From Nemertoderma westbladi (taxonomy: Eukaryota > Animalia > Xenacoelomorpha), in contig JAUCBJ010002736.1 in the NCBI GenBank assembly GCA_032718475.1, positions 1 through 64,000 on the forward strand: 64,000 nt of DNA. The letters are read 5' to 3'. Below are positions 1 through 64,000 of the stretch, piece after piece. The notes beneath the pieces were generated by a model, which was not told the DNA's origin, ran no database searches, and worked only from the letters and a program-made list of their open reading frames with translations. A program made the position numbers and the translations under genes. Position 1 is the stretch's first letter, and each line of letters begins with the position of its first letter.

Positions 1-578
1 CTTTCTAGTAATGTAGTTATTATATCCTTGCTCAGTTGTCTCTATATCTTTAGTTTGTCGCGCTCAATTATATCAATTTTCTAAGCGCCTTTATTATTAT
101 TATTATTAGAAATATAATTACACATATTAATATTGATGTACTAAATATAATTTTACCTCCCCAAGTTATATAAAATAAACAATAAATAAATACAACAACC
201 ATATTTAATTGACCCTTGTCGATAACCAAATGAGTCAAAAATACTTATAAAAAGGAAAAAATACATATATTATTACTGCGTAAACCGGTGTCTTCAAATG
301 AAGGCCGTTGGAGACCGTTGGAGGCCGTTGGCCGCTCCCTCCTGTTAATTTTTTAATGTTATATTTGTTTATACAAGGTTAGGTTGATATAGTTTATTAA
401 TAATCGGTGTTAATTTTAACTCCGATTAAAAATATAGACTAAATCCATATAGCGGTCGCCGCAATACCTGGATAATCTATTACATCAGTAGCGGCAGTGA
501 TTCAATGTAACGTTATCGGGTTGCTCACATAACGATCTGGTTAAGTAACATACCGAAAGATTACATAACGGCGTTCTG

Positions 579-764
579 TCACATAACGAGTCGCAAATCA
601 CATTTACTTGTATTATTTTGTTTTACCAAACTGGCGCTAATGTAACTCTCATTGGGTATAGTAGCGAGTAATTCATCTGTTATGATTATTTTTTTTGGCA
701 TAGTTGCCGGGCAACGGTAGACGTATTCGACTAATTCAGGGTCTGTGTTCAGCAGTTCGCAAAC
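579..764 (-). CDS. TFCP2: TFCP2 last coding exon
   Basis: CTTTAG acceptor. 61 codons VCELLNTDPELVEYVYRCPATMPKKIIITDELL...RLVM followed by TGA, resembling the LSF C-terminal domain. Confidence 0.85.
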   Translation of the reverse strand, partial: VCELLNTDPELVEYVYRCPATMPKKIIITDELLATIPNESYISASLVKQNNTSKCDLRLVM

Positions 765-979
765 CTAAAGAAACAAACAAAAACATGACGCAATAAATAC
801 ACAATGTAATATAAAATAAAATAAGATACAAAATAATTCTCATGAAGTTAAATAACGTAAATTATTTATTGAAATTGTATAATTCACGAATATAACTTAC
901 ACTATATTTTAATTCAATTAATTGTTCAAAATTGACTCGATTTCATTGAACATAAAAAAATTACAAATAAATATCGAAC

Positions 980-1211
980 CTTATATTTAAGTTCCCTTGC
1001 AGTAAGTTTGTCCAGGTACACAGCATGGTACACTAATTGGTTATCTATGCTCAGATAGAGAGTAAGTATTGGCCGATAGTTTCTTTGTTGTAACACATTA
1101 AACAGTCGTATCCCTTCGGCGGGGCCGCATATCGCAACCAGGTCGTCTTTAGCCATGTGTATGAGATCGGTGCCGCTGTAGTTGGCAAAAACCTCAGCGA
1201 ACATTTGAAAC
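980..1211 (-). CDS. TFCP2: TFCP2 exon 10 (SAM-like domain)
   Basis: Poly-T-AG acceptor. Encodes FQMFAEVFANYSGTDLIHMAKDDLVAICGPAEGIRLFNVL (cf. [30 protein letters not shown]). Donor AAG|GTTCGA. Confidence 0.93.
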
Positions 1212-1269
1212 CTAAAAAAAAAGCAAAGAAAGATAGGTTGCTAGGTTACATCATTAGCAATAAAATGTT

Positions 1270-4200
1270 CCACCATACCTGTTAGCTATTAACCACCGCT
1301 GTGTTTGTCCGGTCCCACCGTACCTGTTAGCTATTAACCACCGCTGTGTTTGTCCGGTCCCACCGTACCTGTTAGCTATTAACCACCGCTGTGTTTGTCC
1401 GGTCCCACCGTACCTGTTAGCTATTAACCACCGCTGTGTTTGTCCGGTCCCACCGTACCTGTTAGCTATTAACCACCGCTGTGTTTGTCCGGTCCCACCG
1501 TACCTGTTAGCTATTAACCACCGCTGTGTTTGTCCGGTCCCACCGTACCTGTTAGCTATTAACCACCGCTGTGTTTGTCCGGTCCCACCGTACCTGTTAC
1601 CTATTAACCACCGCTGTGTTTGTCCGGTCCCACCGTACCTGTTAGCTATTAACCACCGCTGTGTTTGTCCGGTCCCACCGTACCTGTTAGCTATTAACCA
1701 CCGCTGTGTTTGTCCGGTCCCACCGTACCTGTTAGCTATTAACCACCGCTGTGTTTGTCCGGTCCCACCGTACCTGTTAGCTATTAACCACCGCTGTGTT
1801 TGTCCGGTCCCACCGTACCTGTTAGCTATTAACCACCGCTGTGTTTGTCCGGTCCCACCGTACCTGTTAGCTATTAACCACCGCTGTGTTTGTCCGGTCC
1901 CACCGTACCTGTTAGCTATTAACCACCGCTGTGTTTGTGCGGTCCCACCGTACCTGTTAGCTATTAACCACCGCTGTGTTTGTCCGGTCCCACCGTACCT
2001 GTTAGCTATTAACCACCGCTGTGTTTGTGCGGTCCCACCGTACCTGTTAGCTAATAACCACCGCTGTGTTTGTCCGGTCCCACCGTACCTGTTAGCTATT
2101 AACCACCGCTGTGTTTGTCCGGTCCCACCGTACCTGTTAGCTATTAACCACCGCTGTGTTTGTCCGGTCCCACCGTACCTGTTAGCTATTAACCACCGCT
2201 GTGTTTGTCCGGTCCCACCGTACCTGTTAGCTATTAACCACCGCTGTGTTTGTCCGGTCCCACCGTACCTGTTAGCTATTAACCACCGGCTGTGTTTGTC
2301 CGGTCCCACCGTACCTGTTAGCTATTAACCACCGCTGTGTTTGTCCGGTCCCACCGTACCTGTTAGCTATTAACCACCGCTGTGTTTGTCCGGTCCCACC
2401 GTACCTGTTAGCTATTAACCACCGCTGTGTTTGTCCGGTCCCACCGTACCTGTTAGCTATTAACCACCGCTGTGTTTGTCCGGTCCCACCGTACCTGTTA
2501 GCTATTAACCACCGCTGTGTTTGTCCGGTCCCACCGTACCTGTTAGCTATTAACCACCGCTGTGTTTGTCCGGTCCCACCGTACCTGTTAGCTATTAACC
2601 ACCGCTGTGTTTGTCCGGTCCCACCGTACCTGTTAGCTATTAACCACCGCTGTGTTTGTCCGGTCCCACCGTACCTGTTAGCTATTAACCACCGCTGTGT
2701 TTGTCCGGTCCCACCGTACCTGTTAGCTATTAACCACCGCTGTGTTTGTCCGGTCCCACCGTACCTGTTAGCTATTAACCACCGCTGTGTTTGTCCGGTC
2801 CCACCGTACCTGTTAGCTATTAACCACCGCTGTGTTTGTCCGGTCCCACCGTACCTGTTAGCTATTAACCACCGCTGTGTTTGTCCGGTCCCACCGTACC
2901 TGTTAGCTATTAACCACCGCTGTGTTTGTCCGGTCCCACCGTACCTGTTAGCTATTAACCACCGGCTGTGTTTGTCCGGTCCCACCGTACCTGTTAGCTA
3001 ATAACCACCGCTGTGTTTGTCCGGTCCCACCGTACCTGTTAGCTATTAACCACCGCTGTGTTTGTCCGGTCCCACCGTACCTGTTAGCTATTAACCACCG
3101 CTGTGTTTGTCCGGTCCCACCGTACCTGTTAGCTATTAACCACCGCTGTGTTTGTCCGGTCCCACCGTACCTGTTAGCTATTAACCACCGCTGTGTTTGT
3201 CCGGTCCCACCGTACCTGTTAGCTATTAACCACCGCTGTGTTTGTCCGGTCCCACCGTACCTGTTAGCTATTAACCACCGCTGTGTTTGTCCGGTCCCAC
3301 CGTACCTGTTAGCTATTAACCACCGCTGTGTTTGTCCGGTCCCACCGTACCTGTTAGCTATTAACCACCGGCTGTGTTTGTCCGGTCCCACCGTACCTGT
3401 TACCTATTAACCACCGCTGTGTTTGTCCGGTCCCACCGTACCTGTTAGCTATTAACCACCGCTGTGTTTGTCCGGTCCCACCGTACCTGTTAGCTATTAA
3501 CCACCGCTGTGTTTGTCCGGTCCCACCGTACCTGTTAGCTATTAACCACCGCTGTGTTTGTCCGGTCCCACCGTACCTGTTAGCTATTAACCACCGCTGT
3601 GTTTGTCCGGTCCCACCGTACCTGTTAGCTATTAACCACCGCTGTGTTTGTGCGGTCCCACCGTACCTGTTAGCTATTAACCACCGCTGTGTTTGTCCGG
3701 TCCCACCGTACCTGTTAGCTATTAACCACCGGCTGTGTTTGTGCGGTCCCACCGTACCTGTTAGCTAATAACCACCGCTGTGTTTGTCCGGTCCCACCGT
3801 ACCTGTTAGCTATTAACCACCGCTGTGTTTGTCCGGTCCCACCGTACCTGTTAGCTAATAACCACCGCTGTGTTTGTCCGGTCCCACCGTACCTGTTAGC
3901 TATTAACCACCGCTGTGTTTGTCCGGTCCCACCGTACCTGTTAGCTATTAACCACCGGCTGTGTTTGTGCGGTCCCACCGTACCTGTTAGCTAATAACCA
4001 CCGCTGTGTTTGTCCGGTCCCACCGTACCTGTTAGCTATTAACCACCGCTGTGTTTGTCCGGTCCCACCGTACCTGTTAGCTATTAACCACCGCTGTGTT
4101 TGTCCGGTCCCACCGTACCTGTTAGCTATTAACCACCGCTGTGTTTGTCCGGTCCCACCGTACCTGTTAGCTATTAACCACCGCTGTGTTTGTGTGTTCC

Positions 4201-6767
4201 CACCGTACCTGTTAGCTATTAACCACCGCTGTGTTTGTCCGGTCCCACCGTACCTGTTAGCTAATAACCACCGGCTGTGTTTGTCCGGTCCCACCGTACC
4301 TGTTAGCATTAACCACCGCTGTGTTTGTCCGGTCCCACCGTACCTGTTAGCTATTAACCACCGCTGCGTTTGTCCGGTCCCACCGTACCTGTTAGATTAA
4401 CCACCGCTGTGTTTGTCCGGTCCCACCGTACCTGTTAGCTATTAACCACCGCTGTGTTTGTCCGGTCCCACCGTACCTGTTAGCTATTAACCACCGCTGT
4501 GTTTGTCCGGTCCCACCGTACCTGTTAGCTATTAACCACCGCTGTGTTTGTCCGGTCCCACCGTACCTGTTAGCTATTAACCACCGCTGTGTTTGTCCGG
4601 TCCCACCGTACCTGTTAGCTATTAACCACCGCTGTGTTTGTCCGGTCCCACCGTACCTGTTAGCTATTAACCACCGGCTGTGTTTGTGCGGTCCCACCGT
4701 ACCTGTTAGCTAATAACCACCGCTGTGTTTGTCCGGTCCCACCGTACCTGTTAGCTATTAACCACCGCTGTGTTTGTCCGGTCCCACCGTACCTGTTAGC
4801 TAATAACCACCGCTGTGTTTGTCCGGTCCCACCGTACCTGTTAGCTAATAACCACCGCTGTGTTTGTCCGGTCCCACCGTACCTGTTAGCTATTAACCAC
4901 CGCTGTGTTTGTCCGGTCCCACCGTACCTGTTAGCTATTAACCACCGCTGTGTTTGTCCGGTCCCACCGTACCTGTTAGCTAATAACCACCGCTGTGTTT
5001 GTCCGGTCCCACCGTACCTGTTAGCTATTAACCACCGCTGTGTTTGTCCGGTCCCACCGTACCTGTTAGCTATTAACCACCGCTGTGTTTGTCCGGTCCC
5101 ACCGTACCTGTTAGCTAATAACCACCGCTGTGTTTGTCCGGTCCCACCGTACCTGTTAGCTAATAACCACCGCTGTGTTTGTCCGGTCCCACCGTACCTG
5201 TTAGCTATTAACCACCGCTGTGTTTGTCCGGTCCCACCGTACCTGTTAGCTATTAACCACCGGCTGTGTTTGTGCGGTCCCACCGTACCTGTTAGCTAAT
5301 AACCACCGCTGTGTTTGTCCGGTCCCACCGTACCTGTTAGCTATTAACCACCGCTGTGTTTGTCCGGTCCCACCGTACCTGTTAGCTATTAACCACCGCT
5401 GTGTTTGTCCGGTCCCACCGTACCTGTTAGCTAATAACCACCGCTGTGTTTGTCCGGTCCCACCGTACCTGTTAGCTAATAACCACCGCTGTGTTTGTCC
5501 GGTCCCACCGTACCTGTTAGCTAATAACCACCGCTGTGTTTGTCCGGTCCCACCGTACCTTTTAGCTAATAACCACCGCTGTGTTTGTCCGGTCCCACCG
5601 TACCTGTTAGCTATTAACCACCGCTGTGTTTGTCCGGTCCGACCGTACCTGTTAGCTATTAACCACCGCTGTGTTTGTCCGGTACCACCGTACCTGTTAG
5701 CTATTAACCACCGCTGTGTTTGTCCGGTCCCACCGTACTTGTTAGCTATTAACCACCGCTGTGTTTGTCCGGTCCCACCGTACCTGTTAGCTAATAACCA
5801 CCGCTGTGTTTGTCCGGTCCCACCGTACCTGTTAGCTATTAACCACCGCTGTGTTTGTCCGGTCCCACCGTACCTGTTAGCTATTAACCACCGCTGTGTT
5901 TGTCCGGTCCCACCGTACCTGTTAGCTATTAACCACCGCTGTGTTTGTCCGGTCCCACCGTACCTGTTAGCTATTAACCACCGCTGTGTTTGTCCGGTCC
6001 CACCGTACCTGTTAGCTATTAACCACCGCTGTGTTTGTCCGGTCCGACCGTACCTGTTAGCTATTAACCACCGCTGTGTTTGTCCGGTCCCACCGTACTT
6101 GTTAGCTAATAACCACCGCTGTGTTTGTCCGGTCCCACCGTACCTGTTAGCTAATAACCACCGCTGTGTTTGTCCGGTCCCACCGTACCTGTTAGCTAAT
6201 AACCACCGCTGTGTTTGTCCGGTCCCACCGTACCTGTTAGCTAATAACCACCGCTGTGTTTGTCCGGTCCCACCGTACCTGTTAGCTATTAACCACCGCT
6301 GTGTTTGTCCGGTCCCACCGTACCTGTTAGCTATTAACCACCGCTGTGTTTGTCCGGTCCCACCGTACCTGTTAGCTATTAACCACCGCTGTGTTTGTCC
6401 GGTCCCACCGTACCTGTTAGCTATTAACCACCGCTGTGTTTGTCCGGTCCCACCGTACCTGTTAGCTATTAACCACCGCTGTGTTTGTCCGGTCCCACCG
6501 TACCTGTTAGCTATTAACCACCGCTGTGTTTGTCCGGTCCCACCGTACCTGTTAGCTAATAACCACCGCTGTGTTTGTCCGGTCCCACCGTACCTGTTAG
6601 CTAATAACCACCGCTGTGTTTGTCCGGTCCCACCGTACCTGTTAGCTAATAACCACCGCTGTGTTTGTCCGGTCCCTCCGTACCTGTTAGTTATTAACCA
6701 CCGCTGTGTTTGTCCGGTCCCACCGTACCTGTTAGCTATTAACCACCGCTGTGTTTGTCCGGTCCCA
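1270..6767 (-). repeat. 45-bp minisatellite (~122 copies) made of exon-9 end plus splice donor
   Basis: Minus-strand unit ACCGGACAAACACAGCGGTGGTTAATAGCTAACAG|GTACGGTGGG, near-identical copies. Confidence 0.98.
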
Positions 6768-6900
6768 GCGTCCGCACTAAGGGGTTGTCCCGCTCGAACA
6801 GTTTTTCCGCCAATAAGAAACCCTTCGAAGTGCCCTTCCCCATTCCCTAACGTTGAATTCGGACTGCAACTTGCGTCGGAATGATCGCTCAGACTTTGGT
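6729..6900 (-). CDS. TFCP2: TFCP2 exon 9 (start of SAM-like domain)
   Basis: TTTTAG acceptor. Encodes DQSLSDH...LSADAGTGQTQRWLIANR (cf. TFCP2 QQWLHRNR). Donor CAG|GTACGG at 6728. Confidence 0.88.
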
Positions 6901-7103
6901 CTAAAACAAATAAAATATATACGATAGGCAAAAATACGGGATGTAAATAAGGGGCGGGGGGGGGGGGGGGGGGGTACCCCTACAAAAAAACTTAGTTTCA
7001 ACATCAGGGGGTTTTAAAGAAATAAATTGATTGTGACTTGAGTATAAAGAAATTCTAGAACGCCTCAATAATTTTGAATTGGGTTGTTGTAACATACACT
7101 TAC

Positions 7104-7314
7104 CGAGTGAGGATAACTTGCCGCTCGTCTTTAGTTTTTTTGGCCGAAGTACGTCCGCGGGATTGGTGGATGTATCTGTTTGCTCGATACCTGATTGGTT
7201 GAAACTCGTGTCATATGGATTTTTAACTGAGGTCCGTTGTCCTGGAGACGGATAACCTTTCATTTGAGAAGGTTTTAATGAACAATTCACTCCTTTACGC
7301 GATTTTCCCTCAAC
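7104..7314 (-). CDS. TFCP2: TFCP2 exon 8 (linker)
   Basis: TTTTAG acceptor, open frame VEGKSRKG...KLSSL, donor CG|GTAAGT. Phases 0/1 fit the neighbours. Confidence 0.75.
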
Positions 7315-9704
7315 CTAAAAAGCGTAAAAAGTTATATGAGAATGAAAGATACCGAGTGCCGGAGGCAACCCGGCATTTAATGGGCAAATTTTCACAATTT
7401 TTTACTACTTCGGTCATAAGTATAAAAAATCCGAGCACTTAGAAATTTCCTGATTGTCTTTCTCAGTTTTTCTAACTCGTGGCTCAGTTAATCTTTAATG
7501 ATCGTTTCAAATATCATGGAAAATTCGCTGTTAGCGCCATGCATGGCGGTAGTTGTGGTACCAGCATCGTTTGATGGGGGTGGGCGGCTACCCCCTCCCG
7601 TGGTAAAATTTTAAAATTTTTGTTTTATATTTCGTCTGATGCTGAATTTAATGGGGACTTTAAATATTAAAACGGCTTGGTGAGATCTTTTCTAGTTCTC
7701 AATAAGTTATCGCTGTTTCCGTCTAACAGTTTGTCCGTCGAAATTTAGACGACTGACTAACGTAAAAACAGACGTCGGAAATCACCGACCCCGAAAACCT
7801 CTATTGATAATTTCAGTGAGTTGTTATGAAGCAATTTAGTGCCAAACATTACTAACCGATTAACCGACCACAGACAGGTTTGAGGGGGAAAGTTGAAACT
7901 TTAAAGGAAATTATCTCGGAATTCACATTTTTCGATTTTTCTAAATACTACTCCTCCGCCATTTTTATCTCAAATTCAACAATTTATGGCTTTATTTGAT
8001 TGGATGGCTTTTTTTCCGAGAGGTTGAAGATCTTGAAAAACTTCACATTTTTGGGAATTTTAATTTAATTTAATAATTTTAATTTAATTATTAAATTTAT
8101 CAATTATATTTAATGAAAAAATTTGGATAAAAATTAAGGGACTAGTGTTATTAGTGAAATATTTAATTCTGCTACTCGCCGATAGAGGGAAACAAAAAGT
8201 TTTCAAATTTAAATTTTTTTGCTCTTTGGCCTTCCCCACGTTGTTGGCTGAACACAACAACAGGAAGTGACATACAATACGTAGTTGGAGCTGTTTCCAT
8301 GGAAATGAGATAGATAACCCCAATTGTTTTTCCAAAAATGAACTTCATTTACTAAAATTTCCCTCACCATAAATCGATATAAGATTTTACTGGTACAGTT
8401 CTGTTTAATATTGTGTTTACCTATTTAATTTACCCTGCTCGTTGTATAGATAATGATATTTATTCTTACTAAAATTCGGGGGTGTCACGGTCCCATGTGA
8501 CGTACACTAGACTTTCTGCTGTTATATTTCACTTTTCAGTTTGCCCCCATGTGAAGAATACCAGGTTTTCACAAAAGTCCCATGTCACGGGATTAACCCT
8601 GTGTACACTTCGACATCCCAAAGTTATTAACAACAATATTGTTATTTATTATATTTATTTATTAACAACAACTTCGGTTTGAAGAACTATCAAAAGCTTG
8701 AGTTCTAGGCCCCATATAAGTTGTGTCAATCTAGATCCCCTAACAACCCATGATACAGAAGGGCGAATCTAACCAAAACAATAAACGGAAACATACGCGC
8801 ATGATAAATAAATGATAAATTCAAGCTATAAAACACTTAATAAAGGCTACCAATTAAAGTCACTCCAAAATTGATGAATATTTCACCAGAAAAATTATAT
8901 TATACCAATTTAAATAATATCCCAAAAAAAATTATTCAACACCAAATAAAATAAAGTCACCACAAATAAAATTATTCAACACCAAAAACCAATTATTCAC
9001 ACCAAAACAATGACAAAACCCCCAAAATAATTACAAACTTTCCCAAAATAAGTACATATCGCCCCAAAATAAATACATACATAAATGGATATTCAATTCC
9101 CCCAAAATATTCAAGTATTCTACCAAAATAAACAGACTCTTAGTTACAGACTCTCAGTTGCAGAGAATATTGGTACGAGGATCGTTAGTATACGATGATT
9201 AAACATTTTGTTTGATTTATGGAAATAAATAATTAATGAATTTGTATTTGGTGTTATGAATATAATATAATATGAATATAGAATAAAATAGAATGAATAT
9301 ATATTTGGTGTTGGAAGAATTGTTTTTGGTTGACAAGTAATTATTTTAGGGAGATTGAATACTTTTTGAGGTATGAATAATTGTTTTTGGGGACGAATAA
9401 TTGTTTTTGGTGAGGGAGATATTCAAAATTGGGGGATGTAAATTATTGGTGCTACAAAAAATATATTTGGTGCTAAATAATTGATTTTTGTGTCAAATCA
9501 TCTAATTTGGGGCGGCATTCTATTAGTGGCGCTAATAAAGGAGAAATAAAAAAAATACAAAATTATCATATATAAAATTCCAATAAAATTTCTACCGAAA
9601 AGTGAAAACCTGATATTCTTCACATGGGCGGGTGTCATAGGGGTTTGATACCAATATGGTTACGTTTTACACGGGTAATACGGTTGTATATTTAACTGAC
9701 GTAC

Positions 9705-9892
9705 CTTGACCTGTTTGTATTGCTCAGCTAGATCGGCAAAAGATAAATCCTTGGTGTCGATAGTAATAAGAGGTTGACTACCCATCGGTTGGTTTGCGAT
9801 TAAGTGGAGGGGAAGGGGCGGTGGGGGTGGGGGAGGGGGAGGAGGGGGGCACTTCCCTTCCGATACCGAATCACGGCGCTTCGTTCCAGTAC
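9705..9892 (-). CDS. TFCP2: TFCP2 exon 7 (proline-rich linker)
   Basis: Open frame with a poly-Pro tract, phase-1 acceptor GCTTAG and phase-0 donor AAG|GTACGT. Phases fit the neighbouring exons, but there is no conserved motif. Confidence 0.65.
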
Positions 9893-10292
9893 CTAAGCCA
9901 ATCAACAGTTAGTCTATCATAACGTCATTCGGTCACATCCAGTGACGAATTCCACGAATTATTAGTTAGATTTATCATTACGGCTTATAATTCCTGGAAT
10001 TTACGCCACAATATCTTATCTTTCTGAGAATACTATACTGTAATGTAATGTATGTCTACTACACTGTAATCTTGTTTATTGGGATGATTGCTGCAATAGT
10101 CCGGTAAATATTGCATTACCTTGCATGGAAGTAAATGAAATAAACAACCCGACTTACCATACTGGTACCATTGAGGGTTTACCTAAAAGTTACCAAATTC
10201 TACACCAGATCGTGACTTTAGTTTCCATAATATTGTTCGATCTTGTACAGATTTACCTTGGTGTTGTTGGTACAGCAGCTGTATACACGTAC

Positions 10293-10524
10293 CTTGGGCA
10301 GGTGTCTGTCCCGTACCAGTAGGACTTCTAGCAGGCGCCCTCGGTAGAACAGCTGGGGAGGTAGGGTGACTCCAGTTCACCGGTATATCGTAGACGCATT
10401 GGGAGAGCAGCGTACACTCGTACGACGGCTGGTACTTCTGGGCCTCTTTAGCCGGCTTCCTTTCCAGTTTATCGCGATCTGTTTTACGTTTACGATCGGC
10501 GCCTTTCGGTTTAAATACCTTCAC
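10293..10524 (-). CDS. TFCP2: TFCP2 exon 6
   Basis: CTACAG acceptor. Encodes VKVFKPKGADRKRKTDRDKLERK...KYQPSYECTLL. The 3' end is uncertain: there are phase-1 donors at 10292 (CAAG|GTACGT) and 10256 (CAAG|GTAAAT). Confidence 0.85.
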
Positions 10525-10637
10525 CTGTAGATAAACAGATTAACGATTCGTAATATTGATTAATTAGAGTTCCCGGGAAGGTTGGGCATTGAAATAATCT
10601 ACGGCAAAATCGTAACATCGCTCAATGACATTGTTAG

Positions 10638-10860
10638 AAGCGTGTCTCGTCAAACCGATTGGTCACTCGCTTTTCTTATATAGCTAGGAGGTCCCAGGAT
10701 CGATCCCTTGCCAAGGTAGTTACAATTTTGTAACTAGTGCGCCAGCCAATGCGGGGACCTGGCTTCTGCTGGGTGAGCAAAGAAAATAGATTGGATGTTT
10801 ACGGGATGTTCACCCTTGGGAGTTAGTGTGGCGCCATCCCTTCCTTATAGGTAACAGCCA
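10638..10860 (+). mobile_element. Possible degenerate tRNA-derived SINE
   Basis: B-box-like GGAGGTCCCAGGATCGATCCC in a GC-richer intronic patch. Boundaries are uncertain. Confidence 0.25.
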
Positions 10861-10959
10861 CGAGATAATATCTTTCTGGTGCCTCCGGTGTTTCGTGTTT
10901 CACACGTTCACCGATCACTTTAGTTACCCAACTAGACATTCATCCACAATCTCGCCTAC

Positions 10960-11118
10960 CTGGGCACTAGCAGAGAATACTAGATTGGGATCCTGGCTGA
11001 CATCTGAACTAGGAACAGACTGATTGGGTAACATAAAAGTATCCAACTGGATTCGGAAAGGTACTCCTCTCTCCCCTCCGTGCTTCCTTTGTGTAAATTC
11101 TGTACCGATACAATGGAC
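10960..11118 (-). CDS. TFCP2: TFCP2 exon 5
   Basis: TTTTAG acceptor. Encodes [28 protein letters not shown]...FSASAQ, the hallmark CP2 motif. Donor CAG|GTAGGC. Confidence 0.95.
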
Positions 11119-11163
11119 CTAAAATAAACGAAAATATATCAGCATCAATTTAAAATACAGTTG

Positions 11164-14100
11164 GCGGGTTGCTTGGATCCCTACCTACCTGTATAAACAC
11201 ACTGACGGGTTGCTTTGGATCCCTCCCTACCTGTATAAACACACTAGCGGGTTGCTTGGATCCCTCCCTACCTGTATAAACACACCTGACGGGTTGCTTT
11301 GGATCCCTCCTTACCTGTATAAACACACTAGCGGGTTGCTTGGATCCCTCCCTACCTGTATAAACACACCTGACGGCTTTGGATCCCTCCCTACCTGTAT
11401 AAACACACTAGCGGGTTGCTTGGATCCCTCCCTACCTGTATAAACACACTAGCGGGTTGCTTGGATCCCTCCCTACCTGTATAAACACACTGACGGGTTG
11501 CTTTGGATCCCTCCCTACCTGTATTAACACACTAGCGGGATGCTTGGATCCCTCCCTACCTGTATAAACACACTGACGGGTTGCTTGGATCCCTCCCTAC
11601 CTGTATTAACACACTAGCGGGTTGCTTGGATCCCCCCTACCTGTATAAACACACTGACGGGTTGCTTGGATCCCTCCCTACCTGTATTAACACACTAGCG
11701 GGTTGCTTGGATCCCTCCCTACCTGTATAAACACACTAGCGGGTCGCTTGGATCCCTCCCTACCTGTATAAACACACTGACGGGTTGCTTGGATCCCTCC
11801 CTACCTGTATAAACACACTGACGGGTTGCTTGGATCCCTCCCTACCTGTATTAACACACTAGCGGGTTGCTTGGATCCCTCCCTACCTGTATAAACACAC
11901 TAGCGGGTCGCTTGGATCCCTCCCTACCTGTATTAACACACTAGCGGGTTGCTTGGATCCCTCCCTACCTGTATAAACACACCTGACGGGTTGCTTTGGA
12001 TCCCTCCCTACCTGTATAAACACACTAGCGGGTTGCTTGGATCCCTCCCTACCTGTATAAACACACTGACGGGTTGCTTGGATCCCTCCCTACCTGTATA
12101 AACACACCTACGGGTTGCTTGGATCCCTCCCTAGCTGTATAAACACACTGACGGGTTGCTTGGATCCCTCCCTATCTGTATAAACACACCTACGGGTTGC
12201 TTGGACCCCTCCCTACCTGTATAAACACACTGACGGGTTGCTTGGATCCCTCCCTACCTGTATTAACACACTAGCGGGTTGCTTGGATCCCTCCCTACCT
12301 GTATAAACACACCTGACGGGTTGCTTTGGATCCCTCCCTACCTGTATAAACACACTAGCGGGTTGCTTGGATCCCTCCCTACCTGTATAAACACACTGAC
12401 GGGTTGCTTGGATCCCTCCCTACCTGTATTAACACACTAGCGGGTTGCTTGGATCCCTCCCTACCTGTATAAACACACTAGCGGGTCGCTTGGATCCCTC
12501 CCTACCTGTATAAACACACTGACGGGTTGCTTGGATCCCTCCCTACCTGTATAAACACACTGACGGGTTGCTTGGATCCCTCCCTACCTGTATTAACACA
12601 CTAGCGGGTTGCTTGGATCCCTCCCTACCTGTATAAACACACCTGACGGGTTGCTTTGGATCCCTCCCTACCTGTATAAACACACTAGCGGGTTGCTTGG
12701 ATCCCTCCCTACCTGTATAAACACACTAGCGGGTTGCTTGGATCCCTCCCTACCTGTATAAACACACTGACGGGTTGCTTTGGATCCCTCCCTACCTGTA
12801 TTAACACACTAGCGGGATGCTTGGATCCCTCCCTACCTGTATAAACACACTGACGGGTTGCTTGGATCCCTCCCTACCTGTATAAACACACTAGCGGGTT
12901 GCTTGGATCCCTCCCTACCTGTATAAACACACTGACGGGTTGCTTGGATCCCTCCCTACCTGTATTAACACACTAGCGGGTTGCTTGGATCCCTCCCTAC
13001 CTGTATAAACACACTAGCGGGTTGCTTGGATCCCTCCCTACCTGTATAAACACACTAGCGGGTTGCTTTGGATCCCTCCCTACCTGTATTAACACACTAG
13101 CGGGTTGCTTGGATCCCCCCTACCTGTATAAACACACTAACGGGTTGCTTTGGATCCCTCCCTACCTGTATAAACACACTAGCGGGTTGCTTGGATCCCT
13201 CCCTACCTGTATAAACACACTAGCGGGTTGCTTGGATCCCTCCCTACCTGTATAAACACACTGACGGGTTGCTTTGGATCCCTCCCTACCTGTATTAACA
13301 CACTAGCGGGTTGCTTGGATCCCTCCCTACCTGTATAAACACACTGACGGGTTGCTTGGATCCCTCCCTACCTGTATAAACACACTAGCGGGTTGCTTGG
13401 ATCCCTCCCTACCTGTATAAACACACTGACGGGTTGCTTGGATCCCTCCCTACCTGTATAAACACACTGACGGGTTGCTTGGATCCCTCCCTACCTGTAT
13501 AAACACACTAGCGGGTTGCTTGGATCCCTCCCTACCTGTATAAACACACTGACGGGTTGCTTGGATCCCTCCCTACCTGTATTAACACACTAGCGGGTTG
13601 CTTGGATCCCTCCCTACCTGTATAAACACACTAGCGGGTTGCTTGGATCCCTCCCTACCTGTATAAACACACCTGACGGGTTGCTTGGATCCCTCCCTAC
13701 CTGTATAAACACACTGACGGGTTGCTTGGATCCCTCCCTACCTGTATTAACACACTAGCGGGTTGCTTGGATCCCTCCCTACCTGTATAAACACACTGAG
13801 CGGGTTGCTTGGATCCCTCCCTACCTGTATAAACACACTAGCGGGTTGCTTTGGATCCCTCCCTACCTGTATAAACACACTAGCGGGTTGCTTGGATCCC
13901 TCCCTACCTGTATAAACACACTGACGGGTTGCTTGGATCCCTCCCTACCTGTATTAACACACTAGCGGGTTGCTTGGATCCCTCCCTACCTGTATAAACA
14001 CACTAGCGGGTTGCTTGGATCCCTCCCTACCTGTATTAACACACTAGCGGGTTGCTTGGATCCCTCCCTACCTGTATAAACACACCTGACGGGTTGCTTT

Positions 14101-14972
14101 GGATCCCTCCCTACCTGTATAAACACACTGACGGGTTGCTTGGATCCCTCCCTACCTGTATAAACACACTAGCGGGTTGCTTGGATCCCTCCCTACCTGT
14201 ATAAACACACTGACGGGTTGCTTTGGATCCCTCCCTACCTGTATTAACACACTAGCGGGTTGCTTGGATCCCTCCCTACCTGTATAAACACACTGACGGG
14301 TTGCTTGGATCCCTCCCTACCTGTATTAACACACTAGCGGGTTGCTTTGGATCCCTCCCTACCTGTATAAACACACTTAGCGGGTTGCTTGGATCCCTCC
14401 CTACCTGTATAAACACACTGACGGGTTGCTTGGATCCCTCCCTACCTGTATTAACACACTAGCGGGTTGCTTGGATCCCTCCCTACCTGTATAAACACAC
14501 TAGCGGGTCGCTTGGATCCCTCCCTACCTGTATAAACACACTAGCGGGTTGCTTGGATCCCTCCCTACCTGTATAAACACACTGACGGGTTGCTTGGATC
14601 CCTCCCTACCTGTATAAACACACTGACGGGTTGCTTGGATCCCTCCCTACCTGTATAAACACACCTACGGGTTGCTTGGACCCCTCCCTACCTGTATAAA
14701 CACACCTGACGGGTTGCTTGGATCCCTCCCTACCTGTATAAACATACTAGCGGGTTGCTTGGATCCCTCCCTACCTGTATAAACATACTAGCGGGTTGCT
14801 TGGATCCCTCCCTACCTGTATTAACACACTAGCGGGTTGCTTGGATCCCTCCCTACCTGTATAAACACACTGACGGGTTGCTTGGATCCCTCCCTACCTG
14901 TATAAACACACTGACGGGTTGATTGGATCCCTCCTACCTGTATAAACACACTAGCGGGTTGCTTAGGATCCC
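11164..14972 (-). repeat. ~41-bp minisatellite (~92 copies) made of exon-4 end plus splice donor
   Basis: Minus-strand unit GGATCCAAGCAACCCGCTAGTGTGTTTATACAG|GTAGGGAG, with GCTAG/GTCAG, TTTATA/TTAATA and +/-1-nt variants. Confidence 0.98.
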
Positions 14973-15093
14973 ACAGGAACTCCCCCTGGTTTATGGGACC
15001 ATGACGGGCTCCCGCTATACCAAAGGACTGCGGTACATCGATGTAGAGCATGCGTTCCCCTGGTCTGTTAGCGAACCACGAAACCAGCTGCTC
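14938..15093 (-). CDS. TFCP2: TFCP2 exon 4
   Basis: CGTAG acceptor. Encodes EQLVSWFANRPGERMLYIDVPQS...EFLWDPKQPASVFIQ. Donor CAG|GTAGGA at 14937. Confidence 0.93.
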
Positions 15094-15321
15094 CTACGGG
15101 GTGATAAACAAACGCAAGATTGAAGGTGGTATAAGAAATAAATATACCGGTAATTAATAATGCAATACAATACATTATACGGCGTATTTGTTACACTAAA
15201 GTGCCATGGCCTGGCCAACCGTAACCATATTCTACAACGGCTTCTACACAATCAACCCTGTCTGCCAGAGTGCCAGTACTGTACCACTTATATCTACATC
15301 ATACTGTAGGATACCGGATAC

Positions 15322-15437
15322 CTGTTCATTATATTGGTGTTTTCGTTCGTGAAATAGAACTCGAACAACGCTCTTGAGAAATTCACCGAATTCGTCTGGA
15401 TCGCCAAGTTTTTTTAAATTAATTTCGTAACTCTGAC
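15322..15437 (-). CDS. TFCP2: TFCP2 exon 3
   Basis: TTGCAG acceptor. Encodes QSYEINLKKLGDPDEFGEFLKSVVRVLFHERKHQYNEQ. Donor CAG|GTATCC. Phases are consistent with neighbours. Confidence 0.93.
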
Positions 15438-15535
15438 CTGCAATCGCAATAATCAAGCAATTACAACGGGTGGTTTATGAAAACAGTATTTTTAGAATAG
15501 GTCTAGACCAACTTCGATGCAAAATGAATTGAGAA

Positions 15536-18207
15536 TGAACTCACCTTGGTATAGCTGCGTACTGAACTCACCTTGGTATAGCTGCGTACTGGACTCACCT
15601 TGGTATAGCTGCGTACTGAACTCACCTTGGTATAGCTGCGTACTGAACTCACCTTGGTATAGCTGCGTACTGAACTCACCTTATTATAGCTGCGTACTGA
15701 ACTCACCTTGGTATAGCTGCGTACTGAACTCACCTTGGTATAGCTGCGTACTGAACTCACCTTGGTATAGCTGCGTACTGAACTCACCTTGGTATAGCTG
15801 CGTACTGAACTCACCTTGGTATAGCTGCGTACTGAACTCACCTTGGTATAGCTGCGTACTGGACTCACCTTGGTATAGCTGCGTACTGAACTCACCTTGG
15901 TATAGCTGCGTACTGAACTCACCTTGGTATAGCTGCGTACTGAACTCACCTTGGTATAGCTGCGTACTGAACTCACCTTGGTATAGCTGCGTACTGAACT
16001 CACCTTGGTATAGCTGCGTACTGAACTCACCTTGGTATAGCTGCGTACTGAACTCACCTTGGTATAGCTGCGTACTGAACTCACCTTGGTATAGCTGCGT
16101 ACTGAACTCACCTTGGTATAGCTGCGTACTGAACTCACCTTGGTATAGCTGCGTACTGAACTCACCTTGGTATAGCTGCGTACTGAACTCACCTTGGTAT
16201 AGCTGCGTACTGAACTCACCTTGGTATAGCTGCGTACTGAACTCACCTTGGTATAGCTGCGTACTGAACTCACCTTGGTATAGCTGCGTACTGAACTCAC
16301 CTTGGTATAGCTGCGTACTGAACTCACCTTGGTATAGCTGCGTACTGAACTCACCTTGGTATAGCTGCGTACTGAACTCACCTTGGTATAGCTGCGTACT
16401 GAACTCACCTTGGTATAGCTGCGTACTGAACTCACCTTGGTATAGCTGCGTACTGAACTCACCTTGGTATAGCTGCGTACTGAACTCACCTTGGTATAGC
16501 TGCGTACTGAACTCACCTTGGTATAGCTGCGTACTGAACTCACCTTGGTATAGCTGCGTACTGAACTCACCTTGGTATAGCTGCGTACTGAACTCACCTT
16601 GGTATAGCTGCGTACTGAACTCACCTTGGTATAGCTGCGTACTGAACTCACCTTGGTATAGCTGCGTACTGAACTCACCTTGGTATAGCTGCGTACTGAA
16701 CTCACCTTGGTATAGCTGCGTACTGAACTCACCTTGGTATAGCTGCGTACTGAACTCACCTTGGTATAGCTGCGTACTGAACTCACCTTGGTATAGCTGC
16801 GTACTGAACTCACCTTGGTATAGCTGCGTACTGAACTCACCTTGGTATAGCTGCGTACTGAACTCACCTTGGTATAGCTGCGTACTGAACTCACCTTGGT
16901 ATAGCTGCGTACTGAACTCACCTTGGTATAGCTGCGTACTGAACTCACCTTGGTATAGCTGCGTACTGAACTCACCTTGGTATAGCTGCGTACTGAACTC
17001 ACCTTGGTATAGCTGCGTACTGAACTCACCTTGGTATAGCTGCGTACTGAACTCACCTTGGTATAGCTGCGTACTGAACTCACCTTGGTATAGCTGCGTA
17101 CTGAACTCACCTTGGTATAGCTGCCTACTGAACTCACCTTGGTATAGCTGCGTACTGAACTCACCTTGGTATAGCTGCGTACTGAACTCACCTTGGTATA
17201 GCTGCGTACTGAACTCACCTTGGTATAGCTGCGTACTGAACTCACCTTGGTATAGCTGCGTACTGAACTCACCTTGGTATAGCTGCGTACTGAACTCACC
17301 TTGGTATAGCTGCCTACTGAACTCACCTTGGTATAGCTGCGTACTGAACTCACCTTGGTATAGCTGCGTACTGAACTCACCTTGGTATAGCTGCGTACTG
17401 ACTCACCTTGGTATAGCTGCGTACTGAACTCACCTTGGTATTATAGCTGCGTACTGAACTCACCTTGGTATAGCTGCGTACTGAACTCACCTTGGTATAG
17501 CTGCGTACTGAACTCACCTTGGTATAGCTGCGTACTGAACTCACCTTGGTATAGCTGCCTACTGAACTCACCTTGGTATAGCTGCGTACTGAACTCACCT
17601 TGGTATAGCTGCGTACTGAACTCACCTTGGTATAGCTGCGTACTGAACTCACCTTGGTATAGCTGCGTACTGAACTCACCTTGGTATAGCTGCCTACTGA
17701 ACTCACCTTGGTATAGCTGCGTACTGAACTCACCTTGGTATAGCTGCGTACTGAACTCACCTTGGTATTATAGCTGCGTACTGAACTCACCTTGGTATAG
17801 CTGCGTACTGAACTCACCTTGGTATAGCTGCGTACTGAACTCACCTTGGTATAGCTGCGTACTGAACTCACCTTGGTATAGCTGCGTACTGGACTCACCT
17901 TAGTATAGCTGCGTACTGAACTCACCTTGGTATAGCTGCGTACTGAACTCATCTTGGTATTATAGCTGCGTACTGAACTCACCTTGGTACAGCTGCGTAC
18001 TGGACTCACCTTAGTATAGCTGCGTACTGAACTCACCTTGGTATAGCTGCGTACTGGACTCACCTTGGTATAGCTGCGTACTGAACTCACCTTGGTATTA
18101 TAGCTGCGTACTGAACTCACCTTGGTATAGCTGCGTACTGGACTCACCTTAGTATAGCTGCGTACTGAACTCACCTTGGTATAGCTGCGTACTGAACTCA
18201 CCTTGGT
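15536..18207 (-). repeat. 27-bp minisatellite (~99 copies) containing the exon-2 splice donor
   Basis: Minus-strand unit ACCAAG|GTGAGTTCAGTACGCAGCTAT, highly homogeneous. Confidence 0.98.
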
Positions 18208-18336
18208 TGAGATACGTGATACTCTCTTCGTTAAGTTTAGTAGCTGGCGAGGTCGCGGCATTAAATATAAACTGAAATCCAGACTCCTTGAATATTGGTA
18301 CAGCCAAGAGGTCGTTCATATTATAAGCACCGGCTC
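18202..18336 (-). CDS. TFCP2: TFCP2 exon 2 (start of CP2 DNA-binding domain)
   Basis: CCTAG acceptor. Encodes [45 protein letters not shown]. Donor CAAG|GTGAGT at 18201. Confidence 0.95.
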
Positions 18337-18425
18337 CTAGGATATAAGCAAAATGTTATTAACCTCTAAATTACTTACAATTAGTTAGCTAATTAATTTA
18401 GCTATAGGAATTTGGAAACATTTAA

Positions 18426-19335
18426 GGGGGGTAGCGCTATTTTAACACAGTCAATGAAAACTAATAGTAACATGGCAAGGCTTTGTCCAAAATGAATAAT
18501 TTTTGGTATAAGGGTCAATCGATAACTGAAGGTTGCCTTAAAGAAAAAATGAATTAGGATCAAAATTTTAAAACTCTCACCAATCTTTTGAAGACACCAA
18601 GCTTGTGATTACTGTGTCCAAATTAAATAAAAAAATATTAAAAATTGGCAGAAGAGTAGCATTTGAAATTCTGAGATAATTGCCTTTTAAGTGTGAAACT
18701 TCCCGCGCAAAAACTGTCTGTCAATATATATCTAGCAACAAGAAAGCACAAAACCATGCTAAGATTTTTGCTATGGGGGTTTTCCTGGTCGCTGATTTCA
18801 TTTATGAGGTCAGTTTTCACTCTCAAGAAATCTGTATGTCTGTCTGTAGGTCTTTCTGACTATCCGACTCTCTGTCTGCCAAATATAAGAAAAAGGCACA
18901 CCATCTAGCTAAAAGTTTAGCTATAGGCGTTTTCCTGGTCGCAGAATTCATTTAGAGTGTCAATTTAAACATTTGATGATTTCCAAATTGTCTGTACGGC
19001 TGTCAGAGTGTCGGTTATATTTTGACAGACAGACTGGCAGGCATACAGACGGAACCGACAAGGTCAAATTTGAATGAAGTCATCGACCACGAAAACCCAT
19101 ACTGCCATACAGGGAATTTTTTAGACAGATAGTATGCTTTTTATTGACAGACAGACATGTCAGACAAACCGACAGTAAAACGGACAGACGCCATATCTGA
19201 GAAGTAAGACAGATATTGCGAAACGGTTTTCAAATCGGAAATATCGATAAAAATCTGATCTGGATGAAATATAAAAAAAATATTTGTAAAAAATTATTGT
19301 AATAGAGCTACCCCCCCCCCCCCCCCCCCCCCCCC
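18426..19335. mobile_element. Putative non-autonomous DNA transposon (Kolobok-like) in TFCP2 intron 1
   Basis: Left end TTAA-GGGGGGTAGCGCTATT. Right end AATAGAGCTACCCCCC (16-bp inverted repeat, 1 mismatch). The right TSD is obscured by a poly-C run. Confidence 0.5.
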
Positions 19336-19602
19336 AATAAAACTAAAACCTTTATTAATTTAATAAATAAATGTATTGGCCTAGTAAATAATATAAATAT
19401 TTAATAAAACCAGTAACCTATTGAGAATCACCCATGGTGGTTAGAAGGAATTATTCCTGGTTTAATAATGCTAAAATATTACCCCACGCACAAAATGTAT
19501 AGGCCTATATGTTACCTGATTAGATTAACCATAATTTAATATACCGGTAGATTAATTAGGAGCCGCATTTGGCATTAGATTTATTAGCGGTACTCTACTC
19601 AC

Positions 19603-19990
19603 TAAATTCGGTTCCCAGACCGCTCAAGCTGGCCTCAAAGTCCGATACCAACGACGCCTGGGGGTCGTCTAGAGGGAGATTCCAGGAGGCGATGTTAACA
19701 ACATCCCTCGTGGAGAACCCATTGTCTTCGTCGATAGAGGAATCAGCGGTGTCTGCTGTGAACATCCGGGAGCCTGGGAACAGTCGTTCCACCAAACGTT
19801 CAGTTGTTCCGTCCGATTCGCTACAAGAGGTTGCTGTGCTGGAGGAGTCAGTCTGGGACCCCAGCTGTCCCAACGGGACACCACGCCCGCAAGGGACAGC
19901 AATAGCCCCAGTACCAGGGACAGCAATAGCCCCGTTCAGATTCATCGACGGAGCGAATGTAATAAAGTTGTCCGGTTGTAAATTACTCAT
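19603..19990 (-). CDS. TFCP2: LSF/TFCP2-family transcription factor, coding exon 1
   Basis: ATG at 19990. Ends ...WNLPLDDPQASLVSDFEASLSGLGTEF, resembling the TFCP2 N-terminus (LPL..LVQDFDASLSGIGQEL). Donor A|GTGAGT at 19602. An upstream acceptor TTTTAG at 20052 suggests a 5'UTR intron. Confidence 0.85.
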
Positions 19991-21244
19991 AATTTAATCA
20001 TACCTTCAATAATACATATAGATATAGGGTACGCTTACAAGACAAGATAACCTAAAATAAAAACATATAAGCCGATTGCCGATATATTATATACCGGTCA
20101 GCCGGTAGTAGGCCTACCGGTATAGCGGTATACTGGTATATATGATATATTTTAACTATTTAGTACTGTAGTATAATATTAATAATAGCAGCCTATCAGC
20201 CTATATAATTAAAATATAATAATAATCACTGGAGCTCTGCTCGAGTTCCTGCCTGCAGCATTACTACTGTACTAGTTTGTCAGTTTGTGGACCGGTGAAC
20301 ATTGGCATTATACTGGCTGACTTTATTGACAGTTGGCCTATTTCGACCACATTTAACATTCAACTGTCTGACTGTTATGAAATGAATTAGGGCGTACTAA
20401 CACCGGCAGACCGCAATCGGTGCGGTAGGCAGGTAGGCGTAGGCCTACAAATCGGCACCGGTGTATGGTGTACAGGTGTAAAAACTTAGAACCGGCACCG
20501 GTCAACCGGTGTCTGGGTGTAGCAGCTTATGTTACCCCCTGTGCCCTGACCGCCTGATGCCTGAATGCTGAAGATTAGGCCTATCAGCCTATGCCGCTAC
20601 TGCCCTAGTCAGGCTAGGCTGCTAGGTGCAGCGTGCAGAGGTGCATGGTGGTAAAGCTGTATAGGCAATAAGCATCAGGGCATGGCAGCGGAATAGGCCT
20701 ACTAAATATAGAGCAGTAGAGTACCGGCTATTTCAGTATTTAGTAAGGTAACTAACTGGGTAAGGCTTAATGGTAACGGTAAGGCCTAACGGCTGCATGG
20801 CAGCATGGTGTATGTAGGTCATACAGTCATAGGTTAAAACCCGGTTGCGCAATCAATATGCCCCTGCCCCCTGCTGTCTGGAAAGGACTGAGGAATACTC
20901 TGATACTTGGGTGTACTTATAAAGAAGTACCGGTCACCGGTAGCCTATGGAGGGCAGTAGGGTGCAAGAACATGCTCATGCACTAACTGCTGCTAACAGA
21001 CACGTTCGTGGGGCCTTCGCGCAGCACGAGGCCCAGTTATGAGATACAAATTAAAATTGAGCGACTGTATCACAAAATCAGTATTTGAGAAATTTACCCA
21101 CACCACCAATCAAATAAAGAAAGGGGGACAGTACGTGTTCACCCCTTTTAATCCCACCCCCACCCTTCCCACCCACCAATACATAACCGCGACATCTACC
21201 ACCCACCACCCATGGAAGGGTAGCACGAACTTATTTCCAATCGC

Positions 21245-21610
21245 ACATTCAATATGCAAAGCCAGGTGGTTTATAGGAATATAATAAACGCAGTACTCGT
21301 CTTCATTATAAGCCTCGTTGCGTTCGTCCTGTTTTGTATTTAAATATATTTCTTAAACGCAGGCTGACGATCTTTATAATAATAGTAACAAGGGATGCGT
21401 TCAATATGTGAAGCCAGGTGGTTTATATAATAAGATAGTCAACGCAGTACAGCAGTACTCGTCTTCATTATAAGCCTCGTTGTGCTCGTCCTGTTTTGTA
21501 TTTAAATATATTTCTTAAACGAAGACTGACGATCTTTATAATGGGTTCAATAGGCGAAGCCAGGTATGGTTTTGGTTTATAGGAATATAGTCCACGCAGC
21601 ACTCGTCCTC
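21245..21610 (+). repeat. Three diverged ~150-bp direct repeats
   Basis: Recurrent TTCAATA..AAGCCAGGT..GGTTTATA...ACGCAGTACTCGTCTTCAT block. Confidence 0.75.
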
Positions 21611-22844
21611 ATGAGACCGAGTTATAGTGTGGCAATGTAGATGCAGTAGTTGCACCCGACCAGCCGGAAACTCGGAGCAATAGGCCTACTGCTTGCACAA
21701 TGCGTGTCAATTTCAACACCGCCGGGCACTGGTTGATGGCAGAGTGAGATTAAAAAACCGGATTTCATCCTCGGTTACGGTTAGTCCAGTTTGCCCGTAG
21801 CGGCAGCGATAGGTACCGAAAGTCGAGGTCAACAGACAGAGGCGGCCTTGGTGGTGAGTTGTTTGATTTCAATTCCAACACTTTTCTGGGCAGCTGGGTA
21901 GACTCTGGTAGTGGGTACCTGAACTTAGAATGCCGGTCAGCTGGTTAGTCCGCATAACTTCCATTGTTCTGTTGTTGCAGTTGCAGTTGCCGAGTCGATG
22001 GATGGTTGGGGTTGGTAGGGGTAAGCCTATCAGCCTATTGCTATTGTTGTATTGGCAGATTGATATGTCTGTATGTACATCTACATCTGATTATACCAGT
22101 TGCCGGCGCCGTCGGTCGTACCAATACATAGTCTTTAATTAACATATTTAACCGTTAACAAGAGCAGAAACCGTAAACGAAGAAATTCATTTTCTTTTGT
22201 CGCTGACAGGAGCGTAGAAATACGGTATAGGCTAGTGCTGTCGTAGTTCAGTAACGTACCGGTAGTTCTGTAGTTGGTAGTTCAGCAGTTTCTACCACTC
22301 CGGTTATACTTCTACAGTCTGACAGTAATCAGGTAGTAGCTGAGTAGGGCGGTACGGCGGACGGCGCCAACGGACCCTCTAATCTAATTCAGGACTGCAG
22401 TCCAACAGTCCGGAGTCGCACTGCATGGCTAATTAGGGCTTACAGAATTAGGCCTGTCCTGTAACAAGACAAGTATACGTGATCTATAATGACTGAACCG
22501 GTACCGCGGTACGAGTCAGCCAGTACCGTAAAACACCGAATACAGTATGTCTGTATGGTATTGCAGTATTGCTGTATTGTCTGATTACAGGATTCCTGAT
22601 TCAGGGATTGACATTGAGTATAGTACCGGTACAGGCAGACAGGCAGACAGGCCACAATGGCATTACTGCAAGGCCTACTGTACTCAGTACAGCAGTACAG
22701 TACTGTACTTAGTACAGTAGGCCTTGCATTACTGTAATTTCGTAATTTGCAAGAAACCCAGCTGATTTAGTCTCCTAGCAACCTGCTGATGTCAAGCGTT
22801 ATAATTTTGAATAAATAAATTTATTATAACTGTAAGACAGTTAC

Positions 22845-23290
22845 AGTGGTGCTGCACGAAGGCCCCACGCAAATTCAACTTGGAAAATTTCTAAACTTTT
22901 GACAGACTATTTGTGTACCAAGTTTGGTTACATTTCATCGAGGATTGATAGAGTTATTAACGTTCAAAATTGAACATTGCAAAAAAAGCGACAGAAGGAC
23001 TTAATTAACTAATTAACTGCTATTATCTTAGCTTCTCGAAGGCCACACGGAAATTCAACTTGGAAAATTTCTAAACTTTTGCCAAACAACATGTGTACCA
23101 AGTTTGGATAGATTTCATCGAAGATTGGCCGAGTTATTAACGTTTAAAATTGAACAAGAACGACAGAACGACAGGTTGATTAATGGTACCACTACACTAA
23201 GGCTCGCTCACTTCGTGGCTCGCCCCACAGGTTGATTAATGGTACCACTACGCTAAGGCTCACTCACTTCGTGGCTCGCCCCACATATAA
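22845..23290 (+). mobile_element. Non-autonomous interspersed repeat (possibly Helentron/DINE-like), internally duplicated
   Basis: Two copies of AAATTCAACTTGGAAAATTTCTAAACTTTTG..GTACCAAGTTTGG and two of CAGGTTGATTAATGGTACCACTAC..GCTCGCCCCA. A related inverted copy lies at ~24320-24410. Confidence 0.45.
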
Positions 23291-23550
23291 TATACATCTC
23301 AAAACAGCTATTATTATAAAGTTGAAGCAAATTCCATCCTGGCGAATTATTGAAATAACAAAATTGAATCGAAAAATTTATTGAATTTTTTATTAATGGA
23401 TGTTGTACAGTTAGTTAACATTTATGTAGTTATTTTTAGCATTACGATATTACTACTGTATTAATAGCATTACTACTGTATAATTAATTATATAATTGCA
23501 AATAAAAGTGAATAACAATGGGGGTGAACGAGAAATGCAAAATTACTGAG

Positions 23551-24300
23551 TTAACGAGAAATGCACCGAACCGCTCGCTTTCTTCTACGCTGTCCTGGCT
23601 TCTTTCCTGCAGAAGGTTTGGGGTCAACAGTTGCTAACTTTCCATCCATTGAGGTGACGATCTGAGTTTTTCGAAGTTTATAGGTATGCATTTTAATTAA
23701 ATGATTAGTTCTTGTTACCCCATCCATTCCTTCCCACTTGGACTTTCCCACTGCAAACTTTTTAAAACGTCCCGAGAGTCGATATTGTCCGTTTCCAATA
23801 ACCGCCCTTTCAACATCTCTTTGTTTGGTTCTAACTACATCTATCAAAAGCTTGACAATTTCAGTCAGGGGCCGAGGCTTCCAATCGAACGCCTGTTTGA
23901 AGACGTGATTGGCTGATTCGTTATTATTACTGTATTATCCCAGAATTTATCAACTACCCCGGACTGTTTCGGTTCCCATACATAATTTGATAACATCGGA
24001 AGTACTTTACACTTCTCATGTATTTTTTGAATGTTGCTGGTAGTTTTTTCGATAACAAAGTGTCAGAACGTTCCTGAAAGGTTATATCATCCTGAGAATC
24101 AAGTATCCCGTCTGTATCAAATATTAATTTAATAATCTCTATGCGAGTGATTTTATCAACACCGCAATCTATCAGATGTTTCGATACATTTTTCCTTACA
24201 TGCAGCACGCATATTAGTGTATGGGAGTTAAGGAAATGCAATACGGATTGCTTTTCTTAAAGCTGCTTCTTCATCTGAACCAAGACACAGTTTTTCTTCA
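23551..24300 (-). pseudogene. Mutator/MULE-type transposase remnant (5'-truncated, frameshifted)
   Basis: Across frames: GSDEEAALRKAIRIAFP / HTLICVLHVRKNV (D..CxxH) / NNNESANHVFKQAFDWKP / RAVIGNGQYRL, typical MULE DDE motifs. Confidence 0.8.
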
Positions 24301-25154
24301 GTCGTCGTCGTCGTCGTCGTAAATTTTTGATCGCTAATAACTCGGTTATTCCTTGATGAAATTAAACGAAACTTGGTATGTATGTAGTCTGACAAAAGTT
24401 TAGAAAGAATCTCAAGTTTGGTCAAAAACGAATGAACGCAACAAGGCACAAGAGGATGACGAGTATTGTGTTGAAGACTTCTGACTAACGGCACACAACT
24501 CGTTAATGGTACCCATTTGCGAAAGGCTTTGCTCACTTCGTGCTGCGCGAAGACCCCACGAACGTGTACTTACTGTATAATTATAAGATAGCCGTGTATT
24601 ACGAATATATAGTCGGAACAAATTACAAATATAAATGCTCTATAATATTTATGAATAAAATCTTAAAAAATAAAACTTAACAGAAATTTTAACTACAACA
24701 TCCAACAATAAATACTTGTTATTTCAATATATAGGGCTACTTTAAATAAGGGAACTTTCGATGCAATCTAAATTGATCCCACTCCAGTGCAAAATCGATG
24801 CAAATAACAACGGATTACTTCCAAAAGTAATACTTCCCTAACCTGTTCGATTGGCATTAGTTTATTGTTTTGGTTAGAATAACGCGGCAGTTTAACAAGT
24901 GCATTTCCTTAATTTGGTACGTTAATATTGAAACAAGATATCAGTTCATCACACACATCTGAACACTACATATATCAAACATTAATCAAACATTATCTAA
25001 CACTACATGTATCAATCATTATAAATCAATGTCTTTATTATAACTAAAATTATAGTATGTACATGGTACTACAATGTTAAGTATGTGCAATATACATATT
25101 ATGCGCTACTTTATACATAATGATGTCCATGGCATAACATAGGGGTACATAGTA

Positions 25155-25430
25155 TGTTGCGGCGATTGTGTCCCCGTTGTGACAACTATAGCAGCCGTTG
25201 TGGCGATTGTGTCCCCCGTTGTGACAACTATAGCATCCGTTGTGGCGATTGTTTCTTCCGTTGTTGCAACTATAACCTCCGTAGTGGCGATTGTTTCCTC
25301 CGTTGTGGCAACTATAACCTCCGTAGTGGCGATTGTTTCTTCCGTTGGGGCAACTATAACCTCCGTAGTGGCGATTGTTTCTTCCGTTGGGGCAACTACA
25401 GTATAACATTTGTTGTGGCGATTGTTTCCA
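25155..25430. repeat. 42-bp (2x21) tandem repeat, left block
   Basis: Unit GTTGTGGCGATTGTTTCCTCCGTTGTGGCAACTATAACCTCC. Confidence 0.9.
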
Positions 25431-25754
25431 GAAGACGGCAACTTTAACTACAACACCCAGCAATAAATATTTTTTAATTTCAATAACTATGTATAGGCCT
25501 ACAGTACTTTAAATAAGGGGGAGTTTCGATACAAACTACAGTATATTTACAAAAATAACAACTGATTACTTCCAAAAATAATACCTTAACCTGTTCGATT
25601 CACATTAATTTAATGTTTTGGTTAGAATAACATAGCAGTTTAACTAGCTCCTTTCCCTTAATTTGATCCTTTACCATTGAAACGAGATATCAATTCTCCA
25701 ATTGCTTCCAGCCCCCACCCCCCCCCCCCCCTCCCCCGTATAAATAAAGCGCTA

Positions 25755-26328
25755 TGTGAGCGGATTCAATTCCGCCTCATTACCCCCATAAAGTTGGGAA
25801 GTGGCGCCCTTTTCAGCAATATTGGAGATACCAGATTGATAACAACCAATCTCGTATCACGACCCAATAACGGGGTTAACATACACCCCAAAAGCCACAC
25901 AAAGGGAGGTTAGAGGTCAAACCACCTCGAGAGGGCAGATAACCAACAGCGGGGGGGGGGGGGGGGGCACTCCCACAGAGGTGAGAGGCGTGAAGTAGGT
26001 CATCAACCAATGGGAGCGGGGAAAAGTATCCACTGGACACAGGCCAAAGTAATGTAGGAATGAATACATATATTATCCTATTACCGGTCAGTTAATCAGT
26101 TTACTCAGTCATTAAGTTCAGTGTAGACCGGTGATGTTTTTCACCGTCACCATCACCATCACAACATGTTACATTATCACTACCGGTATACTGCTATTAT
26201 ATTGTCAATTCAACTGTGCTATTATCCATTACGAATATCAGAGGGATAACAACAAACTGTCATTATTTTATCTCAAACGGTGACGCATAGTCAACTAAAC
26301 CCGATAGGGATCCCTTGATCCTGTCACA
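25755..26328 (+). repeat. 5' LTR
   Basis: TGTGAGCGG...TGTCACA. About 15-20 differences from the 3' LTR by eye. Confidence 0.93.
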
Positions 26329-26501
26329 GTGAAAAACTACAAAACTGCTGAACTGTGACTGCCAGCCACCATAGAAGAACAAAGATGAGCGCATAGCCCC
26401 GAGATTTAGAGGGAGAGAGGACACCGCCGCGGACCCTGGACGATACCAACCGAACGATCCGCGAGGCCGCGACGCGACGGTACCGACCTGCGACGCCGGA
26501 T

Positions 26502-29488
26502 TTGCCGACGAGAGACGATCCGGCAGTCCAAGCGGAGAGCGGCCGTCTACCACAAGGAAAGGACGAGTCGACATACGATGGCGGTCAAAGTACCGAAGTC
26601 GACGGCCAGCCACAGGCCGAGGGCGACGGACGGCCCACCGGAACAGCGACGGTGGGGCTGCCGGTACGACGCCGAAGCAGGAGAGGAGGAGGAGATGTCG
26701 GCGACGAGGACGTCGGGACCAGCGATCGGCTTCGACGGGCCTACAACGCCACGAAGAAACAGCTCAAGGGGGCCAGAGAAGGAGCAAAGGTGAACCAGGG
26801 GGAGTTGAGCCAGCGGCGAGGTGAGTCGAATAAACATTTCAGATACCTAGTTCGTTTCGGGCAGGGTGAACTGGCGAGTGAGAGAGCGAGCGGGGTCGCC
26901 ACCGAACTATTCGAACTGTGGCGATCCGGGATTATGGAGCCCCAAGTAGTGTACGTAGGGCCATATTTAGTGGATGCTAGGGGAATTAAGTTAGTGGGTT
27001 GGGCAGATCCGCACAAGGGCGAACCCGAGGTTAACCCCGAGAATTCGGTCTCGTCGGTTAGCGAGAACCCCAGAAAGCGGGGGAAAGTTAGTAGGACAGA
27101 GAGGCGACGGGAGTCCGTCACGACCGATAAGTCCGCTACATCCTCCGCGAAAGCAAGAAGGGTGTTAGAGATAGATCTGGCGTGTCAATTAGACATGGTG
27201 GCGCTAGACCAGAAAGAATTAGAGAGGCAGTTGGATGAGGGAAGAGGCTGTTGGAGAAAAAGAGGGAGTTGGCGAGGGAGTGTAGAGAGAGGGCCGAGAG
27301 GGTAGCGAGAAATTGTAGAGAACAAGAAGGGAGAGAGGCAGAGGAACGCAAGGAGCGAGAAACGAGAGTAGAGAAGGAACGTAAGGAGCGAGAAATGAGA
27401 GTAGAGAAGGAATGTGAAGAGCGAGAGACGAGAGCGGAGAACGAGTGTAAGGAGCGAGAGACGAGAGAGATGAACGAGCATAGAGAGCGAGAAGCGAGAG
27501 TAGAAAGCGAGCGTAAGGAGCGGGTGGCGAGAGAAACAGAGTTGGCGAACCAGAGTTTGCGAGAGGATAGAGCGAGAGAGAGAGAGCGGGAAAGCGCATG
27601 CGGGATGATATGCATGCCCGGTTAAGGGGGCTTATGCAATATCAGGCCAAACAGAAGCACCGACTAGAACTGGCGCAGTTGGGACTATCAGAGAGTGAGG
27701 CTGGCTCGGGTAGTATTTACGAGGAGCCAGAGGTTATGGAAACGTTTGTTAATACCCCACTTACAGGGACTGGACGACAGACCCAAGACTGGTGTAACCG
27801 TACGGGCGGGGGTAATAACAATACATTAGAAGACGTTAATATTAATAGTACCATAGTAGACAACCCTAATCCAACTTTCATTGCAGGAAATAATATTTTG
27901 CCCAGTAACAATAATTTAAATCCGAATGATCCTAATTTAAATACAGAAAATAATTCAAATAATAATCTAGATTCCAATATACAAAGTAATTCAAATAATT
28001 TAAATTTAAATACGCAAAATAATCTAAATAATAATTTTAATTCAAATGAACAAAATAATCCCGATTCTAACCCAAATATACAAAATAATTTCAATAATAA
28101 TCCGAATTCAGTACAGAATAACTCTAATAATTTAAATAATTTAGAAAATAATATTGATAATGGTGCTATTAATATAAATGCGGCAGATATAGGTGGACCG
28201 GCCAACGAGAGCCTGCCAGGCCACATAATCAGTACGCAGGGGGTAGCAGGGGTGAGAGACCCCGACGTGAACCTGGAAGGCCATGTAGTTAATACGCAGG
28301 GAGTAGCGGGGGTGAGTCGACCCGACGGGAGCCTGCCAGGCCACGCAGTGATAGAGGGAGAGGCGGGGGTGAATAGACCCAGCCGCAGTAGAGATAGTGT
28401 GTCGACTAGAGAGGGGCGTAGAGGCAAAGCGAGAGATAGTAAAGTGATAGGTGGCGAGTGGGGGGGGGGGGGGGGGGGCTACAGGCGCCCCACAACGAGA
28501 GATTAGCGGCGAGAGGGGGGGAGCAGAGAGTGTCCCACAGGCGTCGGCGGACAATGCGCGGGGCGAATTAGGTGAACCGCAGCACCCAGCAACGGAGAAT
28601 AGTAGGGGGGTTACGAATATCTCCAGCGGCTTGCGACCGGGTAGAGAGAGGGAGGTTGGCATTGCGAGTGGGCGAGTGACGAGATGTCGAGCCCAGTCAG
28701 AAGAGGGAAGAAGAACAGTGGAGTTTAACTGGGAGGTCGACGAGAGATCTTACGAACGGGGACGCTACATTGAAGAGAGAAGAAGAGAAGAGAATAGAAG
28801 AAGCATCGTTACGAGCGACCGGAGAGCGAGGATGGATAGCGAGCCGTCGGTAGTAGAAATGGAGTTGGAGAGTCAGTGGGGTCGAACTCCGAGAGATTGC
28901 CGTCGCCCCGGAGAGACGCAACCTGACGAGGTGTACTATACGCCGAAAGAGGGGTACAGGGCGTACTGGTACGAGGATGAGAATAGGAGAGGGGATCGAA
29001 GAGAAACTTCCCGACGGGATATAGCTGCCGATCGAGGGTATGGTAGTCGCCGGGAGGACTTCTTGGATTATTCGAGAAGGTTAAACTTCGGTCCGGAGGG
29101 ACACATACAGACTGCAGGACATACTGTAGGCCTTACTGCACATACTATAGACCATGCTGGGAGAAATAGTGTAGGCGATAGGGTAGCGCGGACGATGGGA
29201 TTGGACCCGGAAGTCGCGGAGTATATACCGGTAGGTAGGCCAGAAGTGGATAGGCCTATACCGGTACCAGCACAACAGTATGACTATAACATGCAGGGAC
29301 ATAACATATACCCAGTTGAGGGGGATATTGCAGATAGATGGATGGGCCCCAATATATTAACATCAACCCCAGTACCAAACATAACATTGGTGGGGGGGGG
29401 ACAGGGTGACATTCCCCCATTACAGTATCGGCAGTATAGACAACCAAGAACAAGAAGGATTCGACGAAGAGAGTGGGGTGGAAAGTGA
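26502..29488 (+). pseudogene. Frameshifted ~1000-codon gag-position ORF of the LTR element
   Basis: Four overlapping ORFs (26502, 27251, 27598, 28451) with an E/R coiled coil, an Asn-rich tract and an Arg-rich region. One shift lies at a G homopolymer (~28460-28477). Confidence 0.6.
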
Positions 29489-30449
29489 GACGAGCTAGAG
29501 GGGGGAAGATGGGGGGGTGCCTGATGGAGGAGTGGCCCTTAGGTTGCTGAGTGGTCCAATAGGTTGGACAGAGAAGGGTACGGACGTGCCGACGTGAAGG
29601 TGTAGGTAGTTAAAGAGAAACATACGCACTGAGGTAGACTGAGGGCGTCACGTGCGGGATCGAAAGGGGGGTATGTACGCATACCGTTGGTTGTCAGAAG
29701 TGGGATAACCAAGAAGAGTATGGAGAGGGAGAAACCTGTGGGCATTGAGGGCATCAGGTGACCAGAAACGAGAAGGATTAGAGGAAGAGAGTGGGGCGGA
29801 AAGTGAGGCGAGCTAGAGGGGGAAGATGGGAGAGATGAGAAGGGTACAGGGGATGCATTGAACTAAGCAGGGCACGGGCGTGATGACGTGTTTGATGCAA
29901 GAGCAGGGTATGTTAATTTGGGTGGGTGCCAGGCACACGAGGTGCCGGGCACAAGAAGTTAGGCAGTGTGGTATATTGACATACTACGAGAGTAGTAGGA
30001 GGGTATGTAATACCGAGAGTTAATAGAGTTAGTAGAGTTAGTTGAGTTAGTAAGAGTTAGTAGAGAGTTAGTAGAGTTAGTAAGAGTTAGTAGTTGTTCA
30101 CATAATTAACATACCCACTTTTACGGCACTCAGAGCGTCACGTGCAGGCGAGGAGATCTAAAGGGGATAAGATGTAAAGGTAGATGTAGAGGAGATAAGA
30201 TGTAGATAGAGTAGAGGAAGTAGATGCAGAGATAGATGTAGAGGAAGTAGATAGAGATGGGAGAGATGCATGATGGAGGGGTGGCCCATAGGTTGTTGAG
30301 TGGTCCAGTAGGTTGGGGGTGTGGGTGGTTAAACGTTACCTAGGTTAACAAGGCTCCTAGGGTAACTTAGCATACGCACCTTTGACGGCACTGAGGGCAT
30401 CATGTATGGAATTGAGGGGGAGCATGTATACATAACCATAGTTGAGGGG

Positions 30450-31330
30450 TGCAGTAGTAGAGGCGGGCACAAAGGGTGTCAGGTAGTAGAGTAGTAGAGA
30501 CAGTAGAGTAGTAGAGGCGGGCACAAAGGGTGCCAGGTAGTAGAGTAGTAGAGGCAGTAGAGTAGTAGAGGCAGGCACAAAGGGTGCCAGGTAGTAGAGT
30601 AGTAGAGGCGGGCACAAAGGGTGCCAGGTAGTAGAGTAGTAGAGGTGGGCACAAAGGGTGCCAGGTAGTAGAGTAGTAGAGGCGGGCACAAAGGGTGCCA
30701 GGTAGTAGAGTAGTAGAGAGGGCACAAAGTGAGGGGGGGGGGGGTATGTACGCATGCCATAGCCGAAGAGTATGGAAAGTGCGAAACCTGTGGGCACTGA
30801 GGGCATCACGTAGTGAGCAGTAAGAGGGCAGGTAGTACCGTTAGTCGAGAGTAAGAGGGTACGCAGTACCGTTAGTTAGAGTTAGGGAGTAAGAGGGTAC
30901 GTAGTACCGTTAGTAAAGTTAGAGTTAGGGAGTAAGAGGGTACGTAGTACCGTTAGTAAAGTTAGAGTTGGGGAGTAAGAGGGTACATAGTACCGGTAGA
31001 GAGTTAGTAGAGTTAGTAGAGGTAGAGAGTTAGTAGAGGTAGAGAGTTAGTAGAGTTAGAGAGTTGGAGAGTTAGTAGAGTTAGTAGAGGCAGAGAGTTA
31101 GTAGAGTTAGAGAGTTAGTAGAGGTAGAGAGTTAGTAGAGTTAGAGAGTTAGTAGAGGTAGAGAGTTAGTAGAGTTAGAGAGTTAGTAGAGGTAGAGAGT
31201 TAGTAGAGTTAGAGAGTTAGTAGAGGTAGAGAGTTAGAGAGTTAGTCGAGTTAGAGAGTTAGTAGAGTTAGGGAGTTAGTAGAGCTAGTAGACTTAATAG
31301 AGTTAGTAGTAAGAGAGTTACAAGGTAAGT
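30450..31330 (+). repeat. Purine-rich tandem repeats inside the LTR element
   Basis: 37-bp GTAGTAGAGTAGTAGAGGCGGGCACAAAGGGTGCCAG units, then ~42-bp units, then AGAGTTAGTAG-type microsatellite. Confidence 0.9.
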
Positions 31331-32528
31331 AGTAAGTAAGAAGTAAGTAGAGAGAAAAATGACAGCACAGAACAGGGGCAAATAGAGATAAAACAAAAAA
31401 AATCAAAATAAAACTAAGAATATCAGGACCACTCCCGAACTACAGAAGAGCCTTCAAGGTAGCCTTCGGAGGTCTGGTAGACCACCCGGGGCTGAAGGGC
31501 GAGTCGGTGTACTACGACAACCAGCATCTAGTAGACAGGGAGGTGGATACACCATAACAGAGGTGGGAGAAGTTGGAAGCGGATAGACTTGAGGAGAAGC
31601 GACTGGAAGAAGTCGCTAAACGAGAAAGGCGGAGAAAGAGTGAAACGGGCAAGACTGGGAATGACGAGTCATATCACCTCCGAGAGGGGGGGTTAAGGCG
31701 CGTCATATAGACGAGCATATAATATAATATATAATATATAATTATAATAATTAATTGTTATATATAACATATGTATTATACAGTATGTACCGTAGTCAAG
31801 CACAACCTTTTTCCAATTAGCTACTGGGACTGGGGACTAATTGACTAGGGCGACAGGACGGGACTTAGATGGCTCCCACTAACATGTGCGCACATGTGTG
31901 GGACCCGATAAGTGTGTGGTCATTAAACAACAGGGCGGAGTTCAGGATTTATTGTGAAAGCTCGTATCCTGCGGGATAGGAATCGTGCAGATGGGCACTA
32001 CCGGGATATGAGTAGGAGGGGCACTTGATGGGACCCCCGGCGTGGAGAGTGAGGGCAAAATGAGAGGAGTATGAGAGGAATATGAGAAGAGTATGAGAGG
32101 AGTATGAGGAAAGATAGTGAGAGGTGGTGTTGAGGAGTGTGGAGAGAGTACGGGTGCGATTCAAATGTGGGGGGGGGGGGGGGGGGAGTAAGAGGCAGAG
32201 TGAGGGACAAAGAGGTCCGAAAGTGGAGTGGAGTTAGAGTGAAAGTAGAGAGGCGTTAGAGTCAGTTTGGAGTGGAGTGAAGATTTAAAATTGTGTGAGA
32301 GGAGTCCACAATTGTCTCGAACCGAGACGCCAGATGTCTTGGTGCAACATAGATTGAGGTTGCACCAAGAGGGGGTAATAATATCATACCCAGAGGGAGC
32401 GGCCTGGAAAGCCGACTCCAAGTAAAAGAACTCCACCCCACACCCGATAGTAGATCGGGTTCCAGCGGAATTTAAGCGCACTCAAAGGTGATGCTATCTT
32501 CTCACCGGGAAGATAGCATGGGGGGGAG

Positions 32529-33103
32529 TGTGAGCGGATTCAATTCCGCCTCATTACCCCCATAAAGTTGGGAAGTGGCGCCCTTTTCAGCAATATTGGA
32601 GATACGAGATTGATAACAACCAATCTCGTATCACACCCAATAACGGGGATAACATACACCCCAAAAGCCACACAAAGGGAGGTTAGAGGTCAAACCACCT
32701 CGAGAGGGCAGATAACCAACAGCGGGGGGGGGGGGGGGGAAGCACTCCCACAGAGGTGAGAGGCGTGAAGTAGGTCATCAACCAATGGGAGCGGGGAAAA
32801 GTATCCACTGGACAAAGGCCAAAGTAATGTAGGAATGAATACATATATTATCCTATTACCGGTCAGTTAATCAGTTTACTCAGTCATTCAGTTCAGTGCA
32901 GACCGGTGATGTTTTTCACCGTCACCGTCACCATCACTACATGTTACATTATCACTACCGGTATACTGCTATTATATTGTCAATTCAACTGTGCTATTAT
33001 CCATTACGAATATCAGAGCGATAACAACAAACAGCCATTATTTTATCTCAAACGGTGACGCGTAGTCAACTAAACCCGGTCGGGATCCCTTGATCCCGTA
33101 ACA
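32529..33103 (+). repeat. 3' LTR
   Basis: TGTGAGCGG...GTAACA, preceded by the PPT. Confidence 0.93.
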
Positions 33104-33392
33104 CGCTACTTTATACATAATGATAATGATGTCCATTGTATATCATATACGTGTAAAATAGCGTGGTTAATAGATGAGTCTCTAAATTTATACGGGCTTG
33201 GTATCGTTTTTTGTGTTCTACACAAAACGTTATTTTTTGTGTAAAACACAAAACGTTATTTTTTGTGTAAAACACAAAACGTTACCGGTATTTTTTGTGT
33301 AAAACACAAAAAGATGCATTACTGTAATACATCAATACAGATTAATATCAGTAGTTTTAACTAAATCAATGTTGATGAACGTTAGATAAACT

Positions 33393-33860
33393 GTTGTGGC
33401 GATTGTTTCCTCCGTTGTGGCAACTATAACCTCCGTAGTGGCGATTGTTTCCTTCGTTGTGGCAACTATATCATCTGTTGTGGCGATTGTTTCCTCCGTT
33501 GTGGCAACTATATCATCTGTTGTGGCGATTGTTTCCTTCGTTGTGGCAACTATAACCTCCGTAGTGGCGATTGTTTCCCCCGTTGTGGCAACTATAGCAT
33601 CTGTTGTGGCGATTGTTTCCCCCGTTGTGGCAACTAACGCATCTGTTGTGGCGATTGTTTCCCCCGTTGTGGCAACTAACGCATCCGTTGTGGCGATTGT
33701 TTCCCCCGTTGTGGCAACTAACGCATCTGTTGTGGCGATTGTGTCCCCCGTTGTGGCAACTATAGCATCCGTTGTGGCGATTGTTTCCCCCGTTGTGGAA
33801 ACTAACGCATCTGTTGTGGCGATTGTGTCCCCCGTTGTGGCAACTATAGCATCCGTTGTT
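33393..33860. repeat. 42-bp (2x21) tandem repeat, right block
   Basis: Same family as 25155-25430, ~11 copies. The two blocks flank the LTR insertion. Confidence 0.9.
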
Positions 33861-35216
33861 GTACGCGCTTTTGAAGACCTTTAGCAGTTTAACCTGCCAA
33901 AATTTATATGTCTTTTGGTTTATAGATATACTTTAGAAGATGACAAATATTTAATACCAATAAACACAACATTAGCAGAAGCCAGCCTAGTGCGCGTCCA
34001 TTCACCCGCTGGATAATCCCGGGAGACTGGATTCTGAGGGCTTAAATTATTATTGCAGTGAAGCTTACTGTATTGTATTATTCGATTGATCGTTAATAAT
34101 TAATTTCTGACTAATATTATTTACTTTCGGGAAATATTAACAGTTCCTTTAGGACGTGGCGCTCTATCTAGGTAAACAGAGATATGACTTATACTAATCA
34201 CAACGGTAAGTCGGTAAGGCTTAAGATTCACGTATGAGGCGCATTCTTTAGGAAATGCTTAGTTATCAGTCACAATCATGCACACTACCGGTAACACACA
34301 ATACTGCACGCTAATTTGCCGATCGTCAATGAATTTTATCATATATAAAGAGAACAGCAACGGACCAATGTAGTGCTTATCAAATAGCATTAAATTCACT
34401 ACAAACCACAACAATATAAGTCGCAATCGCTATATATAACCCGTCTCTCTAACCTGTAGTGTATCAAGAAAATTGGGAAATTTGGGTTCTTTATATATGT
34501 TCTCCAAATAATATTCAACCAAACACAACAGTAAATAGCAGTATAATAATGTATGTTGAACAGTAATAACAACAAAGTATTGAATTGTGAATGGTTTGTT
34601 AAGAATTGCATTGAATTGATAAGATTTGATAACAGTCATACGCTCTATAATTTAAGCCTACTAATGTTTCTTCTAAAAGTATGAAACGAATTGATTCTAG
34701 AGCCGTTGTTCCTGGCCTAGACAGCAATAACAACAAAGTATATGAAAAAACAGTAAGACTGAACTCTCTCCTTAAGATCGACCGAAAAGCTACACGTCGA
34801 CAGGAAAAATCGCTCCGATTGGCTCAAGCCAAACAAAGAACCATGCGTCCAATGGCTGTTTCCATGTCAGCAACCAGCTGTTAGATGTCGTAATATGAAT
34901 CGTCACGGCTAAGCTATGAAAGGTATTTGTCGCATTGCAGGTTTTTTGCCTTACCATGTCCGCTAAAACACGTATATAGCAGAATGACTTTTATGTCCGT
35001 TAAAACACCTGTAACGGTACCTTGCGGGCGAGGGGAATATATATACAGTTAGAGAACCTTTTTAGAGTATTCCAGCGCCTGGGGGGAAACTGGATTGCGA
35101 AGCAAAAGGGCCAGTTATATCCCACAGAAGCTTTTACACCGCTCCCAGAAAATGGGATTTGAGTCTATAAAATATACAAAATCACAGTTTCTAATATACG
35201 TAAATACTCTAAACAG

Positions 35217-35933
35217 TTAGTCTTTCTTGCGCGGACGGCGTTTACGCAGTTTTTTAAAGCTAGCAAGAGTCCTTTTCTCTTTGGGGCGAGCCACTTTACA
35301 AGGAGGGCTATAACTCCTGGGTGAAGGGTGCAATATGATTGCATCAGAGGGTGTAGGATTATAGTCGGTGTATCCGCCAGTCGAAGTACCGGGTTGATTG
35401 ACATCAACGTCAGGTGAGAGGGGTCTAACGGCTTTGAGAGCTCGTTTCAAGACAGCCGCTCTTACGGGTCCTTTACGAGTGGTCTGAACGAGGGCCGTGG
35501 GTGGACCATAGGCAGTTAGAAACTTCCGGGGTTTAATGGTCCTTTCCAACTCGCGTTCGCGGGCTCGGTATTCGTAAGGCCGTCGATATACTTCCTGTAA
35601 CTCAGGGTGTGAGTTAACAAACAAGTCTCCATAGTCCGGATCCTGACGGATATAATTGATTAAGTTATAGGAATGAAGGTCGCTAGGATTAACACTCCTG
35701 AGAAATTTGCGTACGAATTTGGTTGAAATACATTCTCCGACGCGCTTCAGTAGCTCGTAACTTGATATGCGTGATTTCTGTTCAACCGAAGCGAATAGAT
35801 AAGGATGGAACGCATAAACTCCTTCGTAAGCGCGTCCGGGATAATAGCGATGGCGCGAATCACAATGTAAATCAGCGTTCGCTTCCCAAGCTCTGATGTA
35901 ACGTAGTGTGATCATTTCATCTACGCTTTCCAA
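35217..35933 (-). CDS. Intronless ORF of unknown function with a basic C-terminus
   Basis: 238 codons, non-repetitive, ends KKLRKRRPRKKD (NLS-like). The start codon is uncertain. Confidence 0.4.
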   Translation of the reverse strand: MESVDEMITLRYIRAWEANADLHCDSRHRYYPGRAYEGVYAFHPYLFASVEQKSRISSYELLKRVGECISTKFVRKFLRSVNPSDLHSYNLINYIRQDPDYGDLFVNSHPELQEVYRRPYEYRARERELERTIKPRKFLTAYGPPTALVQTTRKGPVRAAVLKRALKAVRPLSPDVDVNQPGTSTGGYTDYNPTPSDAIILHPSPRSYSPPCKVARPKEKRTLASFKKLRKRRPRKKD

Positions 35934-36265
35934 ATCGTGATTAAAAAGGGCAATCGAAACTGGCGTGTCCCTTTAGTTGACAATGGTGACATTGAGTCAT
36001 AAATTGAGGGCAAACCGCAAAAATGTGCAAATTATTAAATCTGCAATACGCTCAATAAATTTCCATCGCCGGTTGTTCGTGGAAATAGGAACAGCAGACG
36101 TTTGGGTCCATGGGCGTAACATGGTCTCTCGATGCGCATAACCGACAACGTTGCCGAGAAACATAGTTGGCATGGCGATAATCGTACGCAGTGAGACACT
36201 GGACCTTGATACCATTCTAGGATGTAATCGTTGTCGCTGTTCCGGGCGCGATAGGCTGAATCTCC

Positions 36266-36664
36266 TCAGATTCTAGGCATATTGGTTCGTCTTCCCAGTC
36301 TGTTACGAATATAATTTTCGTGATCTATTCTCGGTTTATCGTTACGACGCCGCTGGGTATGATATTTAAATAGAACCATTTCCCTTTCGGTATCTACATC
36401 GTCTGTATCATGTAAATCGATAGGATGGCCGGTCGTTAGGAAGTCCATATACGTACCATTACGATTCGTATAGCGAGTGGTGAATTTTCGATAGTCCAAT
36501 TCACGCGCAAGTTGCTCTTGGGACATCGGCGGTTCGATATAACGACCATCGTCCTCCGTAATGGTTGGATCGGCTTCACCGCGTATTAAGCTATCCACAA
36601 ATGCTTGTAAAGGTAGAGTATATCGCTCCCTAATACCAAGATCATCTTCTATCAACTCCATCAT
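36266..36664 (-). CDS. Intronless ORF of unknown function
   Basis: 132 codons from ATG, protein-like composition, same strand as the neighbouring ORFs. Confidence 0.35.
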   Translation of the reverse strand: MMELIEDDLGIRERYTLPLQAFVDSLIRGEADPTITEDDGRYIEPPMSQEQLARELDYRKFTTRYTNRNGTYMDFLTTGHPIDLHDTDDVDTEREMVLFKYHTQRRRNDKPRIDHENYIRNRLGRRTNMPRI

Positions 36665-37789
36665 ATCTGCTATCTGAGTTTATTAATATCAAATAAGTTT
36701 GTATTTAGGCGAGCGGGCGTCGCTGCCTACTTCTCTTTGCCCCCGGACAGTGGGATTCTCAGCGCCGATGTACCGTCGTCGGGGTGTTTACGCCAACATG
36801 TAGCAACAGCACGACAACGATAACCGGCACAAGTCACTCCACTGTCCGTCCCAAAGGCTTGAATTCACTTTAGGTTCTTTCTATAGGAGAGTTGGGCTAT
36901 TTTTACAATTGCGACTAGCTACTGTAAACATACTTTAGCAGTAACATTCACCTATAAACGCACAAATTCCACACAACTGTCAACAACTGCACACACACAG
37001 GCCATTTGTCCGTTAGTCAGTGCCTTCCAGAATGTCACGTTATTACTGTGTATCCTTGGATACTAACAGTGTGCTATGTTCTCTATGCTATGCAATGGGA
37101 CAAGCTTTCTATTGTTCTTTTAACTTGCTTCTAATTCTAGCGTGGGTGTTGCTATGGTGACATTATGTAATGCTAGCGGTAGAATTAGGGTAATTCTCAT
37201 GCATACAGATCTGGGATGCTATTTAATAATAATTCTTTAATTGTCAATATCCTCTTTATGCATGATTTTATTAATTTTATCGGCTATTGACTATATGTCG
37301 GAGATTCTCGCACTCTAATACACTCAATAGGATGAATCTCCGCTCCCATGATCTATTAATTAATGGAATTTTGGGAATGTTATAAATTGTACAAAATGAC
37401 AATTTATGAAATTCATTTAAAAATATGAATTTAAATTTATTCCCGTGAATTTTATTATTTGATGTTAAAATTGACACAATTTGATTCCAGAGCAGGTCTG
37501 GGGACATAGGATCCTTAATTCTATGAAATTTGTCTTTTAAGAGTATCGGGAAGTGCTACGATATCTTAATCGACTAGAATTGTTAATGGATCTGAATTTT
37601 ACAGATTTTAACAAATATTAAATTAATATTTAAGATGGGCACCGATTTATTCCAGAACTTGTCTGGGGACGTTAACCATTGATTCTAGAATTTGTCTTTC
37701 AAGTATATCGGTGGGTGCCGCGATATCTTAATCGACTAGAATTACAGATGGTCAAAAGGTTTAACAGATTTATTTGCGTTTTACGCTAC

Positions 37790-38273
37790 TGTTATAGGGA
37801 CATCACGCTACTATATGTATTATTTAATATAAGGTAGAAGAGCAATATCGCACGAAGCAATGTCAGTGTGAAGAGGCAAGTCGTTTCCAAGGTCTACCCA
37901 GAGCTTGGCTTAGCCGAGACACGAGGATCTGAACTTTGCATTCCTAATACTCTGCCTACCGATAATACTTGAATATAGTAGTGGCTTTATTGTACTTTAA
38001 TAAGTACGGATATTTCATCTTACTGTAGTCACGTATTTATAATATGATACGGACAGTAAGGAAAGAGAAAAAATTATTTCTCGCCGTCGCACTAAATATA
38101 TATTATAAGTAATTACGTACGTAATAAACACTAATATATTGCACTAATCTACTAAATAATCACTAAAATAACATTCTACTAAATAAAATTGAATAAAAAC
38201 GATTATAATAAAGTACATAATAAAGTTCGCATATAAAAATATAATAAAATAGATAAAACAATATAGTCATACA
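37790..38273 (-). repeat. Putative 3' LTR of the BEL/Pao element
   Basis: On minus: GGAGTGGG tract, then TGT...ACA, with an internal AATAAA (~37986). Lies just after the pol stop. No partner LTR was found. Confidence 0.6.
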
Positions 38274-38288
38274 CCCACTCCAGACGTA

Positions 38289-41200
38289 TCACGTTAGGGA
38301 GTCCCTAGATGTTTGAGGAATTAGGGAGGTGGTCGTGGGAAGAGTGTCTTGCCTTCCATAGTTTCCAGAGAGTTCTCTGTCTCTTTCCAGTAAACATAAA
38401 CGACCAACTGGGCGATTGAGTTGTTGCGTCTCAAAGATGATGCCTGGCTTCTTGAAGTTACGCCGCATGACGATGAGTTCTACCGAGCGTACTAAACCAT
38501 CATCTGAGATGTGTGTCTCGATGATACGACCTGTCTGCCAGCGTTTACGTGGGAGGTCTGGATCTACAATAAGCACCATATCTCCAGCGCTGACATTTTC
38601 TTGCTGCGCAAACCACTTAGTTCGAAGTTGTAGCGTGGGCAGATAATGTTTCTCGAAATGGTCAGCGAAACGACGGGATAGCAACTGCATAAGTTGCCAA
38701 GTTCGACGGCAATATTCGTCTCCGTCGGCAATCTCCGATCGTGGGAGCATGGCTACAGGTTTCTTCAGTAGGAAGTGCGCGGGTGTTAGCGCTTCCAGGG
38801 AATCGGGACTCGATGAGACTGGCATAAGCGGTCTCTCGTTGAGATAGGCAGCGATTTCCTCCATTAACGTCCGCAAAAGTTCGTCGGTGAGATACGCGCG
38901 GCATGGCACTATAAAGTGAAATGCGGTTTTGACACTTCGAATTAATCTCTCCCAACTTCCTCCCCACCAAGGGGCGTCGGCAGCGTTGAAGGTCCAGCTA
39001 GACGCTGTTATCCTTAGCTGGTCGTCCACCTGTCTTTGGTTCCAGTCCTTCACGTAAGCCTGTATCTCGTTGTTGGCACCTATGAAGTTCGTTCCTTTAT
39101 CCGATCTCATGGTATTACTCGTCCCGAAGCAAGCGATCTGTCGTCGTAAACTTAAGACGAAGCTGTTAGTAGATAGATCGTTCACCATATCGAGATGGAT
39201 GGCTCTACAAGTCATGCACACGAAGATGACACACCATCTCTTGACTATAGTCCTCGCATGATATACTTCAATAGGGCCAAATAAATCTACACCAGTATTA
39301 GTAAAAGGTGGTTCATAGAAGCTTACTCGTTCCCTAGGTAATTCTGCCTCTCGCTGTGTTAAAGGCCTACTGAATGCTTTCCTACAGGGTATGCAGTTCC
39401 TAAGAACTTGGTTCAGAGCTCTACGGGGTTTATCAAAATAATAGCGAGTTCGAATTTCGCTAAGAATTCGTTCTCTACCAGCATGGTAAAGTTTACTGTG
39501 AACGTCTACAATCATCTTGATTTGTACTTCAAGATTTCTAATAAGTATGGGGAATTTGGTGTCAAAGGATAAGGGCGCGTTGGTGAGTCTTCCTCCAACA
39601 CGTATTAACCCATCTATCATTGTGCTCGAGAATCGATCCCTTAAGCGCATCTGTGGATTTCTCAACAACAGGAAGTACTTTTCGGAATCCTCATAGCATT
39701 GCAGGAGTCTCAGTATCTGCTTATTTGTTTCTTCATGCTCCTGGTGACTAATTTTCTCTTTTAGAAAACGATCAGATATCTTATATTTGGGTAAATTCTG
39801 AATAACATGAACTTGTGCAGATGTCAATGGAGCGTGATCACTAGTGGTCTTCGTCCTGGAGTAGTGATGATGAAAACATCGTCTTAAATATGTGACGGCT
39901 TTACAGAGCCGATTCCAGGAACTGTCATGATGCATTGCTCTCTGCAGCATGGGTGAGATTCCTTGCGAGACGTCTGGTATTCCAGATTTCCAATCTTTAT
40001 CTCTAATTTCCACAACAGACTTATTTGTGTTGAGGGATTGTGGATCCGAAGCATCATTCCCGGAAGTATGTAATACAGATAGATCGATAGTCGGTTTAAA
40101 TAACTTCGATTTACTCGCCCAGGTTTTAGGTTTGACTGTCTCCGCTCCCTTGGCTTGTCTAATCTCTGCCGTAGTAAGGTGAGGAGGCCATTCATCCTCT
40201 TCCTTGCTCAGGAAGTCGGGTCCACCCAACCAATCTGGAGTATCTATCAGTTCCTGTGGGGTTGCTCCCCTGGAGGCGATATCGGCTGGATTAATCGTAC
40301 CAGGGCAATGTCTCCATTGATCTATCTTGGTGCGACTAAGAATAATAGCTACTCGGTTAGTAACAAAAACGCTAAACTGACAGACTTCATTGGTGAGATA
40401 CTCCAACACGAGTAAAGCGTCGGTCCAATAAACCGTTTTCTCCAGTGGATAGTCGATTTGTTCCGTTACGTTCCGGCCGATGGCTGTAGCGTATAAAGCC
40501 GCCTTTAACTCCGCTCGAGGAACCTTTAACTTGTTGTTAATCAATGCCTTAGAGGTAACCAAGGCGACCTTGATTCCATCCGGAGTTTCGACTCGCAGAT
40601 ATGCTACTATACCTATTCCCATGTCGCTGGCGTCTCCAAACACATGGAGTTGATAGGAATACGTAGGAAGAACATGGCCAAAATATGCACGGGAAATTAT
40701 AAAGTTCTCGATGGCAGGTAGAGAATCTTCCCATTTCATCCATTTCTTTAACAATTCCCCTTTAAGCGGATCGTCCCATGAGTGGTTTTCAAGCCACATT
40801 TGTTGTACTAAACTCCGAGCAATCAATATAACTGGGCTAATAAATCCCAATGGGTCGAAATAAGTGCTCAGGATGCTTAAACAAATCCGTTTGGTCCGAA
40901 CTGGATTATCTCGCTGTTTTAACTGAAAAAACAGGATGTCTCTTTCAGTGTCCCACTTCAAGCCTAGCGTCTTGGTTTCAGGAAGATCGTCCTTTATCAA
41001 ATCTAGGTCTTTCGCTCCGTGGTCTTCTACCGGTATGGCTTCCAGAAACTCACGGGAGTTGCTAGTGAATTTCGTCAGTCGAAATCCACCTCTTTTCAAA
41101 CACTCTACCATTCCTTTCGCGACAGCTATGGCTTCTTCTACTGATGGAAGGGACCTTAAATTGTCGTCCATGTATATATTGCGTTTTATGTTGTCTATCA

Positions 41201-44200
41201 CTTCTTTGGAGAAGGAGTCTCGGTTGTCATTCGCAGTGGTTCGCACCACGGAGCAGGCGTTGGAAGGGCTTGATATGATCCCAAAAGCCTGGATGGTCAT
41301 CCAGTACTCTACCGGTTTCTGGTTGAGGTCTCCTTCAGGCCACCACAGAAATCTCAGGCTGTCTCTATCTCTATCCAGCGCCTTGACTTGTAAGAACATT
41401 CCTTCTATATCAGAGGCGAACGCGATGGAATATTGTCTTAATCTAAATAGTATTCCCAACAAAGATTGGAGTAAGTTGGGTCCTGGTAACAACTCGGAAT
41501 TGAGGGATTGGCCCATATATAGAGCAGAGCCATCAAATACGACTCGTACTTCATGGGGTTTACCGGGTTTGGGAACGTAATGATGTGTTAAATAATACGT
41601 TCTCTCAGTCACTGGTGTTCCTTCCGGTACTCTCTCCGCGTATCCCTTTGTTATAAATTTCTTCAGCTGAGTTTGGTACATTTCTTTCGCTGAAGCATTA
41701 GCTGTAAGGCGTCGATATAATTGAGCGATTATTTTCTCTGCCAAGGGTCTGTTATTTATAAATCTAGGTTCTCGTTTTCGAAATGGTAGGCCGATTTCAT
41801 ACCTACCTTGGTCCTTTAAAAAACGTGTAGTTGTTTCCTGGATTTGCTTGGCTCTTTCTTCTTCTATCGATAGAGCCTTATTATATGAATTGGGCTCTAC
41901 CAGTTCCTGAGTAAAGAATCGTACGGCTAGTTCGTCCCGAGTTCTAGCGTAGTAGCGCTCTATCTCATCGTTTAGTTCGTCATTGTAAGCGATGGGTTCC
42001 GATGGGTGAATCAGTTGACATAGGTTCACCTGACTTTTCCAAGTTTGGTTTTCTGTAAGTAGGTCGATTGTGTTCTCTTCATCGAAGAGTTGATAGATGT
42101 CGTCATTATCTGAGGAGTATGGTGTTCCTTCAGTTAGTTCGTCCACCTCACTGCTCTCCACTTCCCAATCGTGTACTTGGTATGTTTGATCTCGTGGCAT
42201 TCTCTCTTCGAGAGTCCTGCGGGAAGGGCCAGTAAAGTACCAACCTACTCTAGTTCTTACCGCATAGGTTTGCAGTGGCTGCGGTTGAGCAGGCCGTTTC
42301 TCTAATGTTTCGAGCGCCTCATGCGCGTTCTGGCCGATGAGTATTTGCACTCCAGGATAATCTGTCTGGAATCGAGGTATCTTAAGATGTTGGATGCTCT
42401 CATCCTCGTCCCAATTATAAAGGTCTGCTTGAGTAGTAGCGAAGTTCTTTATAGCCACCATTTTTACCGACCTTATACCTTGTGCTCCTATCTTATCCTG
42501 GGGGGTGGACAACACACCTACATAGTAATCTGCCGTTAAGGTAGATTTCCAAACCTGCATAATTCCTGACATATTCAATTTAGTCCGGAATTTGGGTTGT
42601 CCAGCAAAGATATCTTCGGCTAATTCTTGATCGATGAATGTTCCTGTGCTGCCGGAGTCAAGGAGGGCGTTCACTATGTAACTTTTGTTAAGACCGTGAA
42701 CTCTTACCTGCACTACAGGAAATTCTCTGATTCCTACGTTGGAAGTTGGAGCTTTCCAAGATGGTTGTTTGGCAAAAGTAGTTGGGGGAAACTCATCGTT
42801 GGTGTCCTTTTCATAAGTAAGTGCTCGATACACTGCGGTATTGATTAGATAACAGGATTCGTTGGCATCGGAGAATTCGTCAGTATAGAATCCTTCCATC
42901 TCAGACTCCTGATCAGTGTCGTTTACATCACTGAATTGGACATGTAGTTCGGGCTCACTTACCTGACTCTGTTTGTCTCGTTCGAACTCACTGTGTAACA
43001 AGATGTGATGTTTCGCGCCACACTTTGCACACTTTATGTCGGAGTAACAGGTTCGCCGTTGGTGTCCTGGTCTGAGGCAATTATAGCATAACCGCTTGTC
43101 CCACACAACTGCACGTCTGTCTACAAGGGATTTCTTTAGAAATTCAGCACACGCACTCAAACGGTGGGTCCCGTTGCACAGCGCACAGTTAGGTTTTATG
43201 TTACTCACCTTACCTTGGGTAATTTGATGCACTCTCGTTTTTTCTTCGGGTTTTCTTCGGTGCATTCTGTTAGGAGACTGAGGGGGGGTCTTGGTAACCT
43301 GTTCTCTCCTATCGTTGTTTCGAGCCTTGTATTTACTTACATCTTTGGAGGTTTTGTCAACGTAGTAAGATCGGTCAGTGTCTTTCCCGCTGTCCTCTTC
43401 TTGAGAAACTTGGCTTTCGCCGTCGTCAGTGTAACACACCGGTGTTATTCTTCTCCTAGAAGCGGGTTTCTCACTTACCTTATTTTCCGATGTTTTCTCT
43501 CTGGACTGCTTGATGAGTTGTAGTTTTACCTCACCATCTAAGAAGGACATGAGATCAGCCATGGTAGGACTTCGTCGTTGTTGTTCATTCATGTACAACA
43601 CTTTCTTGTCCCAGCGTGTACATACTCCACCTTTTGGTAAAGTAGAGACTACGGCTCCAATAACCATTGAACTCTGATATTCATGAGACTTACCTAACCA
43701 GTCCAATTGTCTACAGATCTCCTGAATTTCATTGGAAAACTCTATAATCCCGCTACTAAGGAAGTGTCGGGGGGCTACTAATTTTGCATACAAATACTTA
43801 GCTATGTTATCCTTGTTACCATACCTGATGTTTAATGTATCCCATACTTGTCTTAATCCTTCTGGATGTCCAATAAACTTTAACGCCATTAATCTGGGAG
43901 GTCCTTCCAAGCACTTGATGAGGAACCTAAGTTTCTCTCCGTTAGATAGTACAGAGTTTTGTATACTATCTTTGTAATATTCGTTGAAAGGTAACCATTT
44001 CATCTCATCTCCATTGAATTTGACGATCTCTCCCACTTTGACCGCTTGGCGGGCTTCTGTTCTAGCCATCTGACGCGTAAAGCTTTCTTGGGCCATCGTG
44101 TTATTTAATATCGAATTATCGGTATATAAATTTCTCGGATCATTGTCAGGTCTATAAGGGATATCATTAATAACAGGTCTATAATCACCCTTAATAGGGT

Positions 44201-45074
44201 TTGTTATAGGAGTTTCTACTTCACTAGCAGTATAGATGCGTGTAGGCTCCACACCTTGCGCATGTAATACTTCAGACCTAACAGGTTGACACAATGTTAC
44301 AGGGGGTATTGGTATCCCCTTTTGGATATTGACTAATTTGTCGCGTTCTAGCGCGATACTTTGCTGCACTTCTTGCAATTCGGCCCTACCTTCCCTTACT
44401 GTTCCCTTAAGTTGGTGGACAGTCTCCTGCATCTGTCCGAGCAGGAGATTCATCCCCCGCCGTCCCTCCTCTACCCACTCGACCGCAGAAGCGGGAGTCG
44501 CCAACATTGTAGCGGGCTGACGTGGGACGACGGGAGACAAATCTTTGATTTCTCTCTCAGCTTCCAGGACAGGAATATTCTCATGGACTGTTCTACCGGG
44601 TACAGGCAGTGTAGTACTGTGTAAAGGGAACTTAGAGTTAAGCTCTGGAAGTACAGGGGTCTCTAGCACAGGTGTGACTTTGGGAACGACAGGCCTAATT
44701 ATTTCAGGCTCATCAACTATAGTAGGGAGTTTTTTGACCTTAATAATTTGGTCTGTAGGTTCTATTCTACTTAAGTCGGTGCTAGCTAGTTGTCTCTTAA
44801 CAGCTGGGGGCAAATCAGGCAATTTGTGACGGTAAGATGTTTTTCTATGCCGGCTTAGACGAGATCTATTTCCTCCGCCTTCAGGATCGGTGGTTTCACT
44901 TTCCTCCGATGACGTATATCCCATCCGTTTGGGAGTAGATTTTCTCATCATCTGCATGTGACTAGCAGTTAACTGTTTATTTATGTTGTCTTGCGTCTCT
45001 TGCAGATTTTCCAACTCCAGTTGGGTAGTCTCTTCAGACGCTCTCTGTTCTGCGTCTACTGCTGTACTGACCAA
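38289..45074 (-). CDS. BEL/Pao retrotransposon gag-pol polyprotein
   Basis: 2261-codon open frame with three Cys/His knuckles, protease LLDSGS, RT YMDD, RNase H HVFGDAS, integrase HHCC + DLFGP/SDKGTNF/GGSWERLI, and a BEL-type C-terminus (YLPTLQLRTKW). Confidence 0.97.
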   Translation of the reverse strand: MVSTAVDAEQRASEETTQLELENLQETQDNINKQLTASHMQMMRKSTPKRMGYTSSEESETTDPEGGGNRSRLSRHRKTSYRHKLPDLPPAVKRQLASTDLSRIEPTDQIIKVKKLPTIVDEPEIIRPVVPKVTPVLETPVLPELNSKFPLHSTTLPVPGRTVHENIPVLEAEREIKDLSPVVPRQPATMLATPASAVEWVEEGRRGMNLLLGQMQETVHQLKGTVREGRAELQEVQQSIALERDKLVNIQKGIPIPPVTLCQPVRSEVLHAQGVEPTRIYTASEVETPITNPIKGDYRPVINDIPYRPDNDPRNLYTDNSILNNTMAQESFTRQMARTEARQAVKVGEIVKFNGDEMKWLPFNEYYKDSIQNSVLSNGEKLRFLIKCLEGPPRLMALKFIGHPEGLRQVWDTLNIRYGNKDNIAKYLYAKLVAPRHFLSSGIIEFSNEIQEICRQLDWLGKSHEYQSSMVIGAVVSTLPKGGVCTRWDKKVLYMNEQQRRSPTMADLMSFLDGEVKLQLIKQSREKTSENKVSEKPASRRRITPVCYTDDGESQVSQEEDSGKDTDRSYYVDKTSKDVSKYKARNNDRREQVTKTPPQSPNRMHRRKPEEKTRVHQITQGKVSNIKPNCALCNGTHRLSACAEFLKKSLVDRRAVVWDKRLCYNCLRPGHQRRTCYSDIKCAKCGAKHHILLHSEFERDKQSQVSEPELHVQFSDVNDTDQESEMEGFYTDEFSDANESCYLINTAVYRALTYEKDTNDEFPPTTFAKQPSWKAPTSNVGIREFPVVQVRVHGLNKSYIVNALLDSGSTGTFIDQELAEDIFAGQPKFRTKLNMSGIMQVWKSTLTADYYVGVLSTPQDKIGAQGIRSVKMVAIKNFATTQADLYNWDEDESIQHLKIPRFQTDYPGVQILIGQNAHEALETLEKRPAQPQPLQTYAVRTRVGWYFTGPSRRTLEERMPRDQTYQVHDWEVESSEVDELTEGTPYSSDNDDIYQLFDEENTIDLLTENQTWKSQVNLCQLIHPSEPIAYNDELNDEIERYYARTRDELAVRFFTQELVEPNSYNKALSIEEERAKQIQETTTRFLKDQGRYEIGLPFRKREPRFINNRPLAEKIIAQLYRRLTANASAKEMYQTQLKKFITKGYAERVPEGTPVTERTYYLTHHYVPKPGKPHEVRVVFDGSALYMGQSLNSELLPGPNLLQSLLGILFRLRQYSIAFASDIEGMFLQVKALDRDRDSLRFLWWPEGDLNQKPVEYWMTIQAFGIISSPSNACSVVRTTANDNRDSFSKEVIDNIKRNIYMDDNLRSLPSVEEAIAVAKGMVECLKRGGFRLTKFTSNSREFLEAIPVEDHGAKDLDLIKDDLPETKTLGLKWDTERDILFFQLKQRDNPVRTKRICLSILSTYFDPLGFISPVILIARSLVQQMWLENHSWDDPLKGELLKKWMKWEDSLPAIENFIISRAYFGHVLPTYSYQLHVFGDASDMGIGIVAYLRVETPDGIKVALVTSKALINNKLKVPRAELKAALYATAIGRNVTEQIDYPLEKTVYWTDALLVLEYLTNEVCQFSVFVTNRVAIILSRTKIDQWRHCPGTINPADIASRGATPQELIDTPDWLGGPDFLSKEEDEWPPHLTTAEIRQAKGAETVKPKTWASKSKLFKPTIDLSVLHTSGNDASDPQSLNTNKSVVEIRDKDWKSGIPDVSQGISPMLQRAMHHDSSWNRLCKAVTYLRRCFHHHYSRTKTTSDHAPLTSAQVHVIQNLPKYKISDRFLKEKISHQEHEETNKQILRLLQCYEDSEKYFLLLRNPQMRLRDRFSSTMIDGLIRVGGRLTNAPLSFDTKFPILIRNLEVQIKMIVDVHSKLYHAGRERILSEIRTRYYFDKPRRALNQVLRNCIPCRKAFSRPLTQREAELPRERVSFYEPPFTNTGVDLFGPIEVYHARTIVKRWCVIFVCMTCRAIHLDMVNDLSTNSFVLSLRRQIACFGTSNTMRSDKGTNFIGANNEIQAYVKDWNQRQVDDQLRITASSWTFNAADAPWWGGSWERLIRSVKTAFHFIVPCRAYLTDELLRTLMEEIAAYLNERPLMPVSSSPDSLEALTPAHFLLKKPVAMLPRSEIADGDEYCRRTWQLMQLLSRRFADHFEKHYLPTLQLRTKWFAQQENVSAGDMVLIVDPDLPRKRWQTGRIIETHISDDGLVRSVELIVMRRNFKKPGIIFETQQLNRPVGRLCLLERDRELSGNYGRQDTLPTTTSLIPQTSRDSLT

Positions 45075-45076
45075 CT

Positions 45077-47689
45077 CGTCACCTTCAAGGCAGAACCCCC
45101 TAAGTCGATTTTTGTAGTTCTGAGATAATCGATAAAAACTGTTTATTTTTTAGAGAGAGGCCTCAGTTTACTTGTTATTGTGTTTTTTGATAACTAAATA
45201 TATATAGAATTCATATAATTAAACTTTCAATTTGATTTAGAATTAACTTTGAAATATATTGCGGTTTTTTTTTAAAAATTCTGACTTATGGTGTTTTGCC
45301 AAAACAAAGGGGTCCACCGTTTTCTGGTATTATCCCGTAACTATACGATAGTTGCGGGGTATTGCCTAGAAAACAAGGTATCCTCAATTTGGCAAAACAC
45401 CATAAGTACGAATTTTTACAAAAAAACACGCAAAATATATCAAATTATAGCCAAGGCGTATCGTGCGTACTTAATTATTTAGTGCGTAGTGCGCACGTAA
45501 TACATGTGCGCATTTGTTATTAGCTAATAAGTGCTATCTAACATGTTAACTAGCACATAATCAGGTGTTAGTATTACCTGTAAACGCAATAATAACAAAT
45601 AATCACATACAATATAGCTAACACACTTGCGCACATGTCGGAAATTTTTGAATTCAAAATTCTAAAGAGCTCCATAAGTTTTTGATATTTTGGTATTAAT
45701 TGCTTCTAAAATAAGTACGGGACTGTAGTTAGAATCATGTATCAATACAAATTGAACAAAATGTAGCCAAATGCAGAACTATAAGAACAAAATTTAGATT
45801 CAAGAAAGCGGAACTCTAAGTACAAAATATAGCCATGGGTGGTACTCTACAATAAGAACAAAGTCTAGCTACAGGGTTACAGCTACGTTAAAGTGAAGTT
45901 CACTTACAGTACGTCATGACGAATAATTAAAGACCTGTTTTTTCTACAGTACGTGGCAACATTTTGAGCAACTCTATCAGCAACTTAGTAAGCATTTCAG
46001 GTTGCGATCAAGTTGCTCTATGTAAACGCGAACTTTGTTGCTGTTAAAGATGCCTCATATAACGGAGACTAAAAGTTAATGTTGCTCAAATTAAGTTGCT
46101 AGTTGCTGACCAAATTGTCCAAAACGTCCGGCAACCTATAGTAACTTATAGCAACTTGGACAAAAACATTAAATGATGGATAGATATTTATCAGCACCAT
46201 AAACATTAATGTGGGACAAACATTAATCAGGGTGACAAACATTAATGTGGGACATAAACATTGATGTAGGACACAAACAATAATGTGGGACATAAACATT
46301 GATATAGGTCACAAACATTAATGAGGGACACATACATTAATGATGGACACAAATATTAATGAGGGACACAAACATTAATGAGGGACACAACATTAATGAG
46401 GGACACAAACATTAATTGAGGGACACTAACATTAATGAGATACACAAATATTAATGAGGGACACAAACATTAATGAGCGACACAAACATTAATGAGGGAC
46501 ACAAACAATAAACGAGGGACAGATATCAATCAAGGGCACAAACATTAATGAGGGACACAAACATTAATGAGCGACACAAACATTAATGAGGGACACAAAC
46601 ATTAATGAGGGACGAAAACATTAATGAGGTACACAAACATTAATGAGGGACACAAACATTAATGAGGGAGACAAACAATAAACGAGGGACAGATATCAAT
46701 CAAGGGCACAAACATTAATGAGGGACACAAACATTAATGAGGGACACAAACATTAATGACGGACGCAAACATTAATGAGGTTCACAAACATTAATGAGGG
46801 ACACAAACATTAATGAGGTACACAAACATTAATGAGGGACACAAACATTAATGAGGTACACAAACATTAATGAGGGACACAAACATTAATGAGGGACACA
46901 AACATTAATGACGGACGCAAACATTAATGAGGTTCACAAACATTAATGAGGTACACAAACATTAATGAGGGACACAAACATTAATGAGGGACACAAACAT
47001 TAATGAGGTACACAAACATTAATGAGGGGCACAAACATTAATGAGGGACACAAACATTTAATGAGATACACAAACATTAATGAGGGACACAAACAATAAA
47101 CGAGGGACAGATATCAATCAAGGGCACAAACATTAACCATGGGCACTATCGCCCTTCGCACTTCGCACTTCGCACAATTCTCATTACTGTCAAGCAATAA
47201 AATAACAACAATAAATAATAACATATTAATCTGACCAAACCAATAAACTATGATATTGCCAATTGAAGGAAAGGATCAGGATACAGAGATGGTTTTTCTA
47301 ACCAAAACAATAAACTAATTAATATTTGTGTCCTGGCCGCAATACAAACCAGTATATAAATGATAAATTACGGGGTTTTGCCAGGCTATTGTTTCTGATT
47401 TAAGGGGTTTTACAGGTTGTTATTTCTGATTTAAGGGGTTTTGCCAGGTGGACTGAATTTCATATACTTGAATTTACGGTGTTTTGCAAGCCAATTATTG
47501 ACTTGGGGGGTTCTGCCTCGAAGTGGGCATAAGTTACGGGGAACTGTCTTTGGCTTATAACTCAAAAATGGCTGGTAGAAAAGCTTCGGGGTTCTGCCAG
47601 ACGAAAAAGCCGATATCGAATTACCCAAAAAGTCAAAAACATGAAAATCGAAAAAAATCGACTTAGGGGGTTCTGCCTTGAAGGTGACG
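45077..47689. mobile_element. Non-autonomous DNA transposon with ~37-bp TIRs and 4-bp TSD (Sola-like)
   Basis: CGTCACCTTCAAGGCAGAACCCCCTAAGTCGATTTTT at the left end, its reverse complement at the right end, AACT on both sides. No transposase ORF. The superfamily call is tentative. Confidence 0.85.
46195..47140. repeat. 19-bp minisatellite
   Basis: Unit CATTAATGAGGGACACAAA, inside the TIR element. Confidence 0.95.
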
Positions 47690-48284
47690 AACTGAAAGTA
47701 CTTTGTACCGGTACCATCCTATATCAGTACATCTAGGCATGCAGTACATCAATTCAGGTTTTACTTAATTAATTAATTAAGCATTTAAGTCAAATATTTT
47801 CTTTCCGTTTTTCTTCACAATCTTCGTAAATTGTATTTCCAGATCTTTTCGCCACACCGTTGTGATATGAATGAGTCCGATATAACTCCGTATTTCACCG
47901 TTTGGGTGCGTTTGGGGCCGTTTGGGTACCGTTTGGGTTTTTAGTCCTACCGCCTGCTAGTTACATAAACTCGTAACAGGCTTCAGATGGTATAAGGTTA
48001 TGCCTAAAATAATAGCAGGAGGAACATCTATTATTATACGCACTGTAAGAATAGAAACAGCCAATATGTAGTGCGTAAGAACATCGTAAAGTATGGCAAC
48101 CAATAGGAGCTTTAGAATTACGGCAACCGATGCTGGGCAACGGATAAACAATCTCAACAGTGACATACAGCATGGATTGGAGACGAAATATTATGCGCTC
48201 AGAAGTTGAATAGTTCTCTGATAAAAATATAAGACTTCGATATGCAGTTAGCGTGTGCATCAAAAAAAATGTTCACGCAAAATG

Positions 48285-48800
48285 CAATATTTTTACTCTC
48301 GATATTTTTCAACACTTGATATTTTTACTCCCGATATTTTTACTCTCGATATTTTTCAACACTCGATATTTTTTCTCTCGATATTTTTACTCTCGATATT
48401 TTTCAACACTCGATATTTTTCAACACTCGTTATTTTTACTCCCGATATTTTTACTCTCGATATTTTTCAACACTCGATATTTTTAAACACTCGATATTTT
48501 TCAACACTCGATATTTTTACTCTTGATGTTTTTACTCTCGATATTTTTCAACACCCGATATTTTTACTCTCGATATTTTTACCCTCGATATTTTTCAACA
48601 CTCGATATTTTTCAACACTCGATATTTTTCAACACTCGATTTGTTTCAACACTCGTTATTTTCGATATTTTTCATCTTGCGTTATTTTTACTCCCGATAT
48701 TTTTTAATCACGTAAATTTTCAACACTCGTTATTTTTACTCTCGATATTTTTACTCTCGTTATTTTTACTCTCGATATTTTGCAAGTCTCGATATTTTTT
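48285..48800. repeat. Short-unit tandem repeat (CTCGATATTTTT core)
   Basis: Alternating ACTCTCGATATTTTT and CAACACTCGATATTTTT units. Confidence 0.9.
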
Positions 48801-48889
48801 CACCATTACCCACCATGTACCGCATAGGGTACTAAGTCAAGCAATACTGCAGTCAAGGCGTACTTGACTGCTGTACCTGCATACAGTTC

Positions 48890-49360
48890 CAGGGTGTCGA
48901 ACGACCGGGAAAAGGCCGGGAAAAAATTAAACAGGGAAAAACCTGGAAAATGCCTTCGAAAAATATCATGTAACCGGGAATTTGCTAAAACAGTAGACAG
49001 CTGAACGATGAGATAGAAGAGCTATAACAACTCTGAGTTTAGTATTTAATAAAATATACTAACTTGAGGGGTAAAATTATAATTGAATGTAAATGCACAT
49101 TATTATTATATATTATATTATGCAATTAAATTGAATACAATAATATAATATTTACAATAATATTTTGTACATACAATTTTTTTGACAACATATAATTTGA
49201 TAGGAAAGGTTAACATGAAATTTAGGTCAAGTGGAAATCAAAATATAATAATGTTTTTATGTAATACATTATGTCATCAAACTGGTAAAATTCACAAATG
49301 AACCTGGAAAAACCGGGAAAGGGCCGGGAAAAAATCATGTCAAAATCGTTCGACACCCTG
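48890..49360. mobile_element. 471-bp MITE with CAGGG termini and 5-bp TSD (hAT5-like)
   Basis: Perfect 15-bp TIR CAGGGTGTCGAACGA, TSD AGTTC on both sides, subterminal CC(G/T)GGAAA repeats. Confidence 0.88.
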
Positions 49361-49668
49361 AGTTCCGGTGTACAGTGTCAGAGTGTAGGCCTACATCTGC
49401 ATTGCAGTATTGCAATACTCACCATATTGTTGGTACAGGTAGTACTGCTGTACTCTAGTAGTAGTACGGAGTTAGTCTTCATTTCTGTCTATCTATACCT
49501 GTTTACTGCTATACAGCTATAGCATATAGGCATTCCTGTCCTGTATACTGATATAGTTCTGTAGGTTATTCAACTGCAGAACAGATTGTGGATTGACCGG
49601 TAGGCCTACCGCTACCGGTACGGGTACGCCAGACTGCAGTAGCTACCGGTATATGTGGATTATGTGTT

Positions 49669-49738
49669 ATGTCCCACAACCAAGTACATCCAAGCGTCAC
49701 GACTGGGAATGACAGGTTTAAAGCAAGTAGGACTGGAG
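49669..49738 (+). CDS. Candidate first coding exon of GRAMD1
   Basis: ATG plus 23 open codons (MSHNQVHPSV...RTG), strong phase-1 donor GAG|GTAAGT that matches the phase-1 acceptor at 58367. No homology support. Confidence 0.4.
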
Positions 49739-50639
49739 GTAAGTCTGACTCCTGATATTGCTGTAGCAGTGTAGGTAGGCCTATTGAAGTACAGAAGTAT
49801 TGTGCTGGCTGACTCTACCAATCTACCTACACAGCTGCACAGTACCGGTACATGGCCATTTTTTTTTTAATGTAATTATTGGTGTGAATAGTACAGTAGT
49901 CTGGTAGTAGGCTAATAATGATGTAGGTAGGACCTACCGGCTAACCGGTATTTATTAATTATTTTACATCATTAATTAGGCCTACAGTTGTGAGTTGTAT
50001 TAACAGCTCAACTCCAATTCATTCATTACCGGTATTACTTATAATATTAATATAGCCTATTGTTGTCATATTGTTATTTTTGGTACCGGTATTGTTATAA
50101 TATGTATAATATGTCCCAGCAGCCCAGTCTCACCCACACGATAAGCCTACCAAGTAGGCCTACTCCAGTCAGCCAGTACCGGTACTCATATACCGTAGTG
50201 AATTGATTTTCAATGATTTGCTGGACAGTTGGATGAGCAAGAGGAGAACGAGAACGAAAGACATATAGTATATAGATCGTAACGATGGTAATGATAGTGG
50301 TGGATATTGTGACATAGACACTGAGAAAACTGTAGAAGATGAAGCTGAAGGTGGCATTCTTAGTGATAGTGATTATTAGTTAGAGGAAGGAGGACTATTC
50401 AGATACTGATGGAAATGTGTCATGTGAGAATTAATCTGATACCAGGATACAACAGTGATGGCAGTTGATGATTCTAATTCATTTTTTCTTTCACCTTCTT
50501 AAGAAATCTGGATACACAAAATCCAGGCGATACCTCATCAAGCAACTGGCACTATCTTTAGCATTTCACATTTAGTGGATGGTAATATTCGTTCCAATTT
50601 GGTACTTAGAAGGATAAATGAGAAAAACTTTTATTAGTT

Positions 50640-50905
50640 ATCAAAAAAGAAAGACAGGCATCTGGCTGTTATCTTTGTTGACTTCTTCAAGGCCTTTGAT
50701 TCAGTCTCTCGCTCACGTATGTTCAGGATACTTTCATTATATGGGATTCCTGATGAAATTATTGCAGCAATCAGATCAGTATACGATGGTTCGACAAAAT
50801 TTGTGTCTACTGTTGACTGTGGCACAGAACCATTCTGCCATTTGAAGTGTTATGGGGCGTCCTCCAGGGAGACACACTTGCACCATTCATGTTCATAATT
50901 GTAGT
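50640..50905 (+). pseudogene. Non-LTR retrotransposon reverse-transcriptase fragment
   Basis: Frame reads LAVIFVDFFKAFDSVSRSRMFRILSLYGIPDEII..., then after a frameshift GVLQGDTLAPFMFIIVV. Confidence 0.85.
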
Positions 50906-52421
50906 AGTAAACGGCACAAGTTGACAACAAAGTAATCTATTTGCACTTCCATTTCCTAAACTGGCTGACTGGCAAACATCATAAAATCTGGCAGATAATA
51001 AGCACTATGTTAGGCCTCTAGTGACTCTATGTAATTACCCTAGTTAACAGTTAGTTTATTTTGTTTTCAAAATCCAAACTTTTTGCATCCATTTTTACTG
51101 TTTTTATTTTACAATTTTATCACGTCTTATTTTACGCTTAATGTGGTAAAAGCCACTAACAAAGCGGCAAAAATTAATAGGCCATAAATACATTAATTAA
51201 TTACCTTTCTGTACCCTCAGACCCTGGTATTGTCAGAATTGTATTTTAAGTAGGCCTATAGGCCTAAAATTAATTAATAATTTTTTTGTTCGATTCCCTA
51301 GAAGAAAAATATTCACACCGTACTTTAATTTTAAACACTAAATTTAGCAATTGATTGCTGTTTTCTGTATCTGTAATACTGCCGCTTATAAAATCCATAA
51401 CATGCAAATTATTTCCTTAAATGACTTATGGTTATTCAAATGATTAATGATTTATTACGCGTTCGTATTTTTGCTTGTTATAATGGTTACTCTGATTCAG
51501 GCCTTTGGAACACTATATGTACATAATTGTTGGTGATTATATATCGTTGTGATATATTTAATTATTCATTGTATGCATAAAGGCAATGGGATAATTTAAT
51601 AAAAGTAATAAATACAAATAATGACGGTTTTTTCTTCCCTGTTAATTATTTTTTAACTTTGCGCGAAAATCCGCAATACTGCTAAAATTAGCAGTCTCCA
51701 ATGGCTTCGTTTGCAACTAATTCAAACACTATATTATTGCCTTACATTCTTCCCGCCCAATAGTTGACTGCCACGACAAGCCGGAAGTGAAATAAAAAAT
51801 GATCAGTCGTTATATATCCAGATTGGCAAAAAGCATATAACACATCGTGCTATATTATATCGTGCTCATATAACACATTGGCTCTTACGAAAATTAGTTC
51901 CTGAACTTGTAGCGTAGGTTCTTGCAGTTATACAATTTAGGACTAGTTGATATCTCGTTAAAACTGGTTTGCTCTGTGGTGAATTCAAATTTCCCGTTTT
52001 AATATGCAATGGCATCGAACAGACCAGTTTATAATGTTTTCTTACACGTGCAAAAGTTTATGTAAATGGTGGTTAGGTTTAGTTTTTTGGGTAGTTAGGG
52101 TTTGTGCCGCCTCTCCTGTTCCCTGCGTGTTGTGTATTCCAACCTATCACAGCATCACCATGTGGTGGGCAACGGGAGATTTGAATTCGCCAAAGGACAA
52201 ATCGGCGCAGTGGCGGTACGCCTAATGTCGCGTTACGGAAAGTCGCGTTACGACTAATTTTCTGAGTAGCCCTACCGCGACTTTGAAAGTCGCGGTACGG
52301 CTACTCAAAAAGTCGCGTTACGGCTAATCTATTTTCTTGGTTTTGCATAGGGAATCATTATCAATATTATTCTATGATGTTTACGTACATATGAGAAAGG
52401 CTCGAAAAATTTAATGTAATA

Positions 52422-55400
52422 ATGTTTTACAGCATGGAAGTATCCAGGGGGGGGGGGGGGGGGGGGAGATTTTAACTAAAAAAACGTAATTATTAATTAT
52501 TGTATTACTATTGTTGTATTGAGTACCACAATACACAGTATCATAGGTATATTGGTCGAAAGTATATCAAGATTTTGCCGAAATATTGCACTTTGAATTT
52601 ATCTTAATAATAATCAAATCAAAAGTATCTATAACTAAAGCTCTTGAATTAGCCAGTCATCGCCCGCGTATGGCATTTGGTTCGGTGGTGGGGTGGGTTG
52701 GAATGGTTCGGCCGCGAAGGGGTGGTTCGGTGGCGGGGTGGGTTGGAATGGTTCGGTCGTGAATGGGGGTGGGTTGGGTAGAAATCGTAACGCGACTTTG
52801 AAAGTCGGGGTACGGCTAATCTATTGTCTTGGTTCTACATAGGGAATCATATTCAATATTATTCTATGGTGTTTACGTACAGATAAGGTCCGAAAAATGT
52901 AATGTAATAATGTGGGGGGGGGGGGGGGGGGGGTTGGGGGGTTATCTATAAAAATTAATTTTATAATTACTGTATTATTATTTGTGTATTGAGTACCACA
53001 GTACCATAGGCATAGGTGTAGCGGAATACATGAATATGGGTGGGTCGAAAGTATATCAGTATATTGCCGAAATATTGCGCTTTGAAGTTATAATTATAAA
53101 AATCAAAAGTATCTAAAATTATAGCTCTGGAATTAGCCAGTCATCGGCCGCGTATGGCATTTGATTCGGTGGTGGGCTGTCTATTTATGGTTCGGTCGCG
53201 AAAGGGTGGTTCTGTGGTGGGTTGTGTATGAATGCGAATGGTTCGGCCGCGAAGGGGTGGTTGCGTGGTTCGATGGTGGGGTGGGTTGGAATGGTTCGGC
53301 CGCGAAGGGGTTGTTCGGGGGTGGGTTGTGTATGAATGGTGTCGGCCGCGAAGGGGTGGTTCGGGGGTGGTTTGTGTATGAATGGTTCGGCCGCGAAGGG
53401 GTGGTTCGGGGTGGGGTGGGTTGGAATGGTTCGGCCGCGAAAGGGTGGTTCGGGGTGGGTTGTGTATGAATGGTTCGGCCGCGAAGGGGTGGTTCGGGGT
53501 GGGGTGTGTTGGAATGGTTCGGCCGAGAAGTAGTGGTTCGGTGGTGGGGTGGGTTGGAATGGTTCGGCCGAGAAGTAGTGGTTCGGTGGTGGGGTGGGTT
53601 GGAATGGTTCGGCCGCGAAGGGGTGGTTCGGTGGTGGGGTGGGTTGGAATGGTTCGGCCGCGAAGGGGTTGTTCGGGGGTGGTTTGTGTATGAATGGTTC
53701 GGCCGCGAAGGGGTGGTTCGGGGTGGGGTGGGTTGGAATGGTTCGGCCGCGAAGGGGTGGTTCGGGGTGGGTTGTGTATGAATGGTTCGGCCGCGAAGGG
53801 GTGGTTCGGGGTGGGGTGTGTTGGAATGGTTCGGCCGAGAAGTAGTGGTTCGGTGGTGGGGTGGGTTGGAATGGTTCGGCCGCGAAGGGGTGGTTCGGTG
53901 GTGGGGTGGGTTGGAATGGTTCGGCCGCGAAGGGGTGGTTCGGGGGTGGGTTGTGTATGAATGGTTCGGCCGTGAAGGGGTGGTTCGGTGGTGGGGTGGG
54001 TTGGAATGGTTCGGCCGCGAAGTGGTGGTTCGGTGGTGGGTTGGAATGGTTCGGCCGCGAAAGGGTGGTTCGGTGGTGTGGTGGGTTGTGTATTCGAATG
54101 GTTTCGGCCGCAAAGAGGTGGTTGCATGGTTCGATGGTGGGATGGGTTGTAATGGTTCGGCCGCGAAGGGGTTGTTCGGGGGTGGGTTGTGTATGAATGG
54201 TTCGGCCGCGAAGGGGTGGTTCGGGGGTGGTGTGGGTTGGAATGGTTCGGCCGCGAAGGGGTGGTTCGGTGGTGGGTTGGGTTGGAATGCTTCGGCCGCG
54301 AAGGGGTGGTTCGGGCGTGGGTTGTGTATGAATGGTTTCGGCCGCGAAGGGGTGGTTGCGTGGTTCGGTGGTGGGGTGGGTTGGAATGGTTCGGCCGCGA
54401 AGGGGTTGTTCGGGGGTGGGTTGTGTATGAATGGTTCGGCCGCGAAGGGGTGTTTCGGGGGTGGGTTGGAATGGTTCGGTAGATGGTTGGTTGGAATTGT
54501 TCGGCCGCGAAGTGGTGGTTCGGTGGTGGGGTGGGTTGAAATGGTTCGGCCGCGAAGGGGTGGTTCGGTGGTGGGTGGGTTGGAATGGTTCGGCCGCAAA
54601 GGGGTGGTTCGGGGGTGGGTTGTATATGAATGGTTCGGCCGCGAAGGGGTAGTTCGGGGGTGGGGAGGGTTGGAATGGTTCGGCCGCGAAGGGGTGGTTC
54701 ACTACACCAACATGCCAGTCGGGATCACCACCCACTCCCAATGCAGCTGGACCTTCAACTTTATTGGGGAATGACAAAATGAAAGTAAATTCAAATCTGA
54801 TGTTTTACAGCATGGAAGTATCCAGGGGGGGGGGGGGATTTTAACTAAAAAAACGTAATTATTAATTATTGTATTACTATTGTTGTATTGAGTACCACAA
54901 TACACAGTATCATAGGTATATTGGTCGAAAGTATATCAAGATTTTGCCGAAATATTGCACTTTGAATTTATCTTAATAATAATCAAATCAAAAGTATCTA
55001 AAACTAAAGCTCTTGAATTAGCCAGTCATCGCCCGCGTATGGCATTTGGTTCGGTGGTGGGGTGGGTTGGAATGGTTCGGCCGCGAAGGGGTGGTTCGGT
55101 GGCGGGGTGGGTTGGAATGGTTCGGTCGTGAATGGGGGTGGGTTGGGTAGAAATTGTAACGCGACTTTGAAAGTCGGGGTACGGCTAATCTATTGTCTTG
55201 GTTCTACATAGGGAATCATATTCAATATTATTCTATGGTGTTTACGTACAGATAAGGTCCGAAAAATGTAATGTAATAATGTGGGGGGGGGGGGGGGGGG
55301 GGGGTTGGGGGGTTATCTATAAAAATTAATTTTATAATTACTGTATTATTATTTGTGTATTGAGTACCACAGTACCATAGGCATAGGTGTAGCGGAATAC

Positions 55401-57038
55401 ATGAATATGGGTGGGTCGAAAGTATATCAGTATATTGCCGAAATATTGCGCTTTGAAGTTATAATTATAAAAATCAAAAGTATCTAAAATTATAGCTCTG
55501 GAATTAGCCAGTCATCGGCCGCGTATGGCATTTGATTCGGTGGTGGGCTGTCTATTTATGGTTCGGTCGCGAAAGGGTGGTTCGGTGGTGGGTTGTGTAT
55601 GAATGCGAATGGTTCGGCCGCGAAGGGGTGGTTGCGTGGTTCGATGGTGGGGTGGGTTGGAATGGTTCGGCCGCGAAGGGGTTGTTCGGGGGTGGGTTGT
55701 GTATGAATGGTGTCGGCCGCGAAGGGGTGGTTCGGGGGTGGTTTGTGTATGAATGGTTCGGCCGCGAAGGGGTGGTTCGGGGTGGGGTGGGTTGGAATGG
55801 TTCGGCCGCGAAAGGGTGGTTCGGGGTGGGTTGTGTATGAATGGTTCGGCCGCGAAGGGGTGGTTCGGGGTGGGGTGTGTTGGAATGGTTCGGCCGAGAA
55901 GTAGTGGTTCGGTGGTGGGGTGGGTTGGAATGGTTCGGCCGAGAAGTAGTGGTTCGGTGGTGGGGTGGGTTGGAATGGTTCGGCCGCGAAGGGGTGGTTC
56001 GGTGGTGGGGTGGGTTGGAATGGTTCGGCCGCGAAGGGGTGGTTCGGGGTGGGGTGTGTTGGAATGGTTCGGCCGCGAAGGGGTGGTTCGGTGGTGGGGT
56101 GGGTTGGAATGGTTCGGCCGCGAAGGGGTGGTTCGGTGGTGGGGTGGGTTGGAATGGTTCGGCCGCGAAGGGGTGGTTCGGGGGTGGGTTGTGTATGAAT
56201 GGTTCGGCCGTGAAGGGGTGGTTCGGTGGTGGGGTGGGTTGGAATGGTTCGGCCGCGAAGTGGTGGTTCGGTGGTGGGTTGGAATGGTTCGGCCGCGAAA
56301 GGGTGGTTCGGTGGTGTGGTGGGTTGTGTATTCGAATGGTTTCGGCCGCAAAGAGGTGGTTGCGTGGTTCGATGGTGGGATGGGTTGTAATGGTTCGGCC
56401 GCGAAGGGGTTGTTCGGGGGTGGGTTGTGTATGAATGGTTCGGCCGCGAAGGGGTGGTTCGGGGGTGGTGTGGGTTGGAATGGTTCGGCCGCGAAGGGGT
56501 GGTTCGGTGGTGGGTTGGGTTGGAATGCTTCGGCCGCGAAGGGGTGGTTCGGGCGTGGGTTGTGTATGAATGGTTTCGGCCGCGAAGGGGTGGTTGCGTG
56601 GTTCGGTGGTGGGGTGGGTTGGAATGGTTCGGCCGCGAAGGGGTTGTTCGGGGGTGGGTTGTGTATGAATGGTTCGGCCGCGAAGGGGTGTTTCGGGGGT
56701 GGGTTGGAATGGTTCGGTAGATGGTTGGTTGGAATTGTTCGGCCGCGAAGTGGTGGTTCGGTGGTGGGGTGGGTTGAAATGGTTCGGCCGCGAAGGGGTG
56801 GTTCGGTGGTGGGTGGGTTGGAATGGTTCGGCCGCGAAGGGGTGGTTCGGGGGTGGGTTGTATATGAATGGTTCGGCCGCGAAGGGGTAGTTCGGGGGTG
56901 GGGAGGGTTGGAATGGTTCGGCCGCGAAGGGGTGGTTCACTACACCAACATGCCAGTCGGGATCACCACCCACTCCCAATGCAGCTGGACCTTCAACTTT
57001 ATTGGGGAATGACAAAATGAAAGTAAATTCAAATCTGA
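52422..57038. repeat. Tandem duplication of a ~2.3-kb unit containing a G-rich ~45-bp satellite
   Basis: Units ~52422-54800 and ~54801-57038 are near-identical. Satellite unit GAATGGTTCGGCCGCGAAGGGGTGGTTCGGTGGTGGGGTGGGTTG. Confidence 0.93.
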
Positions 57039-58366
57039 CCGTAATCCGTATCTGTGTTTGCGACTGTAACTAAGGATGTACCGGTACTCCACATAATATA
57101 TTGCATGTGAGCTGTGAGGTCCATTTTTTACTCTCTAGTCTAGATATTTTTCAATATAACCATTACAAATTAACGAAAGGAGCAGTGGCAGGTTTACAGT
57201 GGCAGGTTTGCAGTTGCACGCATCAGCTGTTATTTGCGGTATTTTTCACCTGGAGAGCGATTAATTTTGATCGCGACCACACTATCTGATTGACTGGATT
57301 GACCGCTGGGCCAATTGCAAGGGCCCTTCGTCCATTCGGGAGTCTTATAAATATGGGTTACAGATAGTTCCGGTTACAAAACAGTTTTTATCTGGGTACA
57401 GTAGGTCCACTATAGTATTTATACTAGGTTGTCATTCTTGTAACAATAGAGGAATGACAAATATTACCCCCACTCCTTGAGCCCCCAAAATCTCTCATAT
57501 CCCAGTTTATGTAAGTAACCTATATCGTCGTTACAACATGTGACGCCACTCAGAACTTCCACACGCTGGCTTGCGAATAATATTCGGTGACATCAAAAAG
57601 GTCCCATACTCATTAAACATTTATCCTATTTAATGTGGATCGGTTTGATGAAGGTCGATCTTCCCTCCAACAAGAGGCGCATACTTTATTAGGTGGGGAG
57701 ACATCCGCCTTATAATTAGTCAAAATGGTTAAAAAACGGAAGACGCCCATTCCCATTATTACAATAACAAGCCGTGAGTATCCACACTGGTATAATAAGA
57801 GGCCGTCTTTCCTGACAACCATTTCGTTGTTTAATTACGACAAGTCGACTAATATTTATAATATAATTTGTTTTACTCACTGCAATTCTAAATCACACGA
57901 ACTATTTAATTTTAATAATTATTCTACTTATTCTCTTTGTGTCATTTGTTATTAAATTTATGTCTTATCATTATGTAGGGGTATGGAATGTCAATAAGTT
58001 GGTAATGTATACCAGCCTTTTTTACTTTTATTTATTGGTACAATCTAAATAAAAAACGAACAACGGTACATTATCTATGTCGCCCCACATCGGTTCCCCA
58101 CCGGCTTCTGATACATTACCGACCTCAGATGATTTTCTCATCTGATTTTATTCAACACCAATACGCTGATACCAAATATCGAAACTGTTTTTTAATTCAC
58201 CCAACCGTTAAAAATTGGTGAAACTTTAAATTTACGTTGTATTGATGGATAACACATTACTCACATTACAGTTAGTACATACGGTACCGTTGTACGTACA
58301 CATGTACCGATTGTACATATGTATGTTAATAATTCTAGAATTATTAACATTATTTATTTGTTTTAG

Positions 58367-59495
58367 CCGTTAGCGACGATGCTCTGTCTGCCACCGAACC
58401 GGTAAGTAACTGCTTCTCAGTGGCGCCATCTAGCGGAAATGTTCAGAGTAATTCCACCCCAACCATCGACTCGGATGACGTCACTTATCCGCTAGCAACC
58501 ACCCCGGCGGACGGGTCCCACAACCGTAACCTAGCAACCACTCCTACCGACGGCTCCCGTAACCTAGCAACGACCCCGACGCCCGGTACGTCGACGCCGC
58601 CCAGGGGTTTCCGTCGCCACGCCCACAGTGTTGGTGCCCTAATGAATCTGGGCGTTACGACCAACAACGCCCTAACGAACCTAGTGGGCGCCAGTCCCGA
58701 CGAATCGCCCCCGAGTAGGGCCCACGCGGCGTCCACACCCAAGTTCCCGGATGATTCCCGGTACAGCGACAAGAGTCTGCTATCCCCGGACAGCGAACCG
58801 CGTCCGCGCGGACAGCAGCGGAGTCGGACTGTCAGCTGGACCGACGTTCTCTCCCACACTTACCGCTCCCGCTCCGAAACATTCAGGAAAGTATTCAGGA
58901 AGGACGCGGATAAATGCCTCGAGAAGGACGAGAGATTGCTCTCCGATTACTCGTGCGCGCTGCAGAAAGATATCCTGGTACAAGGCCGAATGTACACGTC
59001 GCAGTACTACATCTCTTTCTATTCGAAGATTTTCGCTTTCGAAACGGCAATCCGTATAAAATTAAGGGATGTTGTTTCTATAACGAAGGAGCGAACCGCT
59101 AAAGTGATTCCCAACGCGATACAGATTTGTACGACTAACGATAAGTATTTCTTTACGTCGTTCACCAGTCGCGATAAGGGTTACACAATGCTGTTCCGTT
59201 TGTGGCAGAACTGTTTGTTGGAGTTGCCGACGACGGAGCACAACCTCTGGGAAATCGTGCGACACAACTACACGTCGCGTCGCACCGCGTTGACGCCGAC
59301 TAGTGCGACGGAGCCGGGGGTGGGGGCGTCGGATGAGTCTGTGGGGGCGGACGAGAGCGACGGGGGCGGGAGTGGAGTTGGGGGCGAGGAGGGACCCAGT
59401 AGTGACCCCGGGTTACTGCTCAACGCCGCGGATAAGGGCAGTTGCGATGGAGACACCAGCGAGACTCACACCGTCGGGGTTACCGATACGTCAAG
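58367..59495 (+). CDS. GRAMD1: GRAMD1/Aster-like protein, GRAM-domain exon
   Basis: TTTTAG acceptor. Encodes ERLLSDYSCALQKDILVQGRMYTSQYYISFYSKIFAFET...KERTAKVIPNAIQICT..KYFFTSFTSRDKGYTMLFRLWQN (GRAMD1-type GRAM). Donor AAG|GTCAGT. Confidence 0.9.
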
Positions 59496-59718
59496 GTCAG
59501 TGAACGAATCCTACGATTCGTTACAATTACCTAATGCTTCCTTGGTAACACTTACTAACCCATACTGTATAGCGTCTACGTCTACTGATATGTTCTATTG
59601 TAGAAATAGAATATATTTAGAGAGTCTTGTTGTTGTTTATGTTTAGTATGGATGGATCGATTGTTAATTATCAGACACGGTTAATTGTTTATTTATCCTA
59701 TCCATTTCTTTATTTCAG

Positions 59719-59952
59719 GACTGATAAACCGCCCACTCAGATATTATTCAACGATCTGGACGAAACGATTAACGAGACCCACGAGACAGCTGCTGACACT
59801 TCCGACGCTGAGGATGAGGTTGTATGTCCCTGCGAAAAACACTACAAACCCCTACTCAATCTCGTTCTACCTATGAGTGTCGATAATCTGTGGACTTTGT
59901 TGTTCGCTGCCGAATCCAATTTCTATAAAACATTCCTTTTTGAGTTTGGAAA
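59719..59952 (+). CDS. GRAMD1: GRAMD1/Aster-like exon, start of VASt domain
   Basis: TTTCAG acceptor in a matching phase. Encodes LLNLVLPMSVDNLWTLLFAAESNFYKTFL. Donor AA|GTAAGT. The gene continues beyond the window. Confidence 0.85.
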
Positions 59953-60159
59953 GTAAGTTGGATTGCATGCAAGTTATTCAGCAACAACTATTTTATTAAA
60001 GTGATAAAACCTTTCAGATGATTACAATTCTTATCTCAATTTACGTTACGCGGCATGTAAACCAAATCTTGCTGATTCATTCTGAGAATGCGTCACGATG
60101 ACAGTTCTGACATTCCCCAGTCATATAGAGCAGACACACCATACATTGTATGATAACAC

Positions 60160-62368
60160 ACAATCCCCCAGACACACCTACACTGTATGCTAACAGTCCC
60201 AGTCATACAGTCCCCCAGACACACCTACACTGTATGCTAACAGACTCAGTCATACAGTCCCCCAGACACACCTACACTGTATGGTAACAGACTCAGTGAT
60301 ACAGTCCCCCAGACACACCTACACTGTATGCTAACAGATTCAGTCATACAGTCTCCCAGACACACCTACACTGTATGCTAACAGACTCAGTCATACAGTC
60401 CCCCAGACACACCTACACTGTATGCTAACAGACTCAGTCATACAGTCCCCCAGACACACCTACACTGTATGCTAACAGATTCAGTCATACAGTCCCCCAG
60501 ACACACCTACACTGTATGCTAACAGACTCAGTCATACAGTCCCCCAGACACACCTACACTGTATGGTAACAGACTCAGTCATACAGTCCCCCGACACATC
60601 TACACTGTATGCTAACATTCTCAGCCATACAGTCTCCCAGACACACCTACACTGTATGCTAACAGACTCAGTCATACAGTCCCCCAGACAAACCTACACT
60701 GTATGCTAACAGACTCAGTCATACAGTCCCCCAGACAAACCTACACTGTATGGTAACAGACTCAGTCATACAGTCCCCCAGACACACCTACACTGTATGC
60801 TAACAGACTCAGTCATACAGTCCCCCAGACACACCTACACTGTATGCTAACAGACTCAGTCATACAGTCCCCCAGACACACCTACACTGTATGCTAACAG
60901 ACTCAGTCATACAGTCCCCCATATAGACTCACCATACACTGTGTATGGCAACAGTCTAGTCATACAGTCCCCCAGACACACCTACACTGTATGCTAACAG
61001 ACTCAGTCATACAGTCCCCCAGACAAACCTACACTGTATGCTAACAGATCCAGTCATACAGTCCCCCAGACACACCTACACTGTATGCTAACAGACTCCG
61101 TCATACAGTCCCCCAGACACACCTACACTGTATGCTAACAGACTCAGTCATACAGTCCCCCAGACACACCTACACTGTATGCTAACAGACTCCGTCATAC
61201 AGTCCCCCAGACACACCTACACTGTATGGTAACAGACTCAGTCATACAGTCCCCCAGACACACCTACACTGTATGGTAACAGACTCAGTCATACAGTCCC
61301 CCATATAGACTCACCATACACTGTGTATTGCAACAGTCTAGTCATACAGTCTCCCAGACACACCTACACTGTATGCTAACAGACTCAGTCATACAGTCCC
61401 CCAGACACATCTACACTGTATGCTAACAGACTCAGTCATACAGTCTCCCAGACACACCTACACTGTATGCTAACAGACTCAGTCATACAGTCCCCCATAT
61501 AGACTCACAATACACTGTGTATGGCAACAGTCTAGTCATACCGTCTCCCAGACACACCTACGCTGTATGCTAACAGTCTCAGTCATACAGTCCCCCAGAC
61601 AAACCTACACTGTATGCTAACAGACTCAGTCATACAGTCCCCCAGACACACCTACACTGTATGCTAACAGTCCCAGTCATACAGTCCCCCATATAGACTC
61701 ACAATACACTGTGTATGGCAACAGTCTAGTCATACCGTCTCCCAGACACACCTACGCTGTATGCTAACAGTCTCAGTCATACAGTCCCCCAGACAAACCT
61801 ACACTGTATGCTAACAGACTCAGTCATACAGTCCCCCAGACACACCTACACTGTATGCTAACAGTCCCAGTCATACAGTCCCCCATATAGACTCACAATA
61901 CACTGTGTATGGCAACAGTCTAGTCATACCGTCTCCCAGACACACCTACGCTGTATGCTAACAGTCTCAGTCATACAGTCCCCCAGACAAACCTACACTG
62001 TATGCTAACAGACTCAGTCATACAGTCCCCCAGACACATCTACACTGTATGCTAACAGACTCAGTCATACAGTCCCCCAGACACATCTACACTGTATGCT
62101 AACAGACTCAGTCATACAGTCCCCCATATAGACTCACAATACACTGTGTATGGCAACAGTCTAGTCATACCGTCTCCCAGACACACCTACGCTGTATGCT
62201 AACAGTCTCAGTCATACAGTCCCCCAGACAAACCTACACTGTATGCTAACAGACTCAGTCATACAGTCCCCCAGACACACCTACACTGTATGCTAACAGT
62301 CCCAGTCATACAGTCCCCCATATAGACTCACCACACACTGTGTATTGCAACAGTCTAGTCATACCGTC
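60160..62368 (+). repeat. 47-bp intronic minisatellite
   Basis: Unit CAGACTCAGTCATACAGTCCCCCAGACACACCTACACTGTATGCTAA, with a recurring longer variant unit. Confidence 0.97.
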
Positions 62369-64000
62369 TGTTACGGTATATGGCGCTGTATCCATAATAT
62401 TAGTCATCATGCAGTATGCAATATTAGTCCGTTATGCAGTATGCAATATTAGTCCGTTATACTGTATGTAATATTAGTCCGTTGTGCAGCATGATATTTT
62501 AGATAAGGCATAATAACGCAGTGGTATTTAGATAGGGAAATCGAAACACCCATATATTTGAATCCATCCATTTTGTATAGTATGTAGCCCTACCTACGTA
62601 ATTTTGTATTAGGTAATATGTAGATAGTTCCAGGGTAAGTTTATTCGGACCCTGGATTCCGTGCTTGCTGATATTAGCTTTAGTAGGGCTAGCATATAGG
62701 GACGCTGTCCTGGCCATTCAGCAGCCAGAGACGTGAACCATTACCATATATGGTAATAATTCGAGGAAGGGGAGCAAATAGGGCTACAATCCGGCCTCCT
62801 TATTGGACTAGCTGCTTCCAGGTTGGTCTAGTGCTAGCACGGACTGGAGAGCCAATAAGAAAGCGATTGAGTCACCCTATTGCATCACCCCATCCGGATC
62901 ACCTATAAATTGGCGGTGTGCCGGTAGAGCCTCACCAACTCATCACATGACACCTAGCCCTAGCACCTGTCTTGCTGTTTTTTCTTGATACTTTCTGCAA
63001 TTTGCTAATTTGATTAATTTCGTGAAATGATTTGCTAGTGCGATTACTTGCTTGTGTTTCTCAATAATTCCTTCGACTACTGCTAATTACAACTGAACTA
63101 TGATTTCTACCTTTTGATTAATGGTTCTATGTGATTCTTTTCTGCGCAATAATCCTAAGGGATTCCTGAGACTGTCAGACTTTGTGATTTGCATGCGCCG
63201 CTACGGTAGCTATTAGCATAATGGAGGGCTAAGGCGCCAGTGGGCGGTGGGCACATCGGGGGGTTAGCGACGAAGGGAGCGGAGGATTCAAAGGCGAGCA
63301 ACGCTGGCGGGGGGTCACCGTTGCGGTCGGGCAATTTGCATTGTAGCGTGGGGGCAGCTCGCTGGTACAGTAATTAGGGGGCTGATGATCCAGGTTTTGT
63401 CTCTATTTAGTATTAGGGGGGCAGGAATTGGGTTAGTTAGGAAGCCTAGATGTACCCGGGAGAGGTCTGCGTGCTTTACAATTGCGAATTGCATGTATTG
63501 CAGTATTGCGAATTATTATATTGTGCTGTGTAATTGCTAATTGCGTGCATTGCGGATTGTACAATTGTGAATCGCGCATTGCGAGCTGTGATTGCTGACG
63601 CTGATTGGTGTGTTACTAAAGTGTGCCTAAGATTACGAATGCTTAGATAGGCGCTCTTTTCCCTTTGATTGATTTCTATCTCTTAGTTTACTGTAAATAA
63701 TTACTGATTAGGTCAAAGTAATACAGTATTTTAGGCTGTTACATATTTGTGACTGTAATTAATTAGTAAAATTAAGAATTAGTACGCAGCATAGCGGAGA
63801 GTAGCTAAGGTAATAATTAGAGTACCGTAAACTATTCACGCTGAGCGGTTATTTTAATTAGCGGGCAATAAGCTAGATAGCAGTATTCAGTACGCAAAAC
63901 GCATTAGTAATTTGCTGGCCTAAAGCCAGCCGCAGACAAGTTTAGTCCCACTATAGGTATTAGCCCTAATAAACACTGTACCACTTTGATTATTTTAAAT
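62369..64000. mobile_element. Probable retroelement/LTR start interrupting the 47-bp array
   Basis: The array stops mid-unit at TGTTACGG (LTR-like start), followed by promoter-like motifs. The other end is not in the window. Confidence 0.4.

Follow-up and report, generated by a model that had tools for sequence, protein, structure and literature searches.

Three introns of one gene in Nemertoderma westbladi are largely occupied by tandem copies of their own 5' splice site, and the question that this locus raises is how such arrays are built at donors and how the gene is still spliced. The window analysed here is the whole 64,000-nucleotide stretch of contig JAUCBJ010002736.1.

The TFCP2 gene

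The three introns belong to a gene on the minus strand, for which the following model was obtained:

570..19990, minus strand: TFCP2/LSF (CP2-family) gene, 11-exon model with a 724-aa open frame
19990-19603, 18336-18202, 15437-15322, 15093-14938, 11118-10960, 10524-10293, minus strand: TFCP2 exons, first to sixth
9892-9705, 7314-7104, 6900-6729, 1211-980, 764 to the stop near 580, minus strand: TFCP2 exons, seventh to last

Judged by its sequence, the gene is an intact TFCP2/LSF. Within a single open frame the CP2 DNA-binding domain comes first, with the SAM and C-terminal domains after it; Pfam searches of single exons returned CP2, SAM_3 and GRHL1_C (CP2 and GRHL1_C under their own cut-offs), and UBP1/CP2 proteins were 13 of the 42 candidates in a homologue search. 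The flanking CP2-family exons had been claimed to join properly at the first donors, and this was borne out: the 724-aa frame stays open with the exons joined at the first donors of all three arrays, and BLASTP alignments with fish UBP1 P0004 (52% over 282 aa and 35% over 158 aa; E 4e-94 and 6e-27) are free of gaps across all three array junctions. Three exon junctions of the gene are also present in spliced contigs. The start codon and the middle exons are model-based assignments. The neighbouring gene, GRAMD1, has Branchiostoma matches at 53-57% and mollusc or fish matches up to 61%; neither these nor the TFCP2 matches point to a close relative.

Structure of the arrays and of the introns behind them

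The arrays were delimited by TRF and are named A1, A2 and A3:

1270..6771, minus strand: array A1 in intron 9, 45 bp x 122.2 copies, 98% matches (TRF)
11164..14972, minus strand: array A2 in intron 4, 41 bp (39-43) x 92.4 copies, 93% matches (TRF)
15536..18207, minus strand: array A3 in intron 2, 27 bp x 98.6 copies, 97% matches (TRF)

Each array runs from the first donor, behind a coding exon, into the intron. The starting points are the donors of intron 9 (6729|6728, CAG|GTACGG), intron 4 (14938|14937, CAG|GTAGGA) and intron 2 (18202|18201, AAG|GTGAGT), so that in all three cases a tandem unit spans an exon-intron border. The unit consists of the end of the exon (39 identical bases in A1, about 34 in A2 and 6 in A3, where a further 6 of the next 12 positions match) and the first 6-9 bases of the intron, and its borders differ among the arrays. 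Apart from the donor motif the units are unrelated, with local scores of 11-20 where shuffled sequences have their 95th percentiles at 16-17. Two GGG runs are found in the A2 unit only, and the A3 unit has none. The earlier note had described three unrelated units of 45, 41 and 27 bp, each across a TFCP2 donor, and about 300 donor copies; the TRF and local-score results agree with the former, and 313 junction copies were counted (122 in A1, 92 in A2, 99 in A3), 310 of them with GT (122/122, 90/92 and 98/99, respectively). The count for A2 leaves out one spurious terminal piece, with which it would be 91/93. Together the arrays make up 62% of the gene span. A common origin of the three units was rejected, and so were further copies in the rest of the window (19001-64000), where the best match is diffuse and inside a Pao element.

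Between the last donor copy and the acceptor of each intron a short tail is left, with exactly the lengths that had been given before:

1212..1278, minus strand: A1 tail, 67 nt, with last donor CAG|GTATGG, unique DNA and acceptor
11119..11188, minus strand: A2 tail, 70 nt, with last donor CAG|GTAGGT, 25 nt array-like and 45 nt unique DNA, and acceptor
15438..15544, minus strand: A3 tail, 107 nt, with last donor copy, unique DNA and acceptor

All three are shorter than any of the seven array-free TFCP2 introns (203-2390 nt), an arrangement expected once in 120. There is no weakening of the last donors; in A2 the last one is nearer the consensus than the first. That the tails are the ancestral introns is plausible for A1 and A3 and doubtful for A2, whose tail begins inside a unit with a deletion-like end and is not a clean ancestral intron because 25 of its 70 nt are still array sequence. 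Of the first 12 nt of the A1 tail, 8 are identical to exon positions -45 to -34, exactly one period of 45 away, and this was the sole score of at least 8 among 495 offsets; there is some circularity in this comparison if a decayed unit opens the tail. For A2 and A3 no seed homology is conspicuous. The acceptors sit 45-98 nt into the unique tails, outside the arrays, and acceptor-side repeat copies were found in 0 of 10 introns (shuffle p 0.06-0.89).

Variation among the copies

Positions -3 to +6 of the spare donors carry 11 variant types in the three arrays (12.4 expected), and GT variants number 3 (2.8 expected); spare donors mutate at the neutral rate. The variants are arranged in repeated, ordered and interspersed blocks, and the most uniform portions are the 3' parts of A1 and A3, which makes the arrays resemble ordinary minisatellite turnover. 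Mean identity to the consensus is 0.95-1.00 by fifths of the arrays, and in both A1 and A2 the first unit and the last donor are private variants. Identity by fifths, repeated blocks and private border units together form the picture of concerted evolution from which the border units are excluded.

The coding capacity of the spare donors is limited. In A3 the second unit contains an in-frame stop, so that the full protein could come from copies 1-2 only, and in A2 it could come only from copies 1 and 3; in A1 the frame is open through the first 33 copies. Two of the three units are multiples of three with an open consensus frame. Stops and frameshifts rule out a reading of A2 and A3 as protein repeats.

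Evidence from sequencing reads

Four of the six listed runs (X1-X4) were checked against one 761-nt stretch. None of the listed runs is recorded as RNA, and X3 and X4 are labelled 'DNA?'; these two are taken to be RNA, since a CT..AC intron is missing from them and the exons abut, which is not so in X1 and X2. Array units have no coverage in X3 and X4, which is not taken as evidence. The raw-read support that the earlier note had called for was found at two arrays, since A2 and A3 units are present in the DNA runs X1 and X2, each from a different study. Over 606 nt, X2 departs from the window by 4 substitutions and 1 indel, the junction between unit and tail of A2 is identical in both runs, and the A3 tail is contiguous with the array in both. 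In X1 the A3 unit contig has a depth of 646 against 8.7 in the unique flank, about 74-fold, and the commonest unit occurs in 78 copies; the corresponding ratio in X2 is 11-24-fold, contig depth not being equivalent to copy number and the libraries being different.

The same note had supposed that splicing picks the first of about 100 donors, and the dominant contigs bear this out at A2 and A3. A spliced contig of X3 (1297 nt, depth 869, 0 differences) passes at both arrays from exon-specific sequence directly into the next exon, joined at the first donor, and a spliced contig of X4 makes the same join at A2. The loose ends of the spliced contigs were placed at 11087 and 18204. The A2 join has therefore been seen in two studies (X3, X4) and the A3 join in one (X3). 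The first donor is the dominant spliced form at A2 and A3, where regular splicing goes on undisturbed by the array in these contigs, and it is predicted for A1; contigs drop rare isoforms, and minor use of later donors may occur.

Related repeats in other animals

The arrays had been regarded as an undescribed system. Their kind is already known from lancelet 'mirages' and from the human F7 and CBS VNTRs, and the TFCP2 arrays are unusually large examples. Mirages have been reported in lancelet Adh3, the globins BflGb6 and BflGb9, troponin C and PGBD5, with length instability and concerted evolution (PMC3087553, PMC3902484); according to the same reports, the Adh3 units measure 10-72 bp and are somatically unstable. 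As described there, the unit lies across the exon-intron border, the splice signal is repeated and normal splicing continues, as in TFCP2; several loci are affected, and one gene (PGBD5) carries two arrays. On the other hand, the globin and PGBD5 mirages in these reports have 2-7 copies compared with 92-122 in TFCP2, whose arrays, unlike the lancelet ones described, are all on the donor side and fill most of the gene. The origin of mirages is called unclear in PMC3087553. A search of the literature by title or abstract found no genome-wide test of donor versus acceptor bias for mirages.

In human F7, the first unit of the 37-bp VNTR of intron 7 also spans the exon-intron border and is followed by identical downstream pseudo-donors. 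Borensztajn et al. 2006 (PMC1557585) reported, with 50 constructs, that only the most upstream donor is used ('oriented scanning'), the same choice that is made at A2 and A3. First-donor choice is documented by constructs for F7 and as the dominant spliced contig for TFCP2, and F7 has one array of 5-9 copies whereas TFCP2 has three arrays of 92-122. The length-polymorphic 31-bp VNTR of human CBS, c.1444_1467+7(16_21) (PMC2630376), has by its name a unit of 24 exon and 7 intron bases, a build like that of A1 and A2, with 16-21 copies against the 92-122 of TFCP2.

Repeats at exon-intron borders are likewise a feature of intron gain by tandem duplication (Rogers model; De Grassi and Ciccarelli 2009, PMC2812944). 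In that model, as given there, donor and acceptor both derive from the repeat, unlike in TFCP2, where the acceptors lie in unique DNA, and it was rejected for this gene. Since the acceptors are outside the arrays, the arrays lengthened the introns and did not create them.

Excess of arrays at donors

Nine large arrays were counted in the window, and three of them lie across one of its 12 donors where 0.08 would be expected (P about 5e-5), in a post hoc test on a window picked for the feature and with the grouping into nine births being the analyst's judgement. Within these bounds the view that three donor arrays exceed chance holds. All three arrays of TFCP2 span donors (P about 4e-4 within the gene), and among its 10 introns three were hit at the donor and none at the acceptor. 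Other arrays abound in the window, 6 of the 9 large ones being away from donors. A 47-bp array in an intron of GRAMD1 is off the donor too. Donor-spanning 40-mers have a GC of 0.45 or more in 59% of cases, compared with 18% of intron-internal ones. Weighting by GC-rich seeds lifts the within-gene P only to about 0.008 (hand calculation), which is insufficient as a whole explanation; mutational bias at GC-richer exon ends accounts for only part of the donor excess.

Decayed mirages were looked for at the other seven TFCP2 donors and none was accepted. In the intron 10959-10525 a local match (p 0.003) proved to be a 20-nt exon-internal sequence about 160 nt into the intron and without a donor, and a second CCAAG|GTA 36 nt downstream of the donor at 10293 reached p 0.09.

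Origin and maintenance of the arrays

The arrays are probably mirage minisatellites which arose by slippage or microhomology, grew by unequal exchange and do no damage thanks to first-donor splicing. As the units themselves show, the exon end with the beginning of the intron is what is repeated, and the repetition extends into the intron. Each array was likely born as a two-copy duplication through ordinary slippage or microhomology-guided repair, a short-homology seed being visible for A1. The order of the variants suggests that stepwise amplification of blocks, with homogenisation by unequal exchange, would then have led to about 100 copies, and array length probably still varies between individuals. 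They are likely to do no harm, since it is the first donor that is joined, in the dominant form at A2 and A3 and by prediction at A1, and this gives the normal protein. Expansions inside exons, and most of those on the acceptor side, would be removed by selection, and the spare donors would be ignored. A special splicing system, as previously suggested, is unnecessary. Some observations count against this explanation. If donors merely tolerated arrays, they would not be hit more often than neutral DNA, so the donor arrays among the nine remain a difficulty; neutral growth does not predict short tails, so the shortness of the tails is another.

Both points would be met if a duplicated donor in a minimal intron were harmful at low copy number, the downstream copy being favoured by intron definition, and selection led either to reversion or to a long array, expanded until the intron is exon-defined and the first donor wins. 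This possibility is worth stating, albeit unlikely. The tail and donor pattern fits such selection to escape competition from downstream donors, but does not show it. All the tails are shorter than the array-free introns, and among human donors of equal strength, in the data of PMC9225289, short introns favour the downstream and long introns the upstream site; units that are multiples of three with an open frame would soften the two-copy stage, two out of three not being significant. If it were true, large arrays would stand at the donors of the shortest introns, intron growth would be a ratchet imposed by splicing and aimed at the shortest introns of the lineage, and both the clustering of mirages at donors and the reach of 100 copies would be accounted for. 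However, the last donors have kept their strength, the deletion-like start of the A2 tail implies that short tails may reflect erosion after growth, human F7 takes the first donor at merely 5-9 copies (PMC1557585), depth suggests far fewer copies in X2, and the tails number three.

The donor excess, and the three donors without acceptors, would also follow from mutation coupled to splicing or transcription (polymerase pausing, R-loops or junction microcircles at U1-bound donors), the mechanism put forward in the earlier note. It found no support and is rather improbable: neither border nor length of the unit is common to the arrays, the GRAMD1 array is off the donor, the interspersed variant blocks fit stepwise exchange and not one rolling-circle event, the A3 unit is devoid of GGG runs, and the lancelet globin mirages described in PMC3087553 are at both 5' and 3' borders. 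It is very improbable that the spare donors are functional, either as a U1 landing pad or as an isoform ladder which tunes TFCP2 output. GT is kept in nearly all copies and A1 offers 33 in-frame donor options, but the donor positions vary at the neutral rate, the full protein is available from just 2 copies in A3 and 2 in A2, and copy 1 is the one used in the spliced contigs seen. Finally, the very high identity of the units, the fact that no contig among those listed spans an array, and read support confined to A2 and A3 would be compatible with assembly artefacts; yet X1 and X2 both contain the A2 and A3 units, much more deeply covered than the unique flank, and ordered variant blocks are found in all three arrays. 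The artefact reading is largely refuted for A2 and A3, and for the three arrays it is hardly credible.

Implications

The kind of repeat being known, the value of the TFCP2 arrays lies in their scale and in the tests that they permit. About 100 equal donors, the last of them 67-107 nt from the acceptor, constitute a natural test between choice of the first donor (scanning or exon definition) and choice of the nearest donor (intron definition), set in a gene with short introns of the invertebrate type; at both introns seen, the first donor wins. If the pattern at the shortest introns holds genome-wide, splice-site recognition would be tied to repeat expansion and intron growth. Donor-spanning arrays can also mislead gene predictors and short-read assemblies.

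Anatomy of the donor arrays in TFCP2

Tandem Repeats Finder places three arrays, which together make up 62% of the gene span, where the earlier note puts them:

1270-6771, minus-strand donor of intron 9: array A1, 45-bp unit
11164-14972, minus-strand donor of intron 4: array A2, 41-bp unit
15536-18207, minus-strand donor of intron 2: array A3, 27-bp unit

All of them start, as claimed, at the authentic donor after a coding exon. Walking the units gave 122 (A1), 92 (A2) and 99 (A3) copies of the exon-intron border, with GT kept in 122/122, 90/92 and 98/99, in agreement with the ~300 donor copies proposed. The tails, from last donor copy to acceptor, measure exactly the 67, 70 and 107 nt claimed. 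This anatomy is real and exact. The units span the junction in the three arrays, but the A3 unit shares just six identical bases with the exon end, and 6/12 of the next ones. The idea that the tails are ancestral short introns is weakened at A2, where array sequence still forms 25 of the 70 nt and the array end resembles a deletion junction; erosion after growth could also produce such tails.

Joining the 11-exon model at the first donors yields an open 724-aa frame, which aligns with fish UBP1 (P0004) in one stretch of 282 aa (52%) and another of 158 aa (35%), gap-free at all three array junctions, in line with the correct joining claimed for the CP2-family exons. Single exons match Pfam CP2, SAM_3 and GRHL1_C, and UBP1/CP2 proteins are 13 of the 42 candidates found with one exon. 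The start codon and the middle exons, which are of low complexity, are predictions of the model, and a candidate 25-nt micro-exon (10182-10158) was omitted because it breaks the frame. In the linker (10293-10158, minus strand) a second in-frame donor-like CCAAG|GTA lies 36 nt past the 10293 donor; with the micro-exon, it makes alternative splicing possible there.

Reads and donor use

Contigs from four of six sequencing runs were compared with positions 14850-15610. Two DNA runs, X1 and X2, each from a different study, span the introns continuously; both contain A2 and A3 units, and in both the A2 unit leads into the same unique tail. A2 and A3 are present in reads, and an assembly artefact is most improbable. 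X2 is likely another individual, since 606 nt of it contain four substitutions and a single indel relative to the window, and X1 may be the source of the window sequence. The A3 unit-to-flank depth is ~74-fold in X1, near the copy number of the most frequent unit (78), and 11-24-fold in X2, which hints at length polymorphism at A3, contig depth not being equal to copy number.

Runs X3 and X4, labelled 'DNA?', are read as RNA because a 228-nt CT..AC intron is absent and exon is joined to exon. Exon-specific sequence passes directly to the next exon at A3 and A2 in an X3 contig (depth 869, no differences) and at A2 in an X4 contig; therefore the first donor is the dominant one in two of the three introns, at the level of contigs, which hide rare isoforms. 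The claim that splicing picks the first of ~100 donors thus stands for the dominant form at A2 and A3, and for A1 it is a prediction. Loose contig ends map to 18204 and 11087.

Turnover and donor enrichment

Units are 95-100% identical to their consensus, variants recur blockwise, and A1 and A3 are most uniform towards their 3' ends; turnover seems to be ordinary and stepwise. At donor positions -3 to +6, 12.4 variant types would be expected and 11 were counted; the spare donors are thus neither eliminated nor conserved. The full protein is possible only from copies 1-2 of A3 and copies 1 and 3 of A2, and the A1 frame is open through 33 copies. A regulatory role of the arrays is very unlikely. 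Where the A1 tail begins, 8/12 bases agree with the exon sequence lying exactly one period upstream, a score reached at no other of the 495 offsets compared. The match points to a short-homology seed for A1, an argument that is partly circular if the tail begins with a decayed unit. Neither A2 nor A3 shows a similar peak, acceptor-side copies were found in none of the ten introns, and at the seven remaining donors no decayed copy was convincing.

Nine independent large arrays in the window (at least 10 copies, period at least 17; two pairs merged by judgement) and 12 donors give 0.08 donor-spanning arrays expected against three seen (P ~5e-5), and the chance that all three arrays tolerated in the gene span donors is ~4e-4, or ~0.008 by hand calculation when weighted for GC-rich seeds; these values, which are post hoc and come from a window that was selected because it has this feature, accord with the improbability claimed. 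Not all genic arrays are donor-based, since a 47-bp array in a GRAMD1 intron begins ~208 nt past the donor and lacks an exon match.

Origin of the arrays and published relatives

The arrays show the testable defining features of mirages, minisatellites whose unit spans an exon-intron border, which are known from lancelet genes such as Adh3 and globins (PMC3087553) and which PMC3902484 also reports in troponin C and, as two arrays, in PGBD5. Identical downstream donors of human F7 are functional and the most upstream is chosen (PMC1557585), and the human CBS VNTR unit comprises 24 exon and 7 intron bases in 16-21 copies (PMC2630376). The earlier suggestion of an undescribed system is not supported, as mirages and F7 are of the same kind; the TFCP2 arrays are an unusually large and dense case, and their main value is their scale and a testable shortest-intron pattern. 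Intron gain by tandem duplication (PMC2812944) was rejected because the acceptors lie in unique DNA.

The arrays probably arose through ordinary duplication of a piece across the border, which unequal exchange would have amplified and first-donor choice would have made tolerable, in a genome rich in repeats. Border duplication with unequal exchange does not account for one pattern: each of the three tails is shorter than every one of the seven array-free introns (203-2390 nt), a 1 in 120 outcome if tails are ancestral introns, although erosion after growth could mimic it. Since human equal donors favour the downstream one beside short introns and the upstream one beside long introns (PMC9225289), two copies in an intron of 70-110 nt might do the most harm, and growth into a long array would be the remedy; this escape by expansion is unlikely, given that the last donors show no weakening, that F7 copes with 5-9 copies and that X2 may hold much shorter alleles. 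Somewhat less probable still is the transcription- or U1-coupled process proposed in the earlier note, with which the donor excess, and nothing else, agrees.

Neighbourhood of the gene

For the neighbouring GRAMD1 gene, matches in molluscs, arthropods, fish and lancelets are of similar quality, none above 62%; no close relative stands out among the sequences compared, and the animal is probably not a lancelet. The gene and its array lie as follows:

58348-59952, plus strand: GRAMD1/Aster exons
60160-62320: 47-bp x 45 array in the following intron

This 47-bp array has a higher-order period of 194 and is not exon-derived. A Bel/Pao-type LTR retrotransposon (38292-45149, minus strand) keeps an intact 2286-aa open frame matching Pfam Peptidase_A17, DUF1759, DUF5641 and Integrase_H2C2. 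LTR-like direct repeats of 575 nt, 97% identical (25755-26328 and 32529-33103), enclose ~6 kb of decayed coding-like and repeat-rich DNA; one 42-bp minisatellite lies on both sides (25156-25428 and 33391-33859), as if the pair had been inserted into it. A ~2.3 kb tandem duplication (52422-57038) carries a G-rich 45-bp minisatellite in each copy, and AT-rich minisatellites lie outside recognised genes at 46201-47109 (19-bp) and 48287-48799 (15/17-bp). Introns and intergenic DNA also contain numerous scattered tracts of ~15-25 nt made up purely of G or of C (e.g. 6953-6975, 19311-19335, 52447-52467).
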